Position numbers and translations under genes: made by a program
Part shown: one piece after another, positions 1 through 63,170 of the stretch
Position numbering within the stretch: the first letter of the stretch is position 1
Layout: each line of letters begins with the position of its first letter
The notes under the pieces: model-generated
Seen by the model: only the letters and a program-made list of their open reading frames with translations
Told to the model about the DNA's origin: nothing
Databases searched by the model: none
DNA from: Phycisphaerae bacterium
GTDB taxonomy: Bacteria > Planctomycetota > Phycisphaerae > UBA1845
Assembly: GCA_030429365.1 (NCBI GenBank)
Contig: JAUIEW010000002.1
Coordinates: forward strand, 1-63,170
DNA: 63,170 nucleotides
Reading direction: 5' to 3'

Positions 1-655
1 GCCCAGAGATCGATTCAAGCTGTGTATCTGGTGGGTTATTGAAGAAATACGGCTGTCCACCGAGTGTCGCGGGCGTAAATTCTGTAACAACTGTTGATAT
101 CTGCGAGAACGTGCGTGGGTCGGCCGGTTCGAAATCAATGTCAAACCCAAACCGCGCAAAAGAGAACTTCCCCAAGCCGGCATTGTTGCTGGCCGAGTTG
201 TCCCGAAACAGCACCGCGTCGATCGGCGTTGGGAACCCCGCCAGCAACCCGGCACCTGGAAATTCGTAGCTGATCAGCGCACTGTTGGCCCCATTGGGAA
301 TATCGTTGTCGATGAATGTCGGCGCCTGATCGGAATCGCCATCGTTGTAGAACAGCAATGGATCTGTGACGTACCCCCCGGCAAAAAGGTCGCTTGCTAA
401 GTCTGGAAAGAATAATTCATGGTCTATCGCATATGCCCATGCCGCCTCTCGAAGCATCCCAAGTTTTTGGTGAACTCTCCCCAAATCGTAGTAGTCTCTC
501 TTGTAAGTCGAAAAATCGATTCCATTGGATTCATTGATGGAAAAAACAGACAACGTGGCTTCGGTAGACATGGCGGCTGCCCGCGCAAGACCCGAGGCGG
601 ACAACACGATTGTTACGGTCGTTGCGATCAAGTTGGTGATGTGTCGACCGGGCAT
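1..655 (-). CDS. hypothetical secreted protein, partial (C-terminus lies beyond window start)
   Basis: Uninterrupted reverse-strand frame from ATG (655-653) to the window edge, 218 codons. It is absent from the ORF track because no stop lies in the window. The N-terminus MPGRHITNLIATTVTIVLSASGLARAAA is signal-peptide-like. No family recognised. Confidence 0.5.
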   Translation of the reverse strand, partial: MPGRHITNLIATTVTIVLSASGLARAAAMSTEATLSVFSINESNGIDFSTYKRDYYDLGRVHQKLGMLREAAWAYAIDHELFFPDLASDLFAGGYVTDPLLFYNDGDSDQAPTFIDNDIPNGANSALISYEFPGAGLLAGFPTPIDAVLFRDNSASNNAGLGKFSFARFGFDIDFEPADPRTFSQISTVVTEFTPATLGGQPYFFNNPPDTQLESISG

Positions 656-1067
656 TGCAAAGTCCTTTCAAAGTGACCACGAACGGGACTGCCCCAGCAA
701 AGACAGAGCGGTCCATTCAGATACAAAACCAATGGATACTTCTGAGAGAACATGTTGGCGCGCATGCATCGGTGGCGTGTATGTTGCCTTGAATGTTGAT
801 GCTGCTGCGCGCGATCTACTAGATGTATCGAATCAAAAAGAAGGGCTGGGCAGTGCTGCGGTTGACGCAGTTCGGCCCGAATGCATGCCGTGCTACACCC
901 ATCGGCACGCCCCATTGCTTAAGTAGGACTTGCGGGCGAATTCTTACACGGTTGCGCGCAAAAAAACGAACGCCCCTTGCTGCGTCACCATGCGTGATTG
1001 GCAAAGAATGGCTTGCGCGGGTTGTCTTGGGGGAATAAGTCAGGTCTTCACCCGACATTGGTTTGGG

Positions 1068-2261
1068 CTATTCGGGCTGAACGGCTTGGGCATTCTTGTC
1101 GCCGAGGACGAATCGCTTGTAGTACGCCACACCAAGGCACGTGAATGGGATGGCCAACACAAGCCCAAGAAAACCCAGTAGTTTGCCCCAGATAAAAATA
1201 CCGAGCAGCAGCGTGACCGGGCGGAGGCCAACCGACTTGCCCATGATCTTCGGCGTCAGCAGCGCGTCTTGAATCAATTGGCAGACGGCGAAGATCCCAA
1301 GAATTGCGACTGCGGAAATCCACAATGCCCGATTGGCTTCAAGGTCGCGAACCAATCCAAGCAGAAGGGCCGGAATGAGTCCGACCGTCTGCAAGTACGG
1401 CACCATGTTGAGCATACCGACACCCAAGCCAAGAAGGATGGCCATCCTCAGCCCCAAGATTTTGAAACCGATCGCGAAAAGGATGCCGACGGTGAACGCG
1501 ATGATGAATTGGCCGCGGAAGTAGCGGCTCATCGCGAGGCCAAACTCATCGACAAACCCGACGATGTCTTCGCGGTACTTGGGCGGTAGAAAAGACTTCC
1601 AACTGTTGGCCATCAGCCGGTAGTCGATCAACAGGAACACCAGGTACAACAGAACAACGACGACGCCCGTCAGTCCCAACAAGAAACTCAGCGTACCGGT
1701 AACAACATTGACCAATCCCGGGGCGACGTAGTGAACAATCTTCTGGATGATCGTCGTGACTTCCAAACCTTCGACATCTTCGGTGGCCAGTTTGGCTTGT
1801 AGTTCCTGCAGTAGGCTTTTGACGACAGGATTTTCCTGTTCTTCGACGAACTCGTTGAAAGCCTGTCCCACGCCTTCGACCTCAGGCATGCTTGGTGATT
1901 GAACGAATTCCTGCAGGAGGTTGCGCATCGATGCGATCTCTTTACCGCCGATGTAGACGAGGACGGAAGTCAGCGCAAACGTGACGATGCCGCAACCGAT
2001 GACGGTAATGAAGACGGCCGGCGTGCGCCGGTTCAGGCGCGACTCAAGCGCGTTGACAATGGGATTGAGCAGGTAGGCCAACAACAGCGCGATGGCAAAT
2101 GGAATCAGGACGTCAGAGAGATAACGAACCAAGCCGAAGAACGCGACGAGCGTGGCGATCGTCAAAAGCAGACGAAACACGCGGTCGAAATCCCACAAGC
2201 GCTCTTTCTTCTTCGGGGCGTCCATGGGGACCATTGGAATCGTGGCTGAGGGATAATGCAA
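1068..2261 (-). CDS. AI-2E family (PerM/UPF0118) transporter
   Basis: 397 aa polytopic membrane protein. The N-terminal region LIPFAIALLLAYLLNPIVNALE and the C-terminal LLGFLGLVLAIP are typical of AI-2E/PerM permeases. Confidence 0.8.
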   Translation of the reverse strand: MHYPSATIPMVPMDAPKKKERLWDFDRVFRLLLTIATLVAFFGLVRYLSDVLIPFAIALLLAYLLNPIVNALESRLNRRTPAVFITVIGCGIVTFALTSVLVYIGGKEIASMRNLLQEFVQSPSMPEVEGVGQAFNEFVEEQENPVVKSLLQELQAKLATEDVEGLEVTTIIQKIVHYVAPGLVNVVTGTLSFLLGLTGVVVVLLYLVFLLIDYRLMANSWKSFLPPKYREDIVGFVDEFGLAMSRYFRGQFIIAFTVGILFAIGFKILGLRMAILLGLGVGMLNMVPYLQTVGLIPALLLGLVRDLEANRALWISAVAILGIFAVCQLIQDALLTPKIMGKSVGLRPVTLLLGIFIWGKLLGFLGLVLAIPFTCLGVAYYKRFVLGDKNAQAVQPE

Positions 2262-2287
2262 GGTTTGGTTGGTGGTTTGGTGTTGTC

Positions 2288-2317
2288 GTCATTCCCGCGC
2301 ATGCGGGAATCCAGGGG
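2288..2317. repeat. family-B palindromic repeat (ATTCCC-N8-GGGAAT core plus CCAGGGG tail)
   Basis: gtcattcccgcgcatgcgggaatccagggg. It has the same core as the copies at 2408, 24135 and 36985. Confidence 0.8.
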
Positions 2318-2407
2318 TAGGTGTAATCCTAAGCAAGTCCTACCATTCCAGGAATATCTATCGCCCCCTGTTGGATTGCATGGCCAACGACGCGTGACCG
2401 ATTGATT

Positions 2408-2434
2408 CTGGATTCCCACTTTCGCGGGAATGAC
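2408..2434. repeat. family-B palindromic repeat, inverted relative to the 2288 copy
   Basis: ctggattcccactttcgcgggaatgac. Its reverse complement gtcattcccgcgaaagtgggaatccag matches the 2288 copy. Confidence 0.8.
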
Positions 2435-2492
2435 GGCGGTGCGGTTCTGTGGCAATGACAGCGATATGGTGCGTTTTGCGGGCGCAGTTTTT

Positions 2493-2523
2493 TTCCGTCC
2501 CCCACCCTGGAAGGGCGGGACAC
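2493..2523 (-). repeat. family-A stem-loop repeat (GTGCCCCGCCCTTCCAGGGTGGGGGACTGAA type)
   Basis: The reverse strand reads gtgtcccgcccttccagggtgggggacggaa. It starts 19 nt downstream of the PiT stop codon, in sense with that gene. Confidence 0.8.
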
Positions 2524-2542
2524 CCTGCACTCGAACGGCCTA

Positions 2543-4234
2543 CTAGTCTTCTTCGGTGGCGTAGCGCTCTGGGTAGGCTCGTTCGAGCATTTCTTCGCGG
2601 GTGCGGCGGGACTGTTCGTCGCCTCGGCGTTTGAATTCCTGGCGGAGGGCGAGGTTGATGCCCAGGACCCCGACCAGCCCGAAAATGCCGAAATAGTGCA
2701 CGGCCGTACAGACGACTGCGGTGAACGCAGCGGCGATGAGAGCGGCAAAGAACCAACTGAAAACCACCCAGATCGAGCGGGCGATTTTGAGACCGGCATC
2801 CCCCTTCTGGAAGATGCGATCGCCCATACCGGTGCCGACGAGTGCGGCGAAGGTGACGTAGGTGGTGGACACGGGCATCTTGAAGCTTGAGGCGATGGCG
2901 ATGACGCTGGCCGACACCCCCATCATCACAGTCGCGCGAAGCGCGTCATAATGTTGACGATTGGCTTGCCGCGTTGGAGCCATCGGAGCAACGAGCGACT
3001 CTTCGCGATTGGGCCTGCGCGCGAGCCATTCACCAATGGTCAAACACCAGCCGGGCGCATACAGGCGGACGCGATCGGCATGGCTGCCCATGTTGACGGC
3101 GGCCTTGGTGACGCGCGTGGCGTTCTTGGTACGCATACCCATAAACAGCAGGATGCCGCAAACGAACAGTTGCCAGCGATCGATCTTTGCGCCGGTCGCA
3201 ACCTTGATGCCCTCGTCCCAGTTTTCGATAATGCTGATCGTCGCCAGCCCCGGCGAAGCGCAGTTGGCCAGATCGTTTTGTCCGAAAGCAAACGCCATCG
3301 AAAGCATGCCACAGACAGCCAACACCGGGAAGACTTTGACAGCCGCCCGTTTTCCAAAGCGCATCAGCAGCGCCGAGATGATTCCCGCGAAAATGAACCA
3401 AAGGCCAAACACCCAGAACGTCGCGCCCAACGGTGTATTGTGAATCAGTTCGTGGATGGCGTTGATGCCTGGAACCTTCTTCATGCCCTTGATGATCATG
3501 AAGAAAACCATCCCGCTGGCGATACCGCCGCCAATCCACGCGCCGTGGATTTTCATCGTGCGCAGGTCTTCGGTTCGTTGGCCGATCACACCTCGAACAA
3601 GGCGCTGCACAAGGAACGCCGAGAACCCCGACAAGAAAATCGACACGATGATCGCCAGCACGACGCTGCCCGCTTTCGGCCAGTTCACGAGGTTGTCGGT
3701 GTTGGAGATAAACGCCATCGCCAGCGCGGCGCCGATAAGTTCAAACACGAGGCACGCGGTTGTGCTCACCGGCATACCGAACGCGGAATAACCGTAAAGA
3801 AGGACGGTGTCGACCAAGTAAACAGAGATATAAATTGCCGCGGCTTGTTCGAGCGAAATCTTGGTTGGGTCAAAAATGCCTTTGCGGGCAGTCTCAATCA
3901 CGCCTCCGGATAAAGACGCCCCGACGATGACGGCGATGCCCGCGAGGATGACAGCCCGTTTGCGGGTCATCAGACGCGCGCCATAAACAGCGTTGATCAG
4001 GTTGGCCGCATCGTTACGCCCAACCTCGACGGTATCCCAAATGAGCATGCAAATCGAAAAGATGAGGATACCGGCAAGTGAAAATTTTTGGCCGAAAAAG
4101 AGGGTGAGCACGGCGAAGAAAACCGCACCGTACCACCAGGAAGGGACGGCGTCCTTGGCCCGGACAAGGAATCCTTTGGGTGGCGTGTTGTTGATGGCGT
4201 CGACTCCGCGATCTTTGCCGCACAAACAAGGCAT
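2543..4234 (-). CDS. inorganic phosphate transporter, PiT (PHO4) family
   Basis: 563 aa membrane protein with the duplicated PiT signature GRNDAANLINAVYG near the N-terminus and FGQNDLANCASP in the second half. Confidence 0.88.
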   Translation of the reverse strand: MPCLCGKDRGVDAINNTPPKGFLVRAKDAVPSWWYGAVFFAVLTLFFGQKFSLAGILIFSICMLIWDTVEVGRNDAANLINAVYGARLMTRKRAVILAGIAVIVGASLSGGVIETARKGIFDPTKISLEQAAAIYISVYLVDTVLLYGYSAFGMPVSTTACLVFELIGAALAMAFISNTDNLVNWPKAGSVVLAIIVSIFLSGFSAFLVQRLVRGVIGQRTEDLRTMKIHGAWIGGGIASGMVFFMIIKGMKKVPGINAIHELIHNTPLGATFWVFGLWFIFAGIISALLMRFGKRAAVKVFPVLAVCGMLSMAFAFGQNDLANCASPGLATISIIENWDEGIKVATGAKIDRWQLFVCGILLFMGMRTKNATRVTKAAVNMGSHADRVRLYAPGWCLTIGEWLARRPNREESLVAPMAPTRQANRQHYDALRATVMMGVSASVIAIASSFKMPVSTTYVTFAALVGTGMGDRIFQKGDAGLKIARSIWVVFSWFFAALIAAAFTAVVCTAVHYFGIFGLVGVLGINLALRQEFKRRGDEQSRRTREEMLERAYPERYATEED

Positions 4235-4256
4235 GCGGTCGGTGGTTTGGCGGTGG

Positions 4257-4931
4257 TTACCTTGACGTCAGCATTCTTCGCACACGGTCGGCTAGGCTCT
4301 CTGCGGAGTTGGCGAGTTGGCCAAGTTCTCCGAAGACCTTAAACCAGAGCATGATGTCCAGACACGAAACCTCATTTTCAAGCGCGAACAGCGCCTGTGA
4401 CAGCTTGTATTGCTTTCGATCGGATTCCCATTCGGCCCGCTCGACTTTGGCGACGAGCGTGAGCACATGCTCAACTTTGTCGTGGGGGAATCCCTGATGG
4501 ACAGCTTCCTCGAGCGGGTCATTGAGCCCCTGCGCGAGCGTGCAGACATTCAGGATCGAATCAACGTAATCCATGGTCTGATCGCTGATCGCCGTCGGCA
4601 GCGCGAGCTTCTTAACCGTCAGAAGGAACGCGACATCCTCAGCCGCGTCGGCCATATCGTCCTGCAACTTGACGTGGCCGAGCAGGTCGCCGCGAAACAC
4701 GGGCAAATAGAATGTCTTGGGAATCGTCTGCCGGATTTCATCCTTGATGATGTCGGCTTCGTGTTCGGCTTTGAAGATGTCCTTGGTAATACCTTCGAGC
4801 GTGTCGGTCGCTCCATCCTTGACGGCTTCAAATAGTGGCCGGACCAACGAGACGCAGCGCATGACGGCGTCGAGTTGTTCTTTGAGCGGTTGGAATGGAG
4901 AATGGCGAAACGCGTCAACGAACTTCGACAC
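4257..4931 (-). CDS. DUF47 / PhoU-like phosphate transport regulator (PiT-associated)
   Basis: 224 aa helical protein lying 22 nt upstream of the PiT gene on the same strand. The FKAEHEADIIKDEI motif is typical of the DUF47 family that pairs with PiT. Confidence 0.8.
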   Translation of the reverse strand: MSKFVDAFRHSPFQPLKEQLDAVMRCVSLVRPLFEAVKDGATDTLEGITKDIFKAEHEADIIKDEIRQTIPKTFYLPVFRGDLLGHVKLQDDMADAAEDVAFLLTVKKLALPTAISDQTMDYVDSILNVCTLAQGLNDPLEEAVHQGFPHDKVEHVLTLVAKVERAEWESDRKQYKLSQALFALENEVSCLDIMLWFKVFGELGQLANSAESLADRVRRMLTSR

Positions 4932-5327
4932 TTGGCACCTCCGTGATTCAGGTCAACAATATCGCCATTGGGGGCAGCTCACAGGCGCCCCTTGGGGCGC
5001 GGGGTTTGTACCGAAAGCATCTGTGCGTTGCAATGGGGCGAACGTTAAAAACGTGTTTTTTCTGCGTGGTTTTAGGGGGCATGTTGGATTTGGGGCGACG
5101 TTGACGAAAATCATCATTTGAACGCAGCTTCGCTTCTCAGCATGGTTTACATCGCCTGCGCAGCGGATTAGAATTCTGGATTGCCTTGGGGCGAATTCGC
5201 CCTTTTCTAAAACGTTGCAACTTTCCGTGTTGCACCGACTGAGACGGCAGCGCCGTAGTGTCCGTGCAGCATGATTTGATACGAGCCGATTCCGGCGCAG
5301 AAGTTCCTGTCTTACATCTAATTATCC

Positions 5328-6734
5328 ATGGTGCAATCCAAGTCCAAAGAACCGTTGATTTATGAGCATCCGCCCGGATTTCGCATGCGGCGCGTGCGCA
5401 ACTGGTTCTTCTTGGGTTTGACGTACGCATCGTATTATCTCTGCCGCTACAACCTTGGCATCGTGGCGCCCGAGTTAAAAAGTGAACTCGGATTCACCAA
5501 CTCCCAATACGGCGCCATCGATGCCGCACGAAACTGGGCTTATGCCGTTGGGCAATTCGTAAACGGATTGTTCACGGACCGCCTCGGCGGCAAACGGGCC
5601 ATGACCATCGGCGCGGTTGGCACTGCCGTCCTGAACGTCTCATTCGGATGGGTCGCGTGGAGCGACCTGTCCGCCATGTTCTTAACGCTCTTGATCATTC
5701 GGTTGCTTGATGGCTACATCCAGGCGTTTGGCGCCCCGGGAATGATCAAAATTAATACGGCATGGTTCCGCCGGCGCGAACGAGGCACGTTCGCAGGCAT
5801 TTTTGGAATCATGATCAATCTCGGCCAAAGCGCCGCGTACTACTTGGGTAGTGTGCTGACGGCAGGCGCGATCATTCCACTCATCTTCTTCGAGATCAAG
5901 ATCGCGGCGATGGATTGGCGGTACATCTTCATTATCCCCCCAACTGCCGTCATCGTGATCGTGTCTTTGATGAACGTCCTCGTGAAGAACCACCCCGAGG
6001 AAGCGGGCTATCGCATCATTCACGATGACGAAGATGAAGGAGACGACCCCCACGAGACGATTCACGTCTGGGACGTCTTCAAGAAGATCGCCTCCAACTG
6101 GATCGTGTGGATCGTCGCCGGCGCGTACTTCTGCACCGGTTTTGTGCGAACGGCGATCTCGGCATGGTGGGTCGTGTACTTCGACGAAGTCTGGTCGATG
6201 GATAAGAGCACGCGACTCTACTACTGGATGGGTACCTGGTTCATTCCCTGGTTGGCGTCGGCCGGCTCGCTGGCTTCTGGCATCGTTTCCGACAAGATGT
6301 TCGGCGGAAAACGCGCACCGGTGGCGGCCTTGCTGTACTTGATGCAGGCAGTGAGCATTGTTGTCGCGATGATGATGGCCCACGGAGATCTATCCTCAAC
6401 CGCACTGCTTTCTGCAGTCGTTCTGTTGGGGATCCACGTGGGGTGCAATGCAACACATTCACTTCTCGGAACTGCCGCCGCCATGGACCTCGGCGGTCGT
6501 AAGATGGCTGGATTCTCGTCGGGCGTGATTGATTCGTTCCAGTATTTCGGCGCCGGGTTGGCCGGTCTGGGGCTTGGCAAACTGCTCGACCACTACGCCG
6601 AGATCACCGACGCCGGAACCAAAATGAACGCAACCGTCTGGTTTGCGTCCATGCTGCCCTGGGCGATTCTCGGCACGCTTCTGATGACCTTCCTCTGGTG
6701 GCGCCATCGCGGTAGTGATGCGGCTGGGACTTAA
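5328..6734 (+). CDS. MFS transporter, organophosphate:Pi antiporter (GlpT/UhpC-like) family
   Basis: 468 aa, about 12 TM segments. The N-terminal YYLCRYNLGIVAPELKSELGFTNSQYGAI...GLFTDRLGGKR resembles the OPA-family signature. Confidence 0.75.
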   Translation: MVQSKSKEPLIYEHPPGFRMRRVRNWFFLGLTYASYYLCRYNLGIVAPELKSELGFTNSQYGAIDAARNWAYAVGQFVNGLFTDRLGGKRAMTIGAVGTAVLNVSFGWVAWSDLSAMFLTLLIIRLLDGYIQAFGAPGMIKINTAWFRRRERGTFAGIFGIMINLGQSAAYYLGSVLTAGAIIPLIFFEIKIAAMDWRYIFIIPPTAVIVIVSLMNVLVKNHPEEAGYRIIHDDEDEGDDPHETIHVWDVFKKIASNWIVWIVAGAYFCTGFVRTAISAWWVVYFDEVWSMDKSTRLYYWMGTWFIPWLASAGSLASGIVSDKMFGGKRAPVAALLYLMQAVSIVVAMMMAHGDLSSTALLSAVVLLGIHVGCNATHSLLGTAAAMDLGGRKMAGFSSGVIDSFQYFGAGLAGLGLGKLLDHYAEITDAGTKMNATVWFASMLPWAILGTLLMTFLWWRHRGSDAAGT

Positions 6735-6970
6735 TTCGCGAATGCGGTTTTCTGCGTCGCGTCACCTCGCGACAACAGGCACTTCATTGCTCCAATAACG
6801 TTGGTTTCTGCGCGACTTGTTTGCTTTCGCCGGGGAGCGTATAGTGAGTCTCCGCACCAACGAGTGGTTTCGAAAACTCCGCCGGTTTGAGTCGAGGGGC
6901 CCACTGCTTTCCTGTCGAATTCATTCCGGCGATTAAGGTCAAGACGTACGATCGTTGAGGAGAAAGTGGC

Positions 6971-8062
6971 ATGGCGACAGAACATGTTCCGTTGCAGGCG
7001 ATTGATCACATCGAATTTTTCGTGGGCAATGCGTTTCAAGCCGCCCACTTCTATCGCACGATGTTTGGATTCAACATCATCGCGCACAGCGGCTTGACCA
7101 CCGGACGTCGCGGACAATCAAGCTATCTCGTCGAACAGGGCAAGATTCGATTCCTGCTGACGTCGGCATTGTCGCCGGATTGCCCCGTGGCGCGACACTG
7201 TGCACTGCATGGCGACGGTGTTCATTCGGTGGCGTTTCGCGTCAACGATGTCGAAGCAACCATCAACGCGGTGAAAGCCAACGGCGCCACCGTCGTCAAA
7301 CCGCTGACCACATGGCAGGACAGTTTTGGCGAATTGCGCTTCGCCGCGATCAAGACGTACGGCGACACGGTGCACACGTTCATCGACAGATCGGACTACA
7401 AAGGCATCTTCGCGCCCAAATATGTGCCGATGGAATCGCCCAAGACCGAGTCAGCCGGCCTGCTTGCCGTCGATCACGTGGTCGGCAACGTCGAACTGGG
7501 GGCGATGCGCTATTGGGCCGACTTCTACGCCCGCGTCCTCGGGTTCACCCAGCTCGCGCATTTCACGGATGACGACATCAGCACCGAATACACGGCCCTC
7601 ATGTCCAAAGTGATGCAAAGCGATAACGGGCTGATCAAGTTCCCCATCAATGAGCCAGCCGAAGGTCGCAAGAAATCGCAGATCGACGAATACCTCGATT
7701 TCTACCAAGGGCCCGGTGTGCAGCATGTGGCCATGTCCACCGGCGACATCATCGCGACGGTGAAGCGGCTTCAAAGCGCCGGTATCGAATTCCTGTATGT
7801 GCCCGACACTTATTACGAACAGCTCATCAGCCGCGTCGGCGAAATCCAGGAAGACATCGACGAACTGCGCAAGTGGGGCATTCTGGTCGACCGCGACGAG
7901 GATGGATACCTGCTCCAGATCTTCACCAAGCCGGTGGAAGATCGACCGACGTTGTTTTACGAGATCATCCAGCGAAAAGGCTCGCGCGGTTTCGGCGTGG
8001 GCAACTTCAAAGCACTCTTTGTGTCGATCGAAGAAGAACAGCGCAAGCGCGGCACGCTGTAG
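6971..8062 (+). CDS. hppD: 4-hydroxyphenylpyruvate dioxygenase
   Basis: 363 aa with two VOC-type modules. The C-terminal FYEIIQRKGSRGFGVGNFKALFVSIEEEQRKRG is the HPPD signature region. Confidence 0.9.
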   Translation: MATEHVPLQAIDHIEFFVGNAFQAAHFYRTMFGFNIIAHSGLTTGRRGQSSYLVEQGKIRFLLTSALSPDCPVARHCALHGDGVHSVAFRVNDVEATINAVKANGATVVKPLTTWQDSFGELRFAAIKTYGDTVHTFIDRSDYKGIFAPKYVPMESPKTESAGLLAVDHVVGNVELGAMRYWADFYARVLGFTQLAHFTDDDISTEYTALMSKVMQSDNGLIKFPINEPAEGRKKSQIDEYLDFYQGPGVQHVAMSTGDIIATVKRLQSAGIEFLYVPDTYYEQLISRVGEIQEDIDELRKWGILVDRDEDGYLLQIFTKPVEDRPTLFYEIIQRKGSRGFGVGNFKALFVSIEEEQRKRGTL

Positions 8063-8088
8063 TTCGCGTTTGAAGAAACAAACATCTT

Positions 8089-8148
8089 GTAGGGTGGGCC
8101 GTGCATACCAGGTCGTTAAGTAATTGTGGTGGGCACGGCCCACCCTAC
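8089..8148. repeat. family-C palindrome; candidate bidirectional terminator between convergent genes
   Basis: Perfect 16-bp arms gtagggtgggccgtgc (8089-8104) and gcacggcccaccctac (8133-8148) with a 28-nt loop. It lies between the hppD stop (8062) and the stop of the minus-strand gene at 8150. Confidence 0.75.
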
Positions 8149-8149
8149 C

Positions 8150-9250
8150 TTAGTATTCCCACGACGTGATCGTATGCACGCACTGCGTGACAAGGTGGCC
8201 GACAAACAACGCGACCCCGGCGATCGCCCACCCATGCGGAATGCGCAGATACTTCTTATATCCAATCCAAAGCATCGCCCAGACCGACCCCAACGCCAAC
8301 CACAACATGATTGTTCCCAAACCGGCGTAATATGCGTACGCAATCGACGGCGCTCCGGAGCGCGCGTTTCTTCGCCAAGGCCAGTAATAAAGCGACGAAT
8401 CCAACACCCCTTCCAGCACGCACCAGACAGCCGTGCACAGACTCGCGAAAATCGTGGCATGCGCAAACACGCGAAGCACCTGTCGCCAACTGGCTTTGTA
8501 TTCCCGGTTGGATTGTACGAAGAGTATGAGCGTTAAGAACGTTGCGACCGACCACGTGGCGTAATCAATGAGGTCTGAGTTCTCATAACGAGCGCCATAC
8601 GTGAACCGAAATCGAACGGTGTCCGGATCGGCCATCCACTGCGCGATTTTGTTCATCAGCGGATCAACGCCAAGCGCGACGGCATGCCAGCCGCGGGCAA
8701 ACAACAACCATTGAACCATGACCAGGATCAAGAGGGGAATGACCCTGGGGGTATCGCTGCGCGAATAGGTGCGCCAAAGTCGAAACGGGCTGGTCGCACC
8801 CAACCAGAAAGTGACGGCAATCGACTTCAGCGGATCGGCAATCCAGCGATATTCGAACAGGTTGCTGGCTTTGCTGATCGCGGCATCGGTGACATCCTCC
8901 CAATCAAAGCTCACCCCGCATTCCGGGCACCGGTTCGTAGTCTGCCCGACCAGACGATAACCGCACTTGACGCAGCAGATCGCTTCGATCGGCAACTTCG
9001 CGACGTGCGTGTACCAAAGGTACTTGAATCGCTCACGGTTATTCTCGATCACGTGCCAACAAAGGGCATCCATGTCGATCTCGCTGCCACATTCCGAGCA
9101 GCGGTCCTGACCGTCTTCATGGATAACGTAATCGCAATTCGGACATCGCAACAATTCGCGATCGACCGCAACAATCTGCTCGATCATCGACTTCGACGGA
9201 TTGGCCATGTCGCTTGGGATGGGCGGGGTGGAATCGTGCAATGCGTCCAA
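8150..9250 (-). CDS. membrane protein with two N-terminal zinc ribbons
   Basis: 366 aa with CPNCDY..CSECG and CVKCGYRLVGQTTNRCPECG motifs followed by multiple TM helices. No enzymatic motif seen. Confidence 0.65.
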   Translation of the reverse strand: MDALHDSTPPIPSDMANPSKSMIEQIVAVDRELLRCPNCDYVIHEDGQDRCSECGSEIDMDALCWHVIENNRERFKYLWYTHVAKLPIEAICCVKCGYRLVGQTTNRCPECGVSFDWEDVTDAAISKASNLFEYRWIADPLKSIAVTFWLGATSPFRLWRTYSRSDTPRVIPLLILVMVQWLLFARGWHAVALGVDPLMNKIAQWMADPDTVRFRFTYGARYENSDLIDYATWSVATFLTLILFVQSNREYKASWRQVLRVFAHATIFASLCTAVWCVLEGVLDSSLYYWPWRRNARSGAPSIAYAYYAGLGTIMLWLALGSVWAMLWIGYKKYLRIPHGWAIAGVALFVGHLVTQCVHTITSWEY

Positions 9251-9492
9251 TACTCCAAATCTGTTTCACGACAGAAGCGAGCCGACAATCCGACGTGCCC
9301 GGCGAGGGATCGCAAGCAGTGACGACGCACGTCGGCGCCGAATGTATTTTAGTGACCAGACAGCACCAATGCACGAATTCGAAACGATGATTGAGGGATT
9401 TCGCCAATCAGCGGGCACGTTGTTGGTGTGCGGTATCGTCTTCTTGGGCGACAAGTGTCATTTGTGGTGGGACAATGCGATTGGGGAGAATC

Positions 9493-9972
9493 ATGAGGCG
9501 AAAGTTTCTGTCTGCGGTTGGCGTTGGTGGGGGCTGTTCGATGTTGGCGCTGGGCTGTTCGCTTGACGCCCGGGTGGACTTAGCCGCCGCGAGCGCGATG
9601 GACCAGTTGGCCGTCTCGATGGAAACCGTGGTCCGCGAATACCACACCGAAATCGAACGATCAGACGATGCGACGGAAGAAGCGGTGGTGGACGCATTCA
9701 TCGGTCGCGTGCGGCGCGATGTGTCGGACAACGCGCTGGTCGATTCGCATGGCGAAAAGTTTCGAATGGCAATGAAGCGGGTGCGCGACGATCGGGCGGT
9801 TGAAATGGCTCGCTACCATGCCGCCCTGGACAACGTCGGTCTCGTGCGCGAAGTGTCGCGGGGCTTGAAACGGTTGGCCGCCGAAAGCATGTCGTTCGAG
9901 GACGACGCCCGGCGGTATCTGTTCTCACTTCTTGAAAGCGCCCAAGCCGGGGCGACCACGCCGCAGTCCTAG
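9493..9972 (+). CDS. hypothetical lipoprotein
   Basis: I prefer the start at ATG 9493, preceded by ggggagaa. MRRKFLSAVGVGGGCSMLALGCS is a lipoprotein-type signal. The remainder is helical and charged. Confidence 0.55.
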   Translation: MRRKFLSAVGVGGGCSMLALGCSLDARVDLAAASAMDQLAVSMETVVREYHTEIERSDDATEEAVVDAFIGRVRRDVSDNALVDSHGEKFRMAMKRVRDDRAVEMARYHAALDNVGLVREVSRGLKRLAAESMSFEDDARRYLFSLLESAQAGATTPQS

Positions 9973-10079
9973 CCTGCTTTCGATTCTTGTCGTGAAAGCT
10001 ATCAAACGAAACACCGCGATGATGCGCATTGCCACGGCGCGATGGCATCGTTGAGTCTTGATCTTATGGGAGAGTTACA

Positions 10080-10358
10080 TTGAACGCAGTCGAAGCGCTG
10101 GATGAGTTGATCGAACAGTTGGATGGGGTCGAAGCCGCCAAGGACACACCGAGCGAAGACAAACCGGCCACGGACGCCATGGATCGCGTGCTGGCGTCAC
10201 AACCGCGAACGACCCATGTTCGTAGCTTGAAAAATGATGCGACGATCGAAACGTTTCGCCGCGAACTCGTGGATGGATTGATTCGCGTCGATACCGCCGG
10301 TCAATTGCTGCGATTGATCTCGCAGATTGTCGGCGCTGTGCTGGCGCCGCGGGGTTAG
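10080..10358 (+). CDS. hypothetical acidic protein (cassette gene 1)
   Basis: TTG start 5 nt after gggagag. 92 aa with GC3-rich codons. It is the first of four tightly packed genes. Confidence 0.5.
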   Translation: MNAVEALDELIEQLDGVEAAKDTPSEDKPATDAMDRVLASQPRTTHVRSLKNDATIETFRRELVDGLIRVDTAGQLLRLISQIVGAVLAPRG

Positions 10359-10386
10359 CCCGTTGTCTGCGAGTACATGGGAATTG

Positions 10387-10788
10387 ATGGGAGCAGGCGT
10401 TGCGGTGCTGGCTCCCCTTGTCGGCGTGCCGCTGACGGTGATGACCTTTTATCTGAAGGGTCTGCGTGAACAGCAAGCCGGCCGGTACGCTGACCTTTCC
10501 GGGCGGACGAGCTTAATCGGCGACGAACTGCGCCGCGCGGTTGAAGACATCGGGCAGATTCGCCGCGATTTTGCGACCAAAGAGGAATGGCTTCGGGAAA
10601 CGATGTGGGCGCGAGGGCGAATTGAAACATTGAGCGCGGCGGTCATGCGCACCAAGACAGAGTTGGAATCCCAAGGCGGTTTGGTCGCAACGTCAAAGCA
10701 CACGCACCGGCTCGTTGCAGAGATGGCGAAGAAAGCTGGAATCGACGGCGCGCAACCAGACGCCCGCGATGACGGGGAGTCGCGCTAA
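10387..10788 (+). CDS. hypothetical single-TM coiled-coil protein (cassette gene 2)
   Basis: The ATG at 10387 follows the gene-1 stop at 10358. The track start at 10327 would overlap gene 1. N-terminal TM segment GAGVAVLAPLVGVPLTVMTFYL, then a coiled coil. Confidence 0.55.
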   Translation: MGAGVAVLAPLVGVPLTVMTFYLKGLREQQAGRYADLSGRTSLIGDELRRAVEDIGQIRRDFATKEEWLRETMWARGRIETLSAAVMRTKTELESQGGLVATSKHTHRLVAEMAKKAGIDGAQPDARDDGESR

Positions 10789-11105
10789 TGGCAAATGGAC
10801 GTACGGCTCGCCAGATCAAAATGGCACGCAATGAAGTGTTGGTTGCGCTGAACATGCTATATCCAGCCGCCCTGCAAGCCGAGCAGTTGATGCGCAGCCT
10901 GTTGAGCGTGTTTCCGACGATGGAATGGGATCCGTTTCGCCGCGATCTGGCGTACCTTTGCGAGAAAGGTTACGTGCAGCGCGTGGTTTCAGAAAACGAA
11001 TCGGACCCGAAGTTCACCCCGTGGCGACAGCGCTGGTTTCGCTTGACGAGCGCGGGCATGGAAGTTGCGGACCATGTGATTGGCGACCCGGCGCTGGATG
11101 AATGA
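10788..11105 (+). CDS. hypothetical winged-helix-like protein (cassette gene 3)
   Basis: TAATG overlap with gene 2. 105 aa. The segment LAYLCEKGYVQRV...WFRLTSAGMEV looks like a wHTH recognition helix plus wing. Confidence 0.6.
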   Translation: MANGRTARQIKMARNEVLVALNMLYPAALQAEQLMRSLLSVFPTMEWDPFRRDLAYLCEKGYVQRVVSENESDPKFTPWRQRWFRLTSAGMEVADHVIGDPALDE

Positions 11106-11665
11106 TGGTGCGCACGACAACGAAAAAAACACGTCGCGAAGCGCCCAAGAAGCCAACTGCGGCGCGAAAGAAATCGTCGACCAAGAAGTCCACACGCAAA
11201 AAAAACGAGGCTGGCAATTCGGAAATCCGAATCGATTCAGCCGCCCCTTCTTTGCCCATCGAGGAATATCGCCAACGCCTCGGCGCGGTCGGGCGGCTGA
11301 TGCGGGCGGCGATGGCGGATTTGGAAACAGACCAGCCGGGCGGCGACCGCATCGGACAAGGAGCCTACCTTCAGGTGATGGGCCGGGCGTTCGAAGTGCT
11401 CGACGGTCTGTCGCAAACGATCGACGTCGATGACTTGGTGAAAATCTCCAAGGTCATCGCCGAACAGCGCCGAGCCGAGCTGAACCACCGCAAATTGCAA
11501 CTCGAAATCGCCGACGAAAAAGAAGCCCCGCGCTCAAGAGCCCCACAAGCAAACAAGAACGGACGTGCCGCGACGGGTGACTATACGCTACCGGATTCGT
11601 TCGGAGAGGTCGTACGACAGATTTATGGTACAACCTTGGCAACGGACATAGAAAACCCAAAGTAA
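11102..11665 (+). CDS. hypothetical protein with Lys/Arg-rich N-terminal tail (cassette gene 4)
   Basis: ATGA overlap with gene 3. 187 aa. The N-terminus is TTKKTRREAPKKPTAARKKSSTKKSTRKK and the rest is helical. Confidence 0.6.
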   Translation: MMVRTTTKKTRREAPKKPTAARKKSSTKKSTRKKNEAGNSEIRIDSAAPSLPIEEYRQRLGAVGRLMRAAMADLETDQPGGDRIGQGAYLQVMGRAFEVLDGLSQTIDVDDLVKISKVIAEQRRAELNHRKLQLEIADEKEAPRSRAPQANKNGRAATGDYTLPDSFGEVVRQIYGTTLATDIENPK

Positions 11666-11688
11666 AATCAAGCCCAAACAAGAATCGG

Positions 11689-11729
11689 GTGCCCCGCCCT
11701 TGAGCGCAGCGGAAGGGTGGGGGACTGAA
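11689..11729 (+). repeat. family-A stem-loop repeat (long-loop variant)
   Basis: gtgccccgcccttgagcgcagcggaagggtgggggactgaa, 23 nt after the cassette gene 4 stop, in sense orientation. Confidence 0.75.
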
Positions 11730-11771
11730 TTCGACAATGCGCCCCAATCATCGCAAGCTGAGTACGTATAT

Positions 11772-12851
11772 ATGCGCAATCGACTTCTCAACATCACGCC
11801 ACGGCAGGCGGTCTTGATGTCGGCGGCGCTCATCGTTCTTGGAATTTCTGCATTGGGCATTGCTATTGTTGGGTTTAGATATGACCCGCTGCACGCTGTT
11901 TGTTGGTTTCTTGGTATAGAACTATTTGGGCTTGCGTATCTATGGGCGTCCATCGACTTTGAAGGCCAACAAGCCGTCTCCTTGGGCGGCCTTTGGTTTC
12001 AACTGTCAATCGCGCTGATCCTGATTGCAGTGGTTATCGCACAGTCGGGGACATCGGGCCAACCATTCCCGGATTGGGGCGTTGCCCTTTTCTTCGTTTC
12101 CGGCGGCATTTACTTGGCATCAATTTGTCGAAGAGCCATCAAGAACTTTCAGCGCTGGCGAAACGGGGAGTTTGACCCGATACTGGAACCTCACAACGAA
12201 ATGCAAAACTCAATTGAATCCGAGAAAATGCCCACAAACGACGAATACGAAAAAATCGCAACCGCCTGGTACGACCGCAAGTCGGCCATGATGGAGTCGA
12301 CGCTAGGCGCGGAGCACGGCATTGTGATGCACGCTTTGATTCCATACGAAATGGGCGGCGGGCTCGATCTCTACTTCTACCCCAACGGTATCGAAGGCAC
12401 CGGGTTCGCCACCAAGGAACTCTCCGAAATCCCAACCGAAGGCTCGAACAACGATGTCTTCGACCTTTACGAAATGGTCATGTTCACCAGGCTTCCACTC
12501 GAACTTGAGTTGTTTCGAGACGAAAGCACCGCGTTCGGCCAGACCTACAAAACGTTCAACGCCATCCTGAACGCCATCGCCCTTTACAGTCGCGACGCCA
12601 AACTCAACCCCAACGAAACCTGCGAATTCCCCGAAGATATGGACATCATCGGCGGCAAGTGCCTGATCTTCGACGCCCATGCCACCCACTCCGACCCCGA
12701 AGTCGAAACCTTCGGACTGCTCGCGCTTATCGAAATATTTCGATCCGAAATGGACTACGCACGAGCCAACGGCGGCGCCAAACTCCTCGACCTGCTCAAG
12801 ACGGCCGGCCACTACCCATACTCGGATATGAATCGGGAACCGGTCGTATAA
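11772..12851 (+). CDS. membrane-anchored protein with SUFU-like (suppressor-of-fused-like) C-terminal domain
   Basis: The track start at 11700 lies inside the family-A repeat, so I prefer ATG 11772. N-terminal TM helices are followed by ...MESTLGAEHGIVMHALIPYEMGGGLDLYFYPN..GTGFATKELSE, which resembles bacterial SUFU-like domains. The domain call is tentative. Confidence 0.55.
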   Translation: MRNRLLNITPRQAVLMSAALIVLGISALGIAIVGFRYDPLHAVCWFLGIELFGLAYLWASIDFEGQQAVSLGGLWFQLSIALILIAVVIAQSGTSGQPFPDWGVALFFVSGGIYLASICRRAIKNFQRWRNGEFDPILEPHNEMQNSIESEKMPTNDEYEKIATAWYDRKSAMMESTLGAEHGIVMHALIPYEMGGGLDLYFYPNGIEGTGFATKELSEIPTEGSNNDVFDLYEMVMFTRLPLELELFRDESTAFGQTYKTFNAILNAIALYSRDAKLNPNETCEFPEDMDIIGGKCLIFDAHATHSDPEVETFGLLALIEIFRSEMDYARANGGAKLLDLLKTAGHYPYSDMNREPVV

Positions 12852-12885
12852 AGCGGCGCCCATCCACTGGTGGCGATGAACGTGC

Positions 12886-12914
12886 CACTGGGTGCTCGTC
12901 ACCCAGTGTTTTCT
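12886..12914 (+). terminator. Rho-independent terminator
   Basis: cactgggtg-ctcgt-cacccagtg followed by ttttct. A 9-bp perfect stem, 35 nt after the stop at 12851. Confidence 0.7.
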
Positions 12915-13150
12915 GATGTCCAATCCCAGCATATGGTAGTGTCCCCCTCTCGCCAAACCAAATCGCAACCCCCGACATCGACGCAAAATCACCACGCACG
13001 TAGCCAAGAACGCGTCCTACCGAAGCGATTTCCCAATTCGTTTCAGAAGACCCATGTCGATCGCAATAACTGTATGCGGGCCGCCCAATGCTCGGGGCAA
13101 AGAATCCGTGCCGGCGTCAACAGACAGTGTCTACCGGAAGGAGTGGACTG

Positions 13151-15289
13151 ATGCACAACATCAACCTGACCAACGAAGATTCCCTCGATCTCAATCGATT
13201 CCAAGCCACCCAGCCGCGACAACGTGTCGCACCCATGGTGGTGGGTATCTTGGCCGCCTTACTGATCGCCATGCCAGCCGCCGCACAACTCAGCTATACG
13301 TTCACTTCCGGACCAGGAGGCGACGGTTTCATATGGCCGCCATCCCCAACGGGCCTGCTGGATGGAAACTCCTTCCCAACACCCGACGACATTCACTTCT
13401 ACAACGACATTGGAAACAACCTGTTCTTCGACGACCAGTACCAGGTCGCCGGTAATGCAACGGGCATCTCCAGTGAGGCCATGTGGGGCAACCCAACTTC
13501 CTTGGGCTTTGGCACCATCGACTTCGATTTCTTCTTCTCCGGAACGCAGGACATTTCCTTCAACTTCGCTTGGTCGGTCGGTGGCGCCCCCGGAAATACG
13601 CCCGAATTCTTGACGATCTATGTCGAAGACATGCTGGGCCGCGCCATGGAAGTCTATTGGCCGCTCGACGATACGTTCACCGGTTTGGGCGGTTTCGACG
13701 GATACTCAGATCGCATCAGCCTCAACACCATTGACTTGTTCGATGACTACTTCAACGTCGATGGCGGCCCGTTTCAAGACATCGTCTACGTATCGATCTT
13801 CGTCGGTGACATTGACACGGGTGGCGGACCGTCCAGTGAATTCGCCATCGACAACTTTGACATCGACGGCGGAACCGGCGGTGGAGGCGAGGTGTTCCCG
13901 TCGGTCAACAATGGCGCCATTGACGTCACCGGAAGCACGCTGGGACGCACGTCCCTTCGAGGCGTCGGCAACTTTCTTGCGGGGCTTGAAGTCACCAACA
14001 GTGCAACCAGCAGCACGACCTTCTCGACCCAACTTCTGCCCGGCGGCGACCTTGCCGATGGCGGACAAGTCAACGGCGCGACGATCCTTGCCGGTCAGTC
14101 CGTCTTCACGCCCAATCTCGTTTCGATCGATCGATCACTTCCGTCGGCGTCATACGAAAGCGACCTGAGGGTCATCAACGATCAAAACGCCTCCGATCCA
14201 GACAATGACGTCACCATACTTATGCGACTGGCCGAAGCCCCCCTGCTCACCGCGCCCAGCCCGGTGGATGTGTCACTCGGCGAGAAGGTGACTCTCGCCA
14301 ACGCAGCCGCCCCCGCCAACGGACATCGCGCCAGTGTCGAAGTCACGGGGTCAAACGTCACCGGCCCCTTCAGTGTGACGGGGTACGATCTCGACACGCC
14401 CTGCAAACCCGGCGAGATGATCGAGGGAGATGCGACACTCGACCGATTCGGTCGCCTGTCGGGCAACTACAACGGCATGGTTTCCGTTTCGCTCGCGATG
14501 ACGTTCTACGTCAACGAGTTCAAGACGTTTCTCAGCAATGCGGAGCCCGTTTCAGACGAACAGTGGACTCTGGAGGCTACGCTCGCAGACACGAACGCCG
14601 ACAACGCACCCCATGATTCGCAGACGCCGCTGGGCCCGGGGCAGGTTGGGGTCAACAGCGCATCGACGGCTGCAACAATCGTTGGCGGAACCACGGGATT
14701 GACCGGAAACACTTCAATGACACTGGGGACGGCGCCTTCGGGATCGAATACCGGCGTCCTTCAACAGAGCGCAAGCGTCGGTTTCACAACAGCATCGCCC
14801 GTCTACGCCATACAGATGACCTACCGTGATGAGGACATCTGCCCATCGGTTACCGAATCCAATCTGCGCTTGCTGTACTTCAATAGCGGCGCGTCGGACT
14901 GGCAACTTGCGGTCAATGGCAACAGCGACGGCGGCTTGGGCGCGACATTCTTCGCAGGTTCGTTTGATGCTTTTGCAGCAACACTGGGCGGAGCGCCGTT
15001 GTCCACAGCGCTGGGGGCACATGGTCTCGACCCGATCAACAACCAAGTATGGGCGGTCGTCGACCATGAAGCGGCATTTGGAACCGGAGAGATCGGCCAA
15101 TCCTGCGGGATCAAAGGCGACCTCGACAACGACGGCGACGTGGACACCGACGACTACACCATCTGGAATGGATGCATCGAAGGCCCGAACGTCATCGTTG
15201 CGCCGGCGTGCTCTATTGCAGACTGCGACGGCGACCAGGATGTGGACTTGGCCGACTTTGCCCAATTCGCGTTCGGATTCGGCACCTAA
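13151..15289 (+). CDS. large secreted protein with C-terminal dockerin-like (EF-hand type) repeats
   Basis: I prefer ATG 13151, preceded by ggaaggag. Signal-like segment VVGILAALLIAMPAAAQ. The C-terminus GDLDNDGDVDTDDY...CDGDQDVDLADFAQF shows the dockerin type I repeat pattern. Confidence 0.7.
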   Translation: MHNINLTNEDSLDLNRFQATQPRQRVAPMVVGILAALLIAMPAAAQLSYTFTSGPGGDGFIWPPSPTGLLDGNSFPTPDDIHFYNDIGNNLFFDDQYQVAGNATGISSEAMWGNPTSLGFGTIDFDFFFSGTQDISFNFAWSVGGAPGNTPEFLTIYVEDMLGRAMEVYWPLDDTFTGLGGFDGYSDRISLNTIDLFDDYFNVDGGPFQDIVYVSIFVGDIDTGGGPSSEFAIDNFDIDGGTGGGGEVFPSVNNGAIDVTGSTLGRTSLRGVGNFLAGLEVTNSATSSTTFSTQLLPGGDLADGGQVNGATILAGQSVFTPNLVSIDRSLPSASYESDLRVINDQNASDPDNDVTILMRLAEAPLLTAPSPVDVSLGEKVTLANAAAPANGHRASVEVTGSNVTGPFSVTGYDLDTPCKPGEMIEGDATLDRFGRLSGNYNGMVSVSLAMTFYVNEFKTFLSNAEPVSDEQWTLEATLADTNADNAPHDSQTPLGPGQVGVNSASTAATIVGGTTGLTGNTSMTLGTAPSGSNTGVLQQSASVGFTTASPVYAIQMTYRDEDICPSVTESNLRLLYFNSGASDWQLAVNGNSDGGLGATFFAGSFDAFAATLGGAPLSTALGAHGLDPINNQVWAVVDHEAAFGTGEIGQSCGIKGDLDNDGDVDTDDYTIWNGCIEGPNVIVAPACSIADCDGDQDVDLADFAQFAFGFGT

Positions 15290-15686
15290 GTGCCACCGCA
15301 TGTACTTGTTGTGCATGGGGCGCCATGTCGGCACGCAGACTGGCATGTCGACGAACAGCGGCGAGCGGCTTTGTGCATCGGGCCGGGCGGTTGCCGTCGA
15401 TCGTCGGACGCGGCATGCCCCAGTTCATATGGAAACGCGGACGACTTGCTGATTGGAACCGGCTTTTCTTTGACCATGGCAATCACCCTCCCTCGTTTTG
15501 GAATGGCGACACACAAACCCCATTCCTCGTTGCCAACTCAAGTCGACGTTTTTCGGTGTTCTGACTTATGTACAATACGTCCCGTTCAACGTGCAACATC
15601 GCCGGGCAAGTGACATCGCTACGCCAAGTGCGCCGCACCGAATGATCCGATAACATCTGCGCCATCGCCCTCCAATCGATGCGCGC

Positions 15687-15722
15687 AAAAAAACTGCCGA
15701 ACTCAGAGAAGTCCGGCAGTTT
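15687..15722 (-). terminator. Rho-independent terminator candidate for the 15802..16239 gene
   Basis: The minus strand reads aaactgccg-(14 nt)-cggcagttt followed by tttt. It lies about 80 nt downstream of the stop. Confidence 0.5.
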
Positions 15723-15801
15723 CGCAATCGAATTAGTTTGAAAACAACTTCACCGCATGTTGGCAAAGTCGAATTCAGTTCGACTTCCAATCAAACGCCA
15801 G

Positions 15802-16239
15802 TTAGCCGATGGAATAACGACTTCCGCGCTGGCCTTTGATGTTCTTCTTGACGATCGTCTTGTTGCGGACGAGTTCACCAAGTGTGTTGTATGGTTCGCC
15901 CGGACGACCAGCCGCCGCCCAACGCTTCTTGATGTCGCCCGAAGTCACGCCCTTGGCGCCCGACTTCTTCACAAAGTCAACGATCAACTCGTTGGCTGTT
16001 GTCTTGAATTTCTTACGGGTTCGACGGGCCGGACGACCCGCTGCCGACTTGGCCTTCGCGGCGGTTCGTTTTGAACCACCTCGCGGACGACCCGGGCCGC
16101 GACGAACAGCGCCGCCAGCTTCGAGGCCCAAACGCGAGAATGCTTCGTCGATCCTTGCGACTTCCTCAAGATGTGCATTACGCTCCGACTGCAGACGCCC
16201 GACCAAGGACTCTAACTCATTAATCGTAGACTTCCCCAT
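15802..16239 (-). CDS. basic DNA-binding protein, linker-histone (H1/H5)-like winged helix with coiled-coil N-terminus
   Basis: 145 aa. The N-terminal coiled coil is followed by an RGPGRPRGG/KAKSAAGRPARRTRKK basic linker. The C-terminal segment ELIVDFVKKSGAKGVTSGDIKK...LGELVRNKTIVKKNIKGQRGSRYSI resembles the H15 globular fold pattern. Confidence 0.7.
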   Translation of the reverse strand: MGKSTINELESLVGRLQSERNAHLEEVARIDEAFSRLGLEAGGAVRRGPGRPRGGSKRTAAKAKSAAGRPARRTRKKFKTTANELIVDFVKKSGAKGVTSGDIKKRWAAAGRPGEPYNTLGELVRNKTIVKKNIKGQRGSRYSIG

Positions 16240-16589
16240 CGCACTCAGCTCCTTTACAGCTTAAAATAGATACGGAAACAAACAGAACAAACTTCGACCA
16301 GATACTGACTTCTAACTGACACAGACTTCATAAGAACCACACTAGCGAATTAATCTACTTGAAGAATCAAACATTGTCACGTATGAGGCATCGAATTCCA
16401 GTAATACATATTCCCCATTTTTTCGTGCATATACTTGATCTCCAAGTCGCGCGTTGGGTCGCTCAATGACACCGTATGGCACCTTTGGTTCGGAATGCGG
16501 CTGTTGGTTTCACGGGCCATTTGCCTAAAATGATAGGAAATTCCCGCCGATCTGTCCAAGAATCTCAGTCCCACAGGAGCCTTCGTCCA

Positions 16590-16991
16590 ATGCCTCCCAT
16601 TCATGAGCAAGTTGAGCTATTAAAAGCCCTAATCGCCCTTTCTGCGGCTGACGGTAAGATTTCTTCCAGTGAACAAGGACTACTAAACCGGTTTGCAAAC
16701 CGCGTCGGAATTGGCAGCGCTTCGCTGGAAGCCATGATTGAAAGGGCGCTGGCAGACCCCTCCGTGCGCGACGATTTGTTCCATAGAACCATGTCAAACC
16801 CACAACTGGCACTGGAAATGCTCGTGGCGACCGCTCGGCTTGATGGAAATATCACAGACACCGAGCGGGATCTGCTGGCCCATGTGCGGGGGATACTTGA
16901 TATATCGATGGATGACTTCGACCAAGTCTACGAACGCGGCATTCAGCGGGCTGATGCCCTCAGAAATGCCAAATTCGCAAATGATAGCTAA
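16590..16991 (+). CDS. TerB-like (tellurite-resistance TerB family) domain protein
   Basis: I prefer ATG 16590, 10 nt after aggag. Two repeats of the A(A/R)(A/L)DG.I...E..LL pattern are present (LSAADGKISSSEQGLL and ARLDGNITDTERDLL). Confidence 0.65.
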   Translation: MPPIHEQVELLKALIALSAADGKISSSEQGLLNRFANRVGIGSASLEAMIERALADPSVRDDLFHRTMSNPQLALEMLVATARLDGNITDTERDLLAHVRGILDISMDDFDQVYERGIQRADALRNAKFANDS

Positions 16992-17132
16992 GGCCAGCAG
17001 ACGCTGGACTTGCAGCCAATCGTCCAATACCGATCGCGCTTGTCGTACCCCGGCGGCTCAATTCTGTATTCAGGCTCAGTTTCATACGCGAGACATGAGC
17101 CCACCACATCGCGGGCTGATCACCCAGGTCGG

Positions 17133-17633
17133 TCAATCGCCAAAGAGCGATTGCTGATCGGGTGATGCGGTTGCGGCATGATCCTCGACGCGCTGGATCT
17201 CCTCGGCGAATTCTGAAACGTGGTTGAACTCCTTAAACACGCTCATGAAACGCACATATGCGACATGGTTCACATCGCGAAGCTTGCGGGCCACACACTC
17301 GCCCACCTCGCGGCTGGTAACCTCCCGGTCGTGATCCCGGAACAGTTCCCCTTCAATATCATCGGTCATCGCTTCAATGTCCGTATCCACGATGGGCAGC
17401 TTGTAACAAGCGTGCTGGATACCGGCCATGATCTTGTCGCGACGAAACCGCACCCGCGAACCGTCTTTCTTGACCACCGCAATGCGCAGTTCTTCTTCGG
17501 CGCGCTCCTTCGTCGTGAACCTGCGATTGCACGCTTGGCACACGCGACGCCGACGAATCGCTCCGCCGGACTCGGTCAGCCGGGAATCAATGACTTTGTC
17601 TTTTCCAATTTCGTTGCAGGCGGGACACCGCAT
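17133..17633 (-). CDS. nrdR: transcriptional repressor NrdR
   Basis: MRCPACNEIGKDKVIDSR...RRRRVCQACNRRFTTKER zinc ribbon followed by an ATP-cone. Confidence 0.92.
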   Translation of the reverse strand: MRCPACNEIGKDKVIDSRLTESGGAIRRRRVCQACNRRFTTKERAEEELRIAVVKKDGSRVRFRRDKIMAGIQHACYKLPIVDTDIEAMTDDIEGELFRDHDREVTSREVGECVARKLRDVNHVAYVRFMSVFKEFNHVSEFAEEIQRVEDHAATASPDQQSLFGD

Positions 17634-17903
17634 CGCTTCAGTAATCCTTGGACGAACGATCCTCTAAAGCAACGCGTTCAACCATCACCATACGACCAAC
17701 AGGCAGACTCAAACCAGTCGCCAGCTGGGGTGAAACCGCAATCGGGGGCACGCGACTTTTCAACTTTGCCTGACCCCGATATGGTGGATGAAACGCACTC
17801 GGACTTGCGACATGGTCGCACTTTTAGCCTAGTCTTGGACACACATGCGGTCAAGCGATAATCGACGACCGCCAACAGTAAACCCATCATCCTGGAATCA
17901 CCA

Positions 17904-18767
17904 ATGCCCACTCGTGTCGTAGAAAAAACCGTCGGCGACTACCGAATTGTCGGATACTCACTCGCCGGTGAGGAAACCACCATCGCCCTGCCCGAACTCA
18001 ACCTCTGTTTCGATGCCGGCAGGGCGCCACGCGAAATCATCGCAATCGACACGCTCTGCCTATCCCATGGGCACATGGACCATGCAGCCGGCGTCCCTTA
18101 CTACCTTTCTCAGCGGATTTTTGTAGGCACCGCTCCTGGTACAGTGGTCATGCATCGCGGACTCATCGGCGTTTTCGAAAGGCTGATGGCCTGCTGGGAA
18201 GAAATTGAGAGACACCCATCCCCAGCCGAATTCTTTGGGCTGACCGATGGTGAGGAACTCCCCCTCAACCGAAACCTCGGACTCCGGGCGTTTGACGTCA
18301 ACCATGCAGCCTACGCCCTCGGATATGCTGCGATCGAAAAACGGCACAAACTAAAAGCCGAATACACCGAACTCTCCGGGCCGCAGCTGGTTGAACTCAA
18401 GAAGCAGGGCATCAGCATTCAGGACAACGTCGAAGTACCGCTCGTTACATACTGCGGCGATACCGCTGACGGACAATTCTTCGACTTGGATCATGTCCGA
18501 AACGCCAAACTACTCATCATGGAATGTACGTTTTTCGACAACGACCATGTCATCCGCGCCAAGGCTGGACGCCATCTTCACGTGCGCGAACTCCCCGACA
18601 TTCTCAAACGCATCAACTCGCCCAACATCCTCCTGACCCACGTCACCCGCCGAACCGCGCTCGGTGCGGCCAAACGCATCCTGCAAAACACGATCTCGGC
18701 GAGCGACTTTGACCGCATCACGTTGCTGATGGACCGCCCCCCCAAAACGTCCCGCCGACCTGCATGA
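17904..18767 (+). CDS. MBL-fold metallo-hydrolase (RNase Z/ribonuclease BN-like)
   Basis: HxHxDH motif LSHGHMDHAAG. 287 aa. Confidence 0.8.
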   Translation: MPTRVVEKTVGDYRIVGYSLAGEETTIALPELNLCFDAGRAPREIIAIDTLCLSHGHMDHAAGVPYYLSQRIFVGTAPGTVVMHRGLIGVFERLMACWEEIERHPSPAEFFGLTDGEELPLNRNLGLRAFDVNHAAYALGYAAIEKRHKLKAEYTELSGPQLVELKKQGISIQDNVEVPLVTYCGDTADGQFFDLDHVRNAKLLIMECTFFDNDHVIRAKAGRHLHVRELPDILKRINSPNILLTHVTRRTALGAAKRILQNTISASDFDRITLLMDRPPKTSRRPA

Positions 18768-18947
18768 CCTTGCCCGAATCACCCAGAATGTCGCCGACAC
18801 GCCACCCCCAATGTCGCAGTCTCAACGTTGAAATAGCCGCTTTGGCGAGGGGCTGCCAACGGGTCCAATAATCGATCAAGTTGAAATTTCGAGCGACCGA
18901 TAACATGGGAGCAACAGAAACTTTCACTCTTCCAATGGAGAAACACG

Positions 18948-19043
18948 ATGGATTTTTCAACCCTGTTCACCGACCTGTTTGATGGCGTGCTTGTTCTGGT
19001 TCGTTCGTTGTTCGAGCTTTTCCTCGGCACCAGCATTATCTAA
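18948..19043 (+). CDS. candidate 31-aa hydrophobic small protein
   Basis: The ATG lies 7 nt after ggag. It encodes MDFSTLFTDLFDGVLVLVRSLFELFLGTSII. A strong terminator follows at 19071. It is below the ORF-track size cutoff. Confidence 0.35.
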   Translation: MDFSTLFTDLFDGVLVLVRSLFELFLGTSII

Positions 19044-19070
19044 GAACGAGCCCACCAGCAAAGAAAACGT

Positions 19071-19106
19071 GTGGTACCGGCGCTCTCGCCGGTACCACTT
19101 TTTTTT
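19071..19106 (+). terminator. Rho-independent terminator (possibly bidirectional)
   Basis: gtggtaccggcg-ctct-cgccggtaccac followed by tttttttt. A 12-bp perfect stem lying between the small ORF and the stop of the minus-strand regulator at 19156. Confidence 0.8.
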
Positions 19107-19155
19107 GCGCGCACCCCAACCACCCGCTTCAAAACAAAACACGTGAAAGCCAGCA

Positions 19156-20715
19156 TTACCCCTCTTTGTCGCCGGAATCCGGTTTCTCGATTTGATACTT
19201 CTTCACGCGGTACCGCAGGTTGTCGCGACTGATGTTCAAGGCTTGGGCCGCTTTGGTCTGGTTCCAACCGTTTTCCATCAGCGCCTGCACAATCATTGCC
19301 CGCTCGTAACCGCGCAGCCCCGTCTCCATCGACGAATTGATCAACTCGCGCGTCTCACCCACGATCTCGCGCGGCACATGCATCGGCAGAATCTCCCCAC
19401 CGTCACACATTAGCACCATCCGCTCAACCACATTCTGCAACTCGCGGATGTTGCCGGGCCAACTGTGCGACGTCAGCAGTGCGGCGACCTCCGAAGATAC
19501 CGTCGGCACACCCACACCCAAATCCTTCGCCGACACTTCCACGAAATTCTGCACCAACATCGCGATGTCTTCGCGCCGTTGTCGCAGCGGCGGCAAGTGA
19601 ATCGGAAAGACATTCAAACGATAATAAAGATCTTCGCGAAACTCTCCGTCGGCGATCGCCGCTTTCAAATCGCGGTTGGTCGCAGCAATCACGCGCACGT
19701 CACACGCCACTGTCGACGTCCCACCGACGCGCACAAACTCCTTTTCCTGCAACACCCGCAAAAGCTTCACCTGCGTGGCGGCTGATATGTCGCCGATTTC
19801 ATCGAGAAATAGCGTTCCGCCGCTGGCCAACTCGAACCGCCCGAGCTTCTTCGCCACCGCACCGGTAAACGCGCCTTTCTCGTGCCCGAACAGTTCGCTC
19901 TCAAGAAGCGTTTCACTCAGCGCCGCGCAGTTGATCCCGATGAACGGCTTATCCGAACGCGGCGACAAATCATGAATATGACGCGCGGTTAATTCCTTAC
20001 CCGTACCAGTCTCGCCCAACAGCAACACCGTCGCGGTACTCTTCGCCACCCGCTCGCAAAGCAGCAACACTTCGTGCAGCGCCTCGCTCTGGCCAATGAT
20101 GCCAGCCGGTGACGCTGTAGTCGTTCGCAACCCTTCATTCTCAATCTTCAAACGCTGATGCACGCACGCATTATCCAGCGCAGATGCTGCCAGCGCCGCG
20201 AACAGACTCAGCGTCTCAAGATCCGAATCTTCAAAATCCCCGCCGGCTCGGTTGATCACCTCGACCACGCCGATCACTTCACCGCGAAAGATCATCGGCG
20301 CCGCAATCATCTCGCGGGTGACGAACGTGCTTTTTTGGTCGATGCCTTTGAAGAATTTCGGATCGGTGGCCACGTCGCGAACAATCTCAGCCAGTCCCCG
20401 ATCGATCACCCGCCCTGCGATGCCAAGCTTGGCGTCGAACTCCTGGCCAATCAGTTCCGCACCAACGGGACCAGCCGCCGCAGAGAACACCAACTTTTCG
20501 CGCCGCTTGTCGAGCGCAAGCACACTGCTCGCCTCGGCTTGCATGATCTTCGTCGCCGCCTGCGCAATCCCGTTCAAGACACTGTTGGGATCAAGGGAGG
20601 CCATGATCATCGAAAGAACATCAACCAGTTCATTCCATGAATCACCGGCGATCTTCCTAGAACCGGCTTTCATCGCATCAGATAAAGATGGGTCGGGTGT
20701 GGACATGCCAAACAC
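19156..20715 (-). CDS. sigma-54-dependent transcriptional regulator (GAF sensor, AAA+ domain, Fis-type HTH)
   Basis: Walker A GETGTGKE, the ESELFGHEKGAFTGA (GAFTGA) loop, and a C-terminal HTH WNQTKAAQALNISRDNLRYRVKKY. Confidence 0.9.
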   Translation of the reverse strand: MFGMSTPDPSLSDAMKAGSRKIAGDSWNELVDVLSMIMASLDPNSVLNGIAQAATKIMQAEASSVLALDKRREKLVFSAAAGPVGAELIGQEFDAKLGIAGRVIDRGLAEIVRDVATDPKFFKGIDQKSTFVTREMIAAPMIFRGEVIGVVEVINRAGGDFEDSDLETLSLFAALAASALDNACVHQRLKIENEGLRTTTASPAGIIGQSEALHEVLLLCERVAKSTATVLLLGETGTGKELTARHIHDLSPRSDKPFIGINCAALSETLLESELFGHEKGAFTGAVAKKLGRFELASGGTLFLDEIGDISAATQVKLLRVLQEKEFVRVGGTSTVACDVRVIAATNRDLKAAIADGEFREDLYYRLNVFPIHLPPLRQRREDIAMLVQNFVEVSAKDLGVGVPTVSSEVAALLTSHSWPGNIRELQNVVERMVLMCDGGEILPMHVPREIVGETRELINSSMETGLRGYERAMIVQALMENGWNQTKAAQALNISRDNLRYRVKKYQIEKPDSGDKEG

Positions 20716-20874
20716 TATACCGCATCCGGGCGAATTCGTGCATTACCTCTCAAAATGAGCCCACCAATCCAGTCAGAGACGCCCCCGTCGCATCGGCTAC
20801 TTGCTATTCCCCGGCCCGTGAATACAAGAAAGCATCCCTCGTTCGATCAGCAACTCGTGGATCAAGGCCTTTTT

Positions 20875-21459
20875 ATGCAAATCAGACTGGCAACAGAATC
20901 CGACGCCGCCGCTTGCCTTCGAATCTACAAGCCGGTCGTTGAAAACACGGCGATCTCATTTGAAGAGACGGCACCTTCGGTCGAAGAAATGACCCTGCGG
21001 ATTCGCAAAACGCTCACAATGTGGCCCTGGCTCGTTTGTTACGACCCGAATCTGCAACCCGATCAGTCTATTGTCGGTTATGCCTATGCCGGAACGCACC
21101 GAACCCGTGCGGCATATCGCTGGACCGTTGAATCCGCAATCTACATCGATGAAAACCATCGCGGAAAGGGAATTGGCAACCGATTATACCGGGGTCTTTT
21201 CGGCATCCTGCGCAAACAGTGGTACCGCACCGTTGTAGCCGGCGCAACGATACCCAACCCCGCCAGCGTCAAATTGCACGAACAACTCGGATTCAAGACA
21301 ATAGGCGTGTTCAACAACATCGGCTTCAAATTCAACCAATGGCATAGCACGCAGTGGTTTGAACTCGACCTGGAAACAAATCACGCGCCACACGAACCGC
21401 GACCCCTTCCCGAACTATTGGCAAACGATGGGCTCGCCGAGATCCTAAGGCAAACCTAG
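20875..21459 (+). CDS. GNAT N-acetyltransferase (phosphinothricin acetyltransferase-like)
   Basis: I prefer the start at MQIRLATESDAAACLRIY. HRGKGIGNRLY is the acetyl-CoA binding motif. The track start at 20755 adds a 40-aa non-conserved extension. Confidence 0.75.
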   Translation: MQIRLATESDAAACLRIYKPVVENTAISFEETAPSVEEMTLRIRKTLTMWPWLVCYDPNLQPDQSIVGYAYAGTHRTRAAYRWTVESAIYIDENHRGKGIGNRLYRGLFGILRKQWYRTVVAGATIPNPASVKLHEQLGFKTIGVFNNIGFKFNQWHSTQWFELDLETNHAPHEPRPLPELLANDGLAEILRQT

Positions 21460-22056
21460 CTACGGAAGTATCTCAACCGGATCGCCCAAGCGCAGCACAT
21501 TGAATAACTCTTCCACGTCGCGGTCATCCAGTGCAATACAACCAGCCGTCCAATCGCTTCCGGCGCCGTGCCCGTGAATACCGATGCCGCCCCCCAGCGA
21601 CGTCGTCCAGATCGGGCAGCGTTTCTTCCGATGGGCGGCTAAGATACCGGAGTACTCGCCGTGGCTAATCAAGCCCGAACGCACCGCGCGGGTGGCGGCT
21701 GGCGGGTCCGGATAATCGATGCCCATGAAGCGAGAGTAAGCGCTGTCGGGGTTCTTCGTACAAATCCGAAAACGCCCGAGTGGCGTGCGCCCGTCGCCTT
21801 CGACCATTTTTTGCCCCACCGGATTGAACCCCAACCCGATGTCATACGTCCTTACAAGACTCGCACCGTCGAAAAGATGAAGCTTGCGCGCCGACTTGAG
21901 GATGACCACCTTCGGCTCATTGAGTTCAAGTCGCTCGGGGAGTTCGATCTGGATGCTAGCCGCATTACCCACAACCACGGCGGCTAAGCTGAATATCCCC
22001 AGGCAGGCGGCGAACATGTAATAGTGAATTGGATTGAAGATGCGTTTGGATTTCAT
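21460..22056 (-). CDS. L,D-transpeptidase (YkuD domain)
   Basis: The catalytic region IGIHGHGAGSDWTAGCIALDDRDVEELF has the H..C motif. I prefer the start at MKSKRIF, which gives a signal anchor. Confidence 0.82.
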   Translation of the reverse strand: MKSKRIFNPIHYYMFAACLGIFSLAAVVVGNAASIQIELPERLELNEPKVVILKSARKLHLFDGASLVRTYDIGLGFNPVGQKMVEGDGRTPLGRFRICTKNPDSAYSRFMGIDYPDPPAATRAVRSGLISHGEYSGILAAHRKKRCPIWTTSLGGGIGIHGHGAGSDWTAGCIALDDRDVEELFNVLRLGDPVEILP

Positions 22057-22278
22057 GTTGGATTGGGAAACCGGGCCATCACCCGGCAGACGGAAAGGCG
22101 CAATACTCAGTATTTGAAACAATAAAAGGACTTGAAAGAAAAACGGGTCGTCAGCACTTGCAATCCTTTGCCCTGCACGAACGAACGGCGTAGCATGTTC
22201 CGCGTCCCAAAACGATGAACCACCGGCGTTCGTGAGCCAACCAATTATTCACGTGAAAACAGAGGATAACTCGCAAGG

Positions 22279-22884
22279 GTGAACGCGCCAACCGACGAAC
22301 AACTTCTTGCGTCACACCTCTCGGGCGACCCGCAAGCGTTCCGCACACTCGTCGAGCGCCACTCGACCGAACTCTATCAATTCGTCTATCGATTCACCAA
22401 CCGAAAATCGTCAGCAGAAGATGTCGTGCAAGATACCTTCATTCAGGTTCACCTCGCCGGTCAAAGTTTTGATACCAATCGGCGTTTCAAGCCCTGGCTC
22501 TTCACCATCGCTGCCAACAAAGCACGCGACCACCTGCGCAGTCGAACCCGCAAACGCGAAGTCCCGCTCGACGCCCAGGTCGGTGGTGAAGACGATGATG
22601 GCCAGCGCTTCCTCGACCTGCTTTCCGACGAAGTCACGTCGCCCACCGCCCAGCTCGAAGAAGCCGAGCAATCGAAATTCGTTCAACAGATCGTCGAGGA
22701 GATGCCCGCCCACCTCAGCGAAATCCTGATCCTCGCGTACTTCCACCGCTTCCCGTACCGCGACATCGCCGACATGCTCGACATCCCACTCGGCACCGTA
22801 AAGAGCCGGCTCCACGCAGCCGTCGCCCAATTCGGAACGCTATACCGCCAAAGAGCCGGCCCAGAATCCGACCCAACCGACTAA
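22279..22884 (+). CDS. RNA polymerase ECF-type sigma-70 factor
   Basis: Region 2 is AEDVVQDTFIQV...KPWLFTIAANKARDHLR. Region 4 is ILAYFHRFPYRDIADMLDIPLGTVKSRLH. Confidence 0.9.
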   Translation: MNAPTDEQLLASHLSGDPQAFRTLVERHSTELYQFVYRFTNRKSSAEDVVQDTFIQVHLAGQSFDTNRRFKPWLFTIAANKARDHLRSRTRKREVPLDAQVGGEDDDGQRFLDLLSDEVTSPTAQLEEAEQSKFVQQIVEEMPAHLSEILILAYFHRFPYRDIADMLDIPLGTVKSRLHAAVAQFGTLYRQRAGPESDPTD

Positions 22885-22912
22885 AAGGAAGGTTCCGGTA
22901 ACAAACCAAAAG

Positions 22913-22943
22913 GTGCCCCGCCCTTCCAGGGTGGGGGACTGAA
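22913..22943 (+). repeat. family-A stem-loop repeat
   Basis: gtgccccgcccttccagggtgggggactgaa, 28 nt after the ECF sigma stop, in sense orientation. Confidence 0.8.
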
Positions 22944-23052
22944 ACACGCAGAGATAAACTCAGAATGGGCAGGGAGATAAAGTCACGTTGAACAAGAAAA
23001 AAGAAAAATCCCAAATCCCGAACCATCGCCCACCCTCACCCGTAGGTAAAGC

Positions 23053-24042
23053 ATGAGTCAGGGTCCACTCGATGAGAATCAAAACATGATTGAGGACAGC
23101 ATTCTTCCGTACATCCTCGGGACGCTCTCCGAATCTGAGACCGCGTCCTTCGAATCGAAGCTCGCGTCCGACAACGAGCTGGCCAACAAGGTCGACGCTG
23201 CCCGGCGGGCGATCGCACCGCTCAATGCCTGGGAAGCCCCCGCGCCGCCGACCACCCTCGTCGACAACATCCTCATCCAAGCCGCCACCACGACACCGCT
23301 TGAGTACGTCGCCGCGTCGGCATCAATGACCCCAACAAGCCAAAACGCAACCGGACACCGAAACCGTTTCCGCCTCCGCGAGCTCATCGCCATCGCCGCG
23401 TGCATCGCGCTGATGGTCAGCCTGTACATCCCAGGCATGAGTAGGATTCGTCAGCAGCAACTGCAAGCCGCCTGCGAACTTAACATGGCCGGTTTCGGCA
23501 CGGGCGTCAGCGCTTACGCCAACGAGAACAATGGCAACCTGCCGAACATCGGCGCATCGCCCAACAGCAATTGGCTAAACGATCCGAATCGCCGTCACCT
23601 CCTTCCGGCGGTTCGGCATCGTTTGGTGCTCCCAAGCCAACTGATCTGCCCTGCCGCCGACGGCAGCATCGACGAAGAAGCCACGCTCAAGAACGTCGAA
23701 GAATTCCTGAAGCGAACCGATCTGCCGTTCTGGGCCGTCCCAAACGCCAACGGGCCCGTCCCGAAGATCAACATCCGCATCAACGTGCCACTGGCAGCCG
23801 ACGCCAACCCACTGTTTCAAAAGGGAAAATTCCACCGCGGCACCGATGGCACACTGACGCCAAACTCGCACACGCACGGCGGCAAAGGACAGAACGTCCT
23901 CTTCAATGACGGGTCAATCCGCTTCATCAAGACGCCAGTCCTCGATGAAAACCACGACAACATCTGGACGGCCAACAACATCGAAGACTACCAAGGCACC
24001 GAAGCCCAACAAAGCGCAACTGACGCCTTCTTAACCCCGTAA
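23053..24042 (+). CDS. putative anti-sigma factor fused to a DUF1559 / H-X9-DG-type (pseudopilin-associated) periplasmic domain
   Basis: It lies immediately downstream of the ECF sigma gene. The N-terminal cytoplasmic helix segment (ILPYILGTLSESETASFESKLASDNELA) is followed by one TM helix (LIAIAACIALMVSLYIP). The C-terminus ends HTHGGKGQNVLFNDGSIRFIK. Confidence 0.65.
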   Translation: MSQGPLDENQNMIEDSILPYILGTLSESETASFESKLASDNELANKVDAARRAIAPLNAWEAPAPPTTLVDNILIQAATTTPLEYVAASASMTPTSQNATGHRNRFRLRELIAIAACIALMVSLYIPGMSRIRQQQLQAACELNMAGFGTGVSAYANENNGNLPNIGASPNSNWLNDPNRRHLLPAVRHRLVLPSQLICPAADGSIDEEATLKNVEEFLKRTDLPFWAVPNANGPVPKINIRINVPLAADANPLFQKGKFHRGTDGTLTPNSHTHGGKGQNVLFNDGSIRFIKTPVLDENHDNIWTANNIEDYQGTEAQQSATDAFLTP

Positions 24043-24066
24043 ACTTCAAACCAATCCAAGAAGTGG

Positions 24067-24097
24067 GTGCCCCGCCCTTCCAGGGTGGGGGACTGAA
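24067..24097 (+). repeat. family-A stem-loop repeat
   Basis: gtgccccgcccttccagggtgggggactgaa, 24 nt after the stop at 24042, in sense orientation. Confidence 0.8.
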
Positions 24098-24134
24098 GCA
24101 TTCCTAGTCCAATCGTAGAGGTTCGTCGGAGCCA

Positions 24135-24163
24135 TCATTCCCGCGAAAGCGGGAATCCAGGGG
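24135..24163. repeat. family-B palindromic repeat
   Basis: tcattcccgcgaaagcgggaatccagggg. Confidence 0.8.
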
Positions 24164-24293
24164 CAAAACGGAGTCAATCCACGTGGGCACCGGCCTCCGT
24201 GTCGCGAAAAGTGGACGAGCAAAACGCTACGCTCGGATTAAGGTCGCTATGAAGATCGACCAACAACCTACAACCCAAACGGCAGCCGCGTCG

Positions 24294-24815
24294 TCAGTTT
24301 GATTCCTCATCCAATTCATCGTCAGAATCTCGGGGCGTCGCATCGCCAACCGAAACAATAGTCAGCGAAAACATCTCGCCTTCAATTTCGTCGCCCGCAA
24401 CGACCGGCAGACCAAAATACTCCGTCTCTCCATCCAGCTCGATCGCAAAGAGATACGGGACTCCAGTCACATTGTCTTCCAGTGGATCTGGACATGTTGT
24501 GAGGTTGATCGGGAATGAAAAATGGCAAACGGTCACCGTTGGAAATGTAAGTGACACTTGGCCCATGTCATCAGTAACGCCTTCGCCTTCATATCCGCGC
24601 CCAATATATGACGCGTCATCATTCGGCAAGTCTGGGTTAGTGAACGATCCGCGAAAGTCCCGCACGAATGTCACATTCGCCCCATTTGCGTCATCGCCAC
24701 CCGCTGTTGTGATTGCGAGTTCTACGACTTGCTCGGCTTCACCGCTAATGTAACTTTCAGGAATGCAACCAACGAGTGGCAGCATCAGGATCGCTCCAAA
24801 TAGTCGGGTTTTCAT
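24294..24815 (-). CDS. hypothetical lipoprotein
   Basis: MKTRLFGAILMLPLVGC lipobox. Acidic 173-aa protein with no family recognised. Confidence 0.55.
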   Translation of the reverse strand: MKTRLFGAILMLPLVGCIPESYISGEAEQVVELAITTAGGDDANGANVTFVRDFRGSFTNPDLPNDDASYIGRGYEGEGVTDDMGQVSLTFPTVTVCHFSFPINLTTCPDPLEDNVTGVPYLFAIELDGETEYFGLPVVAGDEIEGEMFSLTIVSVGDATPRDSDDELDEESN

Positions 24816-24857
24816 AGGCGTGCCTCCGAATGTGTGCGCCGAATAGTTGCGAATCTC

Positions 24858-25658
24858 CTAATTCCGCCAGCCGGGCTCGCGCTTCTCCAAGAACGCCTTC
24901 AACCCCTCCTGCCCTTCATCCGAAGCCCGAAGCTTCGCGATATACTCCGTCATCGCCGCAAGCTTCGCATCGAAACCGTCACCCCGGGCAGTGCGAATAA
25001 TCTCCTTACACGCCGCCACCGCGCACGGGCCCGTCTCTTTGATCGCATCGGTAAGCTGACCCACCGTTTCATCCAACTCGTCAACCGTTTCCACCGTATC
25101 GGCCACAAGCCCGACGCGCTTCGCCTCAACCCCATCAAACCGCTCTGCGGTCAGCGCGTATCGCTGCACAGCCGACGCCTGCATCTTCTCTGTCAAAAAC
25201 GGCATGATGATCGCCGGGGCAATCCCCAACTTCACTTCGCTCAAACAAAACACCACGCGCTCCAGCGCGATCGACATATCGCAAGCGGCCACCAACCCGA
25301 CGCCACCGCCAAACGTCGCCCCATGCACCCGCGCGATCGTCGGCTTGGGACAACACCGAATCACATCCAGCATCGATGCCAACTGCCTCGCGTCCGCCAC
25401 GTTCTCCTCGAACGTGTAGTCCACCATCTTCTGCATCCACTTCAGGTCAGCCCCCGCGCAGAACGATTTTCCCTCGCCCGAAAGCACAATCGTCCGCACA
25501 TCGTCGCGCCGACCCAGTTCGCGAAACACGTTGGCTAGCTGCTCAATCACCTGTTCATTAAACGCATTGTGCAAGTCGGGCCGGCGAAGCTGCACATGCC
25601 CGACATGATCCGAAATGAGTTGTTCGACAAATACTTTCACGTAAACACCCGCAAGCAA
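24858..25658 (-). CDS. enoyl-CoA hydratase/isomerase family (methylglutaconyl-CoA hydratase-like)
   Basis: Crotonase fold motifs FCAGADLKWM and ARVHGATFGGGVGLVAACD. It is on the same strand as the MCCase beta gene. Confidence 0.85.
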   Translation of the reverse strand: MLAGVYVKVFVEQLISDHVGHVQLRRPDLHNAFNEQVIEQLANVFRELGRRDDVRTIVLSGEGKSFCAGADLKWMQKMVDYTFEENVADARQLASMLDVIRCCPKPTIARVHGATFGGGVGLVAACDMSIALERVVFCLSEVKLGIAPAIIMPFLTEKMQASAVQRYALTAERFDGVEAKRVGLVADTVETVDELDETVGQLTDAIKETGPCAVAACKEIIRTARGDGFDAKLAAMTEYIAKLRASDEGQEGLKAFLEKREPGWRN

Positions 25659-27728
25659 TTAGAGGTCATTGATGACCGACGCACTCGGTAGCGGAAACTC
25701 CGTGTGGACCACATCTCCAACCCGGTCTATGTTGACCTCGCCGATCTTTCCGGTGCGCCGCAAGTCGATCCACCGATGCCCTTCACCGAACAACGAATAG
25801 CGTCGTTGATGAATCACCTCGTTGAGTAGCGCTGCGTCGCTGGTCGCCCCCAGGTAATTGCCCAAGCCAGCCGCATTGCGAACGACGTTGATCGCGGCCA
25901 ACACTTCGTTGACGTCGGATCCGATCTGCGCCTCGGCGTAAATCAGGATCAACTCTTCGTTGCGAATGATCGGGAACCCGGACGTCATCGATCCGATCGT
26001 ATTGACTTGCCGTGTTCCAGATAATCCGTCGTGCGTCACCGGCACGGTCAAATCCGCCGACGCAATGTACATCCGCGTCTTGGAACTCGATCGCGTGTCG
26101 CCCACTTCTGCGTCCGCGACGAAGTCGGAATGAGCCGTATACAAATCCACGTCCGGCTCATAATACACAGGGTTCGGGGTATCGGCATCGTAGCTGAATG
26201 ATGGACCGGTCGTCATCAAGCCATTGATATTAAAGAATGAACCCGCGATGCCGGATATGGACCCGGCTTTATCCCCCTGATAAATCCGCACCCGTGCGGA
26301 TAGCGCCCGGTTGAACTGCCGAAACGTCGCCGGCGTCGCAAATGAGGTGAATCCATTGGGGAGATTGAATGCGAAACTCCCGCCACCATTCGTCAAGTTT
26401 GTCGCTCCTTCGTCCAGCAGGTCTGCGATCGTGTTCAGGCTGTCGGTGAGGTTTTCAAAGTTCGACGAAGGGTTTTGGCTGTCCAATGCCGACGGCGGCA
26501 AGATCCCATTGGTGTACTGATGATTCAGTGCCAGCAGGAGCGAATAGGCCTGCATGGTTCGCGCGTACCCAAGCACGCCGTTTTCCTGGTCAGCCGTCAG
26601 CGCCCCATCCGAATTCATCACCGCGTTGATCAAGGTCTGGCAGTGTCGCACCGCCCGATACCGCGCGACAAACGAATCCGTCACGAAATCGCTGTCTTCA
26701 TCCAGCATCGAGCCATTCTTACCGAGAAGCTCATCGGTGTATTCCGAGTCATCGCCATTGAGATTCCAATACTCTCGACCGACGATGCTGACCGTCTTGA
26801 TGTATGCCCCGAGATCATCTTTCACCTTGCTCTCGACATCTTCAGCCAGGTCACGAATCACGTCGAGCGTTGGCGCGTCGCACTGAACCGCGCTGCACGT
26901 CTCGTCCTGATTGAATTCCCCGCCCACCGCCAGACACTGATCCGCCTCGATCACTTCGCACGTCGCGTCCACAAAGCAGCAAGCCCCAAGCGGCTGCTCA
27001 CAATCCACCTCGATACAAAGCATGCCCTCATTGAGCGTCCCGCCAACACCCCCACACGCATCGGCATCGGAATCATCAACGCAAAGTCCGCTGGTCAAGC
27101 AACACGAACCCATCGCGGGCGCAGGTTGCTGGCATTCGACCGCATCGCAAGTAGCCCCCGCTTCAAATACACCATCAACCGTGTCGCACCCGTTGCTGTC
27201 GGCGTTCAGGCACGAACCATCCTCCAAACAGCATGCCCCAACTTGCGGGCCCGGTTGCGGGCAATCAACGTCGTCGCAGCTTTCGCCCTCATGAAACGTT
27301 CCGCTCTGCGCCGCGCAGTCGTCGGAATTGGAGTCTTCACACGCACCGTCAATCAAGCAGCAAGCGCCAACCGCCGGGCACGCGGTGTCGTCACACGATG
27401 CGCCATCGTTGAACGTACCATTCGCCGTGTCGCATTCGTCTGCCGTTACTTCCAAACAAGAACCGTCTTCCAGGCAGCACGCATGATCCGACGATGTTTC
27501 AGGGCACTGAAAATCGTCACAACTTTCGCCTTGATTGAATGTTCCGTTGGAGGTGCAGTCAGCCGCCACCGTCTCGATGCACGAACCATCGTCCTGACAG
27601 CACGCCCCCGTCGGTTCACTGGCCGGTGGCGTACAACCCGACCCCAACGTCATCATGAATGCGGTCAACACAACGGCTGCGAAATATCGAAACATACATT
27701 CGACTCCTTGCTCAAACACGTGGCCCAA
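25659..27728 (-). CDS. lipoprotein with six N-terminal Cys-rich repeats and a SusD/RagB-like C-terminal domain
   Basis: Lipobox MMTLGSGC, with an alternative start at 27695. The C-terminus NEVIHQRRYSLFGEGHRWIDLRRTG matches the conserved SusD/RagB C-terminal motif (..E.RRVEL.FEGHRWFDLRR). Confidence 0.7.
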   Translation of the reverse strand: MGHVFEQGVECMFRYFAAVVLTAFMMTLGSGCTPPASEPTGACCQDDGSCIETVAADCTSNGTFNQGESCDDFQCPETSSDHACCLEDGSCLEVTADECDTANGTFNDGASCDDTACPAVGACCLIDGACEDSNSDDCAAQSGTFHEGESCDDVDCPQPGPQVGACCLEDGSCLNADSNGCDTVDGVFEAGATCDAVECQQPAPAMGSCCLTSGLCVDDSDADACGGVGGTLNEGMLCIEVDCEQPLGACCFVDATCEVIEADQCLAVGGEFNQDETCSAVQCDAPTLDVIRDLAEDVESKVKDDLGAYIKTVSIVGREYWNLNGDDSEYTDELLGKNGSMLDEDSDFVTDSFVARYRAVRHCQTLINAVMNSDGALTADQENGVLGYARTMQAYSLLLALNHQYTNGILPPSALDSQNPSSNFENLTDSLNTIADLLDEGATNLTNGGGSFAFNLPNGFTSFATPATFRQFNRALSARVRIYQGDKAGSISGIAGSFFNINGLMTTGPSFSYDADTPNPVYYEPDVDLYTAHSDFVADAEVGDTRSSSKTRMYIASADLTVPVTHDGLSGTRQVNTIGSMTSGFPIIRNEELILIYAEAQIGSDVNEVLAAINVVRNAAGLGNYLGATSDAALLNEVIHQRRYSLFGEGHRWIDLRRTGKIGEVNIDRVGDVVHTEFPLPSASVINDL
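26868..27608 (-). repeat. six tandem ~40-aa Cys-rich coding repeats (G-x-CC-x3-G-x-C ... C ... G-x-F ... C-D ... C)
   Basis: Residues 41-287 of the SusD-like ORF: GACCQDDGSC.., HACCLEDGSC.., GACCLIDGAC.., GACCLEDGSC.., GSCCLTSGLC.., GACCFVDATC... Each unit has 6 Cys. Confidence 0.85.
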
Positions 27729-27739
27729 GAGCGCTGTCG

Positions 27740-29350
27740 CTACATTCGATAAACACTCTGCTTCGGTTCGGGCCAGGGACCGTTTAGACTGGCCGCGATA
27801 CCCAACGCCAAAACCATGCGCGTATCGACTGGGTCAATAATCCCATCATCCCACAACCGCGCCGAGCTGTAGTAGGCGCTACCTTCCGTCTCATACTTAT
27901 CCAGGATCGGCTTCATGAATTCGGCTTGCTCGTCGGCATTCATCGCCGGTTCGCCCTTGGCCTCAAGCTGATCCTGCTTCACCGTCAAGAGTACGTTCGC
28001 GGCTTGCTCACCGCCCATCACGCTGATCCGCGCATTGGGCCACATCCAAAGCTGCCTCGGTCCATACGCCCGCCCGCACATGCCATAGTTGCCCGCGCCG
28101 TACGAACCCCCGATCACCACCGTAAATTTCGGCACGCAAGCATTGGAGACTGCGGCGACCATCTTCGCGCCGTCTTTGGCGATCCCTCCGGCTTCAAACT
28201 GCCGTCCCACCATAAACCCGGTGATATTTTGCAGGAACACGAGTGGCGTGCGCCGCTGATTGCAGAGCTCAATGAAGTGTGCGGCTTTCTGCGCGCTTTC
28301 AGAAAAGAGCACGCCGTTGTTCGCAAGAATCCCAACCGGGTATCCCCAGATGTGCGCAAACCCGGTGACCAATGTCGAGCCATACAGCGCTTTGAACTCC
28401 TGAAACTTACTGCCATCGACAATGCGCGCGATGATCTCGCGCACGTCGTAAGGTTTGCGAATGTTCTTTTGAATGATGCCGTAAATCTCGCTCGCATCGT
28501 AGCGCGGTTCTTCAACCGGAATCGTGCGCACCGGCATCTTATGAACGTGACCAAGGTGGCTGACGATCCGCCGCGTGATCGCCAACGCATCTTCATCGTT
28601 AACCGCAAGGTGATCCGCAACGCCCGACGTTCGACAATGCACGTCAGCCCCACCGAGTTCTTCCGCCGACACAACTTCACCCGTCGCGGCTTTAACGAGC
28701 GGTGGACCGCCAAGGAAAATCGTCCCCTGCCCTTTCACGATGACGGCTTCATCGCTCATCGCTGGCACATAAGCCCCGCCAGCCGTACACGAACCCATCA
28801 CCACCGCCACCTGTGGAATGCCAGCCGCCGACATCTGCGCCTGGTTATAGAAGATCCGCCCGAAGTGCTCCTTGTCGGGAAACACGTCGGCTTGCAGCGG
28901 CAGAAACGCCCCGCCCGAATCAACGAGGTACACGCAAGGCAGATGATTTTCGCGGGCGATCTCCTGCGCCCGAAGGTGCTTCTTCACCGTCACCGGAAAA
29001 TACGTACCGCCTTTGACCGTCGCATCGTTCGCCACGATCACACACTCGCGACCTTCGATGCAGCCAATCCCGGTCACAATGCCAGCCGCCGGCGCGCCCC
29101 CGTCATAAAGCCCATGCGCCGCCAACGAACTGATTTCCAGAAACGGTGTGTCCGCATCGGTCAGAAGATCAATGCGATCGCGCACGAACAACTTCCCGCG
29201 GCTTCGATGCCGTTCGACCAACTTCTCCCCGCCGCCCTGCTTGACCGCACTCAGATGCGCTTTCAAATCCGAGACCTTGGCTTCAAGATCCGACTTGTTT
29301 TCCGCAAATTCCGCCGACGACGTATCAATTGCTGTTGAGAGTATTTCCAT
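27740..29350 (-). CDS. methylcrotonoyl-CoA carboxylase beta (carboxyltransferase) subunit
   Basis: 536 aa. [25 protein letters not shown]...[28 protein letters not shown] is characteristic of MCCase-beta / acyl-CoA carboxyltransferases. Confidence 0.88.
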
Positions 29351-29523
29351 GCGTGGGAATTTCCCGTCTCGTGGTCAGGGTTCGCTCGCAGGCAGCCAGC
29401 CCGCCCGCCAAAAACCTAATCGCTTTTGACCCTTCGCGACAGTCTTACCGACCAACCACGCCCATAGAGGCCTCAATCAGCCGCCACCTATGGCACTGAA
29501 CCGACCAACCCTGCTATCATCTA

Positions 29524-30081
29524 TTGATGGATGAAACCCTTCCAAGCCGCTGGATTGAACTTCGCGAGCTCCCGGGTCACCCGGAAATGTCGGTGTTTCC
29601 CGATCGCGAACCCAAGATCCAAAACCGCTACGCCCCCGAAGATGGCGAAGCCCTGACATGCCCGAAATGCCACTACCTCCTGACCGGCATCGGCGCCGAA
29701 TACTGCCCCGAATGCGGCATTGAATTGTCCTATGAACCCATCACCGTGTTCTCAGCCGCCGACCAGTCCCTCGTCTGGGCCGCAGCGATGGTTCTCGATC
29801 AGAACGAAATCTCAAACCTGATGACCAGCGGCAGTTACGACCCGGTTATGGGCATCTTCACCAGTCGTCGAAGCCTCCCGCACATCATGGTCCCGTACAA
29901 GTTCTATCACGAAGCCATTCAGCTTCTTGACGCCAAATTCGGGCAAAGGGTCTTTAAGACCGGCGACAAGCCATCCAAACTGCCCGAAGGCCCCGATTGG
30001 GCGTGTTCCGGCTGCCAGGAAGAAAACCCCGTTTCCTTTGAAGTATGCTGGAATTGCGGGCTGCAAAAGCCCGATGCGTGA
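29524..30081 (+). CDS. hypothetical protein with zinc ribbon, DUF2007-like core and C-terminal RanBP2-type zinc finger
   Basis: CPKCHYLLTGIGAEYCPECG, then WACSGCQEENPVSFEVCWNCG at the C-terminus. Confidence 0.6.
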   Translation: MMDETLPSRWIELRELPGHPEMSVFPDREPKIQNRYAPEDGEALTCPKCHYLLTGIGAEYCPECGIELSYEPITVFSAADQSLVWAAAMVLDQNEISNLMTSGSYDPVMGIFTSRRSLPHIMVPYKFYHEAIQLLDAKFGQRVFKTGDKPSKLPEGPDWACSGCQEENPVSFEVCWNCGLQKPDA

Positions 30082-30229
30082 GTTGCAAAATCGCGACCAC
30101 TTCCGCCCCCGCCTGCGCTGGACGCGATTGTCTCAAGTCGTAAACTATACCGCTCGAATAATATCTATCCCGTGTGGATATGTTTCCCGATAAACGATTG
30201 GCTGCCCCCAACCCGTTCGGGCGGAAACG

Positions 30230-30703
30230 GTGAAAGCTTTGTCAGATACGCAAGATCAATTGGAAGCGCTTGGTGAGGAGATTTTTGAACTCACCAAGAT
30301 CGTCGCCCGCGCTCGGGCACAGGCCAGCAACAAACACGTCGACACGCTGACCGAAACCGAAAACCTCACGCTCGACCTGCTCAGCAAGCACGATGTCATG
30401 ACAGTCGGTCAGATCCAGAAAGCGGTCGGCGTGCTCCCCGCACAAATGTCCCGAATCGTTCGCTCGCTCGAAGACAAAGGCGGGTCGGCTTACATCGAGT
30501 GCAACATCAATCCCAAAGATCGCCGCATGATCAACGTGTCGATCACGCCAGCCGGCCAAAAAGCACTTAACATCTACCGCAAAGCCAGGCTCTCCATGAT
30601 TCTGCGAATCCTCTCCGTCCTCGATCAAGACGAACGGGAAGGCTTCATGAACATGATTCGCAAAATGCGCGAAAACATCTCTAACTCCATCAAAAACAAG
30701 TAG
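30230..30703 (+). CDS. MarR family transcriptional regulator
   Basis: 157 aa with the wHTH region MTVGQIQKAVGVLPAQMSRIVRSLEDKG...DRRMINVSITPAGQK. Confidence 0.85.
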   Translation: MKALSDTQDQLEALGEEIFELTKIVARARAQASNKHVDTLTETENLTLDLLSKHDVMTVGQIQKAVGVLPAQMSRIVRSLEDKGGSAYIECNINPKDRRMINVSITPAGQKALNIYRKARLSMILRILSVLDQDEREGFMNMIRKMRENISNSIKNK

Positions 30704-30783
30704 TTAAATAAAAACTCTCCCCGCCCAAAAACACCACCCGCGCCCGTTCCACCGCAATGTAATTAACATCTGGAAACTATTTC

Positions 30784-30811
30784 TTGACAATTATTATTCA
30801 TGTGATACCAT
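30784..30811 (+). promoter_or_regulatory. candidate sigma-70 promoter (TTGACA, 16-nt spacer, extended -10 TGaTACCAT)
   Basis: ttgaca at 30784-30789 and tgataccat ending at 30811, inside an AT-rich spacer upstream of the 30899 gene. This is a consensus match only. Confidence 0.3.
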
Positions 30812-30898
30812 TATCTTGGTCGACAACAATAACGTCGGCGTGAATGCAATGGGCCAATGCCTGAATACGAAGACCATTTGGCGATGGAGGTCAAGACC

Positions 30899-31324
30899 AT
30901 GACGAATCAACGACGTAGCTCACTCGCAGCCTCATGTGCAGCGCTGGCAGGATTGGGACTGCTGGCCGCCCCCACCTCTGCCAAAGCCCAATGTGCACCG
31001 GTCTATCAACCCGTCACTTACGTCCAGTATGCGCCCGCAGTGGTTCCGGCGCGCACCGTATACGTGAGTCAGCCGGTCTATGTCCCGCGCCCTGTTTACG
31101 TCGAGCAGCCGGTTGTCGTCGCACCCGCATACCGATCGCGGTCGTTCAACCTCAGCCTGAGCTTCGGAAACAACGGGTATCGACGGAGTCACGGACACCA
31201 CAGAAACTTCAGAAGTCGCGACGTTTACAGTTCGCGTCGTCATTACTCTTCAGCCAGGCGCTTTCGCGGTCATCATCAATCCGCCAGACGATCGCACGGT
31301 AATCGCAGGCATTACCGCCGCTGA
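30899..31324 (+). CDS. low-complexity secreted protein (PVY-rich core, Arg/His/Ser-rich tail)
   Basis: ATG 30899 lies 8 nt after ggagg. The signal MTNQRRSSLAASCAALAGLGLLAAPTSAKA is Tat-like (RR). It is followed by the 31383 terminator. Confidence 0.55.
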   Translation: MTNQRRSSLAASCAALAGLGLLAAPTSAKAQCAPVYQPVTYVQYAPAVVPARTVYVSQPVYVPRPVYVEQPVVVAPAYRSRSFNLSLSFGNNGYRRSHGHHRNFRSRDVYSSRRHYSSARRFRGHHQSARRSHGNRRHYRR

Positions 31325-31382
31325 TTCAATGTCCATCAACCGGGTTCATCGACGAACCAATTAATTCACAAATCAGCAATCA

Positions 31383-31408
31383 TGCGGGGCTTTATGCCCC
31401 GCTTTTTT
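31383..31408 (+). terminator. Rho-independent terminator
   Basis: gcggggc-tttat-gccccgc followed by ttttttt. Confidence 0.8.
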
Positions 31409-31515
31409 TGTGTCGAGTTTGCCGGCGCGATAGGCCGAAGACTGCTTGACGAAGGCTCCAGCGATTCTATCCTTGATCCCTTGGGCACCAACACCTCAGT
31501 CGATCGGAGCGCATC

Positions 31516-33102
<1,587 letters not shown>

Positions 33103-33325
33103 GCGCGCGACTTTGAAGTGAAAATCCGTGTACCACTGGCAGCTAGCCTGCCGGTGCAAAACGTTCACTATGCCACGGTGCGCTGATCCCCCAACGTATC
33201 AGCCCAGATCGTCCTAATCGCTAGGGCCAACTTCGCTCGACGCAACCAATATGTCTCCGGACAGTTGACAGATACGCTGAAGGACAGAACTGGCAGAGCG
33301 CGGGTAATTTGCCGAATGGGTCGAC

Positions 33326-33505
33326 CTATTCAGGTTCGTTGGAGTCCGCGTTTTGCAGGTCTACGACGTTGCCATTTCGAGCGACATATATGGGCATGCC
33401 TTCGCGGCGTAGTGTGTCCACTTCATTATCGATTGCCAAGCGAAGGCCCTCACAAATGTCATCCATCTGCTTGTCCAGTACAGACTCGTTATTCTCTGCC
33501 TTCAT
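33326..33505 (-). CDS. candidate 59-aa protein translationally coupled to the upstream zinc-ribbon membrane protein
   Basis: Its ATG overlaps the TGA of ORF 33502..34155 (ATGA). It encodes MKAENNESVLDKQMDDICEGLRLAIDNEVDTLRREGMPIYVARNGNVVDLQNADSNEPE. It is below the ORF-track cutoff. Confidence 0.5.
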   Translation of the reverse strand: MKAENNESVLDKQMDDICEGLRLAIDNEVDTLRREGMPIYVARNGNVVDLQNADSNEPE

Positions 33506-34155
33506 TGCGAATCCTGTTCACGCGCAAACCCACGTAATTGACTCAACCGAGCTATCGAGCCGCCGCACTCCGGACAAACACCGCTGACATTACCCGTAAG
33601 GTCGTAACCACACTCCGCGCAATGCCCCTCCGGGTGCACGGGCCGATAGCGCAATCGAATGAACACCGCGCAATTCGTTGCGAGATAGGTCAACGCGAAA
33701 TAGCCGACAAACACCCAGCCCAGCCAGATGGTCTTGCTGAGCATGGCCAGCGTTGGATCAGCGCGTCGACTCGTGTAAAAGACCGCTTGATTGATCCACT
33801 CGCCAATCACAAGCCCGACAGACGCCGACAGCGATAGTCGAAACGCACCACCATACTGTTTCCATGGCCAACGAACGACGACCAGTGCAACCGCACTCAA
33901 GAGCGACAGACAAAGGAACGTGGTTTTCCAAGAGTTGCTGGGAGCTTGAACCCCGTTCAGAAAAAGGCCAAACTCTGAAACGGACAGCCCGATGAGGATT
34001 GCCGCAGTTGTTCGGTGGCGCAGCACAAATTCGCACAACGGATTGTTCAGGTCATTCGGAATGACATTGGGCCCCCTACACAGCGGCGATACGACCCAGA
34101 GTATCGATTGTGGCACAGTCGCTCGAACACACCGACTCCCCTCAATTGCCATCAA
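33502..34155 (-). CDS. membrane protein with C-terminal CxxCGYDLTGN..CPECG zinc ribbon (paralog 2)
   Basis: 4-5 TM helices followed by HCAECGYDLTGNVSGVCPECGG. Confidence 0.7.
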   Translation of the reverse strand: MMAIEGSRCVRATVPQSILWVVSPLCRGPNVIPNDLNNPLCEFVLRHRTTAAILIGLSVSEFGLFLNGVQAPSNSWKTTFLCLSLLSAVALVVVRWPWKQYGGAFRLSLSASVGLVIGEWINQAVFYTSRRADPTLAMLSKTIWLGWVFVGYFALTYLATNCAVFIRLRYRPVHPEGHCAECGYDLTGNVSGVCPECGGSIARLSQLRGFAREQDSQ

Positions 34156-34768
34156 TCGAATCTTTGTTAGTCAGCGACGTCCCACATTCCGGGCAGGTGC
34201 CACTCACATTTCCCGTTAGATCGTAGCCACACTGAACGCAATGTCCGGGTGGATAGCGTGGCCAAAAGCGCATTCGAACGTAAACCATGCCGGACATCAG
34301 CGCCAATGAAACCGCCCCATACGCCGCAAACCCGAACACAACTGCCAGCGGAAGATACCAATAGATCGCCCCGGGAGGCATATACCGAGCACTCAAGATG
34401 ACACTAATCAATGCAAGGGTCGCGACGGTTGTGGCACTCGCAAACGCCAAACTGCGCGCCACACGATACTCCGTCCAGGGCCAACACAGTGCAGCCACCG
34501 CGAGCAATTGGATAGCCACTTGAACAGTCGAGACGGTCATCAAGTACGCGGTTGTGGCTCCGGTGGGGGGGATGTACGTTCGATCAAGCACAAACCGCAA
34601 CATCCGCACCACGACACAGATCGCGATGGATAGCGGTATGCGATATCGATCAATGAATCCTTCAAACACCGCAAGCAGCGTCGGCGCGTTACCCGCCCTG
34701 TTGCGAGGCGTGTCGTCCATCTTGATTTCAGAACCCTGATGCACTTGACCCGTTGAAGTTCCAGCCAA
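34142..34768 (-). CDS. membrane protein with C-terminal CxxCGYDLTGN..CPECG zinc ribbon (paralog 1)
   Basis: Same architecture as paralog 2, ending HCVQCGYDLTGNVSGTCPECGT. It overlaps paralog 2 by 14 nt. Confidence 0.7.
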   Translation of the reverse strand: MAGTSTGQVHQGSEIKMDDTPRNRAGNAPTLLAVFEGFIDRYRIPLSIAICVVVRMLRFVLDRTYIPPTGATTAYLMTVSTVQVAIQLLAVAALCWPWTEYRVARSLAFASATTVATLALISVILSARYMPPGAIYWYLPLAVVFGFAAYGAVSLALMSGMVYVRMRFWPRYPPGHCVQCGYDLTGNVSGTCPECGTSLTNKDSIDGN

Positions 34769-34795
34769 TCGAGACCCGATTGGCGGCTTCGGGCT

Positions 34796-35464
34796 TCAGG
34801 CACCGACCGATTCGCGGACGTGGCATTCGAGGCAGTCCACCACTTCCGACAGCGACATGTTGGTGGTATCGATCTTGATGGATTGACCCGGTTCGAGCAG
34901 CGGCGCCCATTGCTTGCAATCGTTGGCGTCACGGGTGTTGAGGTTTTCGCGAACGTCGTCCATCGACACGTCTTCGCCGTCCGCGATCAGTTCCTGGTAG
35001 CGGCGCTCGGCGCGCTTCTCCAGGTCGGCATCGACGACGAAGCGCACGTCCGCGAGATCCTTGAACACAACGCTGCCCTGATCGCGACCCTCGGTCACGA
35101 ACGAACCGAGTTGCCGGCCAATCGACCGTTGTTTTTCGACGAGGATCCTGCGGATCTCTGGGATGCGCGCAATCGGCGAAGTCACCTGACTGACCGCCAT
35201 TGTGCGAATCGCTTCGCTGATGTCGTGCCCGTTGGCTTTGACCCGCGTATGCGTGGGTCCACAGTCAAGCCAGAGGTCGGCGCTCTCGGCCAGTTGCACC
35301 AGGGCGTCGTGATCGTCGATCGACACACCCTCCTCCAGCGCGAGGTGCGCAATGGCGCGATACATCGCCCCCGTATCCAGGTATGGAATCTCAAGGTGAG
35401 CTGCCAGTTTACGGGCAGCCGTCGATTTGCCGGAGCCAGCCGGTCCATCAATGGTGATTATCAT
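34796..35464 (-). CDS. cmk: cytidylate kinase
   Basis: MIITIDGPAGSGKST P-loop and ...YLDTGAMYRA. Confidence 0.92.
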   Translation of the reverse strand: MIITIDGPAGSGKSTAARKLAAHLEIPYLDTGAMYRAIAHLALEEGVSIDDHDALVQLAESADLWLDCGPTHTRVKANGHDISEAIRTMAVSQVTSPIARIPEIRRILVEKQRSIGRQLGSFVTEGRDQGSVVFKDLADVRFVVDADLEKRAERRYQELIADGEDVSMDDVRENLNTRDANDCKQWAPLLEPGQSIKIDTTNMSLSEVVDCLECHVRESVGA

Positions 35465-35798
35465 TTGCGTTTCGATTGTAGGTTCATTTCAAAACCGATC
35501 AAGCGCCCGATAATCACCCCCGCACCCCAATCATCAAGTCACAATCACCGGGCTCCGCGCGCCAAGCAACACACCACGCACCGCGCCAAAAACCTCATTT
35601 TTCAAGGCACTACCTGCCCTGTTTTCGAAACGCCACATTCACTTCAGCGTTGACTGCGTAAAACCCGAACAGTAAAATTACAAGGGTGTGTGGCAACCGC
35701 GTTTGAGGATTCATCACGTGTTGTCGAGTGTGAGTTTACCGGCACTTCACCTCCAATGCCGGCAATTCTGAAATCCCATAAGCAGGGCATCGAACCCC

Positions 35799-36953
35799 AT
35801 GAGTGATGCCATCGTTGCAATTTGCCCCTCGTGCTCCCAGAAGTACAGGGTTCCCCGCGCCAACATCGGCCTGCGCGCTCGCTGCAAGAACTGCGGGCAG
35901 GCATTCAAAATCCTCGAAGAACCACCCATCGACGACGAGACCATCTTTGGATGGGTGACCGAAGACGACCCCTCAAGCAACAGCGTCCTCGGCGGAACCG
36001 GGCTCTTTGGCCAGACCTTCAGCGAATCCACGCACGTCCCCGTCCGCAACCGGTGGGTTCATCCCCCGCCGCCCAATACACCCCGGGTTGATTTCACAGG
36101 ACTCGACGAACACGGCGCTCATTTCACGTTTGCCCCCGAAGACCTGCGCGATCGCGACCTGCGCTGCTCGTTTCCACACAAATGCGCCCAGTGTCTGGGC
36201 CGCGAAAATCTGGAAGTTCACCTGATCATTTGGCCGGAAAAAGTCCCGGGCCGCGATGCGGCGATGATCAACGAAACGGAAACGCGAACGCACCGCAAGC
36301 TCGAACAACTGATGGAAGAGCACGAACTCAACTGGTTCCAATCACTCGAACCGATCGAGACCATGCCCGCACCTTTCAAGGAGCCTTTCCCTTATTCCAT
36401 CTGCCCGGACTGCAGTGTCATCGGCGCGATTAGAGGCCGCGTGCATACCGAAAACGAAACAGAACTCTGCGAATTGATCATCGCCCATCCGTCCATCGCC
36501 CTCGACTTCTATCGAAACAACGGCGGACGAAACACTGCCGGATACAAGAAACTGCTCGTTGCAAGCCGCCAACGACGCGACAACCAGTGGAAGTCGCTCG
36601 CGGTCGGCGTGCGCATCAAATTGGGACAATGGTTCAAGCCCAAAAACGGCGAGAATTTCTTGGGCTACTATGCCGACCGCGACTTCACGCAGTCGGACCG
36701 GGGATCAGCCGGCGTTGTCCTCACCGACAAACGACTCGTCTACAAGAAGTACGCCGCCCTTCGCGAATACCGACTCGATCATCAGGGCTCACTCGAAATC
36801 GAAGCCACCCCATCGCTCGCCAACATCGATATCCATCAGGATGATCTGAATGTTTCAACCCTGGCCACCACCCCACTGGCGGCCAGCAGCCTCGCGCGAA
36901 CGCTAACCAGCATGAACAAAGCCTGGAAGATCAACGTCGAAACCCGACACTAG
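35799..36953 (+). CDS. hypothetical protein with N-terminal MJ0042-type zinc ribbon
   Basis: CPSCSQKYRVPRANIGLRARCKNCGQAFKI. Further CxxC pairs (CAQC, CPDC) follow. The C-terminal GVVLTDKRLVYKKY is reminiscent of bacterial PH-like domains. Confidence 0.6.
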   Translation: MSDAIVAICPSCSQKYRVPRANIGLRARCKNCGQAFKILEEPPIDDETIFGWVTEDDPSSNSVLGGTGLFGQTFSESTHVPVRNRWVHPPPPNTPRVDFTGLDEHGAHFTFAPEDLRDRDLRCSFPHKCAQCLGRENLEVHLIIWPEKVPGRDAAMINETETRTHRKLEQLMEEHELNWFQSLEPIETMPAPFKEPFPYSICPDCSVIGAIRGRVHTENETELCELIIAHPSIALDFYRNNGGRNTAGYKKLLVASRQRRDNQWKSLAVGVRIKLGQWFKPKNGENFLGYYADRDFTQSDRGSAGVVLTDKRLVYKKYAALREYRLDHQGSLEIEATPSLANIDIHQDDLNVSTLATTPLAASSLARTLTSMNKAWKINVETRH

Positions 36954-36984
36954 AGATGTTCAGATATATCAATGCAACAGCGCC

Positions 36985-37010
36985 GTCATTCCCGCGGAAG
37001 CGGGAATGAC
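36985..37010. repeat. family-B palindromic repeat (perfect palindrome)
   Basis: gtcattcccgc-ggaa-gcgggaatgac. Confidence 0.8.
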
Positions 37011-37016
37011 GAAGTG

Positions 37017-37047
37017 GTGCTCCGCCCTTATAGGGTGGGGGACTGAA
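37017..37047 (+). repeat. family-A stem-loop repeat
   Basis: gtgctccgcccttatagggtgggggactgaa. It is in sense with the upstream gene and starts 63 nt after its stop. Confidence 0.75.
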
Positions 37048-37103
37048 ATGATTCAACAACCCATCAACCGACCAACAAATCTCAAACAGCGCACAACACC
37101 AAA

Positions 37104-39881
37104 TTAAATGCTAGACGCCGCGCTCTTCTTGGCCGTCGTCTTCTTGGTCGTTTTCTTCTTGGCGGTTTTTTTCTTAACCGTCTTCTTCGCGGCTTTCTTG
37201 GTCGTTTTCTTCTTAGCCGTCTTCTTTTTCGCGACCTTCTTGGCCCGCGGGTCCTTGCCCTGGTCGCGCATCTTCTGCTCGCGCGCCGCGATCAGCTCCA
37301 GACCCTGTTCAAGTGTGATCGACGCCGGATCGCGCCCTTTGGGAATGGTGGCGTTGACTTCGCCGTCGGTCACATACGGCCCGAAACGGCCATTCTTCAC
37401 CTTCACATCCGCATCACTGTCAGGATGCTTGCCAAGCTCCGCGATGATCGACGAACCCCGCGCCCGACGCCCTTTCGGTTGCTTGAAGATTTCCACCGCC
37501 TCAGACAACGTCACGCTCGCGAGTTTCTCATGGTTTTCGAGGCTGCGACTGTCCGTCCCCATGCGAAGATACGGGCCGAATTTCCCATCCTGCGCGGTGA
37601 TCACATCACCCGTTTCAGGATGCGCTCCCAACTCGCGCGGATACGACAGCAGCATCGTCGCTTCTTCCAGCGTCACCGTGTCGATCGACATGGTCGGCCA
37701 AAGACTGGCCATCTTCGGTTTGGAACCCTTTTTGATATTGCCCTTCGGCGTCAACTCCGGGTCGCCAAGCTGCACATAAGGCCCGAAGCGCCCCGTCTTG
37801 ATGTAGATCGGCTGATTGGTCTCCGGATGATGGCCAAGAACCCGATCTCCCATCGCCGCTTGCTCAAGCAACTCAAGCGCTCGCTCAATGGTCAACTCGT
37901 CCGGAGCGATGTCGTCCGGCACCGTCGCCCGCAAGTCTTCGTCACCAACCTGCACATAAGGACCGTATCGACCAACCCGCGCAAAGACCTCTGCGCCTTC
38001 AGCATTGACACCGAGACGGATCGAACAAATCGAACGAGCGTCGATTTCTTCCCAGCCCGACCCGATGAGTTGCTTCAGCCCGATGTCGGCAACGTGGTCG
38101 CCATTCTTCTTGGACTTTGGATCACCAAAGTAGAAATCGTGGAGCCAGGGTCCGGCATCGCGCTCGCCATTGGCAATCGCATCCAAACCGTCTTCCATCT
38201 TCGCGGTGAACTCGTAGTCCACCAACTCTGGAAGGTGCGTCTCCAAAAGGTTCACCACCGCAAACGCAGTGAACGTCGGAACCAACGCACTGCCCTTCTT
38301 CCAGACATAACCACGATCCTGAATCGTCTGGATGATGCTCGCGTAAGTTGAAGGCCGACCTATCCCGCGCTCTTCCAACTCTTTCACCAACGAAGCTTCC
38401 GTGAACCGTGCGGGCGGCTGGGTGGTGTGACCGGAAGGCGTGACTTCCTCAACGCCCAGCGCTTCGCCAACCTTGAGCGGCGGAAGGATCGACTCCTGGT
38501 CTTCCAGCTTGGCGTCCGGATCGTCCGACCCTTCGACATACGCCCGCAAGAACCCAGGGAACTGAATCACCTTGCCCGATGTCGTGAACACGGCTTGCCC
38601 ATCGTCGCCTGCGTTCGCAACGATCTTCACGCTCGTCCGCACGCCCTTCGCATCTTTCATCTGCGACGCGATGGTGCGCATCCAGATCAACTCGTATAGC
38701 TTCAAAGCATCGCTATCGAGTTCACCTTCAAGTTCCTTCGGCGTGCGAAACGCGTCGCCCGTGGGTCGAATCGCTTCGTGTGCTTCCTGCGCGTTCTTGC
38801 TCTTTCGTTTGTATGTTCGCGGACCATCTGGAAGATAATCAGCGCCGTACATCTCGCCGATCTGCTGGCGCGATGCGTTCAGCGCTTGATCGGAAAGATG
38901 CGTCGAGTCGGTTCGCATGTAACTGATGTAACCGTTCTCATAGAGACTCTGCGCCAAACGCATCGTCCGCTGCGCCCCAAACCGAAGCTTGCGAGCCGCC
39001 TCCTGCTGAAGCGATGAAGTAATGAACGGTGGATACGGCTTGTTCGTAAATGGCTTTTCTTTGACGTCGCTGACTTTGAATTCGCTCGTGCGAAGACGGT
39101 CAGCCAGCGCGGTCGCCGATGTCTCATCCAGCAACCGAACGCTGTCAGCTTTCTTGAGCTTGCCGGTGGTTTCTTCGAAATCCTTACCGATCGCCAAACG
39201 CTGACCATCGAGTTCGATCATGCGGGCGGCGAGTGTTGATTCCTGCGCGCTAAGTTTCGCGTCGATGTCCCAATACCCGGCGCTGACGAACGCCATCCGC
39301 GCCCGTTCGCGATTGACAATCAACCGTGTCGAAACCGACTGCACCCGGCCCGCCGACAAACGCGGCTTGACCTTGCGCCAAAGCACTGGCGACACTTCGT
39401 ATCCAAACAAACGGTCAAGGATGCGCCGCGACTCCTGGGCACTGACCAATTGGCGATCGATGTCGCGAGTGTGATCAACAGCTTGTACGATCGCGGTCTT
39501 GGTGATCTCATCAAAAACCATGCGCTTGACGGGCACCTTTGGGTTCAGCACTTCCTGCAAATGCCAGGCAATCGCCTCCCCCTCGCGGTCTTCGTCCGTT
39601 GCGAGGTACAGTTCGTCGACGGCTTTTAGCATCTTGCGAAGCTTGGTGACCTGGGCCTTCTTGCTCTTGGGAACGATGTAGAGCGGTTCGAATTCGCTCT
39701 CGACGTTGACGCCCAATCGCGACCACGATTCCTTCTTATATGCTTCCGGGATTTCAGCCGCGTTGGAAGGAAGATCGCGGATGTGTCCGATGGAGGACTC
39801 CACTTCGAACCCGCTTCCAAGATACTTGGAGATGGTCTTGGCCTTTGCGGGCGATTCAACGATAACGAGTGCTTTGGTCAT
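37104..39881 (-). CDS. topA: DNA topoisomerase I with Lys-rich C-terminal tail
   Basis: Toprim N-terminus VIVESPAKAKTISKYLG, the active-site region ISYMRTDS, C-terminal repeated GRFGPYV motifs, and a terminal tail of about 50 aa (AKKVAKKKTAKKKTTKKAAKKTVKKKTAKKKTTKK). Confidence 0.95.
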   Translation of the reverse strand: MTKALVIVESPAKAKTISKYLGSGFEVESSIGHIRDLPSNAAEIPEAYKKESWSRLGVNVESEFEPLYIVPKSKKAQVTKLRKMLKAVDELYLATDEDREGEAIAWHLQEVLNPKVPVKRMVFDEITKTAIVQAVDHTRDIDRQLVSAQESRRILDRLFGYEVSPVLWRKVKPRLSAGRVQSVSTRLIVNRERARMAFVSAGYWDIDAKLSAQESTLAARMIELDGQRLAIGKDFEETTGKLKKADSVRLLDETSATALADRLRTSEFKVSDVKEKPFTNKPYPPFITSSLQQEAARKLRFGAQRTMRLAQSLYENGYISYMRTDSTHLSDQALNASRQQIGEMYGADYLPDGPRTYKRKSKNAQEAHEAIRPTGDAFRTPKELEGELDSDALKLYELIWMRTIASQMKDAKGVRTSVKIVANAGDDGQAVFTTSGKVIQFPGFLRAYVEGSDDPDAKLEDQESILPPLKVGEALGVEEVTPSGHTTQPPARFTEASLVKELEERGIGRPSTYASIIQTIQDRGYVWKKGSALVPTFTAFAVVNLLETHLPELVDYEFTAKMEDGLDAIANGERDAGPWLHDFYFGDPKSKKNGDHVADIGLKQLIGSGWEEIDARSICSIRLGVNAEGAEVFARVGRYGPYVQVGDEDLRATVPDDIAPDELTIERALELLEQAAMGDRVLGHHPETNQPIYIKTGRFGPYVQLGDPELTPKGNIKKGSKPKMASLWPTMSIDTVTLEEATMLLSYPRELGAHPETGDVITAQDGKFGPYLRMGTDSRSLENHEKLASVTLSEAVEIFKQPKGRRARGSSIIAELGKHPDSDADVKVKNGRFGPYVTDGEVNATIPKGRDPASITLEQGLELIAAREQKMRDQGKDPRAKKVAKKKTAKKKTTKKAAKKTVKKKTAKKKTTKKTTAKKSAASSI

Positions 39882-40460
39882 AGGGGCGAACAGGAAACCG
39901 GAAAGTTGTGTCCTTTGTCAAGATGCGATTTGCCGTCCACCAGCCCGCCAAACCACCCGATTATCACACAAGACATTGTCAAAAATAATGTTATGACTAT
40001 ATGGCCATGCTGTGAAAGATTCTTGCGAGAGGAGCAATCTCTCCCTTTTTCGATGTTTTGCGCACACTGACAAGCCGGCGTCGGCGCCGCCAACTACCCA
40101 ATTATACGCAGGACAACAGGAACCAGATTCGGGCAATTCGCAAAGTCGGCCGGCAACATTCAAAGCCGCTTGGAACGTCCGAATCCGCCCTGTGCGTCGT
40201 ATCGTCCACATGACTCATTCAAAATGAGGAAATATCAACAAGCCTTACGTGCCCAAAATCGACGATTCATCCCCTCTCGTCGTAAGCTGGTGAGTTGATA
40301 CGATCAAAATATAATGCCCGGCTGATCGGAATCTGGGCCAGTCAGCCGCTGGCCTGACGAATAGATCAAACACTGTGAGTAATTCGACGCGGCTCGTTGG
40401 CTGCGTGAAGCAATCGGCCCCCAAACGCAACGCAAACGTGAAAGCAGCGGTGACGACAAC

Positions 40461-42260
40461 ATGCCAGACCTGAAGCACATTCGAAATTTCGCCATCGTCG
40501 CCCACATCGACCACGGCAAGAGCACGCTAGCCGACCGACTCATGGAGCACGCGGGAGCCGTCAGCCAACGCGAACTCAAAGCCCAGATGCTCGACGACAT
40601 GGAACTCGAGCGCGAGATGGGCATCACCATCAAAGCCAACCGCTGCTCGATGAAATACAAATTCGAGGGCGAAGAGTATCTGCTCAACCTCCTCGATACG
40701 CCGGGACACGTTGACTTTCACTACGAAGTGTCGCGCGCCCTCACCGCGTGCGAAGGCGTGCTCCTTCTCGTCGATGCGGCTCAGGGCGTTCAGGCACAAA
40801 CCGTTGCCAACGCCTACCTCGCAGTGGAAGCCGCCACCGAAATCATCCCGGTCATCAACAAGATCGACCTGCCCGGCGCGCACCCGGAAGATTGCGCCCT
40901 CGAACTCGAACACGTGCTCGGCATACCAGCCGACGAGGCCATCTTCACCTCAGCCAAGACGGGGCAAGGGATCGACGAACTTTTCGCGGCAATTATCCAG
41001 CGCATGCCAGCCCCCGAACCCGATCCGGAAAACAAACTCCGCGCCCTCGTGTACGACGCCAAGAACGACGTCCACCGCGGCGTCATCACGCACGTGCGAT
41101 TGTTCGGCGGAACGATGAAGCGCGGCGACAAGATGCGCTTCGTTGCGGCGGGCTCGGAACGCATCATCACCGAAGTCGGCAAGTTCACGCCGAAACCCGG
41201 CGCCGTCGATTCGCTGTCTGCTGGTGACGTGGGTTACGTCCTCGCGAGCATCAAGACCATCGCCGACGTCAATATCGGCGACACCATCACGCTCTCCCAC
41301 GACCCGACGACACGGCCGCTTCCCGGCTACCAAGCCCCGCAGCAAATGGTCTTCTGCGATTTCTTCCCCGGACCAGGTACCGAAACGCCCGACCTGCGCG
41401 ACGCGTTTGAAAAACTCTGGCTCAATGACAGTTCGTTTACCTACGAGACGACGTCTTCCGACGCATTGGGCATTGGGTTCCGCTGTGGGTTCCTCGGCTT
41501 GTTGCACATGAAGATCATTCAGGAGCGGCTTGAGCGCGAGAGCGCCGTCAACATCGTACAGACCGCTCCAACCGTGACCTATGAAGTCGAACTCAAGGAT
41601 GGGACCGTCAAGCACATCGAATCGCCCAGCGAACTTCCCGACTTGTCCGTTGTTGCCGACATCCGCGAGCCGATCTGCACGGCTTCCGTCATCGTGCCGG
41701 CAGAATACATTGGCGATGTGTTGAAGATTTCGCTCGAGCGCCGCGGCAACCACACCAAGACGGAATACCTTTCGCCGACGCGCGTGATGCTGAACTTTGA
41801 GTTCCCGCTGGGTGAAATCATTTACGACTATTACGACAAACTCAAAAGCGCCACGAAGGGATACGGGACGGCCGACTATGAGGTCACCGGCTTCCGCACC
41901 GACAAACTCGTCAAGCTCGACATTCTCGTCAACGCCATGCCCGTCGACGCACTAAGCGTGATCGTTCACCGCGACAAAGCCGCCACCAGAGGCCGGCGCC
42001 TGATCCAGCGTTTGAAAAAAGAGATCTCCCGCCACCAGTTCGAGATCCCCTTACAAGCCGCCATCGGCGGAAAGATCATCGCCCGAGAAACCATCGCAGC
42101 CATGCGAAAAGACGTCACGGCCAAGTGCTACGGCGGCGACATCACCCGAAAGCGCAAGCTCCTCGAAAAGCAAAAAGAGGGCAAGAAACGCATGAAGCAA
42201 GTCGGCATGGTGGCCATCCCCCAAAACGCGTTCATGTCCATCCTCGACCCGGGGGATTAG
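40461..42260 (+). CDS. lepA: translation elongation factor 4 (LepA)
   Basis: IRNFAIVAHIDHGKSTLADR, DTPGHVDF, NKIDL, and a LepA-specific C-terminal domain. Confidence 0.96.
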   Translation: MPDLKHIRNFAIVAHIDHGKSTLADRLMEHAGAVSQRELKAQMLDDMELEREMGITIKANRCSMKYKFEGEEYLLNLLDTPGHVDFHYEVSRALTACEGVLLLVDAAQGVQAQTVANAYLAVEAATEIIPVINKIDLPGAHPEDCALELEHVLGIPADEAIFTSAKTGQGIDELFAAIIQRMPAPEPDPENKLRALVYDAKNDVHRGVITHVRLFGGTMKRGDKMRFVAAGSERIITEVGKFTPKPGAVDSLSAGDVGYVLASIKTIADVNIGDTITLSHDPTTRPLPGYQAPQQMVFCDFFPGPGTETPDLRDAFEKLWLNDSSFTYETTSSDALGIGFRCGFLGLLHMKIIQERLERESAVNIVQTAPTVTYEVELKDGTVKHIESPSELPDLSVVADIREPICTASVIVPAEYIGDVLKISLERRGNHTKTEYLSPTRVMLNFEFPLGEIIYDYYDKLKSATKGYGTADYEVTGFRTDKLVKLDILVNAMPVDALSVIVHRDKAATRGRRLIQRLKKEISRHQFEIPLQAAIGGKIIARETIAAMRKDVTAKCYGGDITRKRKLLEKQKEGKKRMKQVGMVAIPQNAFMSILDPGD

Positions 42261-42372
42261 ACCTTTGCGTTCGCTGTTAGAAATACCTAGACCAAGTATT
42301 GCTTGGTTCTTGATTGAGTATTGCACACAATAGTGCCTGTTGAACCTGAGGCTTTGTTGAGCAATTTCAGCC

Positions 42373-43206
42373 ATGGCGCGATGTTTTTATAATCGCATTC
42401 CTGCAATAGCGCTCGACCCGAACATCGAATGGGTAAGTGCTATACCAAAACTCAGAAACCAATCTGAGTTCGAATCAAATGAATTCCTTCGGACAATGTT
42501 TGAATCCAAGAATAGGAAATTCTGCATTCCCAGTACGAGCCAAATCCTTCTGGTCGAAGTCAAACAGTCATTCATCGGGCGAATAGCGGGAACCGACACT
42601 CTTCTTTTAAGCATCTATGGAGAGGACCCGCTTGCAATAATGGGTGTTCGCCACGCCTTCGAAATCAAGCCCGAACTTGAGGAGTACCTACGATATTCTC
42701 GGAGAATATCCCAAATCATCAAAACAAGTCCGAACATCAACCTTGCCCGCCATCACCTTGAATTAGGTCAGTTCTATCAACAGATAGATGGAGAATATGC
42801 GGTAGAACATTTTCAATCTTGTATTGCCGCAAGTCCCGATGAATCTATATTGGTTCAGGCGTACTCAAAGTTAGGAGAAACTTTGAGTACACTTGGCCCT
42901 CCCGAGCCAGCGATCAAGGCTTTTGAGTCAGCGCTCGAAATTGATCCAACACACTTGAATTCCTTGATCAAAATGGCAAGCTTGTACAAGAGTATGCGTT
43001 GTTTTGCTGATGGAGCGAAATACTTTCAAGTGGCCATAGACTTGGACCCCAACGATACCGAATCTATCCTGAATAAGGCGTTATGCGTTTATTCAGAAAG
43101 GGAAGAAATCGCTTCATCACCTGAAGAATTGCAAGAAGCTCAAACAGACCTCGATAATGCGTTCGCCCGAGCAAACGAAATTCGCAAGAGGTTAGGACTC
43201 ATTTAG
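42373..43206 (+). CDS. TPR-repeat protein encoded on a low-GC island
   Basis: TPR-like units are present (AIKAFESALEIDPTHLNSLIKMASLY; AKYFQVAIDLDPND). Codon usage is AT-rich, unlike the flanking genes. Confidence 0.65.
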   Translation: MARCFYNRIPAIALDPNIEWVSAIPKLRNQSEFESNEFLRTMFESKNRKFCIPSTSQILLVEVKQSFIGRIAGTDTLLLSIYGEDPLAIMGVRHAFEIKPELEEYLRYSRRISQIIKTSPNINLARHHLELGQFYQQIDGEYAVEHFQSCIAASPDESILVQAYSKLGETLSTLGPPEPAIKAFESALEIDPTHLNSLIKMASLYKSMRCFADGAKYFQVAIDLDPNDTESILNKALCVYSEREEIASSPEELQEAQTDLDNAFARANEIRKRLGLI

Positions 43207-43278
43207 ACGTTCGAAGTATCCTCGGCATTACTGGTCGATCTGCACACCGTTTCAGTTTCACAACATGAACTTATTGCT

Positions 43279-44295
43279 ATGAATCCTTGGGTAGAATGTC
43301 GAAGCTTCTCAATCAACCTCGACCTCCCCATGCGCGAGCGGTATGCCGATGTGCCGCAAGCGGAGTTAGAGCGCGGGGCTCGGTTGCTTTCGGCGATCAT
43401 GGCTGAGATGCCAGCCGGCGCTCAGTACCTTGCAGCCGCTGTGCGCATTCGTACGCGCGGGCGATTTCATTCGGAGTTTGTTGCGTTGGCCGACCGCATC
43501 GGTTCCGACTGGCGAAGTGTGACGCTGGCAAACCTGACTTATGACCTGGTCATGTCGATGTTCGGTTGTTCGACTTTGGCATTGGCGACCGCCGACGGGC
43601 CAGTCCTTGCGCGCAACATGGACTTTTGGCCCGAAGACATCCTCGCCCAAACCAGCGCACTGATTTACATGAATCGCGGCAACAAACTTGACTTCGCCAA
43701 TGCGGGTTGGCCCGGGACCGTCGGCATCGTCACCGCGATGAGTTCCAAAGGCTTCGCCGTCGCGCTCAATGCCGTCACCTGTTCGGAAGGCACGCGAAAA
43801 ACGGGTTTCCCTGTGCTGCTCTTCCTCCGCAAAGTCTTCGACGACGCCACCGGTTTCGACCATGCCGTCCAGATGCTCACCGAGCAGACACTGATCGCGC
43901 CTTGCCTGCTGACGATTGTCGGCACCGAGAACCACCAGCGCGTCGTCCTCGAGCGCACGCCCACCCGCTGCGTCGCCCGCAAGCCCGAAGCCGACGAACC
44001 GCTCGTCACCACCAACGATTACCGCCTGTTTGAAGATAAACCGCGCGACTCGCGCCAAGCCCCCAGCCCAAGCGACGCGCTCTACCAAACCACCTGCCGG
44101 CGTTTCGACAACCTGTCAGCCGCCTACGCCAATCACCAACCAACGCAGAGAGTCACTGATGAAGAACTGCTTTACCACCTGACCGATCCAGGCGTCTTCT
44201 CGGAGATCACCGCCCAGCACGTCATCATGCGACCCCGCCAACAAGCCATCCGCATGTTCGTCCCACGGCGCTTTGTTCCCAACGGTTTTGCCTGA
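43279..44295 (+). CDS. Ntn-hydrolase, choloylglycine hydrolase / acid-ceramidase (NAAA)-like
   Basis: A propeptide-like N-terminus precedes the candidate nucleophile Cys in MFGCSTLALATADGPVLARNMDFW. This is typical of linear-amide C-N hydrolases. Confidence 0.65.
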   Translation: MNPWVECRSFSINLDLPMRERYADVPQAELERGARLLSAIMAEMPAGAQYLAAAVRIRTRGRFHSEFVALADRIGSDWRSVTLANLTYDLVMSMFGCSTLALATADGPVLARNMDFWPEDILAQTSALIYMNRGNKLDFANAGWPGTVGIVTAMSSKGFAVALNAVTCSEGTRKTGFPVLLFLRKVFDDATGFDHAVQMLTEQTLIAPCLLTIVGTENHQRVVLERTPTRCVARKPEADEPLVTTNDYRLFEDKPRDSRQAPSPSDALYQTTCRRFDNLSAAYANHQPTQRVTDEELLYHLTDPGVFSEITAQHVIMRPRQQAIRMFVPRRFVPNGFA

Positions 44296-44644
44296 TCACA
44301 GCGCGGGTAGTTCGGTTAGACGCATCGACCCTTTCAGGCCAAACATTTCTGAATCGAAACTACGGCCCACCAAATGCAACTGGGTAGACGGGCTTGGGGG
44401 CGATCGACGGCCGGTCGTACCAACGATGCAGTGGTCAAGACGCGACGGGCACCAAGCCGATAAAGTCATAATCTCTGGACTCTTAAACACTTAGAAGCTT
44501 GTCCAGAATTGATTCTCCGTGATGGAACCAGACGTCGGTTGGCCAGGGCGCCATGTGAAATCCAATCGTGACACCGGATGAATAAACCTCATCGGTGCGC
44601 CAAATGACACAATTCGCCATGGGCATTTTGAAAGGAAAACGGAC

Positions 44645-47236
44645 ATGATTCCTCGAAATCTGATGAACCGCACACGATGGGCGTGCGCTGTCGGCTTACT
44701 GCTTGTCGGCGCGATCGTTGAAGTCGGGTGCGATGGCGTTGTACCACCCAACGGCGGTGGGGGCAGTGGCGATGGCAACGCCACGATCAGGGGTACCGTG
44801 ACCAACGATGCCACCGATTCGGCCCTCGCGGGCGCCAAGGTCATCATTGGCGACAGCGCCGAGGTCACCACGGACGACGCGGGTGCATATACCGCCGACG
44901 TACCTGCCGGAGTTTATACGGTTACTTTCGAGAACGATTTCTTCATGCCCGTTGAGCGATCTGTCGCGGTCAATGGGGGTGAGTCCGTCACCGTAAATGC
45001 CGCCTTGACGCCCTCACAAGCCGTCAAGATTGTTACCTCCATGGAAGGGTCAGCCGAACCCGGCGAATCCATCACGATCGCTGCCGCCGTCGAAGTCCTC
45101 GACGGATCGACAACCGTGCAAGGATTTTCGTGGGCCCAGTCGAACAGCGTGGACGTCTCCATCGCTGGCGGATCCACCGATACTGCCACCGTCACTCTGC
45201 CCGACGCAGCCGCCTATAAAGCAGAATTGATGAAGGTGCTCCGCGAACCGCCGATCACTGCCGACCAGCTTCCGGAAAATGTTCCGTTGCCCGACAGTGA
45301 AGAATTTCCCGGTGGACTACCTGATCGATTCCAGGTTGTCGGCCCCAACCCGTTCGCCATCGAAGAAACCGGACACGTCGCGCTGACGCTGACGGTTGAG
45401 ACTTCTTCCGGCGATATCACCGAACACGTCGACATCCACACCGAGTTGCCGTGGCGCCCGGCGCCGGGCATCCGCAATGTTCCGATCGAGGTCCCCGTCC
45501 TCCTCAGTGGCAAGATGCAGGACTCGTATGATTGGGCTATGTCCACGCCACCCGGATCAAGCACCTCGTTGATCGATGCGACCACACGTGAACCCTACTT
45601 CACTCCGGACGTCGCTGGCTTGTACCGTGTCACCGTGACCAACATGACCGGCGAGATGGATGAAGATGTCGTCATGGAAATCCGTGCCGGCACGTGGGAA
45701 GGTGTCATCACGGGACAGGATGCGGACGGCCTGCCCGTCGCAGCCAACTGCACCATCTGCCACAACGATGGCATCGCCAGAGATCTGTTTACGCCCTGGG
45801 CGCGCACTGGCCACGCGACGATCTTCTCCGACAGCATCGACACCAACGACCACTACGGCGAACAGTGTTTCGTCTGCCACACCGTTGGCTACGATCTGCG
45901 CGCTAACAATGGCGGCGTCGATGAAGTCGAAGACTTCGAAGACTTCCTCGCGGCTGGGTTGCTCGCCAACCCCGGGGACAACTGGGATCAAGTCGTCGAC
46001 GAGTTCCCAGCCACCGCGCAGATGGCCAACGTCCAGTGCGAAAGCTGCCATGGTCCGCAGCGGGGTGGCGGAGCGCACACACAAGGCGAACCCAGGTTGA
46101 GCCTGTCGTCCAACGTCTGTGCAACCTGCCACGGCGAACCGTTGCGTCATGCACGATTCCAGCAGTGGCAACTCAGCGGCCACGCCAACTATGAATTGGC
46201 CATCGACGAAGGCGAAAACGGAAACTGCGCTCGCTGCCACACGGCCAACGGCTTCCTCGCCTGGCTGCCGATCCTGTTGGATGACGATCCCAATACCGAT
46301 CCGCTGGACAACATCGAAATCACCTGGACAGCCGACGAAACCGAACCGCAGACCTGCGTGGTCTGTCACGATCCGCACAACATCGGCACCGTCAGCGGCA
46401 GCGAAACCAATGCAACCGTTCGCATCTCGGGCGACACGCCGCCGCTCATTGCCGGCTTCCAAGTGTTCGGAGCCGGTCGCGGCGCGCTCTGCATGACTTG
46501 CCACAACTCACGTCGCGGTTTGCGCAACGATGATAACTTCGATGAGTTCGCCATGACGTCAGAAGCAGGACGCGCTCCTCACGGTTCGGCACAAGCCGAC
46601 GTGCTCATGGGTGAAAACGCATTCCTCGTCGAGGTCGGAATTCGCGGGGCGCACTCGTTCGTTGAGGATACGTGCGTCGCATGCCATATGGTGGAGACGC
46701 CTCCGCCAGACGTTCTGTCATACAATCTCGGCGGCACCAACCATACGTTCTTTGCATCCAAGAATGTCTGCGCTTCCTGCCACACCGAGATCCCGACAAG
46801 TGACAACATCGAAATCGCATTCAACGCCACGAGCGACCAACTCAAACTCCTGGTCGAAGAAGCGATTCTCAACCTGATCTCCGAGCAGGAATTGTTGGGT
46901 AATTCGATCGACCTGGGCGGAGAAGCCACACTCACTGACGAAACGCCAATATCAAACATTGATTTCGGTTCATACCACGGTCAACAGGCCATCACCGTCA
47001 CGCTGACTGATTCCACGGTGATCGGACCAGTCACCATGTCCAGCGTCATGGTCTTCGGGCCCGGCAATGTCGAGCTTGGCCGACTCTATGACTTCGCGGA
47101 CGCTCGACTGATCAAAGCCGGTTGGAACTGGAACCTCGGAAACAACGACGGCAGTAAAGCCGCCCACAACCCATCCTTCGTGTTCGGGTTCCTCGATGCA
47201 TCGATCGACGCATTGAACGAACTCAAATCCGAATAG
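44645..47236 (+). CDS. multiheme c-type cytochrome (9 CXXCH) with N-terminal carboxypeptidase-regulatory-like domain
   Basis: The CXXCH motifs are CTICH, CFVCH, CESCH, CATCH, CARCH, CVVCH, CMTCH, CVACH and CASCH. The N-terminus has a signal peptide, then GTVTNDATDSALAGAKVIIGD..AGAYTADVPAGVYTVTFE. Confidence 0.85.
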   Translation: MIPRNLMNRTRWACAVGLLLVGAIVEVGCDGVVPPNGGGGSGDGNATIRGTVTNDATDSALAGAKVIIGDSAEVTTDDAGAYTADVPAGVYTVTFENDFFMPVERSVAVNGGESVTVNAALTPSQAVKIVTSMEGSAEPGESITIAAAVEVLDGSTTVQGFSWAQSNSVDVSIAGGSTDTATVTLPDAAAYKAELMKVLREPPITADQLPENVPLPDSEEFPGGLPDRFQVVGPNPFAIEETGHVALTLTVETSSGDITEHVDIHTELPWRPAPGIRNVPIEVPVLLSGKMQDSYDWAMSTPPGSSTSLIDATTREPYFTPDVAGLYRVTVTNMTGEMDEDVVMEIRAGTWEGVITGQDADGLPVAANCTICHNDGIARDLFTPWARTGHATIFSDSIDTNDHYGEQCFVCHTVGYDLRANNGGVDEVEDFEDFLAAGLLANPGDNWDQVVDEFPATAQMANVQCESCHGPQRGGGAHTQGEPRLSLSSNVCATCHGEPLRHARFQQWQLSGHANYELAIDEGENGNCARCHTANGFLAWLPILLDDDPNTDPLDNIEITWTADETEPQTCVVCHDPHNIGTVSGSETNATVRISGDTPPLIAGFQVFGAGRGALCMTCHNSRRGLRNDDNFDEFAMTSEAGRAPHGSAQADVLMGENAFLVEVGIRGAHSFVEDTCVACHMVETPPPDVLSYNLGGTNHTFFASKNVCASCHTEIPTSDNIEIAFNATSDQLKLLVEEAILNLISEQELLGNSIDLGGEATLTDETPISNIDFGSYHGQQAITVTLTDSTVIGPVTMSSVMVFGPGNVELGRLYDFADARLIKAGWNWNLGNNDGSKAAHNPSFVFGFLDASIDALNELKSE

Positions 47237-47258
47237 ATGTCGGTCAATAAGTAAACAA

Positions 47259-47297
47259 GGGAGGCGCATTCAAACCGCGCCTCCCTTTCTTGTTTTT
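47259..47297 (+). terminator. Rho-independent terminator
   Basis: gggaggcgc-attcaaacc-gcgcctccc followed by tttcttgttttt. Confidence 0.8.
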
Positions 47298-47386
47298 ACT
47301 TCAGCGCACAGACGATCGTCCGGATGCAACTTGGGCTTTGATTCTGCTAAAGGACTTTGATCGAATCAGGTGACATTCGAAGTGAA

Positions 47387-47460
47387 AGGCTGCGGTCGGA
47401 TTCGAACCGACGAATAACGGATTTGCAATCCGCCCCCTTAGTCCACTTGGGCACGCAGCC
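47387..47460 (-). tRNA. tRNA-Cys (GCA)
   Basis: The reverse strand reads GGCTGCG..CGGAT-TTGCAAA-ATCCG..GTCGG-TTCGAAT-CCGAC-CGCAGCC-T. It has a 7-bp acceptor stem, anticodon GCA, a T-loop TTCGAAT and discriminator U. CCA is not encoded. Confidence 0.9.
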
Positions 47461-47639
47461 GGCTGGGCGCTCGCGAAGATCGCCCTGCAGAATCGCCCAG
47501 TATATCGGTCCGAAATCGTGGAGCAAGACGCCCGTTTGTGCGAAGATTTCAGCGATCTTCGGCCAATTCTCGCGCGCAAGGACGCCAGAAATCGCATCCG
47601 TCTGAAACGACCATGGATGATTGGTTTGGGTTTTGTTGA

Positions 47640-48470
47640 CTAACCGCGGGCCGGGCGGCCATTGGCCTTCACGCTGGCGCCGCTTGTCCGAGGTGCTGCA
47701 CGACCCGACTTGTCATTGGATCGGCCGTTCGTCTTCTCGCCATTCTCGTCGACAACAGCCGACGGGCGAACGAGCGATGCGTACATGCCATTGCGAAGTG
47801 AGACTTGCCCGATGCGAACCCTGGGGTAACGAATCGGCCGTGGCAGTTGATTGGCGACAAACTGATCCACCGTCGTCAGTTCAATTCCCTTTGCGTCCAT
47901 CAAACGCAAAGCCTGCTCCGCATCCGACGCACACCAACTACCGCATGCATCGACGACAACGGTCACATGTTTATGCCGGGCAAGCAAACCGAGCGCAATC
48001 GACTTGACCGATCCTTCTATGCCCAAACCGTAGACGACATAGTTCGTCGCCGGCAAGCTGCTGATGAAACGGTCGGCTTTGGGGTTTGCAAGAAAATCGG
48101 TGGTGCGTTTTCGGAAAATGACCTGCTGATGATTTCGAAACAGATCGATCGGAACGACAAGTGTGTTATCGCCCTCAACTTTGACGTAGCTGCCAAACAA
48201 GGTGAAGTCGATCTTTTGTTGGCCAGGGGTGCCATCAATGCAGTGGGCGGGCAGACGCGTAAAACGAACTTCGCGATCGCGATGACAATCAACCGAAGAG
48301 ATGACTGGGGCGTGATTCCGCTTCGCCCATGCCACCATGCGCCGAAGCGATCGAACGAGTTCTTCGCGTCCATCAACTGGACACGCGCCATCCGCCCGCA
48401 GAAAATCGTTCTGCGTGTTGACGTCCATCAACACACAAGGCAATTGACGCCCTTTGACATTTGATCCCAT
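47640..48470 (-). CDS. isochorismatase-family (nicotinamidase-like) hydrolase homolog with C-terminal basic extension
   Basis: LMDVNTQNDF carries the Asp and FRKRTTDF the Lys. VVYGLGIEGSVKSIALG has Ser where the family nucleophile Cys is expected. Confidence 0.6.
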   Translation of the reverse strand: MGSNVKGRQLPCVLMDVNTQNDFLRADGACPVDGREELVRSLRRMVAWAKRNHAPVISSVDCHRDREVRFTRLPAHCIDGTPGQQKIDFTLFGSYVKVEGDNTLVVPIDLFRNHQQVIFRKRTTDFLANPKADRFISSLPATNYVVYGLGIEGSVKSIALGLLARHKHVTVVVDACGSWCASDAEQALRLMDAKGIELTTVDQFVANQLPRPIRYPRVRIGQVSLRNGMYASLVRPSAVVDENGEKTNGRSNDKSGRAAPRTSGASVKANGRPARG

Positions 48471-48666
48471 ACCCCAGTTCCCCTACTCGCGTAAATTGCC
48501 TGAATTCGCGAAGAGCCAAACGAGGCGGCAGAGATACGAGAGGATTGAAGCCCAACTTGAGCATCGATGTGGTGGGAGCTTCTTCCCCACGGCTATCCCC
48601 CCGGACAGCCGTCCTGACGCTTCTTCCACCCGTATGATAACCACGGATTGGGCCGAGGCAAATGGC

Positions 48667-48722
48667 AATCACAAATGATTACAACCTCTTTTATCACATG
48701 ATATTAACACTATTATCACATG
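48667..48722. promoter_or_regulatory. operator-like AT-rich repeats upstream of the isochorismatase-like gene
   Basis: aatca-caaa-tgatt (48667-48680). ttatcacatg occurs twice (48691-48700 and 48713-48722), 22 bp apart. The first copy is embedded in the inverted repeat tatca-ca-tgata. Confidence 0.3.
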
Positions 48723-48882
48723 TTATGGGAACTGCCCGAACAGCGCGATTGAGCCTGCGGACAACTCGGTCGAAACGGCGTAATGCACAGCCGCAAGCGA
48801 GTCGTTGGACCGTCGTTGAGATGCTGATTGTGCCCCGCGGAAACTGGTGTGAATCAGCCCAAACTGTGATTGTGGGGTGGGG

Positions 48883-51540
48883 TCAGACGTCGAGATTCTG
48901 CGCGTTGATCGCGTTCTCTTCGATGAAGCGGCGACGCTCTTCGACGCTGTCACCCATCAGCACGTGGAACATGCGATCGGCTTCCTGTGCATCGAGTGCC
49001 AACTGCTCGGCATCGTCGGGATCATCGGTGATGGTCACGCGGCGCAGCGTTCGCTTGGAACGATCCATGGTGGTTTCCCACAGTTCCTCCGCGTTCATTT
49101 CGCCGAGACCTTTGAAGCGCTTGAGCGTAATGCCGCTGCCGCCCAGACGGCGAACGCCAGCCAACACGTCGGCGAGATTGTCGAGTTCGTTGGGAGCATG
49201 TTCCCCCTGCCTCAACAAGTATCTCGCGGGCGTCAGTTCACCGGTGACCAATTGCTCGCGGGCCGCGAAGTAATCTTCGATATCGACCTGCATATCCTTC
49301 AAGCGCTTAATCAGCGAATCGAGCACACGACACTCCGACAACTCGTGGCGAACGATGTAGGTGTCTGAAAGTGCATCGCCTTCTTCGTCGCCATTGTTCG
49401 AACGGGCAACAGCCATATGCCGCGCTTCGATCAGATCAACGCGTTCAACTTTTTGCGCCAGATCGTTGCGATAGGCGGTCAAGGCGGCTTCATCGTGGAA
49501 GAAGCGCCGCTCCGCAACCGCATCATCTTCGCTATGAATTTCGGCGAAAATCGTGGGAAGTTGGCCGGCTTCGCCGCGATGATTCTGAACGATCGATTTG
49601 AAATCGATGCCGCGCCGCTCGAGGAACTGACGGTGCTGGTCGATTCCATCCAAAATTTCAAGCAGTTTGCGCAGTTCGTCGCCCTGAATCTCGCGATCCG
49701 CAGCATTCCCGCCCGAGATATCGCGAATCAGCAGCGTTGTTTCATCCAGGCCAAGATCGGTGAGCATGCCATTCATCACCGACTCGTTGAGAACGTACTG
49801 CTCCTTCTTACCGCGCTTCAGCAGATAGAGCGGCGGCTGAGCGATGTACACGCGCCCTTCTTCAATCAAAGGCCGCATGTGCCGGAACAGGAACGTCAAC
49901 AGCAGCGTGCGAATGTGGCTGCCGTCAACGTCGGCGTCCGTCATGATGATCAGCTTGTCGTAACGCCGTTTGGCCACGTCGAATTCATCTTTGCCGATAC
50001 CGCAGCCCATCGCCTTGATGATGTGCGCGATCTCGTCGTGCGACAGCATCTTGTCGATGCGCGCCTTTTCGACGTTTAAGATTTTACCCTTGAGCGGCAG
50101 GATCGCCTGCGTTCGCGAATCGCGCCCCTGCTTGGCGCTGCCGCCAGCTGAATCACCTTCGACGAGATAAATCTCGGTGCCTTCCGCACTCTTTGAGCTG
50201 CAATCCCAGAGCTTTCCGGGCAATCCGCCCGTGCTCATCACACTCTTGCGGGCAAGGCCGCGGGCCTTCCGCGCGGCTTCTCGTGCCTGCGCTGCATTCA
50301 CCCCGCGCTGCACGATTTTCTTCGCGTCGGCTGGGTTCTCTTCGAGGAAGTTGCGAAGCTGCTCGTTAACCGTCTGCTGCACAAACGTCTCGACTTCCGG
50401 ATTGAGCAAACGCACCTTGGTCTGCGATTCGAACTGCGGATTTGGCACTTTCACACTGATGACAGCCGTCAAGCCTTCGCGCCAATCGTCGCCCGACGGA
50501 ATCACTGAACCCTTCACCAGGTTGTTCTTTTTCGCGTAGTTGTTGGCCACGCGCGTCAGCGCACTCTTGAACGCCGACATATGCATGCCGCCGTCGATGT
50601 TCTTGATGTTGTTGGCAAACGCGAGAATGTTCTCGGTGTAGCTGTCGGAATATTGCAACGCAATATCACACGCCAGGCCCTGCTTGGGGTCTTCGGCTTT
50701 CAGCTTGATCACGTCGCGGTGGATCGGTTCAGCCCCACCAGCCAGGTGCGAAACAAACTGTTTGATGCCGTCGTCAAAACAGAACGACATCTCCTTGCCC
50801 GACGTTTCATCCAAGACCTCGATGCTGAGGCCTTCGTTCAGATACGCCAACTCGCGAAGCCGCACACCCAGCGTATCGAGCTTGAACACAATCTCAGGGA
50901 AAATCTGCGGATCTGGCGCAAACTCGATGCGCGTCCCGCTCTTGGACGTCTCGCCAACCACCGAAAGTTCGCGGGTGACGTCGCCGCGCTCGAAACGCAT
51001 CGAATGGACCTTCCCGTCACGTTCAACGGTGACTTCCATCCACTCGGCCAGCGCGTTCACCACACTGACGCCGACGCCATGCAATCCACCCGAAACCTTG
51101 TACGCACTTTGGTCGAACTTACCGCCCGAGTGCAGCACGGTCATCACCACCTCAAGCGCCGGCTTGCCGTTGAGCGCCGGGTTGGCGTTGTTTTTCATCG
51201 GACCGACGGGAATGCCGCGGCCATTGTCAACGACGGTGCAACTGCCATCGGCGTTGAGCTTCACAAGGATCTTCGTGCAGTACCCAGCCATCGCTTCGTC
51301 GATCGCATTGTCGACGAGTTCATAAATCAAATGGTGAAGACCGTTCGTCCCGGTACCGCCAATGTACATCGCGGGGCGTTTGCGGACGGCTGCCAGCCCC
51401 TCCAGCACCGTGATCTGACTTTCGTCATAGTCAGCCGCCTTCCCCTTCGCCGGCGGGTTTGCCGCATCAGTCGGCGCAGGGTCGCTGGATGGAACCGAAG
51501 TCGTCTCGATCGGGCCTGGATGTTTCGCTGCTTCACTCAT
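48883..51540 (-). CDS. gyrB: DNA gyrase subunit B
   Basis: GHKL N-terminus LEGLAAVRKRPAMYIGG...LVYELVDNAIDE, Toprim EIYLVEGDSAGGSAKQGRD and C-terminal KGLGEMN. A ~170-aa proteobacterial-type insert is present. I prefer the start at ATG 51540. The track's TTG at 51627 would give a TTGA overlap with the DUF721 gene. Confidence 0.95.
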   Translation of the reverse strand: MSEAAKHPGPIETTSVPSSDPAPTDAANPPAKGKAADYDESQITVLEGLAAVRKRPAMYIGGTGTNGLHHLIYELVDNAIDEAMAGYCTKILVKLNADGSCTVVDNGRGIPVGPMKNNANPALNGKPALEVVMTVLHSGGKFDQSAYKVSGGLHGVGVSVVNALAEWMEVTVERDGKVHSMRFERGDVTRELSVVGETSKSGTRIEFAPDPQIFPEIVFKLDTLGVRLRELAYLNEGLSIEVLDETSGKEMSFCFDDGIKQFVSHLAGGAEPIHRDVIKLKAEDPKQGLACDIALQYSDSYTENILAFANNIKNIDGGMHMSAFKSALTRVANNYAKKNNLVKGSVIPSGDDWREGLTAVISVKVPNPQFESQTKVRLLNPEVETFVQQTVNEQLRNFLEENPADAKKIVQRGVNAAQAREAARKARGLARKSVMSTGGLPGKLWDCSSKSAEGTEIYLVEGDSAGGSAKQGRDSRTQAILPLKGKILNVEKARIDKMLSHDEIAHIIKAMGCGIGKDEFDVAKRRYDKLIIMTDADVDGSHIRTLLLTFLFRHMRPLIEEGRVYIAQPPLYLLKRGKKEQYVLNESVMNGMLTDLGLDETTLLIRDISGGNAADREIQGDELRKLLEILDGIDQHRQFLERRGIDFKSIVQNHRGEAGQLPTIFAEIHSEDDAVAERRFFHDEAALTAYRNDLAQKVERVDLIEARHMAVARSNNGDEEGDALSDTYIVRHELSECRVLDSLIKRLKDMQVDIEDYFAAREQLVTGELTPARYLLRQGEHAPNELDNLADVLAGVRRLGGSGITLKRFKGLGEMNAEELWETTMDRSKRTLRRVTITDDPDDAEQLALDAQEADRMFHVLMGDSVEERRRFIEENAINAQNLDV

Positions 51541-51623
51541 CGTTTGTTCAGTATCGCTACCGCTGGAAATCGTTGCATTGCCGTACGTGACACCTGCCGT
51601 ACAGGATATCTGGCGTACGAATC

Positions 51624-52025
51624 TCAATCAGGAATGGTCGTCTGGAACGTCGCCCCATCCGTCCCCAACTCGAACCGAATTCGCCGGATCAACGTTCCCC
51701 GACACACCCGTTCGAGATGCTCGCGAAGCTGCAAATGCCACTTCGTTCGAATGACGCTATGATACCGCGCATCGGCTGGATTCACCAATATAACCACGCT
51801 GCCAGCCGACATTCCCCCATAACGGCAGTACCGCCGAAATTCGTCGTCCACGACGGCTGATATCGCCTCAAAAACCGCCACTTCATGTGACGCCGTTCGG
51901 CCCACGTCAGCCGACATCTTCGCCGCCAACGAACCGATCGATTTTGTGCGCGTTCGCGTCTGCCGATTGGCGTGACACCAGTGCAACTGACTGGGGGAAA
52001 TGTCGTCTCTGGGTTGTTCAGCCAA
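51624..52025 (-). CDS. DUF721 (DciA-like) protein
   Basis: 133 aa lying between dnaN and gyrB, which is the usual DUF721 position. The segment GSVVILVNPADARYHSVIRTKWHLQLREHLERV resembles DUF721 core. Confidence 0.65.
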   Translation of the reverse strand: MAEQPRDDISPSQLHWCHANRQTRTRTKSIGSLAAKMSADVGRTASHEVAVFEAISAVVDDEFRRYCRYGGMSAGSVVILVNPADARYHSVIRTKWHLQLREHLERVCRGTLIRRIRFELGTDGATFQTTIPD

Positions 52026-52057
52026 GGGTCAAATCCCGGCCCAAAACCACATCCGGT

Positions 52058-53155
52058 TTAGGACAGGTTCACGGGCATCACGACGTACAAATTGCCCTCG
52101 TCACCACGCAGCACGCCCGGACGATTCGATTCACTCATCTCAAATCGAACTTCCTCAGCCGAAATCGCCCGCAGCGCTTCGACCAGGAACGTCGGGTTGA
52201 ATCCGATCTCCATATCCGCGCCGGCATATTCGATCGGAATCTCAATCGTCGATTCCCCCTGGGTCGGGGCTCGACTGGTCAGCTTCAAATGGTCGGCAAA
52301 GAATGCCATCCGCACGCCCTTCGACTCTTCGTTGGTCAAAAGCGCCGAACGCTTCACCGCGCTGAGCAGGTCGGCTGTCTTCATCGTCGCGACCCGGTCC
52401 CCCTTCGCCGGAATCACGTCCTGGTACTTCGGGAACTGCCCTTCGACCAGACTCGTGCTGATTGTCGCCTTCGCAGTCTTGAACACCAACTGGTTGCCCG
52501 TTGCTTTGATCGCCACGGTGGAGTCAGCCGGTCCGAGCACGCGCTGGAAGATCCCCATCGTCTTGACCGGAACGATGTTCTCCAGATTGCCGCCGTCTGC
52601 CGACTCCAACTTGCCTTTGGCCTGCGACAGCCGCCGACCATCGGTCGCCACCATCACGAGTTCCTTGCCCTTGCGATCCCAGAGCACACCGTTGATGGCG
52701 TAGCGCGTGTTCTCGCGGGCAGCCGCCAGGACCGTCCATTCCGACATGCGGCGAAGCAAACCGGCATCGACGGTCAGGTCGGGCTTACCCGATAGCTCGG
52801 CAGTGGGCGGGAACTCTGCTGCCGGCTTGGTGTAGATCTGATAGTGGGCACCCGTTCCACGAACGTGGCAGATGCTGTCGTCCGAGCTGAACTCAAGAAC
52901 CTCGTCCGTCGATTCGCGCACGATCTGCGTCAGCTTGTCGGCGGCGACCACGACGGGCCCGGTTTCATCGACTTCGACCTGCGCGACGGTATAGCGGATA
53001 CCGATCTCCAGGTTGGTCGCGATGAGCACGCAGTGATCCTTGTGTGCTTCGATCATGGTGCATTCGAGAATCTCTTTCGGAGTGCGTGATGCTGCCACCG
53101 ATCCGACTGCGACCAATGCTTCGGCAAGTTCCTGCCGGTTCATTCGGACTTTCAT
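52058..53155 (-). CDS. dnaN: DNA polymerase III beta sliding clamp
   Basis: 365 aa with a three-domain clamp pattern. It runs from MKVRMNRQELAEAL to the C-terminal YVVMPVNLS. Confidence 0.92.
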   Translation of the reverse strand: MKVRMNRQELAEALVAVGSVAASRTPKEILECTMIEAHKDHCVLIATNLEIGIRYTVAQVEVDETGPVVVAADKLTQIVRESTDEVLEFSSDDSICHVRGTGAHYQIYTKPAAEFPPTAELSGKPDLTVDAGLLRRMSEWTVLAAARENTRYAINGVLWDRKGKELVMVATDGRRLSQAKGKLESADGGNLENIVPVKTMGIFQRVLGPADSTVAIKATGNQLVFKTAKATISTSLVEGQFPKYQDVIPAKGDRVATMKTADLLSAVKRSALLTNEESKGVRMAFFADHLKLTSRAPTQGESTIEIPIEYAGADMEIGFNPTFLVEALRAISAEEVRFEMSESNRPGVLRGDEGNLYVVMPVNLS

Positions 53156-53520
53156 GAACGTTGACCTTTTGTTGTAAACTTCTTTAGGGGTTTAGTGTGT
53201 TAGTCTAATCTATAAAAAACTTCTTATTACTATGCCCTGTTACAAACGCGGCATTTGTTCGTGCGATATGGGTAAGCTTTTGCTTGACCATATCTTAAGC
53301 GAAATTCGCGGGCCAACCAACACGTGGATAACCTGTCAGTCCCAGCGTTGGCAGCTTCGGCTTCACTCACTGGCGACTCGAAACTGTCCACACACCTGTG
53401 GAAACCTGTGAGTCACTGGCCATTCATTCACTGCGTAACTGACAGCTGGCATTGGCATTGGTGATATCTCAAACACCGTTGTGCACAAGGGCGAATCGCC
53501 GCGCATCTACCGCATCCATA
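53156..53520. promoter_or_regulatory. candidate oriC (AT-rich unwinding element plus DnaA-box-like 9-mers)
   Basis: An AT-rich tract spans about 53166-53250. Box-like sites are cgtggataa (53323-53331, 8/9 to TGTGGATAA), ctgtccaca (53384-53392, 7/9 to TTATCCACA) and tgtggaaac (53398-53406, 7/9). Confidence 0.55.
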
Positions 53521-54852
53521 TTAGCTTATGCCGTTTTGCTGAGCCCGCAGTGCCGCCCGCAGGTTTTCGACCGAACGGCGCACCTTGGCGTCGGTGTCGA
53601 TCATTTTCTTGATCGTTCGATTCGCGTGCAGCACCGTCGAGTGGTCGCGGCCGCCAAAATATCCGCCCACTTCCTCAAGGCTGTGCTCCGTCAGTTCCCT
53701 GGCCAGATACATACAAACCTGTCGTGGATGGCTGATCGACTTCGGACGCTTCTTGCTCTGCAAGTCTTTGACCCGCACCCCGAAGTGACGCGTGACCACG
53801 TCGATGATCTGCTGAATCGAAATCGCGGAAGCCTCAGCTTCATCCGCCAGCGCCCGCCGCGCAAGGTCCATATCGATCGTACCGTCAGACGCCTGGCTCA
53901 TCGCATCCAGTCGCAGCAGCGCGCCTTCAAGATCGCGAATGTTCGTGTGGATGTTGGTCGCGACATATTCAATGACGTCTTCCGGCACCTCGATGCAGCG
54001 GAGGCGCGACTTCTTGCGGAGGATGGCCATCCTCGTTTCCATGCATGGCGCATCGATCGAAGCCACCAGCCCTGACTTGAAGCGACTCACCAACCGATTC
54101 TCAAGCGTCGGAATCTCCGATGGCGAGCAGTCAGCCGACAACACGATCTGCTTCTGCGACTGATGCAGCGTATTGAACGTGTGGAAGAACTCTTCCTGGC
54201 TGCGCTCGCGGGCGCCGAGGAACTGAATGTCATCGATGACCAGGAGATCAACGTGGCGGTAGTGAAAACGAAACTGATTCATCGCGCCGCGCTCGACTGC
54301 TTCGATGAAGTGATTCGCAAATGTCTCACATGAAATATAGAGCGTGGTCGGACACGTCCCGAGTCGCCGTGTTTCGTGGCAAATCGCTTGAAGCAAGTGC
54401 GTCTTACCCAGACCCACATCGCCATGGATGAAAAGTGGGTTGTAAACCTGCCCCGGGTTCTCAGCCGCGGCGACTGCCGCAGCATGCGCCATCCGGTTGC
54501 CGGCTCCCACGACGAAATTGTCGAACACATAATCGTCGTTAAGTTGGAGCTGGTTGTTTTCAGAAATCGAAAGCGGGTAGCCTTCGTCGTCGGCGATCTC
54601 GTTGGGGGCGTCGGTCTCGAAGGTTGTCGTGACCAGTTGCTCGAGAACACCCTGGGCGGCTTCGATAAACGCGGGCCGACACTCGTCATCGAGATACCGA
54701 ACCTGCTTGAGATTCCCCGCGCGAATGCGCAGAACGCCCCCCGACAGATCGATTGGTTTGAGTGTGCTGAACCAGCCGCGAATCAGGGCTGGATGCAGCG
54801 CCCGGATCCGGTCCAGAATGCTTTTCCACTCAGGTGCAGCAATTGAAGACAT
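53521..54852 (-). CDS. dnaA: chromosomal replication initiator protein DnaA
   Basis: Walker A GDVGLGKTHLL, LLVIDDIQFL, and the C-terminal domain IV SHPRQVCMYLARELTEHSLEEVGGYFGGRDHSTVLHA. Confidence 0.96.
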   Translation of the reverse strand: MSSIAAPEWKSILDRIRALHPALIRGWFSTLKPIDLSGGVLRIRAGNLKQVRYLDDECRPAFIEAAQGVLEQLVTTTFETDAPNEIADDEGYPLSISENNQLQLNDDYVFDNFVVGAGNRMAHAAAVAAAENPGQVYNPLFIHGDVGLGKTHLLQAICHETRRLGTCPTTLYISCETFANHFIEAVERGAMNQFRFHYRHVDLLVIDDIQFLGARERSQEEFFHTFNTLHQSQKQIVLSADCSPSEIPTLENRLVSRFKSGLVASIDAPCMETRMAILRKKSRLRCIEVPEDVIEYVATNIHTNIRDLEGALLRLDAMSQASDGTIDMDLARRALADEAEASAISIQQIIDVVTRHFGVRVKDLQSKKRPKSISHPRQVCMYLARELTEHSLEEVGGYFGGRDHSTVLHANRTIKKMIDTDAKVRRSVENLRAALRAQQNGIS

Positions 54853-55220
54853 GCAAATATCCAGAAAACGAATCGAGCGGGTTTCCGCGAATTCGTTATG
54901 ATGCTGATGAATCGTGTGCGATTAAACGTAAAGCTTTATAATAATTGCAGTTATGAATGATTGACCGCGCCGGCGGCCAAGCGGTTATTCTACACGAACC
55001 GTGTGGAAAAACCAGTGTGAAATGTCGCCAATCAACACGTTTTGCGGCGTGGTTCCGAAGCTTTTGTCCACAAAACGCTTACGACGCCATGGGGTGTTTT
55101 CGTGCATCAGTGACGCCAACTTTTGTGCGCATCGACATGCTGTTATCTTTGCATCTTCGACGTTAGGATAAGCCCCACAACGAAACACCTCAAATCGATT
55201 CAAACCGAATCGCTCGAGGC
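54853..55220. promoter_or_regulatory. dnaA / top6B divergent control region with DnaA-box-like sites
   Basis: An AT-rich stretch spans 54921-54960. tgtggaaaa (55002-55010) and ttgtccaca (55064-55072) are each 8/9 matches to the DnaA box. Confidence 0.5.
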
Positions 55221-57221
55221 ATGGAGGCAAGCAGGATCATGGAAGATCAGCGGGCGGGCGGTGCGTGTCTGGACTCAGATATCACAGCCCAGACAGACAT
55301 CCAACTCCAACCGCAAACTTCGATTTCCAGCAGTGTCGAAACGTTAACCCGTATCAAGGCAGGCAAGGTGAGTAAAAAGAAGAGTCGCACATCCCGCGCG
55401 TCCGCGGAGACGATGGCCAAGCAGCAGCGCGAGATTTCCATCTCCGAATTCTTCGCACGCAACCGCCATCTACTCGGTTTCGACAACAAACGAAAAGCGC
55501 TGCTGACCAGCGTCAAGGAAGCCGTCGACAACGCCCTCGATGCGTGCGAAGAAGGCGGCGTCTTTCCGGAAATCTACCTGGAAATCAAACAACTGGCTGA
55601 AGACCGCTTCCGCATGATCTGCCGCGACAACGGGCCCGGCATCGTCAAAGCCCAGATTCCCAACATCTTCGGCAAGCTTCTTTACGGCTCCAAGTTCCAT
55701 CGCCTCAAAATGTCGCGTGGCCAACAGGGCATCGGCATCAGTGCGGCTGGCATGTATGGACTGATCACCACCGGAAAACCGGTCAGCATCATCAGCCGCA
55801 CCGGTAAGGGCAAACCGGCGCATCACTACAAACTCGCGATCGATACCAAGAAAAACAAACCCGACATCATCGCCGACAAAACTGTGGATGTACCGTGGGA
55901 TCGGGGGACGGAAATCGAAATCGAGATGGTGGCCAGCTACAACAAAGGCCGCCAAAGCGTGGCTGAGTACATCGAACTGACGGCGATCGCCAACCCGCAT
56001 ACGACGATCGTCTTTAAAGGTCCCGACAAAAAAGTCGTCGAGTATCTGCGCAATGTCGACGAACTTCCGGAACAAACCGAAGAGATCAAGCCGCATCCGC
56101 ATGGCGTTGAACTCGGCATCCTGATGAAGATGGTCAAGGAGACGAGCGCGAAGCAACTGGGGGCATTTCTGAGCGGAGAGTTCTCGCGGGTCAGCCCGAA
56201 GATCGCCAAGGAGGTTTGCGCCAAATCCGGCTTGACCCAGCGCACATGGCTCCAAAGCGTCGGCCCGAGCGACATCGAAAAGATCTACAACGTCCTCCAG
56301 GAAACCAAACTCCGCGCCCCCAGTACCAACTGCCTCGCACCCATCGGCGCGGAAGCGATTCTCAATGGCTTACTCAAAGGGATCAAAGCCGAGTTCTACA
56401 CGGCATCGACGCGCCCGCCAGCCGTTTATCGCGGTAACCCGTTTCAGATCGAAGTTGGGATGGCGTTCGGCGGACAACTCGGTTCGCTCGATAACAATGG
56501 CAACGGTGATGAAAAAAGCAAACAACCCCCCACCGCCCGCGTCATTCGCTTCGCCAACCGCGTACCGCTGCTCTATCAACAAAGCGGATGCTGCACGTTC
56601 AAAAGCGTCGTCGATACCAAGTGGAACAACTACGGCTTGTCGCAGTCGCGATCGTCGTTGCCGCAAGCGCCGTTCGTCGTGCTCATCCACATGGCCAGCG
56701 TCTGGGTTCCGTTCACGTCGGAATCGAAAGAGGCCATCGCCGACTACGATGAGATTCGCAAGGAGATCAAACTCGGCTTATCCGAGTGTGGGCGGCGCCT
56801 TGGCACGTATATTCGTCGCAAGAAGAAGCGCTCGCACTTTGCCCAGCGCCGTGACGTGTTTCACCGCTACATCCATGAGATTGTCGAGTCCTGCCGGGCG
56901 ATGACGGTCTGCAACAAAGACGACCTGCGCAACGCACTCAGCGACTTGGCAGCCCGCGCGACCGAAGCGGCTGACATGGAATTCGACGATCACGGCAAGA
57001 TCATCGCGAAGCGCAAAGGCAGCGATTCGGAGATGGACAACACCATCGTGCTGGGCGAATCCGAACAAGCACCGCCCGGTCAGATGGAATTGTTCGCCGG
57101 CGACGATGAATCCGTCACCGAACGCAAAGTCCGCGCCAAGAAATCAAAGAAAAAAAGCAAAAAGTCCAAAGGCGCCAAGAACGCCAAGCCAACCGGCAAG
57201 AAGAAAAAGAAACGCAAGTAA
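55221..57221 (+). CDS. top6B: DNA topoisomerase VI subunit B (GHKL ATPase) with Lys-rich C-terminal tail
   Basis: ISISEFFARNRHLLGFDN, then the Bergerat motifs EAVDNALDA, DNGPGI and GQQGIGIS. The tail is RKVRAKKSKKKSKKSKGAKNAKPTGKKKKKRK. An alternative start is ATG 55413 (MAKQQREISISEFF). Confidence 0.88.
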   Translation: MEASRIMEDQRAGGACLDSDITAQTDIQLQPQTSISSSVETLTRIKAGKVSKKKSRTSRASAETMAKQQREISISEFFARNRHLLGFDNKRKALLTSVKEAVDNALDACEEGGVFPEIYLEIKQLAEDRFRMICRDNGPGIVKAQIPNIFGKLLYGSKFHRLKMSRGQQGIGISAAGMYGLITTGKPVSIISRTGKGKPAHHYKLAIDTKKNKPDIIADKTVDVPWDRGTEIEIEMVASYNKGRQSVAEYIELTAIANPHTTIVFKGPDKKVVEYLRNVDELPEQTEEIKPHPHGVELGILMKMVKETSAKQLGAFLSGEFSRVSPKIAKEVCAKSGLTQRTWLQSVGPSDIEKIYNVLQETKLRAPSTNCLAPIGAEAILNGLLKGIKAEFYTASTRPPAVYRGNPFQIEVGMAFGGQLGSLDNNGNGDEKSKQPPTARVIRFANRVPLLYQQSGCCTFKSVVDTKWNNYGLSQSRSSLPQAPFVVLIHMASVWVPFTSESKEAIADYDEIRKEIKLGLSECGRRLGTYIRRKKKRSHFAQRRDVFHRYIHEIVESCRAMTVCNKDDLRNALSDLAARATEAADMEFDDHGKIIAKRKGSDSEMDNTIVLGESEQAPPGQMELFAGDDESVTERKVRAKKSKKKSKKSKGAKNAKPTGKKKKKRK

Positions 57222-57275
57222 CCCGACCGCAGAAACCCCCGGGATCAACCCGATTCAAACAGTCGATCGCAATCA

Positions 57276-58463
57276 ATGGCCAAGAAGAAAACAAAGAAAA
57301 GCACCGCAAAGAAGAAGTCGGCAAGCAAGTCCCCCAAGACCGTGACCAAGAAGCGATCCAAACGGGGATCCAACGGCGTCAAGACCACCGCCAAGCTCGA
57401 AGGCCTGGCCGAATCCGTCGTGGAAAATGCGTTTGGGCGGCGCGAACCGGCGATCGATATTCCCATTCGCGCGCTGAGCAACGTCAGCTTCAACCCGAAA
57501 ACGCGCTACATCGAAATGGGCGACCGCTGCCAGCAACGTGCCCTGTTTAACTACGGCCAAGCCAAACGCTTCATGCAGACACTGCTCGTCGCCAGCAAGT
57601 GCAAAGAACTCGTCGATGCCGACAAGACAGCCAGCATTCGACAGATCTATTATCTCGCCAAGCACACGATCAAAGGCACGAAGGAGAAAACCTTCGACAG
57701 CCAGGATGAGTCGGATCCGGTGATCGAAGACTTGGAAGTCGCCCTCGAAGCCCTGCGCGAAGAACTGCACGTTTTCGCCGGCAGCAAGGGCGCGCTCATC
57801 GGTGAACTGACCTTCGTCGATAGCGGTGACACCATCGATGCCACCAAACTCGGCAGCGGTGGTTACGCCATCCCGAGTATCGTCGAACCGAACGTCATCC
57901 AGTTCAAAAAGTGCAAAGCCAAGTACGTTCTCCATGTCGAAAAAGACACGGTTTGGCGTCGTTTCGTGGAAGATCGCTTCTGGGAGAAACACCGCTGCAT
58001 TCTCACGCACGGTGGAGGCCAGCCGTCACGCGGCGTGCGCCGGATGCTCTATCGCCTGCACGATGAACTCAAACTTCCCGTCGTCTGCCTGCTCGATAAC
58101 GACCCGTGGGGATACTACATCTACTCCGTCATCAAGCAGGGGTCGATCAATCTTGCGTTTGAATCCTCCAGGATGGCCGTCCCGAACGCCCGCTTCATCG
58201 GCGTCTCCAGCTTCGACTACGATCGTTTCGACCTGACCGACGACGTCAAAATCGAGCTCGACGGCAACGACATCAAGCGGGCCAAGCAGATCCTGAATTA
58301 CCCGTGGTTTGCTGGTAAGAAAGCGTGGGAAAAAGAAATCAAGCGAATGGTCAAGAACGGTTTCAAGATGGAAGTCGAAGCGCTCTGCAGCAAGAACCTG
58401 ACCTTCGTCACCGAGGAATACACACCGCAACGGCTAAAACAACCCAAGTCTTGGTTGGACTAG
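57276..58463 (+). CDS. top6A: DNA topoisomerase VI subunit A (Spo11 homolog) with Lys-rich N-terminal tail
   Basis: Catalytic Tyr motif SIRQIYYLAKH, Toprim Glu in VLHVEKDTVW, and DxD in LLDNDPWGYYIYSV. The N-terminus is MAKKKTKKSTAKKKSASKSPKTVTKKRSKRG. Confidence 0.9.
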   Translation: MAKKKTKKSTAKKKSASKSPKTVTKKRSKRGSNGVKTTAKLEGLAESVVENAFGRREPAIDIPIRALSNVSFNPKTRYIEMGDRCQQRALFNYGQAKRFMQTLLVASKCKELVDADKTASIRQIYYLAKHTIKGTKEKTFDSQDESDPVIEDLEVALEALREELHVFAGSKGALIGELTFVDSGDTIDATKLGSGGYAIPSIVEPNVIQFKKCKAKYVLHVEKDTVWRRFVEDRFWEKHRCILTHGGGQPSRGVRRMLYRLHDELKLPVVCLLDNDPWGYYIYSVIKQGSINLAFESSRMAVPNARFIGVSSFDYDRFDLTDDVKIELDGNDIKRAKQILNYPWFAGKKAWEKEIKRMVKNGFKMEVEALCSKNLTFVTEEYTPQRLKQPKSWLD

Positions 58464-58464
58464 T

Positions 58465-58500
58465 GTAGGGTGGGCCGTGCCCACCAAGTCGTTGGATAAT
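58465..58500. repeat. family-C repeat (short-hairpin variant)
   Basis: gtagggtgggccgtgcccaccaagtcgttggataat starts 2 nt after the top6A stop. It aligns with 8089-8124 (gtagggtgggccgtgcataccaggtcgttaagtaat). Confidence 0.75.
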
Positions 58501-58513
58501 AAAAGACTCAACG

Positions 58514-59053
58514 ATGACCGCGCCATCCATCGAAACCGCGAACACCCGGCGCATGCGCGCAGAGCGCATCGCCGAACCGCACTTCGCACACCTCGTCGCG
58601 CTCTATCAAGATCCCAAGGTGATGGCCACCCTCGGCGGCGTTCAGTCCGTCGCCAAAATCCGCGAAGGTTTCGACAAGAACGTTGCCCATTGGGATGAAC
58701 ACGGCTTCGGTCTTTGGTGCTTTTTCGACCAGGAAACCGGCCAATTCGCAGGTCGAGGCGGACTTCGCAAACTCACCCAGGACGGCGAACCGGAAATCGA
58801 AATCGCCTACGCCGTTCCCGCTTCGCACTGGGGTCAGGGCCGAGCCACCGAAATCGCGGCGCTATCGGCTGACATCGCGTTCAATCGGTTGCAGATGCAA
58901 AACGTCGTCGCGTTCACCCTGCACGAAAACAAAGCGTCGCGCCGGGTCATGGAAAAACTGCACATGACCTACGAGCGCGACATCATTCATGCCGAACTGC
59001 CGCACGTGCTCTACCGCATCACCCGCGAGCAATATCAGGCGAGCGTGGAGTAA
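58514..59053 (+). CDS. GNAT family N-acetyltransferase (RimJ/RimL-like)
   Basis: 179 aa. HWGQGRATEIAA is the acetyl-CoA binding motif, followed by NKASRRVMEKLHM. Confidence 0.78.
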   Translation: MTAPSIETANTRRMRAERIAEPHFAHLVALYQDPKVMATLGGVQSVAKIREGFDKNVAHWDEHGFGLWCFFDQETGQFAGRGGLRKLTQDGEPEIEIAYAVPASHWGQGRATEIAALSADIAFNRLQMQNVVAFTLHENKASRRVMEKLHMTYERDIIHAELPHVLYRITREQYQASVE

Positions 59054-59068
59054 TCATTCAAAAACGCA

Positions 59069-59692
59069 TCAGTCGCGTTTGTAATGAATCTCCAAGCTCA
59101 AGAACTCCTGACCGTTGTCGTCCGTTTCATAGACTTGCTCGGTCATCGCGTCTTTGTGATGGATGGTCAACTGGCTGCGATAGTGCTTGGTTCTGCCGGT
59201 TTCGAAGTCGGGCGTCGTGCCCAGGAACATGAACATGCGGGCCGTCGGATCATAACTGCCGTCCGAGAAATTGATCATCGTGGTCATGTTGTCCATCCAC
59301 GTCGAAACGTATTTTTTGCGATACGTGTCGTATCCCATGTACCCGATGGCGTGGTACTCGAAACCGTCATCTTCATCGGATTCGATCGTTGAACGCAGAA
59401 ATCTTCCGCCCAGCACCATTTCGTTCTCGCACTCGCTTTCGGAGGTCGTCCATGGGCTGTCGGGCGACATGCGCCACTTCACCTGCTGATCCCAGTCGCC
59501 GACCAACTGCTGCATCGCCCCGTGTTCCGGACCGGGTTGCGAGTACTTCATCATGGCGGCCATCTTCGGATCATTCATGAACCCGTGCCCCTTGGGCTTA
59601 TCATCATCGTCATCAGCGTGTGCCACCAATGCCGCCCCAAACGCGATTCCGCACATCGCCACCAGCGCAAGTCGTAACGTTCCTCGTGTCAT
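59069..59692 (-). CDS. DUF1579-like secreted protein
   Basis: A signal peptide, then the HGAMQQLVGDWDQQVKWRM..pattern typical of DUF1579. Confidence 0.65.
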   Translation of the reverse strand: MTRGTLRLALVAMCGIAFGAALVAHADDDDDKPKGHGFMNDPKMAAMMKYSQPGPEHGAMQQLVGDWDQQVKWRMSPDSPWTTSESECENEMVLGGRFLRSTIESDEDDGFEYHAIGYMGYDTYRKKYVSTWMDNMTTMINFSDGSYDPTARMFMFLGTTPDFETGRTKHYRSQLTIHHKDAMTEQVYETDDNGQEFLSLEIHYKRD

Positions 59693-59810
59693 TTTGTGTC
59701 CCTTTCCTCAAAGAGGTCATCAAGTTTCGAACAGGTGGGTCCGGCCCGGGGGAATCGTATCAAAGGCAATGGCGCCGGCCAACATGATTCAGACGGGCGA
59801 GTCAAAACCA

Positions 59811-62159
59811 CTAAGGAATAGCTGGCGATGGCGTTTGTTGAAGTGCGTCCAACTCAGCGCGGGCGCGCTCATGCTCGGGATTGAGTTCCAACGCCCGCTT
59901 GAAACAGGCGATTGCCTCATCCGTACGCTCAAGATGCAAATGAAGTTTACCCATCGTGTACAGCACGTCGGCATCGTTGGGCCTCAGGCGAACCATGTTG
60001 GCATAAACGTCAGCCGCTTCCTCGATGCGGTCTTGCCAGCGCAGAATCGTAGCCAAATTGTTGTAAGCAGCCGGCATGTCCGGATGACTTTCGATCGCTT
60101 TGCGAAGTTGCACCCCGGCTTCATCGAAACGTTGCGACCCGGCGTAAAGGTTGGCCAGGTTCAACCGCGCTTCGAGATAGTTCGGGTCGGATTTAATCGC
60201 CAACAGGTGTTGCTCGATCGCTTCGTCCGTCCGTTTCAGGCTCACTAGCAATACGGCGAGATTGTGATGGGCAACCGCATAGTCGGGCTGGGCTTTGACG
60301 GCTTGTTGGTAATGCCCGAGCGCCTTATCAAACTCCTGCTTCTTCAAGTACGAGTTGGCCAAGCTGTTGTGCACCTCGGCATTGTTCGGTTCGGCTTGTA
60401 AACACGCGAGAAACTCAACGATCGAAGCGTCCACGTCGCCCGTCTCGGCCAGCATAACCCCGAGCCCGTTTCTCGCGACGACCAAGCCCGGGTCAAGTGC
60501 CAACGCGCGACGAAAGCCTTCAATCGCACCGGCAGAATCGCCCATTCCGTAAAGCGTTTTGGCCAGGTCGGCATGGGCGTTCGCGTTTTTCGGATCGAGT
60601 TCGATCGCGCGATGCAGCGATGCCGTCGCCCCATCGTTGTCGCCAACACGAGCCAGCGCAACACCCAGCGACCGATGAAACTCGCTGACGTCCGGCTTGA
60701 TTTCAATCGCCCGGCGATACTCCGCAATCGCTTGATCGAACACACCCTGTTCAAACAGACAGACGCCCAGATCGTGATGCACTTCGGCGTAGTTCGGCGC
60801 AACTTGCAGCACCTTATCGTACTGCTTTGCGGCATCGACGTAGCGCTTCTGTCGGTGCAGATTCTGCCCAAGACCATAGTGGGCCATCGGATGCCCGGGG
60901 GCTTGCGCGACGAGGTATCGAAAGTGCGACTCCGTGTCGCGCCAATGCCCGAGCGCCATCCGCGTCCCCGCGAACTCCAATCCGAGAATCGCGACAATCA
61001 CGCCCACAAGTGCGGCGCGATTTTTCGAAGGGACCTTATTCCATAGGAAAACGAGTAGCCACGCATCCAACATCGCCAATCCAAACGCGGGCAGATAAAC
61101 GTATTTATCCGATGCGGTCACCCAGCTATAACGCACCACGCCCATCGTCGGAGCCAACGCCAACCCGAACAACAAAACCCCGCCAACAATGAATCGCGAA
61201 CGCTTCCAAAGTCGCCATGCAAGCAGGACCACGCCGACGATCAACAGAAAGCCAATGATGACCAGCGGATGCGTGATCGAAAGCGGATTGGGGATCGAAT
61301 AGATCGGCGTCAGGTCGACGGGCCAACAAAGCTTCGACGCATAAAACCCGCACAGATACAAAACCAAAAACACGCGATTAACCGCAGCCGGCGATTCCTG
61401 CGAAAGAAAGCCAGCAGTTCGCTCGTGCGACATCCACGCGATCACCGAAAACAGCAGCATGATGCCAAACAGTGGCACTTTTTCGACGATCGCTCGTTTG
61501 TTGAGGCGATCGAGCGGCCAACCGTCCATCACAATCAGCAGCAGCGGCAGCATGACAGCCGTCGGTTTGGACATCATTGCCAGCGCGTAAGCGACCACCC
61601 CCGCCACAATCCATCGCCATCCGCCGACCTTCGTATGACGCACGTGGGCCAACATCGCGAGCAGCACAAAGAAAGCGGCCAACAACGTCTTGCGTTCACC
61701 GACCCACACCACCGGCTCAACGGTGATCGGATGCAGTCCATACAACAACCCGGCTGCAAACACCGGAACGCCCCATCCAAAGAGCCAACCCAACAGCAGC
61801 GTCAGCAGCACGCAGTTGGCCACATGCAGCATCAAACTCGTGCGACGAAACGGTCGAAGATTGTCGGGACGCCCACCCATCGCATAGTCGCCCATCAGCG
61901 AGATCATCGAAACGGGCAGGTAGTATCCGCGAACAGTGGAAGGTTCGAGCACCTCGGTGAGAAACGTCCGAGCCGAATCCCAACTCGGGTTCTGCACCAG
62001 CCGATTGTTCGTCAGGAATTCCGAATCATCCAGCGAGAGCGCCTCAGCCGACAGCACCGGCCAATGTGCGACGAGGATCAACGCAATCAGCACAGCGAAT
62101 CCAGCAAGGATCGCACCGCGCGGGGCAGAAGGTTTGACGGATTCACGGCTCATCCGCAC
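59811..62159 (-). CDS. TMTC/PMT-like membrane glycosyltransferase fused to a long TPR array
   Basis: The N-terminal ~400 aa are polytopic and begin with a DSEFLTNN (DE-type) loop. They are followed by more than 8 TPR units (..AIEIKPDVSEFHRSLGVALAR..). Confidence 0.75.
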   Translation of the reverse strand: MRMSRESVKPSAPRGAILAGFAVLIALILVAHWPVLSAEALSLDDSEFLTNNRLVQNPSWDSARTFLTEVLEPSTVRGYYLPVSMISLMGDYAMGGRPDNLRPFRRTSLMLHVANCVLLTLLLGWLFGWGVPVFAAGLLYGLHPITVEPVVWVGERKTLLAAFFVLLAMLAHVRHTKVGGWRWIVAGVVAYALAMMSKPTAVMLPLLLIVMDGWPLDRLNKRAIVEKVPLFGIMLLFSVIAWMSHERTAGFLSQESPAAVNRVFLVLYLCGFYASKLCWPVDLTPIYSIPNPLSITHPLVIIGFLLIVGVVLLAWRLWKRSRFIVGGVLLFGLALAPTMGVVRYSWVTASDKYVYLPAFGLAMLDAWLLVFLWNKVPSKNRAALVGVIVAILGLEFAGTRMALGHWRDTESHFRYLVAQAPGHPMAHYGLGQNLHRQKRYVDAAKQYDKVLQVAPNYAEVHHDLGVCLFEQGVFDQAIAEYRRAIEIKPDVSEFHRSLGVALARVGDNDGATASLHRAIELDPKNANAHADLAKTLYGMGDSAGAIEGFRRALALDPGLVVARNGLGVMLAETGDVDASIVEFLACLQAEPNNAEVHNSLANSYLKKQEFDKALGHYQQAVKAQPDYAVAHHNLAVLLVSLKRTDEAIEQHLLAIKSDPNYLEARLNLANLYAGSQRFDEAGVQLRKAIESHPDMPAAYNNLATILRWQDRIEEAADVYANMVRLRPNDADVLYTMGKLHLHLERTDEAIACFKRALELNPEHERARAELDALQQTPSPAIP

Positions 62160-62388
62160 ATTGTACGTCTACGATCGACCCATAACAGACCATAAATACG
62201 CCACTCGATTTGGTCGATTTACTTGAAATATCCCAGGCGTATCCTTGAATACACACATAGAACGAGGCGATCGGGAGAGCATCATGCAGAATCTGCTTGC
62301 GATAGTGTCATCGTTGGTCGCGGTAGCCGGCGCGACGATGCGATGCACGTTTGGCTGAGGCGGTCCGTTCAGCTTGCTCAGTTCGGGC

Positions 62389-62547
62389 ATGTTGATTGGC
62401 GGCGTGTGGTTTGCGTTGGCGCTTTCCGCGAAGACGCTCGCGGGACCGACCGGTCACATCGGCGCACGCATCGCGCAGGTGATCAGCTTCATCGCGATGG
62501 CGCTGGTGATTCTGCCGTATTTCTTCCCTGCGGCTGTTGGACCTTAG
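62389..62547 (+). CDS. candidate 52-aa two-TM small membrane protein
   Basis: MLIGGVWFALALSAKTLAGPTGHIGARIAQVISFIAMALVILPYFFPAAVGP, with GC3-rich codons. It is below the track cutoff, and an in-frame 24-codon ORF lies upstream across a TGA. Confidence 0.3.
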   Translation: MLIGGVWFALALSAKTLAGPTGHIGARIAQVISFIAMALVILPYFFPAAVGP

Positions 62548-62696
62548 GCGAAATCACGCAACGGTTCTGCGTCGAGAATGTCGCTTCGTGCAGCCGACCC
62601 CTTGTTGCCACGTTCGAGTGTCGTTACGCTCGACATAATCCGCGCACAATCAGCGCGGCGAATCCATTTCCGCTTGTTTGAAAGTGAGTTTGAATA

Positions 62697-63014
62697 ATGA
62701 CTCGAAATCCAGTCAAAGTGTTCAGCACAATTTGCCTTGCCGGCATGCTCCTTCTCGGCGCGTGCAGCAAAGACAAAGCCCCCAAGGAAACACCTGCCGA
62801 TCAGAAAGGCGAACTCAAAGCAAGATTGGCCGCCGCCGATGCCGCCGACGGTGAGACCGACATGGTCGTCAACAAGTGCGCGACGTGCGCCCTTCGCATG
62901 GACGGCAAAGCCGAAAATGAATTGAAGCTGGAAGGTTACACCCTCCACTTCTGTTCAGCCCACTGCAAGGAAACCTGCGCCAAAGACCCGATGAAAGTGA
63001 TTCCAAAGGGCTAG
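62697..63014 (+). CDS. lipoprotein with YHS/TRASH-like metal-binding motif
   Basis: Lipobox LLLGACS, then CATCALRMDGKAE..YTLHFCSAHCKE. Confidence 0.6.
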   Translation: MTRNPVKVFSTICLAGMLLLGACSKDKAPKETPADQKGELKARLAAADAADGETDMVVNKCATCALRMDGKAENELKLEGYTLHFCSAHCKETCAKDPMKVIPKG

Positions 63015-63021
63015 CAACATC

Positions 63022-63046
63022 GTAGGGTGGGCATGGCCCACCCTAC
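63022..63046. repeat. family-C palindrome between convergent genes
   Basis: gtagggtgggc-atg-gcccaccctac. Confidence 0.8.
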
Positions 63047-63054
63047 ATTGCAAT

Positions 63055-63170
63055 TTACTTCTCGTCGCCTGTCTTGGATTCGGCGTTTGGTCTAGCCGCA
63101 TCCTTACCGCGCATCTCGTCCAGCACATTGCGCAATGCCGTCGGTCCCCACCACGGGTGCAGTTCTACGC
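63055..63170 (-). CDS. hypothetical protein, partial (only the C-terminal 37 codons are in the window)
   Basis: The reverse frame is open to the window edge and ends ..VELHPWWGPTALRNVLDEMRGKDAARPNAESKTGDEK with a TAA stop at 63057-63055. Confidence 0.35.
   Translation of the reverse strand, partial: VELHPWWGPTALRNVLDEMRGKDAARPNAESKTGDEK

Follow-up and report, generated by a model that had tools for sequence, protein, structure and literature searches.

The stretch of DNA analysed here (63,170 nt; hereafter the window) carries a gene for a true member of the SusD/RagB family, as family membership and fold both show, which lies between two genes of a liu-type operon and has no SusC gene nearby. 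SusD has been regarded as exclusive to Bacteroidetes and as acting only together with SusC (PMC11573768), and our literature search for SusD and for TonB-dependent receptors of Planctomycetes or Phycisphaerae turned up no description of such proteins. The explanation that we consider rather probable is that a horizontally acquired SusD took on a new role, that of a ligand-binding lipoprotein which is mounted on a stalk and independent of SusC, and that its gene travels as a passenger in the liu operon. The earlier note had offered a repurposed binding lipoprotein and an insertion into a catabolic operon as alternatives; both options gained support, but they did not prove to be alternatives.

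According to this explanation, a single horizontal transfer from Bacteroidota would have brought the gene into the ancestor of a small clade of Planctomycetota, probably related to Phycisphaerae. In the recipient clade no SusC gene adjoins it, and one to six six-Cys modules separate the SusD domain from the Cys of the lipid anchor. The gene occupies different genomic places; in the lineage of the window this is the short gap between the 3-methylcrotonyl-CoA carboxylase β gene (MCCβ) and the hydratase gene of a liu-type operon, where it would be a mere passenger, uninvolved in leucine catabolism and probably read from the liu operon promoter. The protein would be exported, lipidated at Cys32 and tethered to the membrane in an oxidising extracytoplasmic compartment, with a stalk of six disulfide-stabilised modules keeping the SusD domain at a distance from the membrane. 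The domain itself would bind a glycan or another macromolecule, but would not serve a SusC barrel as its lid.

Table 1. Features of the SusD-like gene and its two neighbours, in positions of the window.
Feature	Position	Strand	Details and basis
SusD-like lipoprotein gene	25659..27695	minus	678 aa from the likely ATG at M12; ORF list
Shine-Dalgarno-like AAGGAG	27704..27709	minus	8 nt upstream of the ATG; sequence reading
Signal peptide ending in lipobox-like LGSGC	27633..27695	minus	Cys32 in 689-aa numbering; sequence
Six tandem six-Cys modules, ~41 residues each	26874..27611	minus	Putative disulfide-bonded stalk; Cys pattern
Complete SusD/RagB-fold domain	25662..26867	minus	Residues 288-689; AlphaFold and Foldseek
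Pfam SusD_RagB (PF07980) stretch	25734..26003	minus	Residues 576-665, including QRRYSLFGEGHRWIDLRRTG
MCCβ (carboxyltransferase)	27740..29350	minus	Pfam Carboxyl_trans, 513 bits
Enoyl-CoA (methylglutaconyl-CoA-type) hydratase	24858..25640	minus	Probable GTG at 25640; Pfam ECH_1, 165 bits

The longest ORF of the SusD-like gene (25659..27728, minus strand) encodes 689 aa from a TTG at 27728. The ATG at 27695 is its likely start codon, because it is preceded by the Shine-Dalgarno-like site (Table 1) and yields the same length as that of a 99% identical protein, P0001 (678 aa). This start leaves 44 nt between MCCβ and the SusD-like gene, and not 11 nt as the earlier note had it. For the hydratase, the GTG at 25640 is the most likely start codon; it gives 260 aa, the length of its orthologs, and leaves an 18-nt gap after the SusD-like stop codon, which had been described as abutting the hydratase start. 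Both the spacing of 11 nt and the apparent contact between stop and start codon arose as artefacts from taking the longest ORF.

The protein begins with MFRYFAAVVLTAFMMTLGSGC, a predicted hydrophobic signal peptide that is closed by the lipobox reported before (LGSGC), although position -3 of this lipobox-like motif is not the canonical Leu. The lipobox Cys is followed by the six Cys-rich modules and then by the complete SusD/RagB domain. Sequence comparison revealed a hydrophobic N-terminus and a Cys after the signal peptide in most members of the clade, none of which carries a name in the databases. Lipidation, extracytoplasmic localisation and disulfide formation are predicted from the sequence.

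The assignment to SusD/RagB, which had been made from a terminal motif, held far beyond that motif. The HMM search gave a Pfam SusD_RagB match of 53.2 bits (E = 4.7e-14), above the curated gathering score of 23.1, and the PDB sequence matches of the protein were SusD-like proteins exclusively (down to 1.9e-8). Residues 288-689 were modelled by AlphaFold with a pLDDT mostly >85. When this model was compared with the PDB by Foldseek, all of the 50 best matches listed belonged to the SusD/RagB family, including RagB and NanU, with a probability of 1.0, target TM values of 0.35-0.63 and 423-594 aligned columns. The model and these matches reveal both the TPR-like helical scaffold and the C-terminal region of the SusD fold, and confirm the C-terminal domain by structure prediction. 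The nearest solved SusD structures are 3jq1, 3snx (BT_1439) and 3otn.

The closest SusD/RagB relatives belong to a stand-alone SusC/SusD pair that is conserved in Saprospiraceae, Flavobacteriaceae and Cytophagales (such as P0018 in L005/L013). The protein shares with Bacteroidota SusD the fold over the whole 400-residue domain, the hallmark C-terminal motifs and a sequence identity of up to 61%, the latter to a SusC-linked SusD; a Cys that follows a predicted signal peptide at the N-terminus would be a further common trait. In contrast to Bacteroidota SusD, however, it occurs in a Planctomycetota host, lacks an adjacent SusC, carries Cys-rich modules (one to six in its clade) between anchor Cys and domain, and is encoded inside a liu operon instead of a polysaccharide utilisation locus. 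Furthermore, of 77 columns conserved in Bacteroidota, 58 are kept in the planctomycete clade and 19 are changed or variable, and about 11 of these 19 cluster in a pair of loops, at residues 327-347 and 410-422. Constraint on these loops, which Bacteroidota conserve, is relaxed in the clade. Retention of the other 58 columns may reflect a continuing need for a surface that binds a partner.

This SusD subfamily is common in Bacteroidota. In a tree built by neighbour joining from corrected identity distances, with a single distant homolog as root, the nine Planctomycetota-type SusD proteins formed one clade (100/100 bootstraps) that was nested 12 nodes deep among the Bacteroidota proteins and was sister to the SusC-linked L013 (100/100 bootstraps). 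The names of MCCβ homologs and the record titles of relatives point to Planctomycetes/Phycisphaerae as the host phylum, and the GC content, 56% in the window against 42% in the two Bacteroidota loci measured, agrees with this. The taxon labels were given by the submitters of metagenome-assembled genomes (MAGs), and that of the closest relative reads Alphaproteobacteria.

The susC/susD pair serves as a marker for polysaccharide utilisation loci in genome surveys. In the 76 Bacteroidota loci of the subfamily, SusC was located directly upstream of SusD in all 75 that could be assessed, while the 76th was cut at a contig end. Clustering of all ORFs showed that only SusC and SusD recur in these loci, the next commonest neighbours being the housekeeping genes for a polyprenyl synthetase, AspRS and RND efflux. 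Gene context provided no clue to the substrate, since even the Bacteroidota SusC/SusD pair has no conserved enzyme neighbours.

In contrast, the upstream SusC was lacking in the window and in the eight other Planctomycetota-type loci. The absence of a TonB-dependent receptor from the 63-kb window, already noticed in the first reading, was borne out by Pfam searches of the large ORFs and by tblastn: five of the ORFs of at least 600 aa had unrelated Pfam assignments, a sixth (13088..15289) had no significant one, and the cognate SusC as query gave no match. SusC was also absent within ~10 kb of the gene in L001, L002, L004, L006-L008, L011 and L012. Only a generic ECF sigma factor recurred among the nine loci (in 4/9), and no recurrent partner gene, CAZyme or transporter was found beside the SusD-like gene in them. 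Large unannotated neighbours (509 aa in L008, 791 aa in L006, 733 aa in the window) contained no transporter-like domains. Instead of the clustered CAZymes of a polysaccharide utilisation locus, the gene is adjoined by liu genes, by genes for a sigma factor and its anti-sigma factor, and by small ORFs without assigned function.

The protein might be a conventional SusD that still closes off a SusC-type TonB-dependent transporter as its lid, the transporter gene having been separated from it and lying elsewhere in the genome. We consider this unlikely, given that SusC/SusD adjacency in all 75 assessable donor loci stands against none of nine recipient loci. When the SusC of the sister lineage was used as query, the named proteins among its best 120 homologs were all from Bacteroidota, and its closest match belonged to a canonical Bacteroidota SusC/SusD pair. 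Moreover, all clade members have a spacer of variable length, 40-250 residues, between lipid anchor and SusD domain, which would fit poorly with a barrel-hinged lid, and the two relaxed loop segments also argue against this role. The identity of 61% to a SusC-linked protein, the 58 retained columns and the strong purifying selection on the gene (see below) speak for a transporter lid; the search for a nearby SusC covered the 63-kb window and ~10 kb around eight loci.

Conservation in another phylum, purifying selection, the lack of an adjacent SusC and the new N-terminal architecture suggest that SusD domains lend themselves to reuse as binding modules in their own right. A protein thought to act only as a transporter lid may thus have another role in a planctomycete. 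Bacteroidota polysaccharide utilisation loci also encode stand-alone surface glycan-binding lipoproteins (SGBPs; SusE/SusF), which are β-sandwich or Ig-like proteins encoded beside SusC and SusD. The repurposed SusD would resemble them in capturing a ligand from a lipid anchor in the extracytoplasmic space without a lid role, a likeness of presumed function only, as the fold here is that of SusD. Planctomycetes are important degraders of marine polymers, but their uptake machinery is poorly understood, and a candidate surface-binding protein of known fold offers a tractable experimental entry to it. More tentatively, the SusD domain may work without SusC as a stand-alone surface receptor, mounted on a new disulfide-rich stalk, that feeds a route of macromolecule uptake proper to the planctomycete phylum. 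If true, this would be the first SusD working outside a SusCD complex, and a handle on polymer capture by planctomycetes.

The region of about 250 aa that had been described as a Cys-rich repeat could be resolved into the six modules, each with the pattern CC-x5-C-x7/8-C-x12-C-x4-C. Residues 43-283 contain 36 Cys, compared with 1 Cys across the other 400 residues. AlphaFold modelled the modules with a mean pLDDT of 86.5, most of them combining a β-hairpin with a short helix and a β-strand. They matched no Pfam family at E up to 1 and no PDB sequence at E up to 10, and Foldseek returned no significant structure (best E = 0.07, TM at most 0.19), the weak best matches being ADAM17 and follistatin-type domains. 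Follistatin-like and disintegrin/Cys-rich regions are likewise built of short, tandem, Cys-rich extracellular modules, yet the six-Cys module has no significant match to them or to any other entry in these searches, and it appears to be undescribed so far. All members of the Planctomycetota-type clade have one to six of these modules per protein, whereas the Bacteroidota members have none. The same module was found in proteins with T9SS tails and with SdrD_B, invasin D3, FlgD-Ig and multicopper oxidase domains, and it is common among secreted proteins attributed to Phycisphaerae and Eisenbacteria. The analysis brings to light a widespread extracellular module that is covered by no family database.

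The company that the module keeps, with SdrD_B, invasin D3 and FlgD-Ig domains and T9SS tails, would also suit an adhesion or structural surface protein, in which a stalked TPR-like SusD scaffold would serve not nutrient capture but attachment or contacts between proteins, for example on algal surfaces or particles. The absence of recurrent CAZymes or transporters beside the gene points in the same direction, and the L008 homolog adjoins a fibre-like protein with collagen repeats and an S74 chaperone. We regard such a role as quite improbable, because the characterised structural matches of the SusD fold are all ligand-binding components of uptake systems. It differs from the repurposed binding lipoprotein solely in what happens after binding.

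Pfam matches assigned the flanking genes to the carboxyltransferases and the crotonases (Table 1), in line with the MCCase-beta and enoyl-CoA hydratase of the earlier note. The MCCβ gene product has 536 aa, and its named close homologs are methylcrotonoyl-CoA carboxylases of Planctomycetota/Phycisphaerae. The best NCBIfam match of the hydratase is gamma-carboxygeranoyl-CoA hydratase, with a score under the family cutoff. In Liu (leucine/isovalerate utilisation) operons, liuB (MCCβ) and liuC (methylglutaconyl-CoA hydratase) are followed by liuD (MCCα) and liuE (HMG-CoA lyase). L170, whose MCCβ is 79% identical, is comparable: MCCβ is followed after 34 nt by the hydratase, MCCα, BCCP and HMG-CoA lyase, and there is no insert. 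The flanking genes in the window keep the order and orientation of liuB and liuC, but here the two are split by a 2-kb gene for a protein predicted to be exported, and in the lineage of the window the hydratase is no longer succeeded by MCCα and HMG-CoA lyase.

Comparison of synteny, as proposed in the earlier note, showed that the order MCCβ, SusD, hydratase is limited to the closest relatives (L001/L009, L002/L010 and L003; 69-82% identity). The hydratase lies directly downstream of MCCβ in 32 of the 71 assessable MCCβ loci, and none of 80 MCCβ loci contained SusD. A 465-aa gene after MCCβ in L171 was ruled out as a counterpart, as it is not SusD-like. The six other SusD homologs of the clade are found in unrelated contexts without MCCβ or hydratase nearby, and the Bacteroidota members have no liu neighbours at this position. 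The insertion between MCCβ and hydratase is thus lineage-specific, and the three-gene order is not ancestral. The gaps of 44 and 18 nt contain no promoter- or terminator-like sites when searched with the sigma-70 consensus, which may not apply to this phylum, and the SusD-like gene is probably co-transcribed from the liu operon promoter.

Because the gaps are tight and free of intergenic signals, the three genes lie on one strand and their order is kept in three relatives, they could also be read as a functional unit, with the SusD-like protein taking part in leucine/isovalerate catabolism, for instance in sensing or capturing a branched-chain substrate. This is very improbable: the other clade members occupy unrelated contexts, the pair is adjacent without the insert in L170 and in 32/71 other assessable loci, and the catabolism is cytoplasmic, whereas this protein carries a predicted signal peptide as well as 36 cysteines in its putative stalk.

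The SusD-like ORF is intact in all relatives. The dN/dS ratio was ~0.06 (0.04-0.09) in both domains, and similar in the flanking genes; these values are approximate, as dS is saturated. Both domains are under purifying selection. The gene has a GC content of 0.57, close to that of the window (0.564) and unlike the 42% of two measured Bacteroidota loci. Furthermore, planctomycete synteny around the gene is conserved on long contigs (364 kb, 666 kb and 5.5 Mb). These observations rule out a pseudogene or contamination and, together with the in-frame fusion to a module that typifies proteins assigned to Phycisphaerae, leave hardly any probability for a decaying relic of transfer or for a binning or assembly artefact (a Bacteroidota fragment in a planctomycete bin), even though SusD is regarded as exclusive to Bacteroidetes and the relatives are mostly MAGs. 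The gene is thereby a clean example of a foreign gene that has settled within a housekeeping catabolic operon.

The window encodes a SusD-family protein of Planctomycetota that has no neighbouring SusC and is fused to Cys-rich modules; its gene is an insert between liuB and liuC that is specific to this lineage. We regard this as a clear and somewhat surprising case of evolutionary co-option of SusD. The open reading frame reported in the earlier note was present as described, on the minus strand (see table), and residue numbers follow its 689 aa. The true start is unlikely to be its TTG at 27728. An ATG at 27695 (M12), with AAGGAG 8 nt upstream, gives a protein of 678 aa, and P0001, a homolog with 99% identity, is also 678 aa long. 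From this ATG, the N-terminus MFRYFAAVVLTAFMMTLGSGC is a hydrophobic signal peptide, and the lipobox-like Cys at its end is the one given in the note; judged from this sequence, the protein would be exported and lipidated.

The family assignment, previously based on a C-terminal motif, was borne out by several methods. The Pfam profile SusD_RagB scored 53.2 bits (gathering score 23.1), and a phmmer search of PDB sequences returned SusD-like proteins (to 1.9e-8). The AlphaFold model, built from a 17-sequence alignment, had a mean pLDDT of 82.6, with block means mostly >85 from residue 290 onwards. All 50 listed top Foldseek matches in the PDB, including 3jq1, 3snx, BT1762, RagB and NanU, belonged to the SusD/RagB family (probability 1.0; 423-594 aligned columns). 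Hence, the SusD call is supported across the full domain (residues 288-689), beyond the terminal motif. The protein belongs to the SusD/RagB family by both sequence and fold, but it is not part of a SusC/SusD pair or PUL as operationally defined, because there is no adjacent SusC and there are no CAZymes. SusD has been described as exclusive to Bacteroidetes (PMC11573768). No account of SusD homologs in planctomycetes turned up in our literature search, and their database entries are nameless.

Coordinates of the features discussed for the window
Feature	Position	Strand	Remarks
ECF sigma factor	22279-22884	+	
329-aa protein	23053-24042	+	anti-sigma-like N-terminus
173-aa acidic protein	24294-24815	-	
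SusD-like gene, longest ORF	25659..27728	-	689 aa, TTG start at 27728
Six-module array	26874-27611	-	~41 residues per module, GACCxxDGSC...C...G.F....C....C
MCCβ, upstream	27740..29350		536-aa carboxyltransferase; close homologs named methylcrotonoyl-CoA carboxylase
ORF of at least 600 aa	13088..15289		no significant Pfam match
863-aa cytochrome	44645-47236	+	
gyrB	48883-51627		topoisomerase VI neighbour
dnaN	52058-53155		topoisomerase VI neighbour
dnaA	53521-54852		topoisomerase VI neighbour
Topoisomerase VI subunit B	55221-57221	+	Topo-VIb_trans
Topoisomerase VI subunit A	57276-58463	+	TOP6A/Spo11 Toprim

Relatives were sought in one genome per GTDB species, which yielded at least 591. Among the best 80, 76 came from Bacteroidota (Saprospiraceae, Flavobacteriaceae, Cytophagales and Chitinophagales) and four had Planctomycetota-type or other labels. 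A SusC ortholog was found upstream of SusD in 75 of the 76 Bacteroidota loci, nearly always at most a few hundred nt before the SusD match, while the 76th locus ended at a contig edge. These SusC proteins were 46-76% identical to that of locus L005. The pair had no further conserved neighbours across the 76 loci, the next commonest being housekeeping genes. The Bacteroidota relatives (L013-L088) are a widespread stand-alone SusC/SusD pair, outside any PUL and with no CAZyme neighbour.

No SusC was found in the 63 kb of the window, in agreement with the earlier note. Five of its six ORFs of at least 600 aa contained unrelated Pfam domains (topoisomerase I, GyrB, multihaem cytochrome, Topo VI-B and a TPR protein); the sixth is listed in the table. 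SusC was also absent within up to 10 kb per side at the homologous loci L001, L002, L004, L006, L007, L008, L011 and L012, and no recurrent neighbour gene accompanied the planctomycete copies. With the SusC of the sister lineage as query, the best 120 orthologs (self-match excluded) were 59-71% identical, and all named ones were from Bacteroidota. The closest, P0122 (71%), sits in an ordinary SusC-SusD pair on a contig with 42% GC. These 120 orthologs give no sign of a co-transferred SusC. The chief alternative reading, in which the SusD-like protein is partnered by a SusC encoded at a distant genomic site, we consider rather improbable. We favour a SusD domain that would bind its putative ligand independently of a SusC barrel. 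At L008, the SusD-like gene directly follows a gene (8351-9880, +) whose product has collagen-repeat and Peptidase_S74 (endosialidase chaperone) domains and may thus be a fibre-like protein of the cell surface.

The host belongs to the planctomycetes. All taxon-named homologs of the adjacent MCCβ were labelled Planctomycetes, Planctomycetota, Phycisphaerae or Phycisphaerales, bar one labelled Vampirovibrio. The window also encodes DUF1579, which we take to be a family typical of planctomycetes. Records of the relatives are labelled Phycisphaerae bacterium or Planctomycetaceae bacterium, with one 'Alphaproteobacteria bacterium'. The latter is the closest relative, L009 (JANQQE010000021.1, GCA_028285105.1; SusD-like identity 82%), and its label is probably wrong, because gene content and MCCβ relatives point to Planctomycetota/Phycisphaerae. 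When the SusD domain (90 sequences, 385 columns) was analysed by neighbour joining, the nine planctomycete sequences formed one clade, nested 12 nodes deep among Bacteroidota sequences and sister to the SusC-linked L013 protein, each with 100/100 bootstraps. The tree shows a single origin of planctomycete SusD within the Bacteroidota radiation. The most parsimonious scenario is that Planctomycetota received the gene once from Bacteroidota and that SusC was either not transferred or lost afterwards. GC content was 56% in the window, 54-71% at the clade loci and 42% in the two Bacteroidota loci measured. Since the GC of the SusD-like gene (0.57) equals the window average, the transfer was not recent.

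The order of MCCβ, SusD-like gene and hydratase, together with ~20 kb of wider synteny, was common to L001/L009, L002/L010 and L003. SusD-like identity to the window protein was 82% in L001/L009 and 69% in L002/L010. The other six clade members lie in unrelated contexts, and the three-gene order was not found there. We compared MCCβ across 80 metagenome loci, 71 of which had enough downstream sequence. The hydratase directly followed MCCβ in 32 of the 71, the closest (76% identity, 44-nt gap) among them, and no SusD was present at any of the 80. At L170 (79% MCCβ identity), MCCβ is followed after 34 nt by the hydratase and then by biotin carboxylase, BCCP and HMG-CoA lyase. These 32 loci and L170 imply that an uninterrupted liuB-liuC pair is ancestral and that the SusD-like gene is the insert. 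The insertion, raised in the earlier note, is lineage-specific and shared only with L001/L009, L002/L010 and L003. The remaining liu operon has also moved away in the window's lineage.

The downstream gene is a crotonase, whose top match is of the gamma-carboxygeranoyl-/methylglutaconyl-CoA hydratase type, under the family cutoff. Its start is most likely the GTG at 25640, giving 260 aa as in the orthologs. The tight three-gene order described earlier holds, but the 11-nt and abutting junctions do not; corrected starts give gaps of 44 nt and 18 nt. Neither gap contained promoter- or terminator-like sites, although the sigma-70 consensus used in the scan makes this evidence weak. As a passenger, the SusD-like gene would share a transcript with the liu genes. 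A role in leucine catabolism is unlikely, because the family sits in varied contexts and the protein is predicted to be extracytoplasmic. On the same strand, 42 nt downstream of the hydratase, lies the gene of the 173-aa acidic protein, which has a lipobox-like N-terminus (MKTRLFGAILMLPLVGC) and no Pfam match. It is missing from the otherwise syntenic L001 and L002, and hence may be a second lineage-specific insertion at the liu operon.

Compared with two syntenic orthologs, the SusD-like gene had a dN/dS of 0.04-0.09, for the whole gene and each domain, versus 0.045 for MCCβ and 0.11-0.14 for the hydratase; these values are approximate because dS is saturated. It is a functional gene under purifying selection. 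The data on selection, GC content and synteny contradict its being a relic or an artefact. Conservation of at least 90% across the 76 Bacteroidota proteins was seen at 77 columns, and the planctomycete clade has the same residue at 58 of these. Two loop segments, spanning residues 327-347 and 410-422, contain about 11 of the 19 deviating columns, and 15 columns were invariant in the clade with residues rare in Bacteroidota. This pattern would be consistent with a protein that has lost one interaction surface but kept its fold and most functional surfaces.

The Cys-rich repeat region noted earlier consists of six tandem modules (residues 43-283) with 36 Cys, in the pattern CC-x5-C-x7/8-C-x12-C-x4-C, whereas the remaining 400 residues have only one Cys. 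In Bacteroidota the SusD domain begins directly after the lipoprotein Cys, whereas every planctomycete member has at least one module between signal peptide and SusD domain: the 480-502-aa forms carry one, P0006 and P0007 three, and the window protein, P0002 and P0004 six. The array was predicted confidently (mean pLDDT 86.5), most modules comprising a β-hairpin, a short helix and a β-strand. The modules are presumably disulfide-bonded, and the array would form a stalk or spacer. A second class of matches in the homology search comprised large proteins with the same module, several from Phycisphaerae or Eisenbacteria, carrying T9SS sorting tails or SdrD_B, FlgD-Ig, multicopper-oxidase or DUF1028 domains. 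The module is widespread as a repeat of large secreted proteins and occurred in P0046, P0057, P0061, P0064, P0079, P0090, P0105 and P0109. No module-bearing protein had a Pfam family for the module, PDB sequences gave no match to the array, and none of the array's structural matches reached significance (best E = 0.07). The module may hence represent an undescribed family of mobile extracellular domains rich in disulfides. P0005 and P0007 start without a signal peptide, and at L006 the ORF holding P0007 (8792-11581, +) runs ~1.2 kb upstream of the called start. Some members are probably mis-started and may have more modules than annotated.

Several other genes of the window deserve mention. 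The ECF sigma factor gene is followed by that of the 329-aa protein, a pair kept in L001 and L002. The latter protein had no Pfam match, and its C-terminus (HGGKGQNVLFNDGSIRF) is similar to the HX9DG motif found in planctomycete proteins of the DUF1559 type. Topoisomerase VI, an archaeal/eukaryotic-type enzyme, is encoded by adjacent genes for subunits B and A. The presence of dnaA, dnaN and gyrB indicates that the window is probably near the replication origin. In the 863-aa protein, a CarboxypepD_reg domain at the N-terminus is joined to multihaem cytochrome domains of the MtrC/MtrF-like and c7 types, and the protein may serve in extracellular electron transfer.

Follow-up and report, generated by a model that had tools for sequence, protein, structure and literature searches.

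A DNA topoisomerase VI operon beside dnaA in a Phycisphaerae bacterium: an intact type IIB enzyme with basic tails and putative clamp-binding motifs

Introduction

The two genes that lie next to dnaA in a Phycisphaerae bacterium very likely encode a complete and catalytically competent type IIB DNA topoisomerase VI (Topo VI; Top6A2-Top6B2), which would belong to the chromosomal housekeeping set of this bacterium, fill a role like that of topoisomerase IV (topo IV) and carry tails for DNA tethering and predicted clamp binding. This reading draws on sequence comparisons and structure predictions for a stretch of 63,170 nucleotides (GCA_030429365.1, contig JAUIEW010000002.1), hereafter called the window. 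The sporadic occurrence of Topo VI in bacteria is already known. Moreover, Topo VI has been described alongside gyrase and in the absence of topo IV in Planctomycetota, including other Phycisphaerae and Pirellulales, and has been proposed to stand in for topo IV (Allen and Maxwell 2024, PMC11302465). Thus, the enzyme as such is not novel. Three features look undescribed: the recurrent gene order gyrB-dnaN-dnaA <> top6B(-top6A), in which <> marks divergent genes, the conserved Top6B tail motifs that match the beta-clamp consensus, and the restriction of the Lys-rich tails of the window to TopA, Top6B and Top6A.

Identity of the two subunits

The operon and the parts that are essential for its assignment are as follows:

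55221..57221, + strand: top6B (Topo VI subunit B), 666 amino acids as the ORF was called; NCBIfam NF003218 and Pfam
55518..55742, + strand: Bergerat/GHKL ATP-binding motifs EAVDNALDA (E100, N104), DNGPGI (D136, G140) and GQQGIGIS (G-loop)
56718..56741, + strand: transducer segment SESKEAIA with the switch lysine K503, by alignment to solved Top6B
57222..57275, + strand: top6B-top6A intergenic gap, 54 nt
57276..58463, + strand: top6A (Topo VI subunit A, Spo11 homologue), 395 amino acids; NCBIfam NF003333 and Pfam
57636..57665, + strand: 5Y-CAP catalytic motif IRQIYYLAKH (R122, catalytic Y126), by alignment to solved Top6A
57936..58112, + strand: Toprim acidic residues E222 (VEKD, 57936-57947) and D274/D276 (DNDPWG, 58095-58112), by alignment

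The original prediction that these ORFs encode Topo VI was borne out by the profile searches, which recovered both subunits above the curated equivalog cut-offs. Top6B scores 659 bits against NF003218 (cut-off 274) and 509 bits against TIGR01052 (cut-off 381), and it contains the Pfam domains HATPase_c and Topo-VIb_trans. A phmmer search of the PDB returned 2q2e_B (E 1.9e-142). The AF2 model of Top6B has a pLDDT of 83.9, with values above 90 in the core, and its best Foldseek matches are the Topo VI-B subunits of M. mazei (E 4e-62) and S. shibatae (TM up to 0.89). The segment ISISEFFARNRHLLGFD and the motifs EAVDNALDA, DNGPGI and GQQGIGIS follow each other in the order that had been claimed. 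The Bergerat/GHKL residues can be aligned residue by residue with 2q2e_B and 2zbk_B and are invariant in 46 diverse Top6Bs (alignment A4). K503 is invariant in the same alignment, and its segment SESKEAIA pairs with FTSESKDAIA of M. mazei and YKSAGKESIA of S. shibatae.

Top6A reaches 547 bits against NF003333 (cut-off 465), comprises the Pfam domains TP6A_N, Topo_VI_alpha and TOP6A-Spo11_Toprim and retrieved 2zbk_A from the PDB (E 2.9e-73). All three motifs that had been named for this ORF, IRQIYYLAKH, VEKD and DNDPWG, are present. The first one pairs with TLREAYYVSKN of M. jannaschii (1d3y) and TIRDLYYRGKH of S. shibatae (2zbk), and R122, Y125 and Y126 are invariant in alignment A1. Following the R99/Y103 numbering of the M. 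jannaschii enzyme, we take Y126 (Arg+4) to be the catalytic tyrosine. The Toprim motifs pair with IETS and DGDPYG/DADPYG of solved Top6A and are invariant in A1 as well. The alignments to solved Topo VI chains, together with Foldseek in the case of Top6B, show that the Tyr, Toprim and Bergerat residues had been rightly assigned. By sequence and structural model, it is confirmed that the two ORFs are full-length Top6B and Top6A and form a genuine, intact two-subunit operon of the archaeal type.

The gap between the genes (54 nt) and the spacer towards dnaA (368 nt on the called start) have the predicted lengths, and no terminator-like site was found on the + strand of the gap. However, translation of top6B probably starts at the second ATG at position 55239 (MEDQ...) because GGAGG lies 11 nt upstream and the relatives start at the homologous (I/V)M(D/E)D. 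The dnaA-top6B spacer would then comprise 386 nt instead of 368 nt.

Gene order around dnaA across relatives

As originally described, top6B and top6A diverge from dnaA and share the window with gyrB and topA. The genes on the other side of the spacer are:

48883..51627, - strand: gyrB, NF011501 983 bits (cut-off 796); parE models score lower
52058..53155, - strand: dnaN (beta sliding clamp), TIGR00663 246 bits (cut-off 138)
53521..54852, - strand: dnaA, TIGR00362 469 bits (cut-off 344); Pfam Bac_DnaA and Bac_DnaA_C

The head-to-head position of top6B and dnaA inside the gyrB-dnaN-dnaA block is fixed in a large crown clade, onto which the dnaA linkage maps in a Top6B tree (neighbour-joining, midpoint rooting). 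Among 80 species-level genome loci, 28 show the order gyrB-dnaN-dnaA <> top6B-top6A, with DnaA identities as low as about 50%, and the order with or without top6A also occurs in 6/14 core-clade metagenome contigs. In three metagenome contigs (L083, L086 and L087), dnaA <> top6B is kept and top6A is absent within 7-10 kb. The loci that lack the linkage to dnaA make up about half of the informative ones, 12 with only the B-A pair and approximately 17 with top6A alone. Where genes have been inserted between top6B and top6A, they are heterogeneous, and thus the locus tolerates rearrangement. The sampled Top6Bs of more distant Planctomycetota (<= 60% identity) are encoded in a simple B-A operon that is not linked to dnaA and for the most part lack the N-terminal motif described below.

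Since the dnaA-adjacent order is the commonest one in the clade, it is not peculiar to this genome, and in this respect the novelty that had been claimed does not hold. However, our literature search found no paper describing a dnaA-adjacent top6 arrangement, and this part of the claim stands. The PVC Topo VI enzymes of Allen and Maxwell (2024, PMC11302465), from Sedimentisphaerales, Pirellula staleyi and Thermogutta terrifontis, belong to the same family, phylum and class, and in a text search of that article, terms for gene context (dnaA, operon, synteny), for Lys-rich tails and for terminal motifs occurred 0 times.

Basic, disordered tails on both subunits

Top6B (at both ends) and Top6A (at its N-terminus) have gained disordered basic tails. 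Among the proteins encoded in the window, only TopA has a comparable Lys-rich tail:

55221..55403, + strand: disordered N-terminal extension of Top6B (aa 1-61) with the basic KAGKVSKKKSRTSRAS (55356-55403) at its end
57123..57218, + strand: Lys-rich C-terminal tail of Top6B (aa 635-666), 62% K+R
57276..57371, + strand: Lys-rich N-terminal tail of Top6A (aa 1-32), 47% K+R
37104..39881, - strand: topA, TIGR01051 823 bits (cut-off 456); Lys-rich C-terminal tail encoded by 37107-37247

The AF2 pLDDT is below 50 for aa 1-52 of Top6B, and the archaeal structures align from about aa 62 onward. At the other end, aa 614-666 are predicted to be disordered (pLDDT < 50 over 614-662). Basic C-tails of Top6B occur throughout the clade, and the N-tail of Top6A varies in length and is basic throughout the clade (alignment A1). 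No comparable tail is present in the 47 archaeal-type representatives, and the solved archaeal chains align with the core only. Thus, the claim that both subunits carry Lys-rich tails that are missing in archaeal enzymes holds true. However, such tails are not confined to Topo VI, since TopA of the same window carries one.

Experiments on Streptomyces TopA showed that its Lys repeats make DNA binding more stable and the enzyme more processive (PMC5714199). By analogy with the actinobacterial enzymes, the Topo VI tails are probably non-specific DNA tethers. The TopA proteins of Streptomyces and Mycobacterium share a Lys-rich low-complexity terminal tail on a DNA-relaxing topoisomerase; however, they are type IA enzymes of another phylum, whereas the Topo VI tails are present on both subunits, at the ends flanking the B-A junction.

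Clamp-binding-like motifs in the Top6B tails

57081..57095, + strand: QMELF pentapeptide (aa 621-625), clamp-motif-like, in the disordered C-tail of Top6B, next to the acidic AGDDES

Short conserved motifs in the tails of Top6B, an N-terminal QLxLxF that most of the clade has and a C-terminal QMELF/QLELF in the subclade of the window, are probably beta-clamp-binding motifs (CBMs), judging by their sequences. The columns of the N-terminal motif (Q 38/38, L/M 31/38, x, L/F 36/38, x, F/Y 38/38) stand between unconserved flanks, mostly 7-16 residues past the nearest upstream in-frame Met. Its strict form is found at 25 of 45 loci (0.017 expected by shuffling), and 35 of the 1708 ORFs at these loci have the motif in their first 45 residues, 33 of the 35 being Top6B. 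In the Top6B of the window, the N-terminal motif is degenerate (GGACLDSDIT). The C-tail motif of the closest relatives is QLELF, QMQLF, QLKLF or QLGLF, and the QMELF of the window has Met rather than an aliphatic residue at position 2. Across the clade, 'LF' is invariant in 46/50 C-tails and the form QxxLF is present in 16/50 (0.23 expected). The published CBM definition, Q-phi-x-[LM]-[FL] (PMC11139829), is matched verbatim by 32/51 core-clade Top6B tails and by 39/51 when Met is also accepted at position 2, versus 0.70 expected; all these shuffle statistics are overstated because the species are phylogenetically related and not independent.

Known CBM proteins such as Hda (N-terminal QLSLPL), Pol IV (QLVLGL), Pol II, Pol V (QLNLF) and Pol III alpha (QADMF and a C-terminal motif) have in common a Q-phi-x-[LM]-(x)-[FL] penta- or hexapeptide at a disordered terminus, often with acidic flanks. 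Like Hda, the Top6Bs of the clade have QLxLxF near the N-terminus, plus QxxLF in the C-tail, whereas the protein of the window has only the putative C-terminal QMELF. Moreover, KQMTLGFE occurs in the Lys-rich C-tail of Top6B from a separate bacterial lineage, and none of the 47 archaeal-type Top6B representatives has a clamp-like motif. The DnaN of the window aligns end to end with solved clamps, and 9 of 12 subsite-I residues of the E. coli clamp are identical and one more is conservative, suggesting that its peptide-binding pocket is largely canonical. A precedent comes from archaea, where Topo VI of P. abyssi co-purified with PCNA, RFC and NucS (PMC9665070, PMC4929162). Through such motifs, Topo VI would be placed on clamps at the replication fork or in its wake.

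It is also possible, albeit doubtful, that the enzyme is an ordinary bacterial Topo VI, whose position beside dnaA is inherited gene order, whose tails are neutral low-complexity sequences of Planctomycetota and whose motifs are unrelated to the clamp, serving, for instance, contact with Top6A or folding on DNA. The loci without dnaA linkage, the heterogeneous insertions and DnaA boxes that are not conserved past close relatives are in line with this explanation; clamp binding is deduced from sequence, and the beta-clamp reviews name no topoisomerase among the bacterial partners. However, dnaA <> top6B survives the relocation of top6A, and the motif columns are nearly invariant amid unconserved tails, fit the highest-affinity published clamp consensus and are nearly exclusive to Top6B. 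Their recurrence at different termini in separate bacterial lineages, together with their absence in archaeal-type proteins, also argues against this explanation.

The dnaA-top6B spacer and the replication origin

54853..55220, no strand: divergent dnaA <> top6B spacer, 368 nt, GC 47%, two DnaA-box-like sites
53323..53331, - strand: DnaA-box-like site TTATCCACG in the dnaN-dnaA spacer

The original prediction placed the operon near the origin, possibly co-regulated with dnaA. That the operon lies directly beside oriC and that DnaA bound in the shared spacer couples the supply of a decatenase to initiation appears unlikely to us. The two 8/9 matches to TTATCCACA that had been reported are indeed present, at 55002-55010 (-, TTTTCCACA) and 55064-55072 (+, TTGTCCACA), 62 bp apart, and both lie in islands that are conserved between the window and its four closest relatives (L001-L004), the second being a perfect TTATCCACA in L001 and L002. 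The gene neighbourhood dnaA-dnaN-gyrB is the classical one, the spacer is AT-richer than the window, and the density of DnaA boxes in both dnaA-flanking spacers is about 5x that of coding DNA. Across the whole window, 8/9 matches are as frequent as expected by chance (7 versus 7.16), and three of the seven fall inside 1.75 kb around dnaA.

However, the spacers contain on average less than one box, and the two matches are absent in the other 24 of the 29 syntenic spacers, which speaks against co-regulation. DnaA autoregulation alone would explain boxes upstream of dnaA equally well. The site TTATCCACG keeps its position in L001, L005, L009, L023 and L079, a wider range than that of the dnaA-top6B boxes. 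No sigma-70-like promoter was detected in the dnaA-top6B spacer, although the promoters of Planctomycetota may differ from this model. The GC skew of the + strand is negative on either side of the spacer, for genes in both orientations, and the cumulative minimum is located at the end of the window and not at the spacer. Since the skew does not change its sign at the spacer and no multi-box cluster was found in either dnaA-flanking spacer, adjacency to the origin is not supported. In this organism, the shared spacer may still place top6B under the control of DnaA via the two conserved DnaA-box-like sites.

Proposed role and comparison with known enzymes

By homology with the solved archaeal enzymes, ATP-driven dimerisation of the GHKL domains of Top6B would capture one DNA duplex, and the 5Y-CAP/Toprim dimer of Top6A would cleave a second duplex through Tyr126 and Mg2+. 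Passage of the captured duplex through the break would then decatenate or relax the DNA. In line with the published hypothesis, Topo VI most likely performs post-replicative decatenation and relaxation of positive supercoils, which is the job of topo IV elsewhere. E. coli topo IV (ParC/ParE) shares this presumed ATP-dependent role; however, it is a non-homologous type IIA enzyme that differs in architecture, cleavage stagger and recruitment. It is known to be recruited by MukB and not by the clamp.

This precedent favours the idea that the Top6B motifs bind a partner other than the clamp, such as SSB, DnaA domain I, a nucleoid or condensin protein, or Top6A, which we regard as rather improbable. 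[quoted passage not shown] However, the exact N-terminal QLxLxF and the C-terminal QLxLF of the window's subclade are the two highest-affinity clamp consensus forms, disordered termini and acidic flanks are typical of CBMs, and in the crown clade dnaN is only two genes away from top6B. With respect to the proposed topo IV-like role, Topo VI of M. mazei reportedly complements an E. coli parE(ts) mutant (PMC11302465, citing unpublished data).

The reading as a type IIB enzyme of the Topo VIII or Mini-A kind that was recently transferred or is borne on a mobile element, or as a Spo11-like breaker of DNA instead of a topoisomerase, is effectively refuted: although bacterial Topo VI is ultimately archaeal by horizontal transfer (PMC2647321, PMC11302465) and Topo VIII resides on integrated elements in some Planctomycetes (PMC7671362), the operon encodes two separate subunits matching Topo VI A and B at the equivalog level, with H2TH, a transducer with switch lysine and intact ATPase motifs, its GC content is that of the window, it is surrounded by ordinary chromosomal genes and none from mobile elements, the synteny extends across dozens of species, and close homologues in Phycisphaerae and Planctomycetota number in the thousands.

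The archaeal enzymes (M. mazei 2Q2E/9O0G; S. shibatae 2ZBK; M. jannaschii Top6A 1D3Y) have the same two-gene B-A organisation, the same GHKL, H2TH and transducer domains in B and 5Y-CAP and Toprim in A, and all catalytic and ATP-binding residues, and their solved structures can be superposed with the predicted fold. By contrast, the enzyme described here is found in a bacterial host with gyrase and TopA, is encoded beside dnaA/dnaN and has disordered basic tails with short conserved motifs on B (N, C) and A (N). Moreover, it lacks the Ig-like C-terminal domain of M. mazei Top6B, the alignment ending at chain residue 474 of 621. The Top6B of the window is nearer to M. mazei (479 bits) than to S. 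shibatae (267 bits), whereas its Top6A is nearer to S. shibatae (250 against 160 bits).

Identity of the topoisomerase VI genes

The original prediction that the window encodes a DNA topoisomerase VI (Topo VI) is right, as profile searches recover both subunits above the curated equivalog cut-offs. The coordinates and strands of the two ORFs, the gap of 54 nt between top6B and top6A and the 368-nt spacer between top6B and the divergent dnaA gene are as predicted, and every peptide motif that had been quoted is present in the order given. The presence of gyrB and topA was likewise confirmed, as was that of dnaA and dnaN, the latter encoding the beta sliding clamp.

Topoisomerase and replication genes of the window
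37104..39881, minus strand, topA (profile matches)
48883..51627, minus strand, gyrB (profile matches)
52058..53155, minus strand, dnaN (profile matches)
53521..54852, minus strand, dnaA (profile matches)
55221..57221, plus strand, top6B, ORF of 666 aa (NCBIfam and Pfam profiles)
57276..58463, plus strand, top6A, ORF of 395 aa (NCBIfam and Pfam profiles)

A second ATG of top6B, at position 55239, has a GGAGG sequence 11 nt upstream, and in relatives the protein begins at the homologous (I/V)M(D/E)D; this ATG is likely the true start. A recF or DUF721-type gene often sits between dnaN and gyrB. In the window, this place is taken by an ORF of 133 aa (51624..52025, minus strand) with no Pfam match at E<=1e-4.

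Top6B scores 659 bits against NF003218 (cut-off 274; aa 61-598 of the protein, positions 4-527 of the 539 in the profile) and 509 bits against TIGR01052 (cut-off 381), and it carries the Pfam domains Topo-VIb_trans (183 bits) and HATPase_c. By residue-level alignment to solved structures (ATP-binding residues from 2q2e_B and 2zbk_B), E100, N104, D136, the Gly-rich loop and the lysine K503 could be assigned, the set comprising the catalytic Glu, the Mg-binding Asn, the adenine-binding Asp and the Gly-rich lid. The Bergerat/GHKL residues E100, N104, D136, G140 and G167/G170/G172 do not vary among 46 diverse Top6Bs, nor does K503, the switch lysine of the transducer. The AF2 model has a mean pLDDT of 83.9, with most of the core above 90 and a helix at 510-561 that represents the long C-terminal helix. 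It superposes on the M. mazei Topo VI-B over 512-524 columns, including the H2TH domain, and in the PDB it best matches the Topo VI-B of M. mazei and that of S. shibatae, with E values as low as 4e-62 and TM scores reaching 0.89. Top6B thus combines the equivalog match with the Bergerat/GHKL fold, the H2TH domain and a transducer bearing the switch lysine, as expected for a subunit B.

Top6A reaches 547 bits against NF003333 (cut-off 465; aa 35-394), whose NCBI label 'topoisomerase IV subunit A' is a naming quirk, and contains the Pfam domains TP6A_N, Topo_VI_alpha and TOP6A-Spo11_Toprim. In its 5Y-CAP domain, R122 and the catalytic Y126, both within IRQIYYLAKH, correspond in the alignment to the RxxYY motifs of 1d3y and 2zbk, and the Toprim residues E222 and D274/D276 (DxD) align to those of solved Top6A proteins. 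All five residues (R122, Y126, E222, D274 and D276) are invariant in the 12 clade members that were aligned. Equivalog match, 5Y-CAP Tyr and Arg, Toprim Glu and DxD are therefore all in place for a subunit A. A terminator scan of positions 53100-58600 found no terminator-like site on the plus strand between top6B and top6A, and the co-directional arrangement of the two genes would be consistent with their co-expression.

Other assignments of the locus were rejected. Topo VIII or Mini-A enzymes are recognised by a fused B-A protein or by an A subunit alone on a plasmid or integrated element, and here two separate full-length subunits are encoded. Nothing in the locus points to a pseudogene or a Spo11-like breaker. 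A mobile element was dismissed, since the neighbours are ordinary chromosomal housekeeping genes, mobile-element genes are lacking and the composition matches that of the window.

Among the structures in the PDB, the nearest solved Top6B is that of M. mazei (479 bits vs 267 bits for S. shibatae), whereas the nearest solved Top6A is that of S. shibatae (250 bits vs 160 bits for M. mazei). This discordance may stem from differences in rate or from separate histories of subunits A and B. In the search for representative Top6B homologues, many proteins of 1000-1570 aa (P0126, P0127, P0132 and P0158) were seen to have their GHKL domain interrupted by one or two inteins that contain LAGLIDADG homing endonucleases (Pfam Intein_splicing, LAGLIDADG_3). 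The Top6B of the window has no intein.

Topo VI in bacteria

The headline claims of the original prediction, the occurrence of Topo VI in a gyrase-containing bacterium and the possible replacement of topo IV, are established knowledge because both have already been reported (PMC11302465). A 2009 paper noted Topo VI in bacteria (PMC2647321), and Allen and Maxwell (2024) listed 17 bacterial families with Topo VI, including Phycisphaerae (Sedimentisphaerales) and Pirellulales (PMC11302465). All those bacteria have gyrase, members of the PVC group are without topo IV, and it was proposed that Topo VI compensates for the missing enzyme (PMC11302465). In the 63-kb window, parC, parE and gyrA are absent. 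Top6A has thousands of close homologues, of which the named ones come from Phycisphaerae or Planctomycetota MAGs and are labelled as topo VI subunit A. Neither the type of enzyme nor its occurrence in this host group is thus new, and what the present analysis adds is comparative. The words dnaA, operon, synteny and lysine are absent from the text of PMC11302465, and in the open-access literature no paper was found that links Topo VI with dnaA or dnaN, or with Phycisphaerae by name, an absence that is not proof.

Linkage of top6B to dnaA

The gene neighbourhood of Top6A was compared across 80 loci, each from a species representative within the Phycisphaerae or other Planctomycetota. The order gyrB-dnaN-dnaA, followed head-to-head by top6B-top6A, was found in 28 of the 80 loci, down to about 50% DnaA identity. 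In 12 loci the stretch upstream of the B-A pair is free of dnaA for at least 4.4 kb, and in about 17 top6A occurs alone. A scan of metagenome contigs centred on Top6B yielded 14 core-clade contigs, six of which carry dnaA-dnaN-gyrB divergent from top6B. Three of these six (L083, L086 and L087) lack top6A in the 7-10 kb that follow top6B; since the divergent pair persists where top6A is not nearby, the conserved unit is dnaA and top6B. More distant bacterial Top6Bs (<=59% identity) are encoded in plain B-A operons without dnaA, and in a neighbour-joining tree of Top6B the linkage maps to the crown clade that includes the window. The linkage to dnaA is a deeply conserved feature of this clade.

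The idea that a conserved third gene, placed between top6B and top6A, encodes an accessory subunit was rejected, because the genes inserted there differ between loci and are unrelated; they include a methyltransferase-like gene and a gene for a zinc-ribbon membrane protein. The DNA-methyltransferase-like gene (motif DPPFNIGYDYDVYDD) lies between top6B and top6A in two loci (L006:8979-9968 and L008:2482-3408; 81% identical). A second, different linkage of Topo VI to a replication cluster was seen in locus L045 (9-4764), where dnaN, gyrB and top6A are co-directional and the stretch seen has no top6B. Locus L002 (JANQQE010000021.1), which has a 94% identical Top6A and the same synteny from gyrB to top6A, was deposited as 'Alphaproteobacteria bacterium' and is probably a mis-binned or mislabelled MAG.

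The spacer and the question of an origin

The two DnaA-box-like sites that had been predicted in the spacer between dnaA and top6B were both found.

DnaA-box-like sites in the dnaA-top6B spacer
55002-55010, minus strand, 8/9 match to TTATCCACA
55064-55072, plus strand, 8/9 match to TTATCCACA

Both sites lie inside spacer islands whose conservation extends over the window and its four nearest relatives; two of these relatives, L001 and L002, carry a perfect TTATCCACA at the second site. Among 29 syntenic spacers, DnaA boxes of the E. coli consensus occur only in the subclade of the window and in none of the 24 more distant ones, and k-mer enrichment revealed no clade-wide spacer motif. The box density in both spacers flanking dnaA is about five times that of coding DNA, yet it averages less than one box per spacer. 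DnaA control of top6B is plausible for the subclade of the window only.

The original prediction had also called the genes origin-proximal. Between about 12 kb and the window's end, the GC skew of the plus strand is negative for genes of either orientation, with neither a sign change nor a cumulative minimum at the spacer. With two boxes instead of a multi-box cluster and without a switch of polarity, the spacer itself does not look like an oriC, a result that does not definitively exclude a nearby origin because only 8 kb lie to its right. Origin adjacency and co-regulation by DnaA are weakly supported at best. A sigma-70 scan of positions 53100-58600 found no promoter-like site in the spacer, which is uninformative for promoters of Planctomycetota, and an Rfam scan of the window returned one tRNA (47387-47460) and no RNA element in the spacer.

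A peak of the cumulative GC skew lies at about 11000..12500 of the window; left of it the plus strand shows a weak positive skew and right of it a consistently negative one, whatever the gene orientation. This peak, only about 42 kb from dnaA, may represent a terminus-type change of polarity or a rearrangement boundary.

Lysine-rich tails of the topoisomerases

The alignment to archaeal structures is confined to aa ~62-564 in Top6B and ~29-394 in Top6A, and aa 1-52 and 614-666 of Top6B are predicted to be disordered (pLDDT <50 for aa 1-52 and 614-662). The Lys-rich tails ascribed to both subunits are indeed present outside this core. A scan of all reading frames of the window identified exactly three such tails, at the C-terminus of Top6B, the N-terminus of Top6A and the C-terminus of TopA.

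Lys-rich tail of TopA
37107..37247, minus strand, C-terminal tail of 47 residues (RAKKVAKKKTAKKKTTKKAAKKTVKKKTAKKKTTKKTTAKK...), from the Lys-rich tail scan

Since TopA shares it, the tail is a trait of the relaxing topoisomerases of this lineage and not of Topo VI alone. The TopA tail resembles the lysine repeats described for actinobacterial TopA. In Streptomyces, it has been shown experimentally that the repeats of TopA stabilise DNA binding and raise processivity (PMC5714199), and for this reason a role as DNA tether would be the most economical reading of the Lys-rich tails.

Clamp-binding-like motifs in the Top6B tails

Two sharply conserved islands stand out within the otherwise unconserved tails of Top6B. 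The N-terminal motif consists of Q (38/38), L/M (31/38), any residue, L/F (36/38), any residue and F/Y (38/38), as in QLTLPF, QLALMF and QATLDF, and mostly lies 7-16 residues downstream of the closest preceding in-frame Met. The C-terminal motif consists of an invariant LF (46/50) followed by acidic residues, and in the subclade of the window it has a Gln at -3.

C-terminal tail motif of Top6B
aa ~615-632 of Top6B, stretch around QMELF (aa 621-625): PPGQMELFAGDDES

The relatives have QLELF, QLKLF or QLGLF at this place. According to position-frequency tables, the invariant columns are confined to the motif and the flanks are unconserved; together with the disorder predicted by AF2 for the terminal region, this speaks for an accessible motif.

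[quoted passage not shown] Of 45 loci, 25 have the strict N-terminal motif, compared with 0.017 expected by shuffling, and the verbatim CBM definition matches 32 of the 51 core-clade Top6B tails (39 if Met is allowed at position 2) compared with 0.70 expected, although both comparisons overstate independence because the sequences are phylogenetically related. Within the first 45 residues, the N-terminal motif is found in 35 of the 1708 ORFs of the same loci, and 33 of these 35 are Top6B. None of 47 archaeal-type representatives has a CBM-type motif. Other extended bacterial Top6Bs have QLSLL or a terminal QLDLV. On the side of the clamp, the DnaN of the window keeps 9 of the 12 residues of the E. 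coli subsite-I pocket and has one further conservative change. In the Top6B of the window, the N-terminal motif is degenerate or lost (GGACLDSDIT), which leaves only QMELF, with Met at the phi position 2, and most C-terminal motifs of the clade are without the Gln.

A separate bacterial lineage of Top6B (51-55% identity) has a hexapeptide of the KQMTLGFE type in a Lys-rich C-terminal tail, about 20 residues from the end (metagenome contigs L113, L115, L120, L123, L128, L141, L146, L151 and L152).

A possible integration of Topo VI into the replisome

The linkage of dnaA to top6B and the CBM-like motifs in the tails suggest, tentatively and at somewhat below an even chance, that Topo VI has been integrated into the bacterial replisome, with the clamp as candidate recruiter. 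An archaeal-derived Topo VI would then have been wired into the replisome of Phycisphaerae and, by convergence, into that of one or more further bacterial lineages. Top6B would have gained terminal CBMs (QLxLxF at the N-terminus; QxxLF or QMTLGF at the C-terminus) within Lys-rich, DNA-tethering tails, and its gene would then have been fixed head-to-head with dnaA, beside dnaN. By recruiting Topo VI directly, the sliding clamp could allow precatenanes to be removed behind the fork where topo IV is missing. In an approximate Top6B tree, the C-terminal LF motif appears first, followed by the N-terminal motif and the linkage to dnaA. In archaea, the Topo VI of P. abyssi was co-purified with PCNA, RFC and NucS (PMC9665070, PMC4929162).

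If this reading is true, Topo VI would be the first topoisomerase recruited directly by a bacterial sliding clamp; the 2024 review of the beta clamp that defines the CBM mentions no topoisomerase (PMC11139829; see also PMC9690074). The linkage of top6B to dnaA and dnaN and the terminal motifs that match the highest-affinity CBM consensus provide two testable handles on the role of bacterial Topo VI. Binding of the motifs to DnaN would constitute a new mode of topoisomerase recruitment in bacteria and an example of a horizontally acquired archaeal enzyme that was adapted to bacterial replication via short linear motifs, and it would point to a clamp interactome wider than the one listed at present. 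Should the motifs fail to bind, what is left is a well-annotated protein from a bacterial Topo VI clade that is already known.

A CBM-like peptide was also observed in another protein of the window. NrdR, the ribonucleotide reductase repressor (17133..17633, minus strand; Pfam Zn_ribbon_NrdR and ATP-cone), ends in ...ATASPDQQSLFGD, so that a QxxLF pentapeptide forms the extreme C-terminus after a low-complexity linker. The peptide hints at a possible clamp-type motif in the NrdR of this lineage as well.
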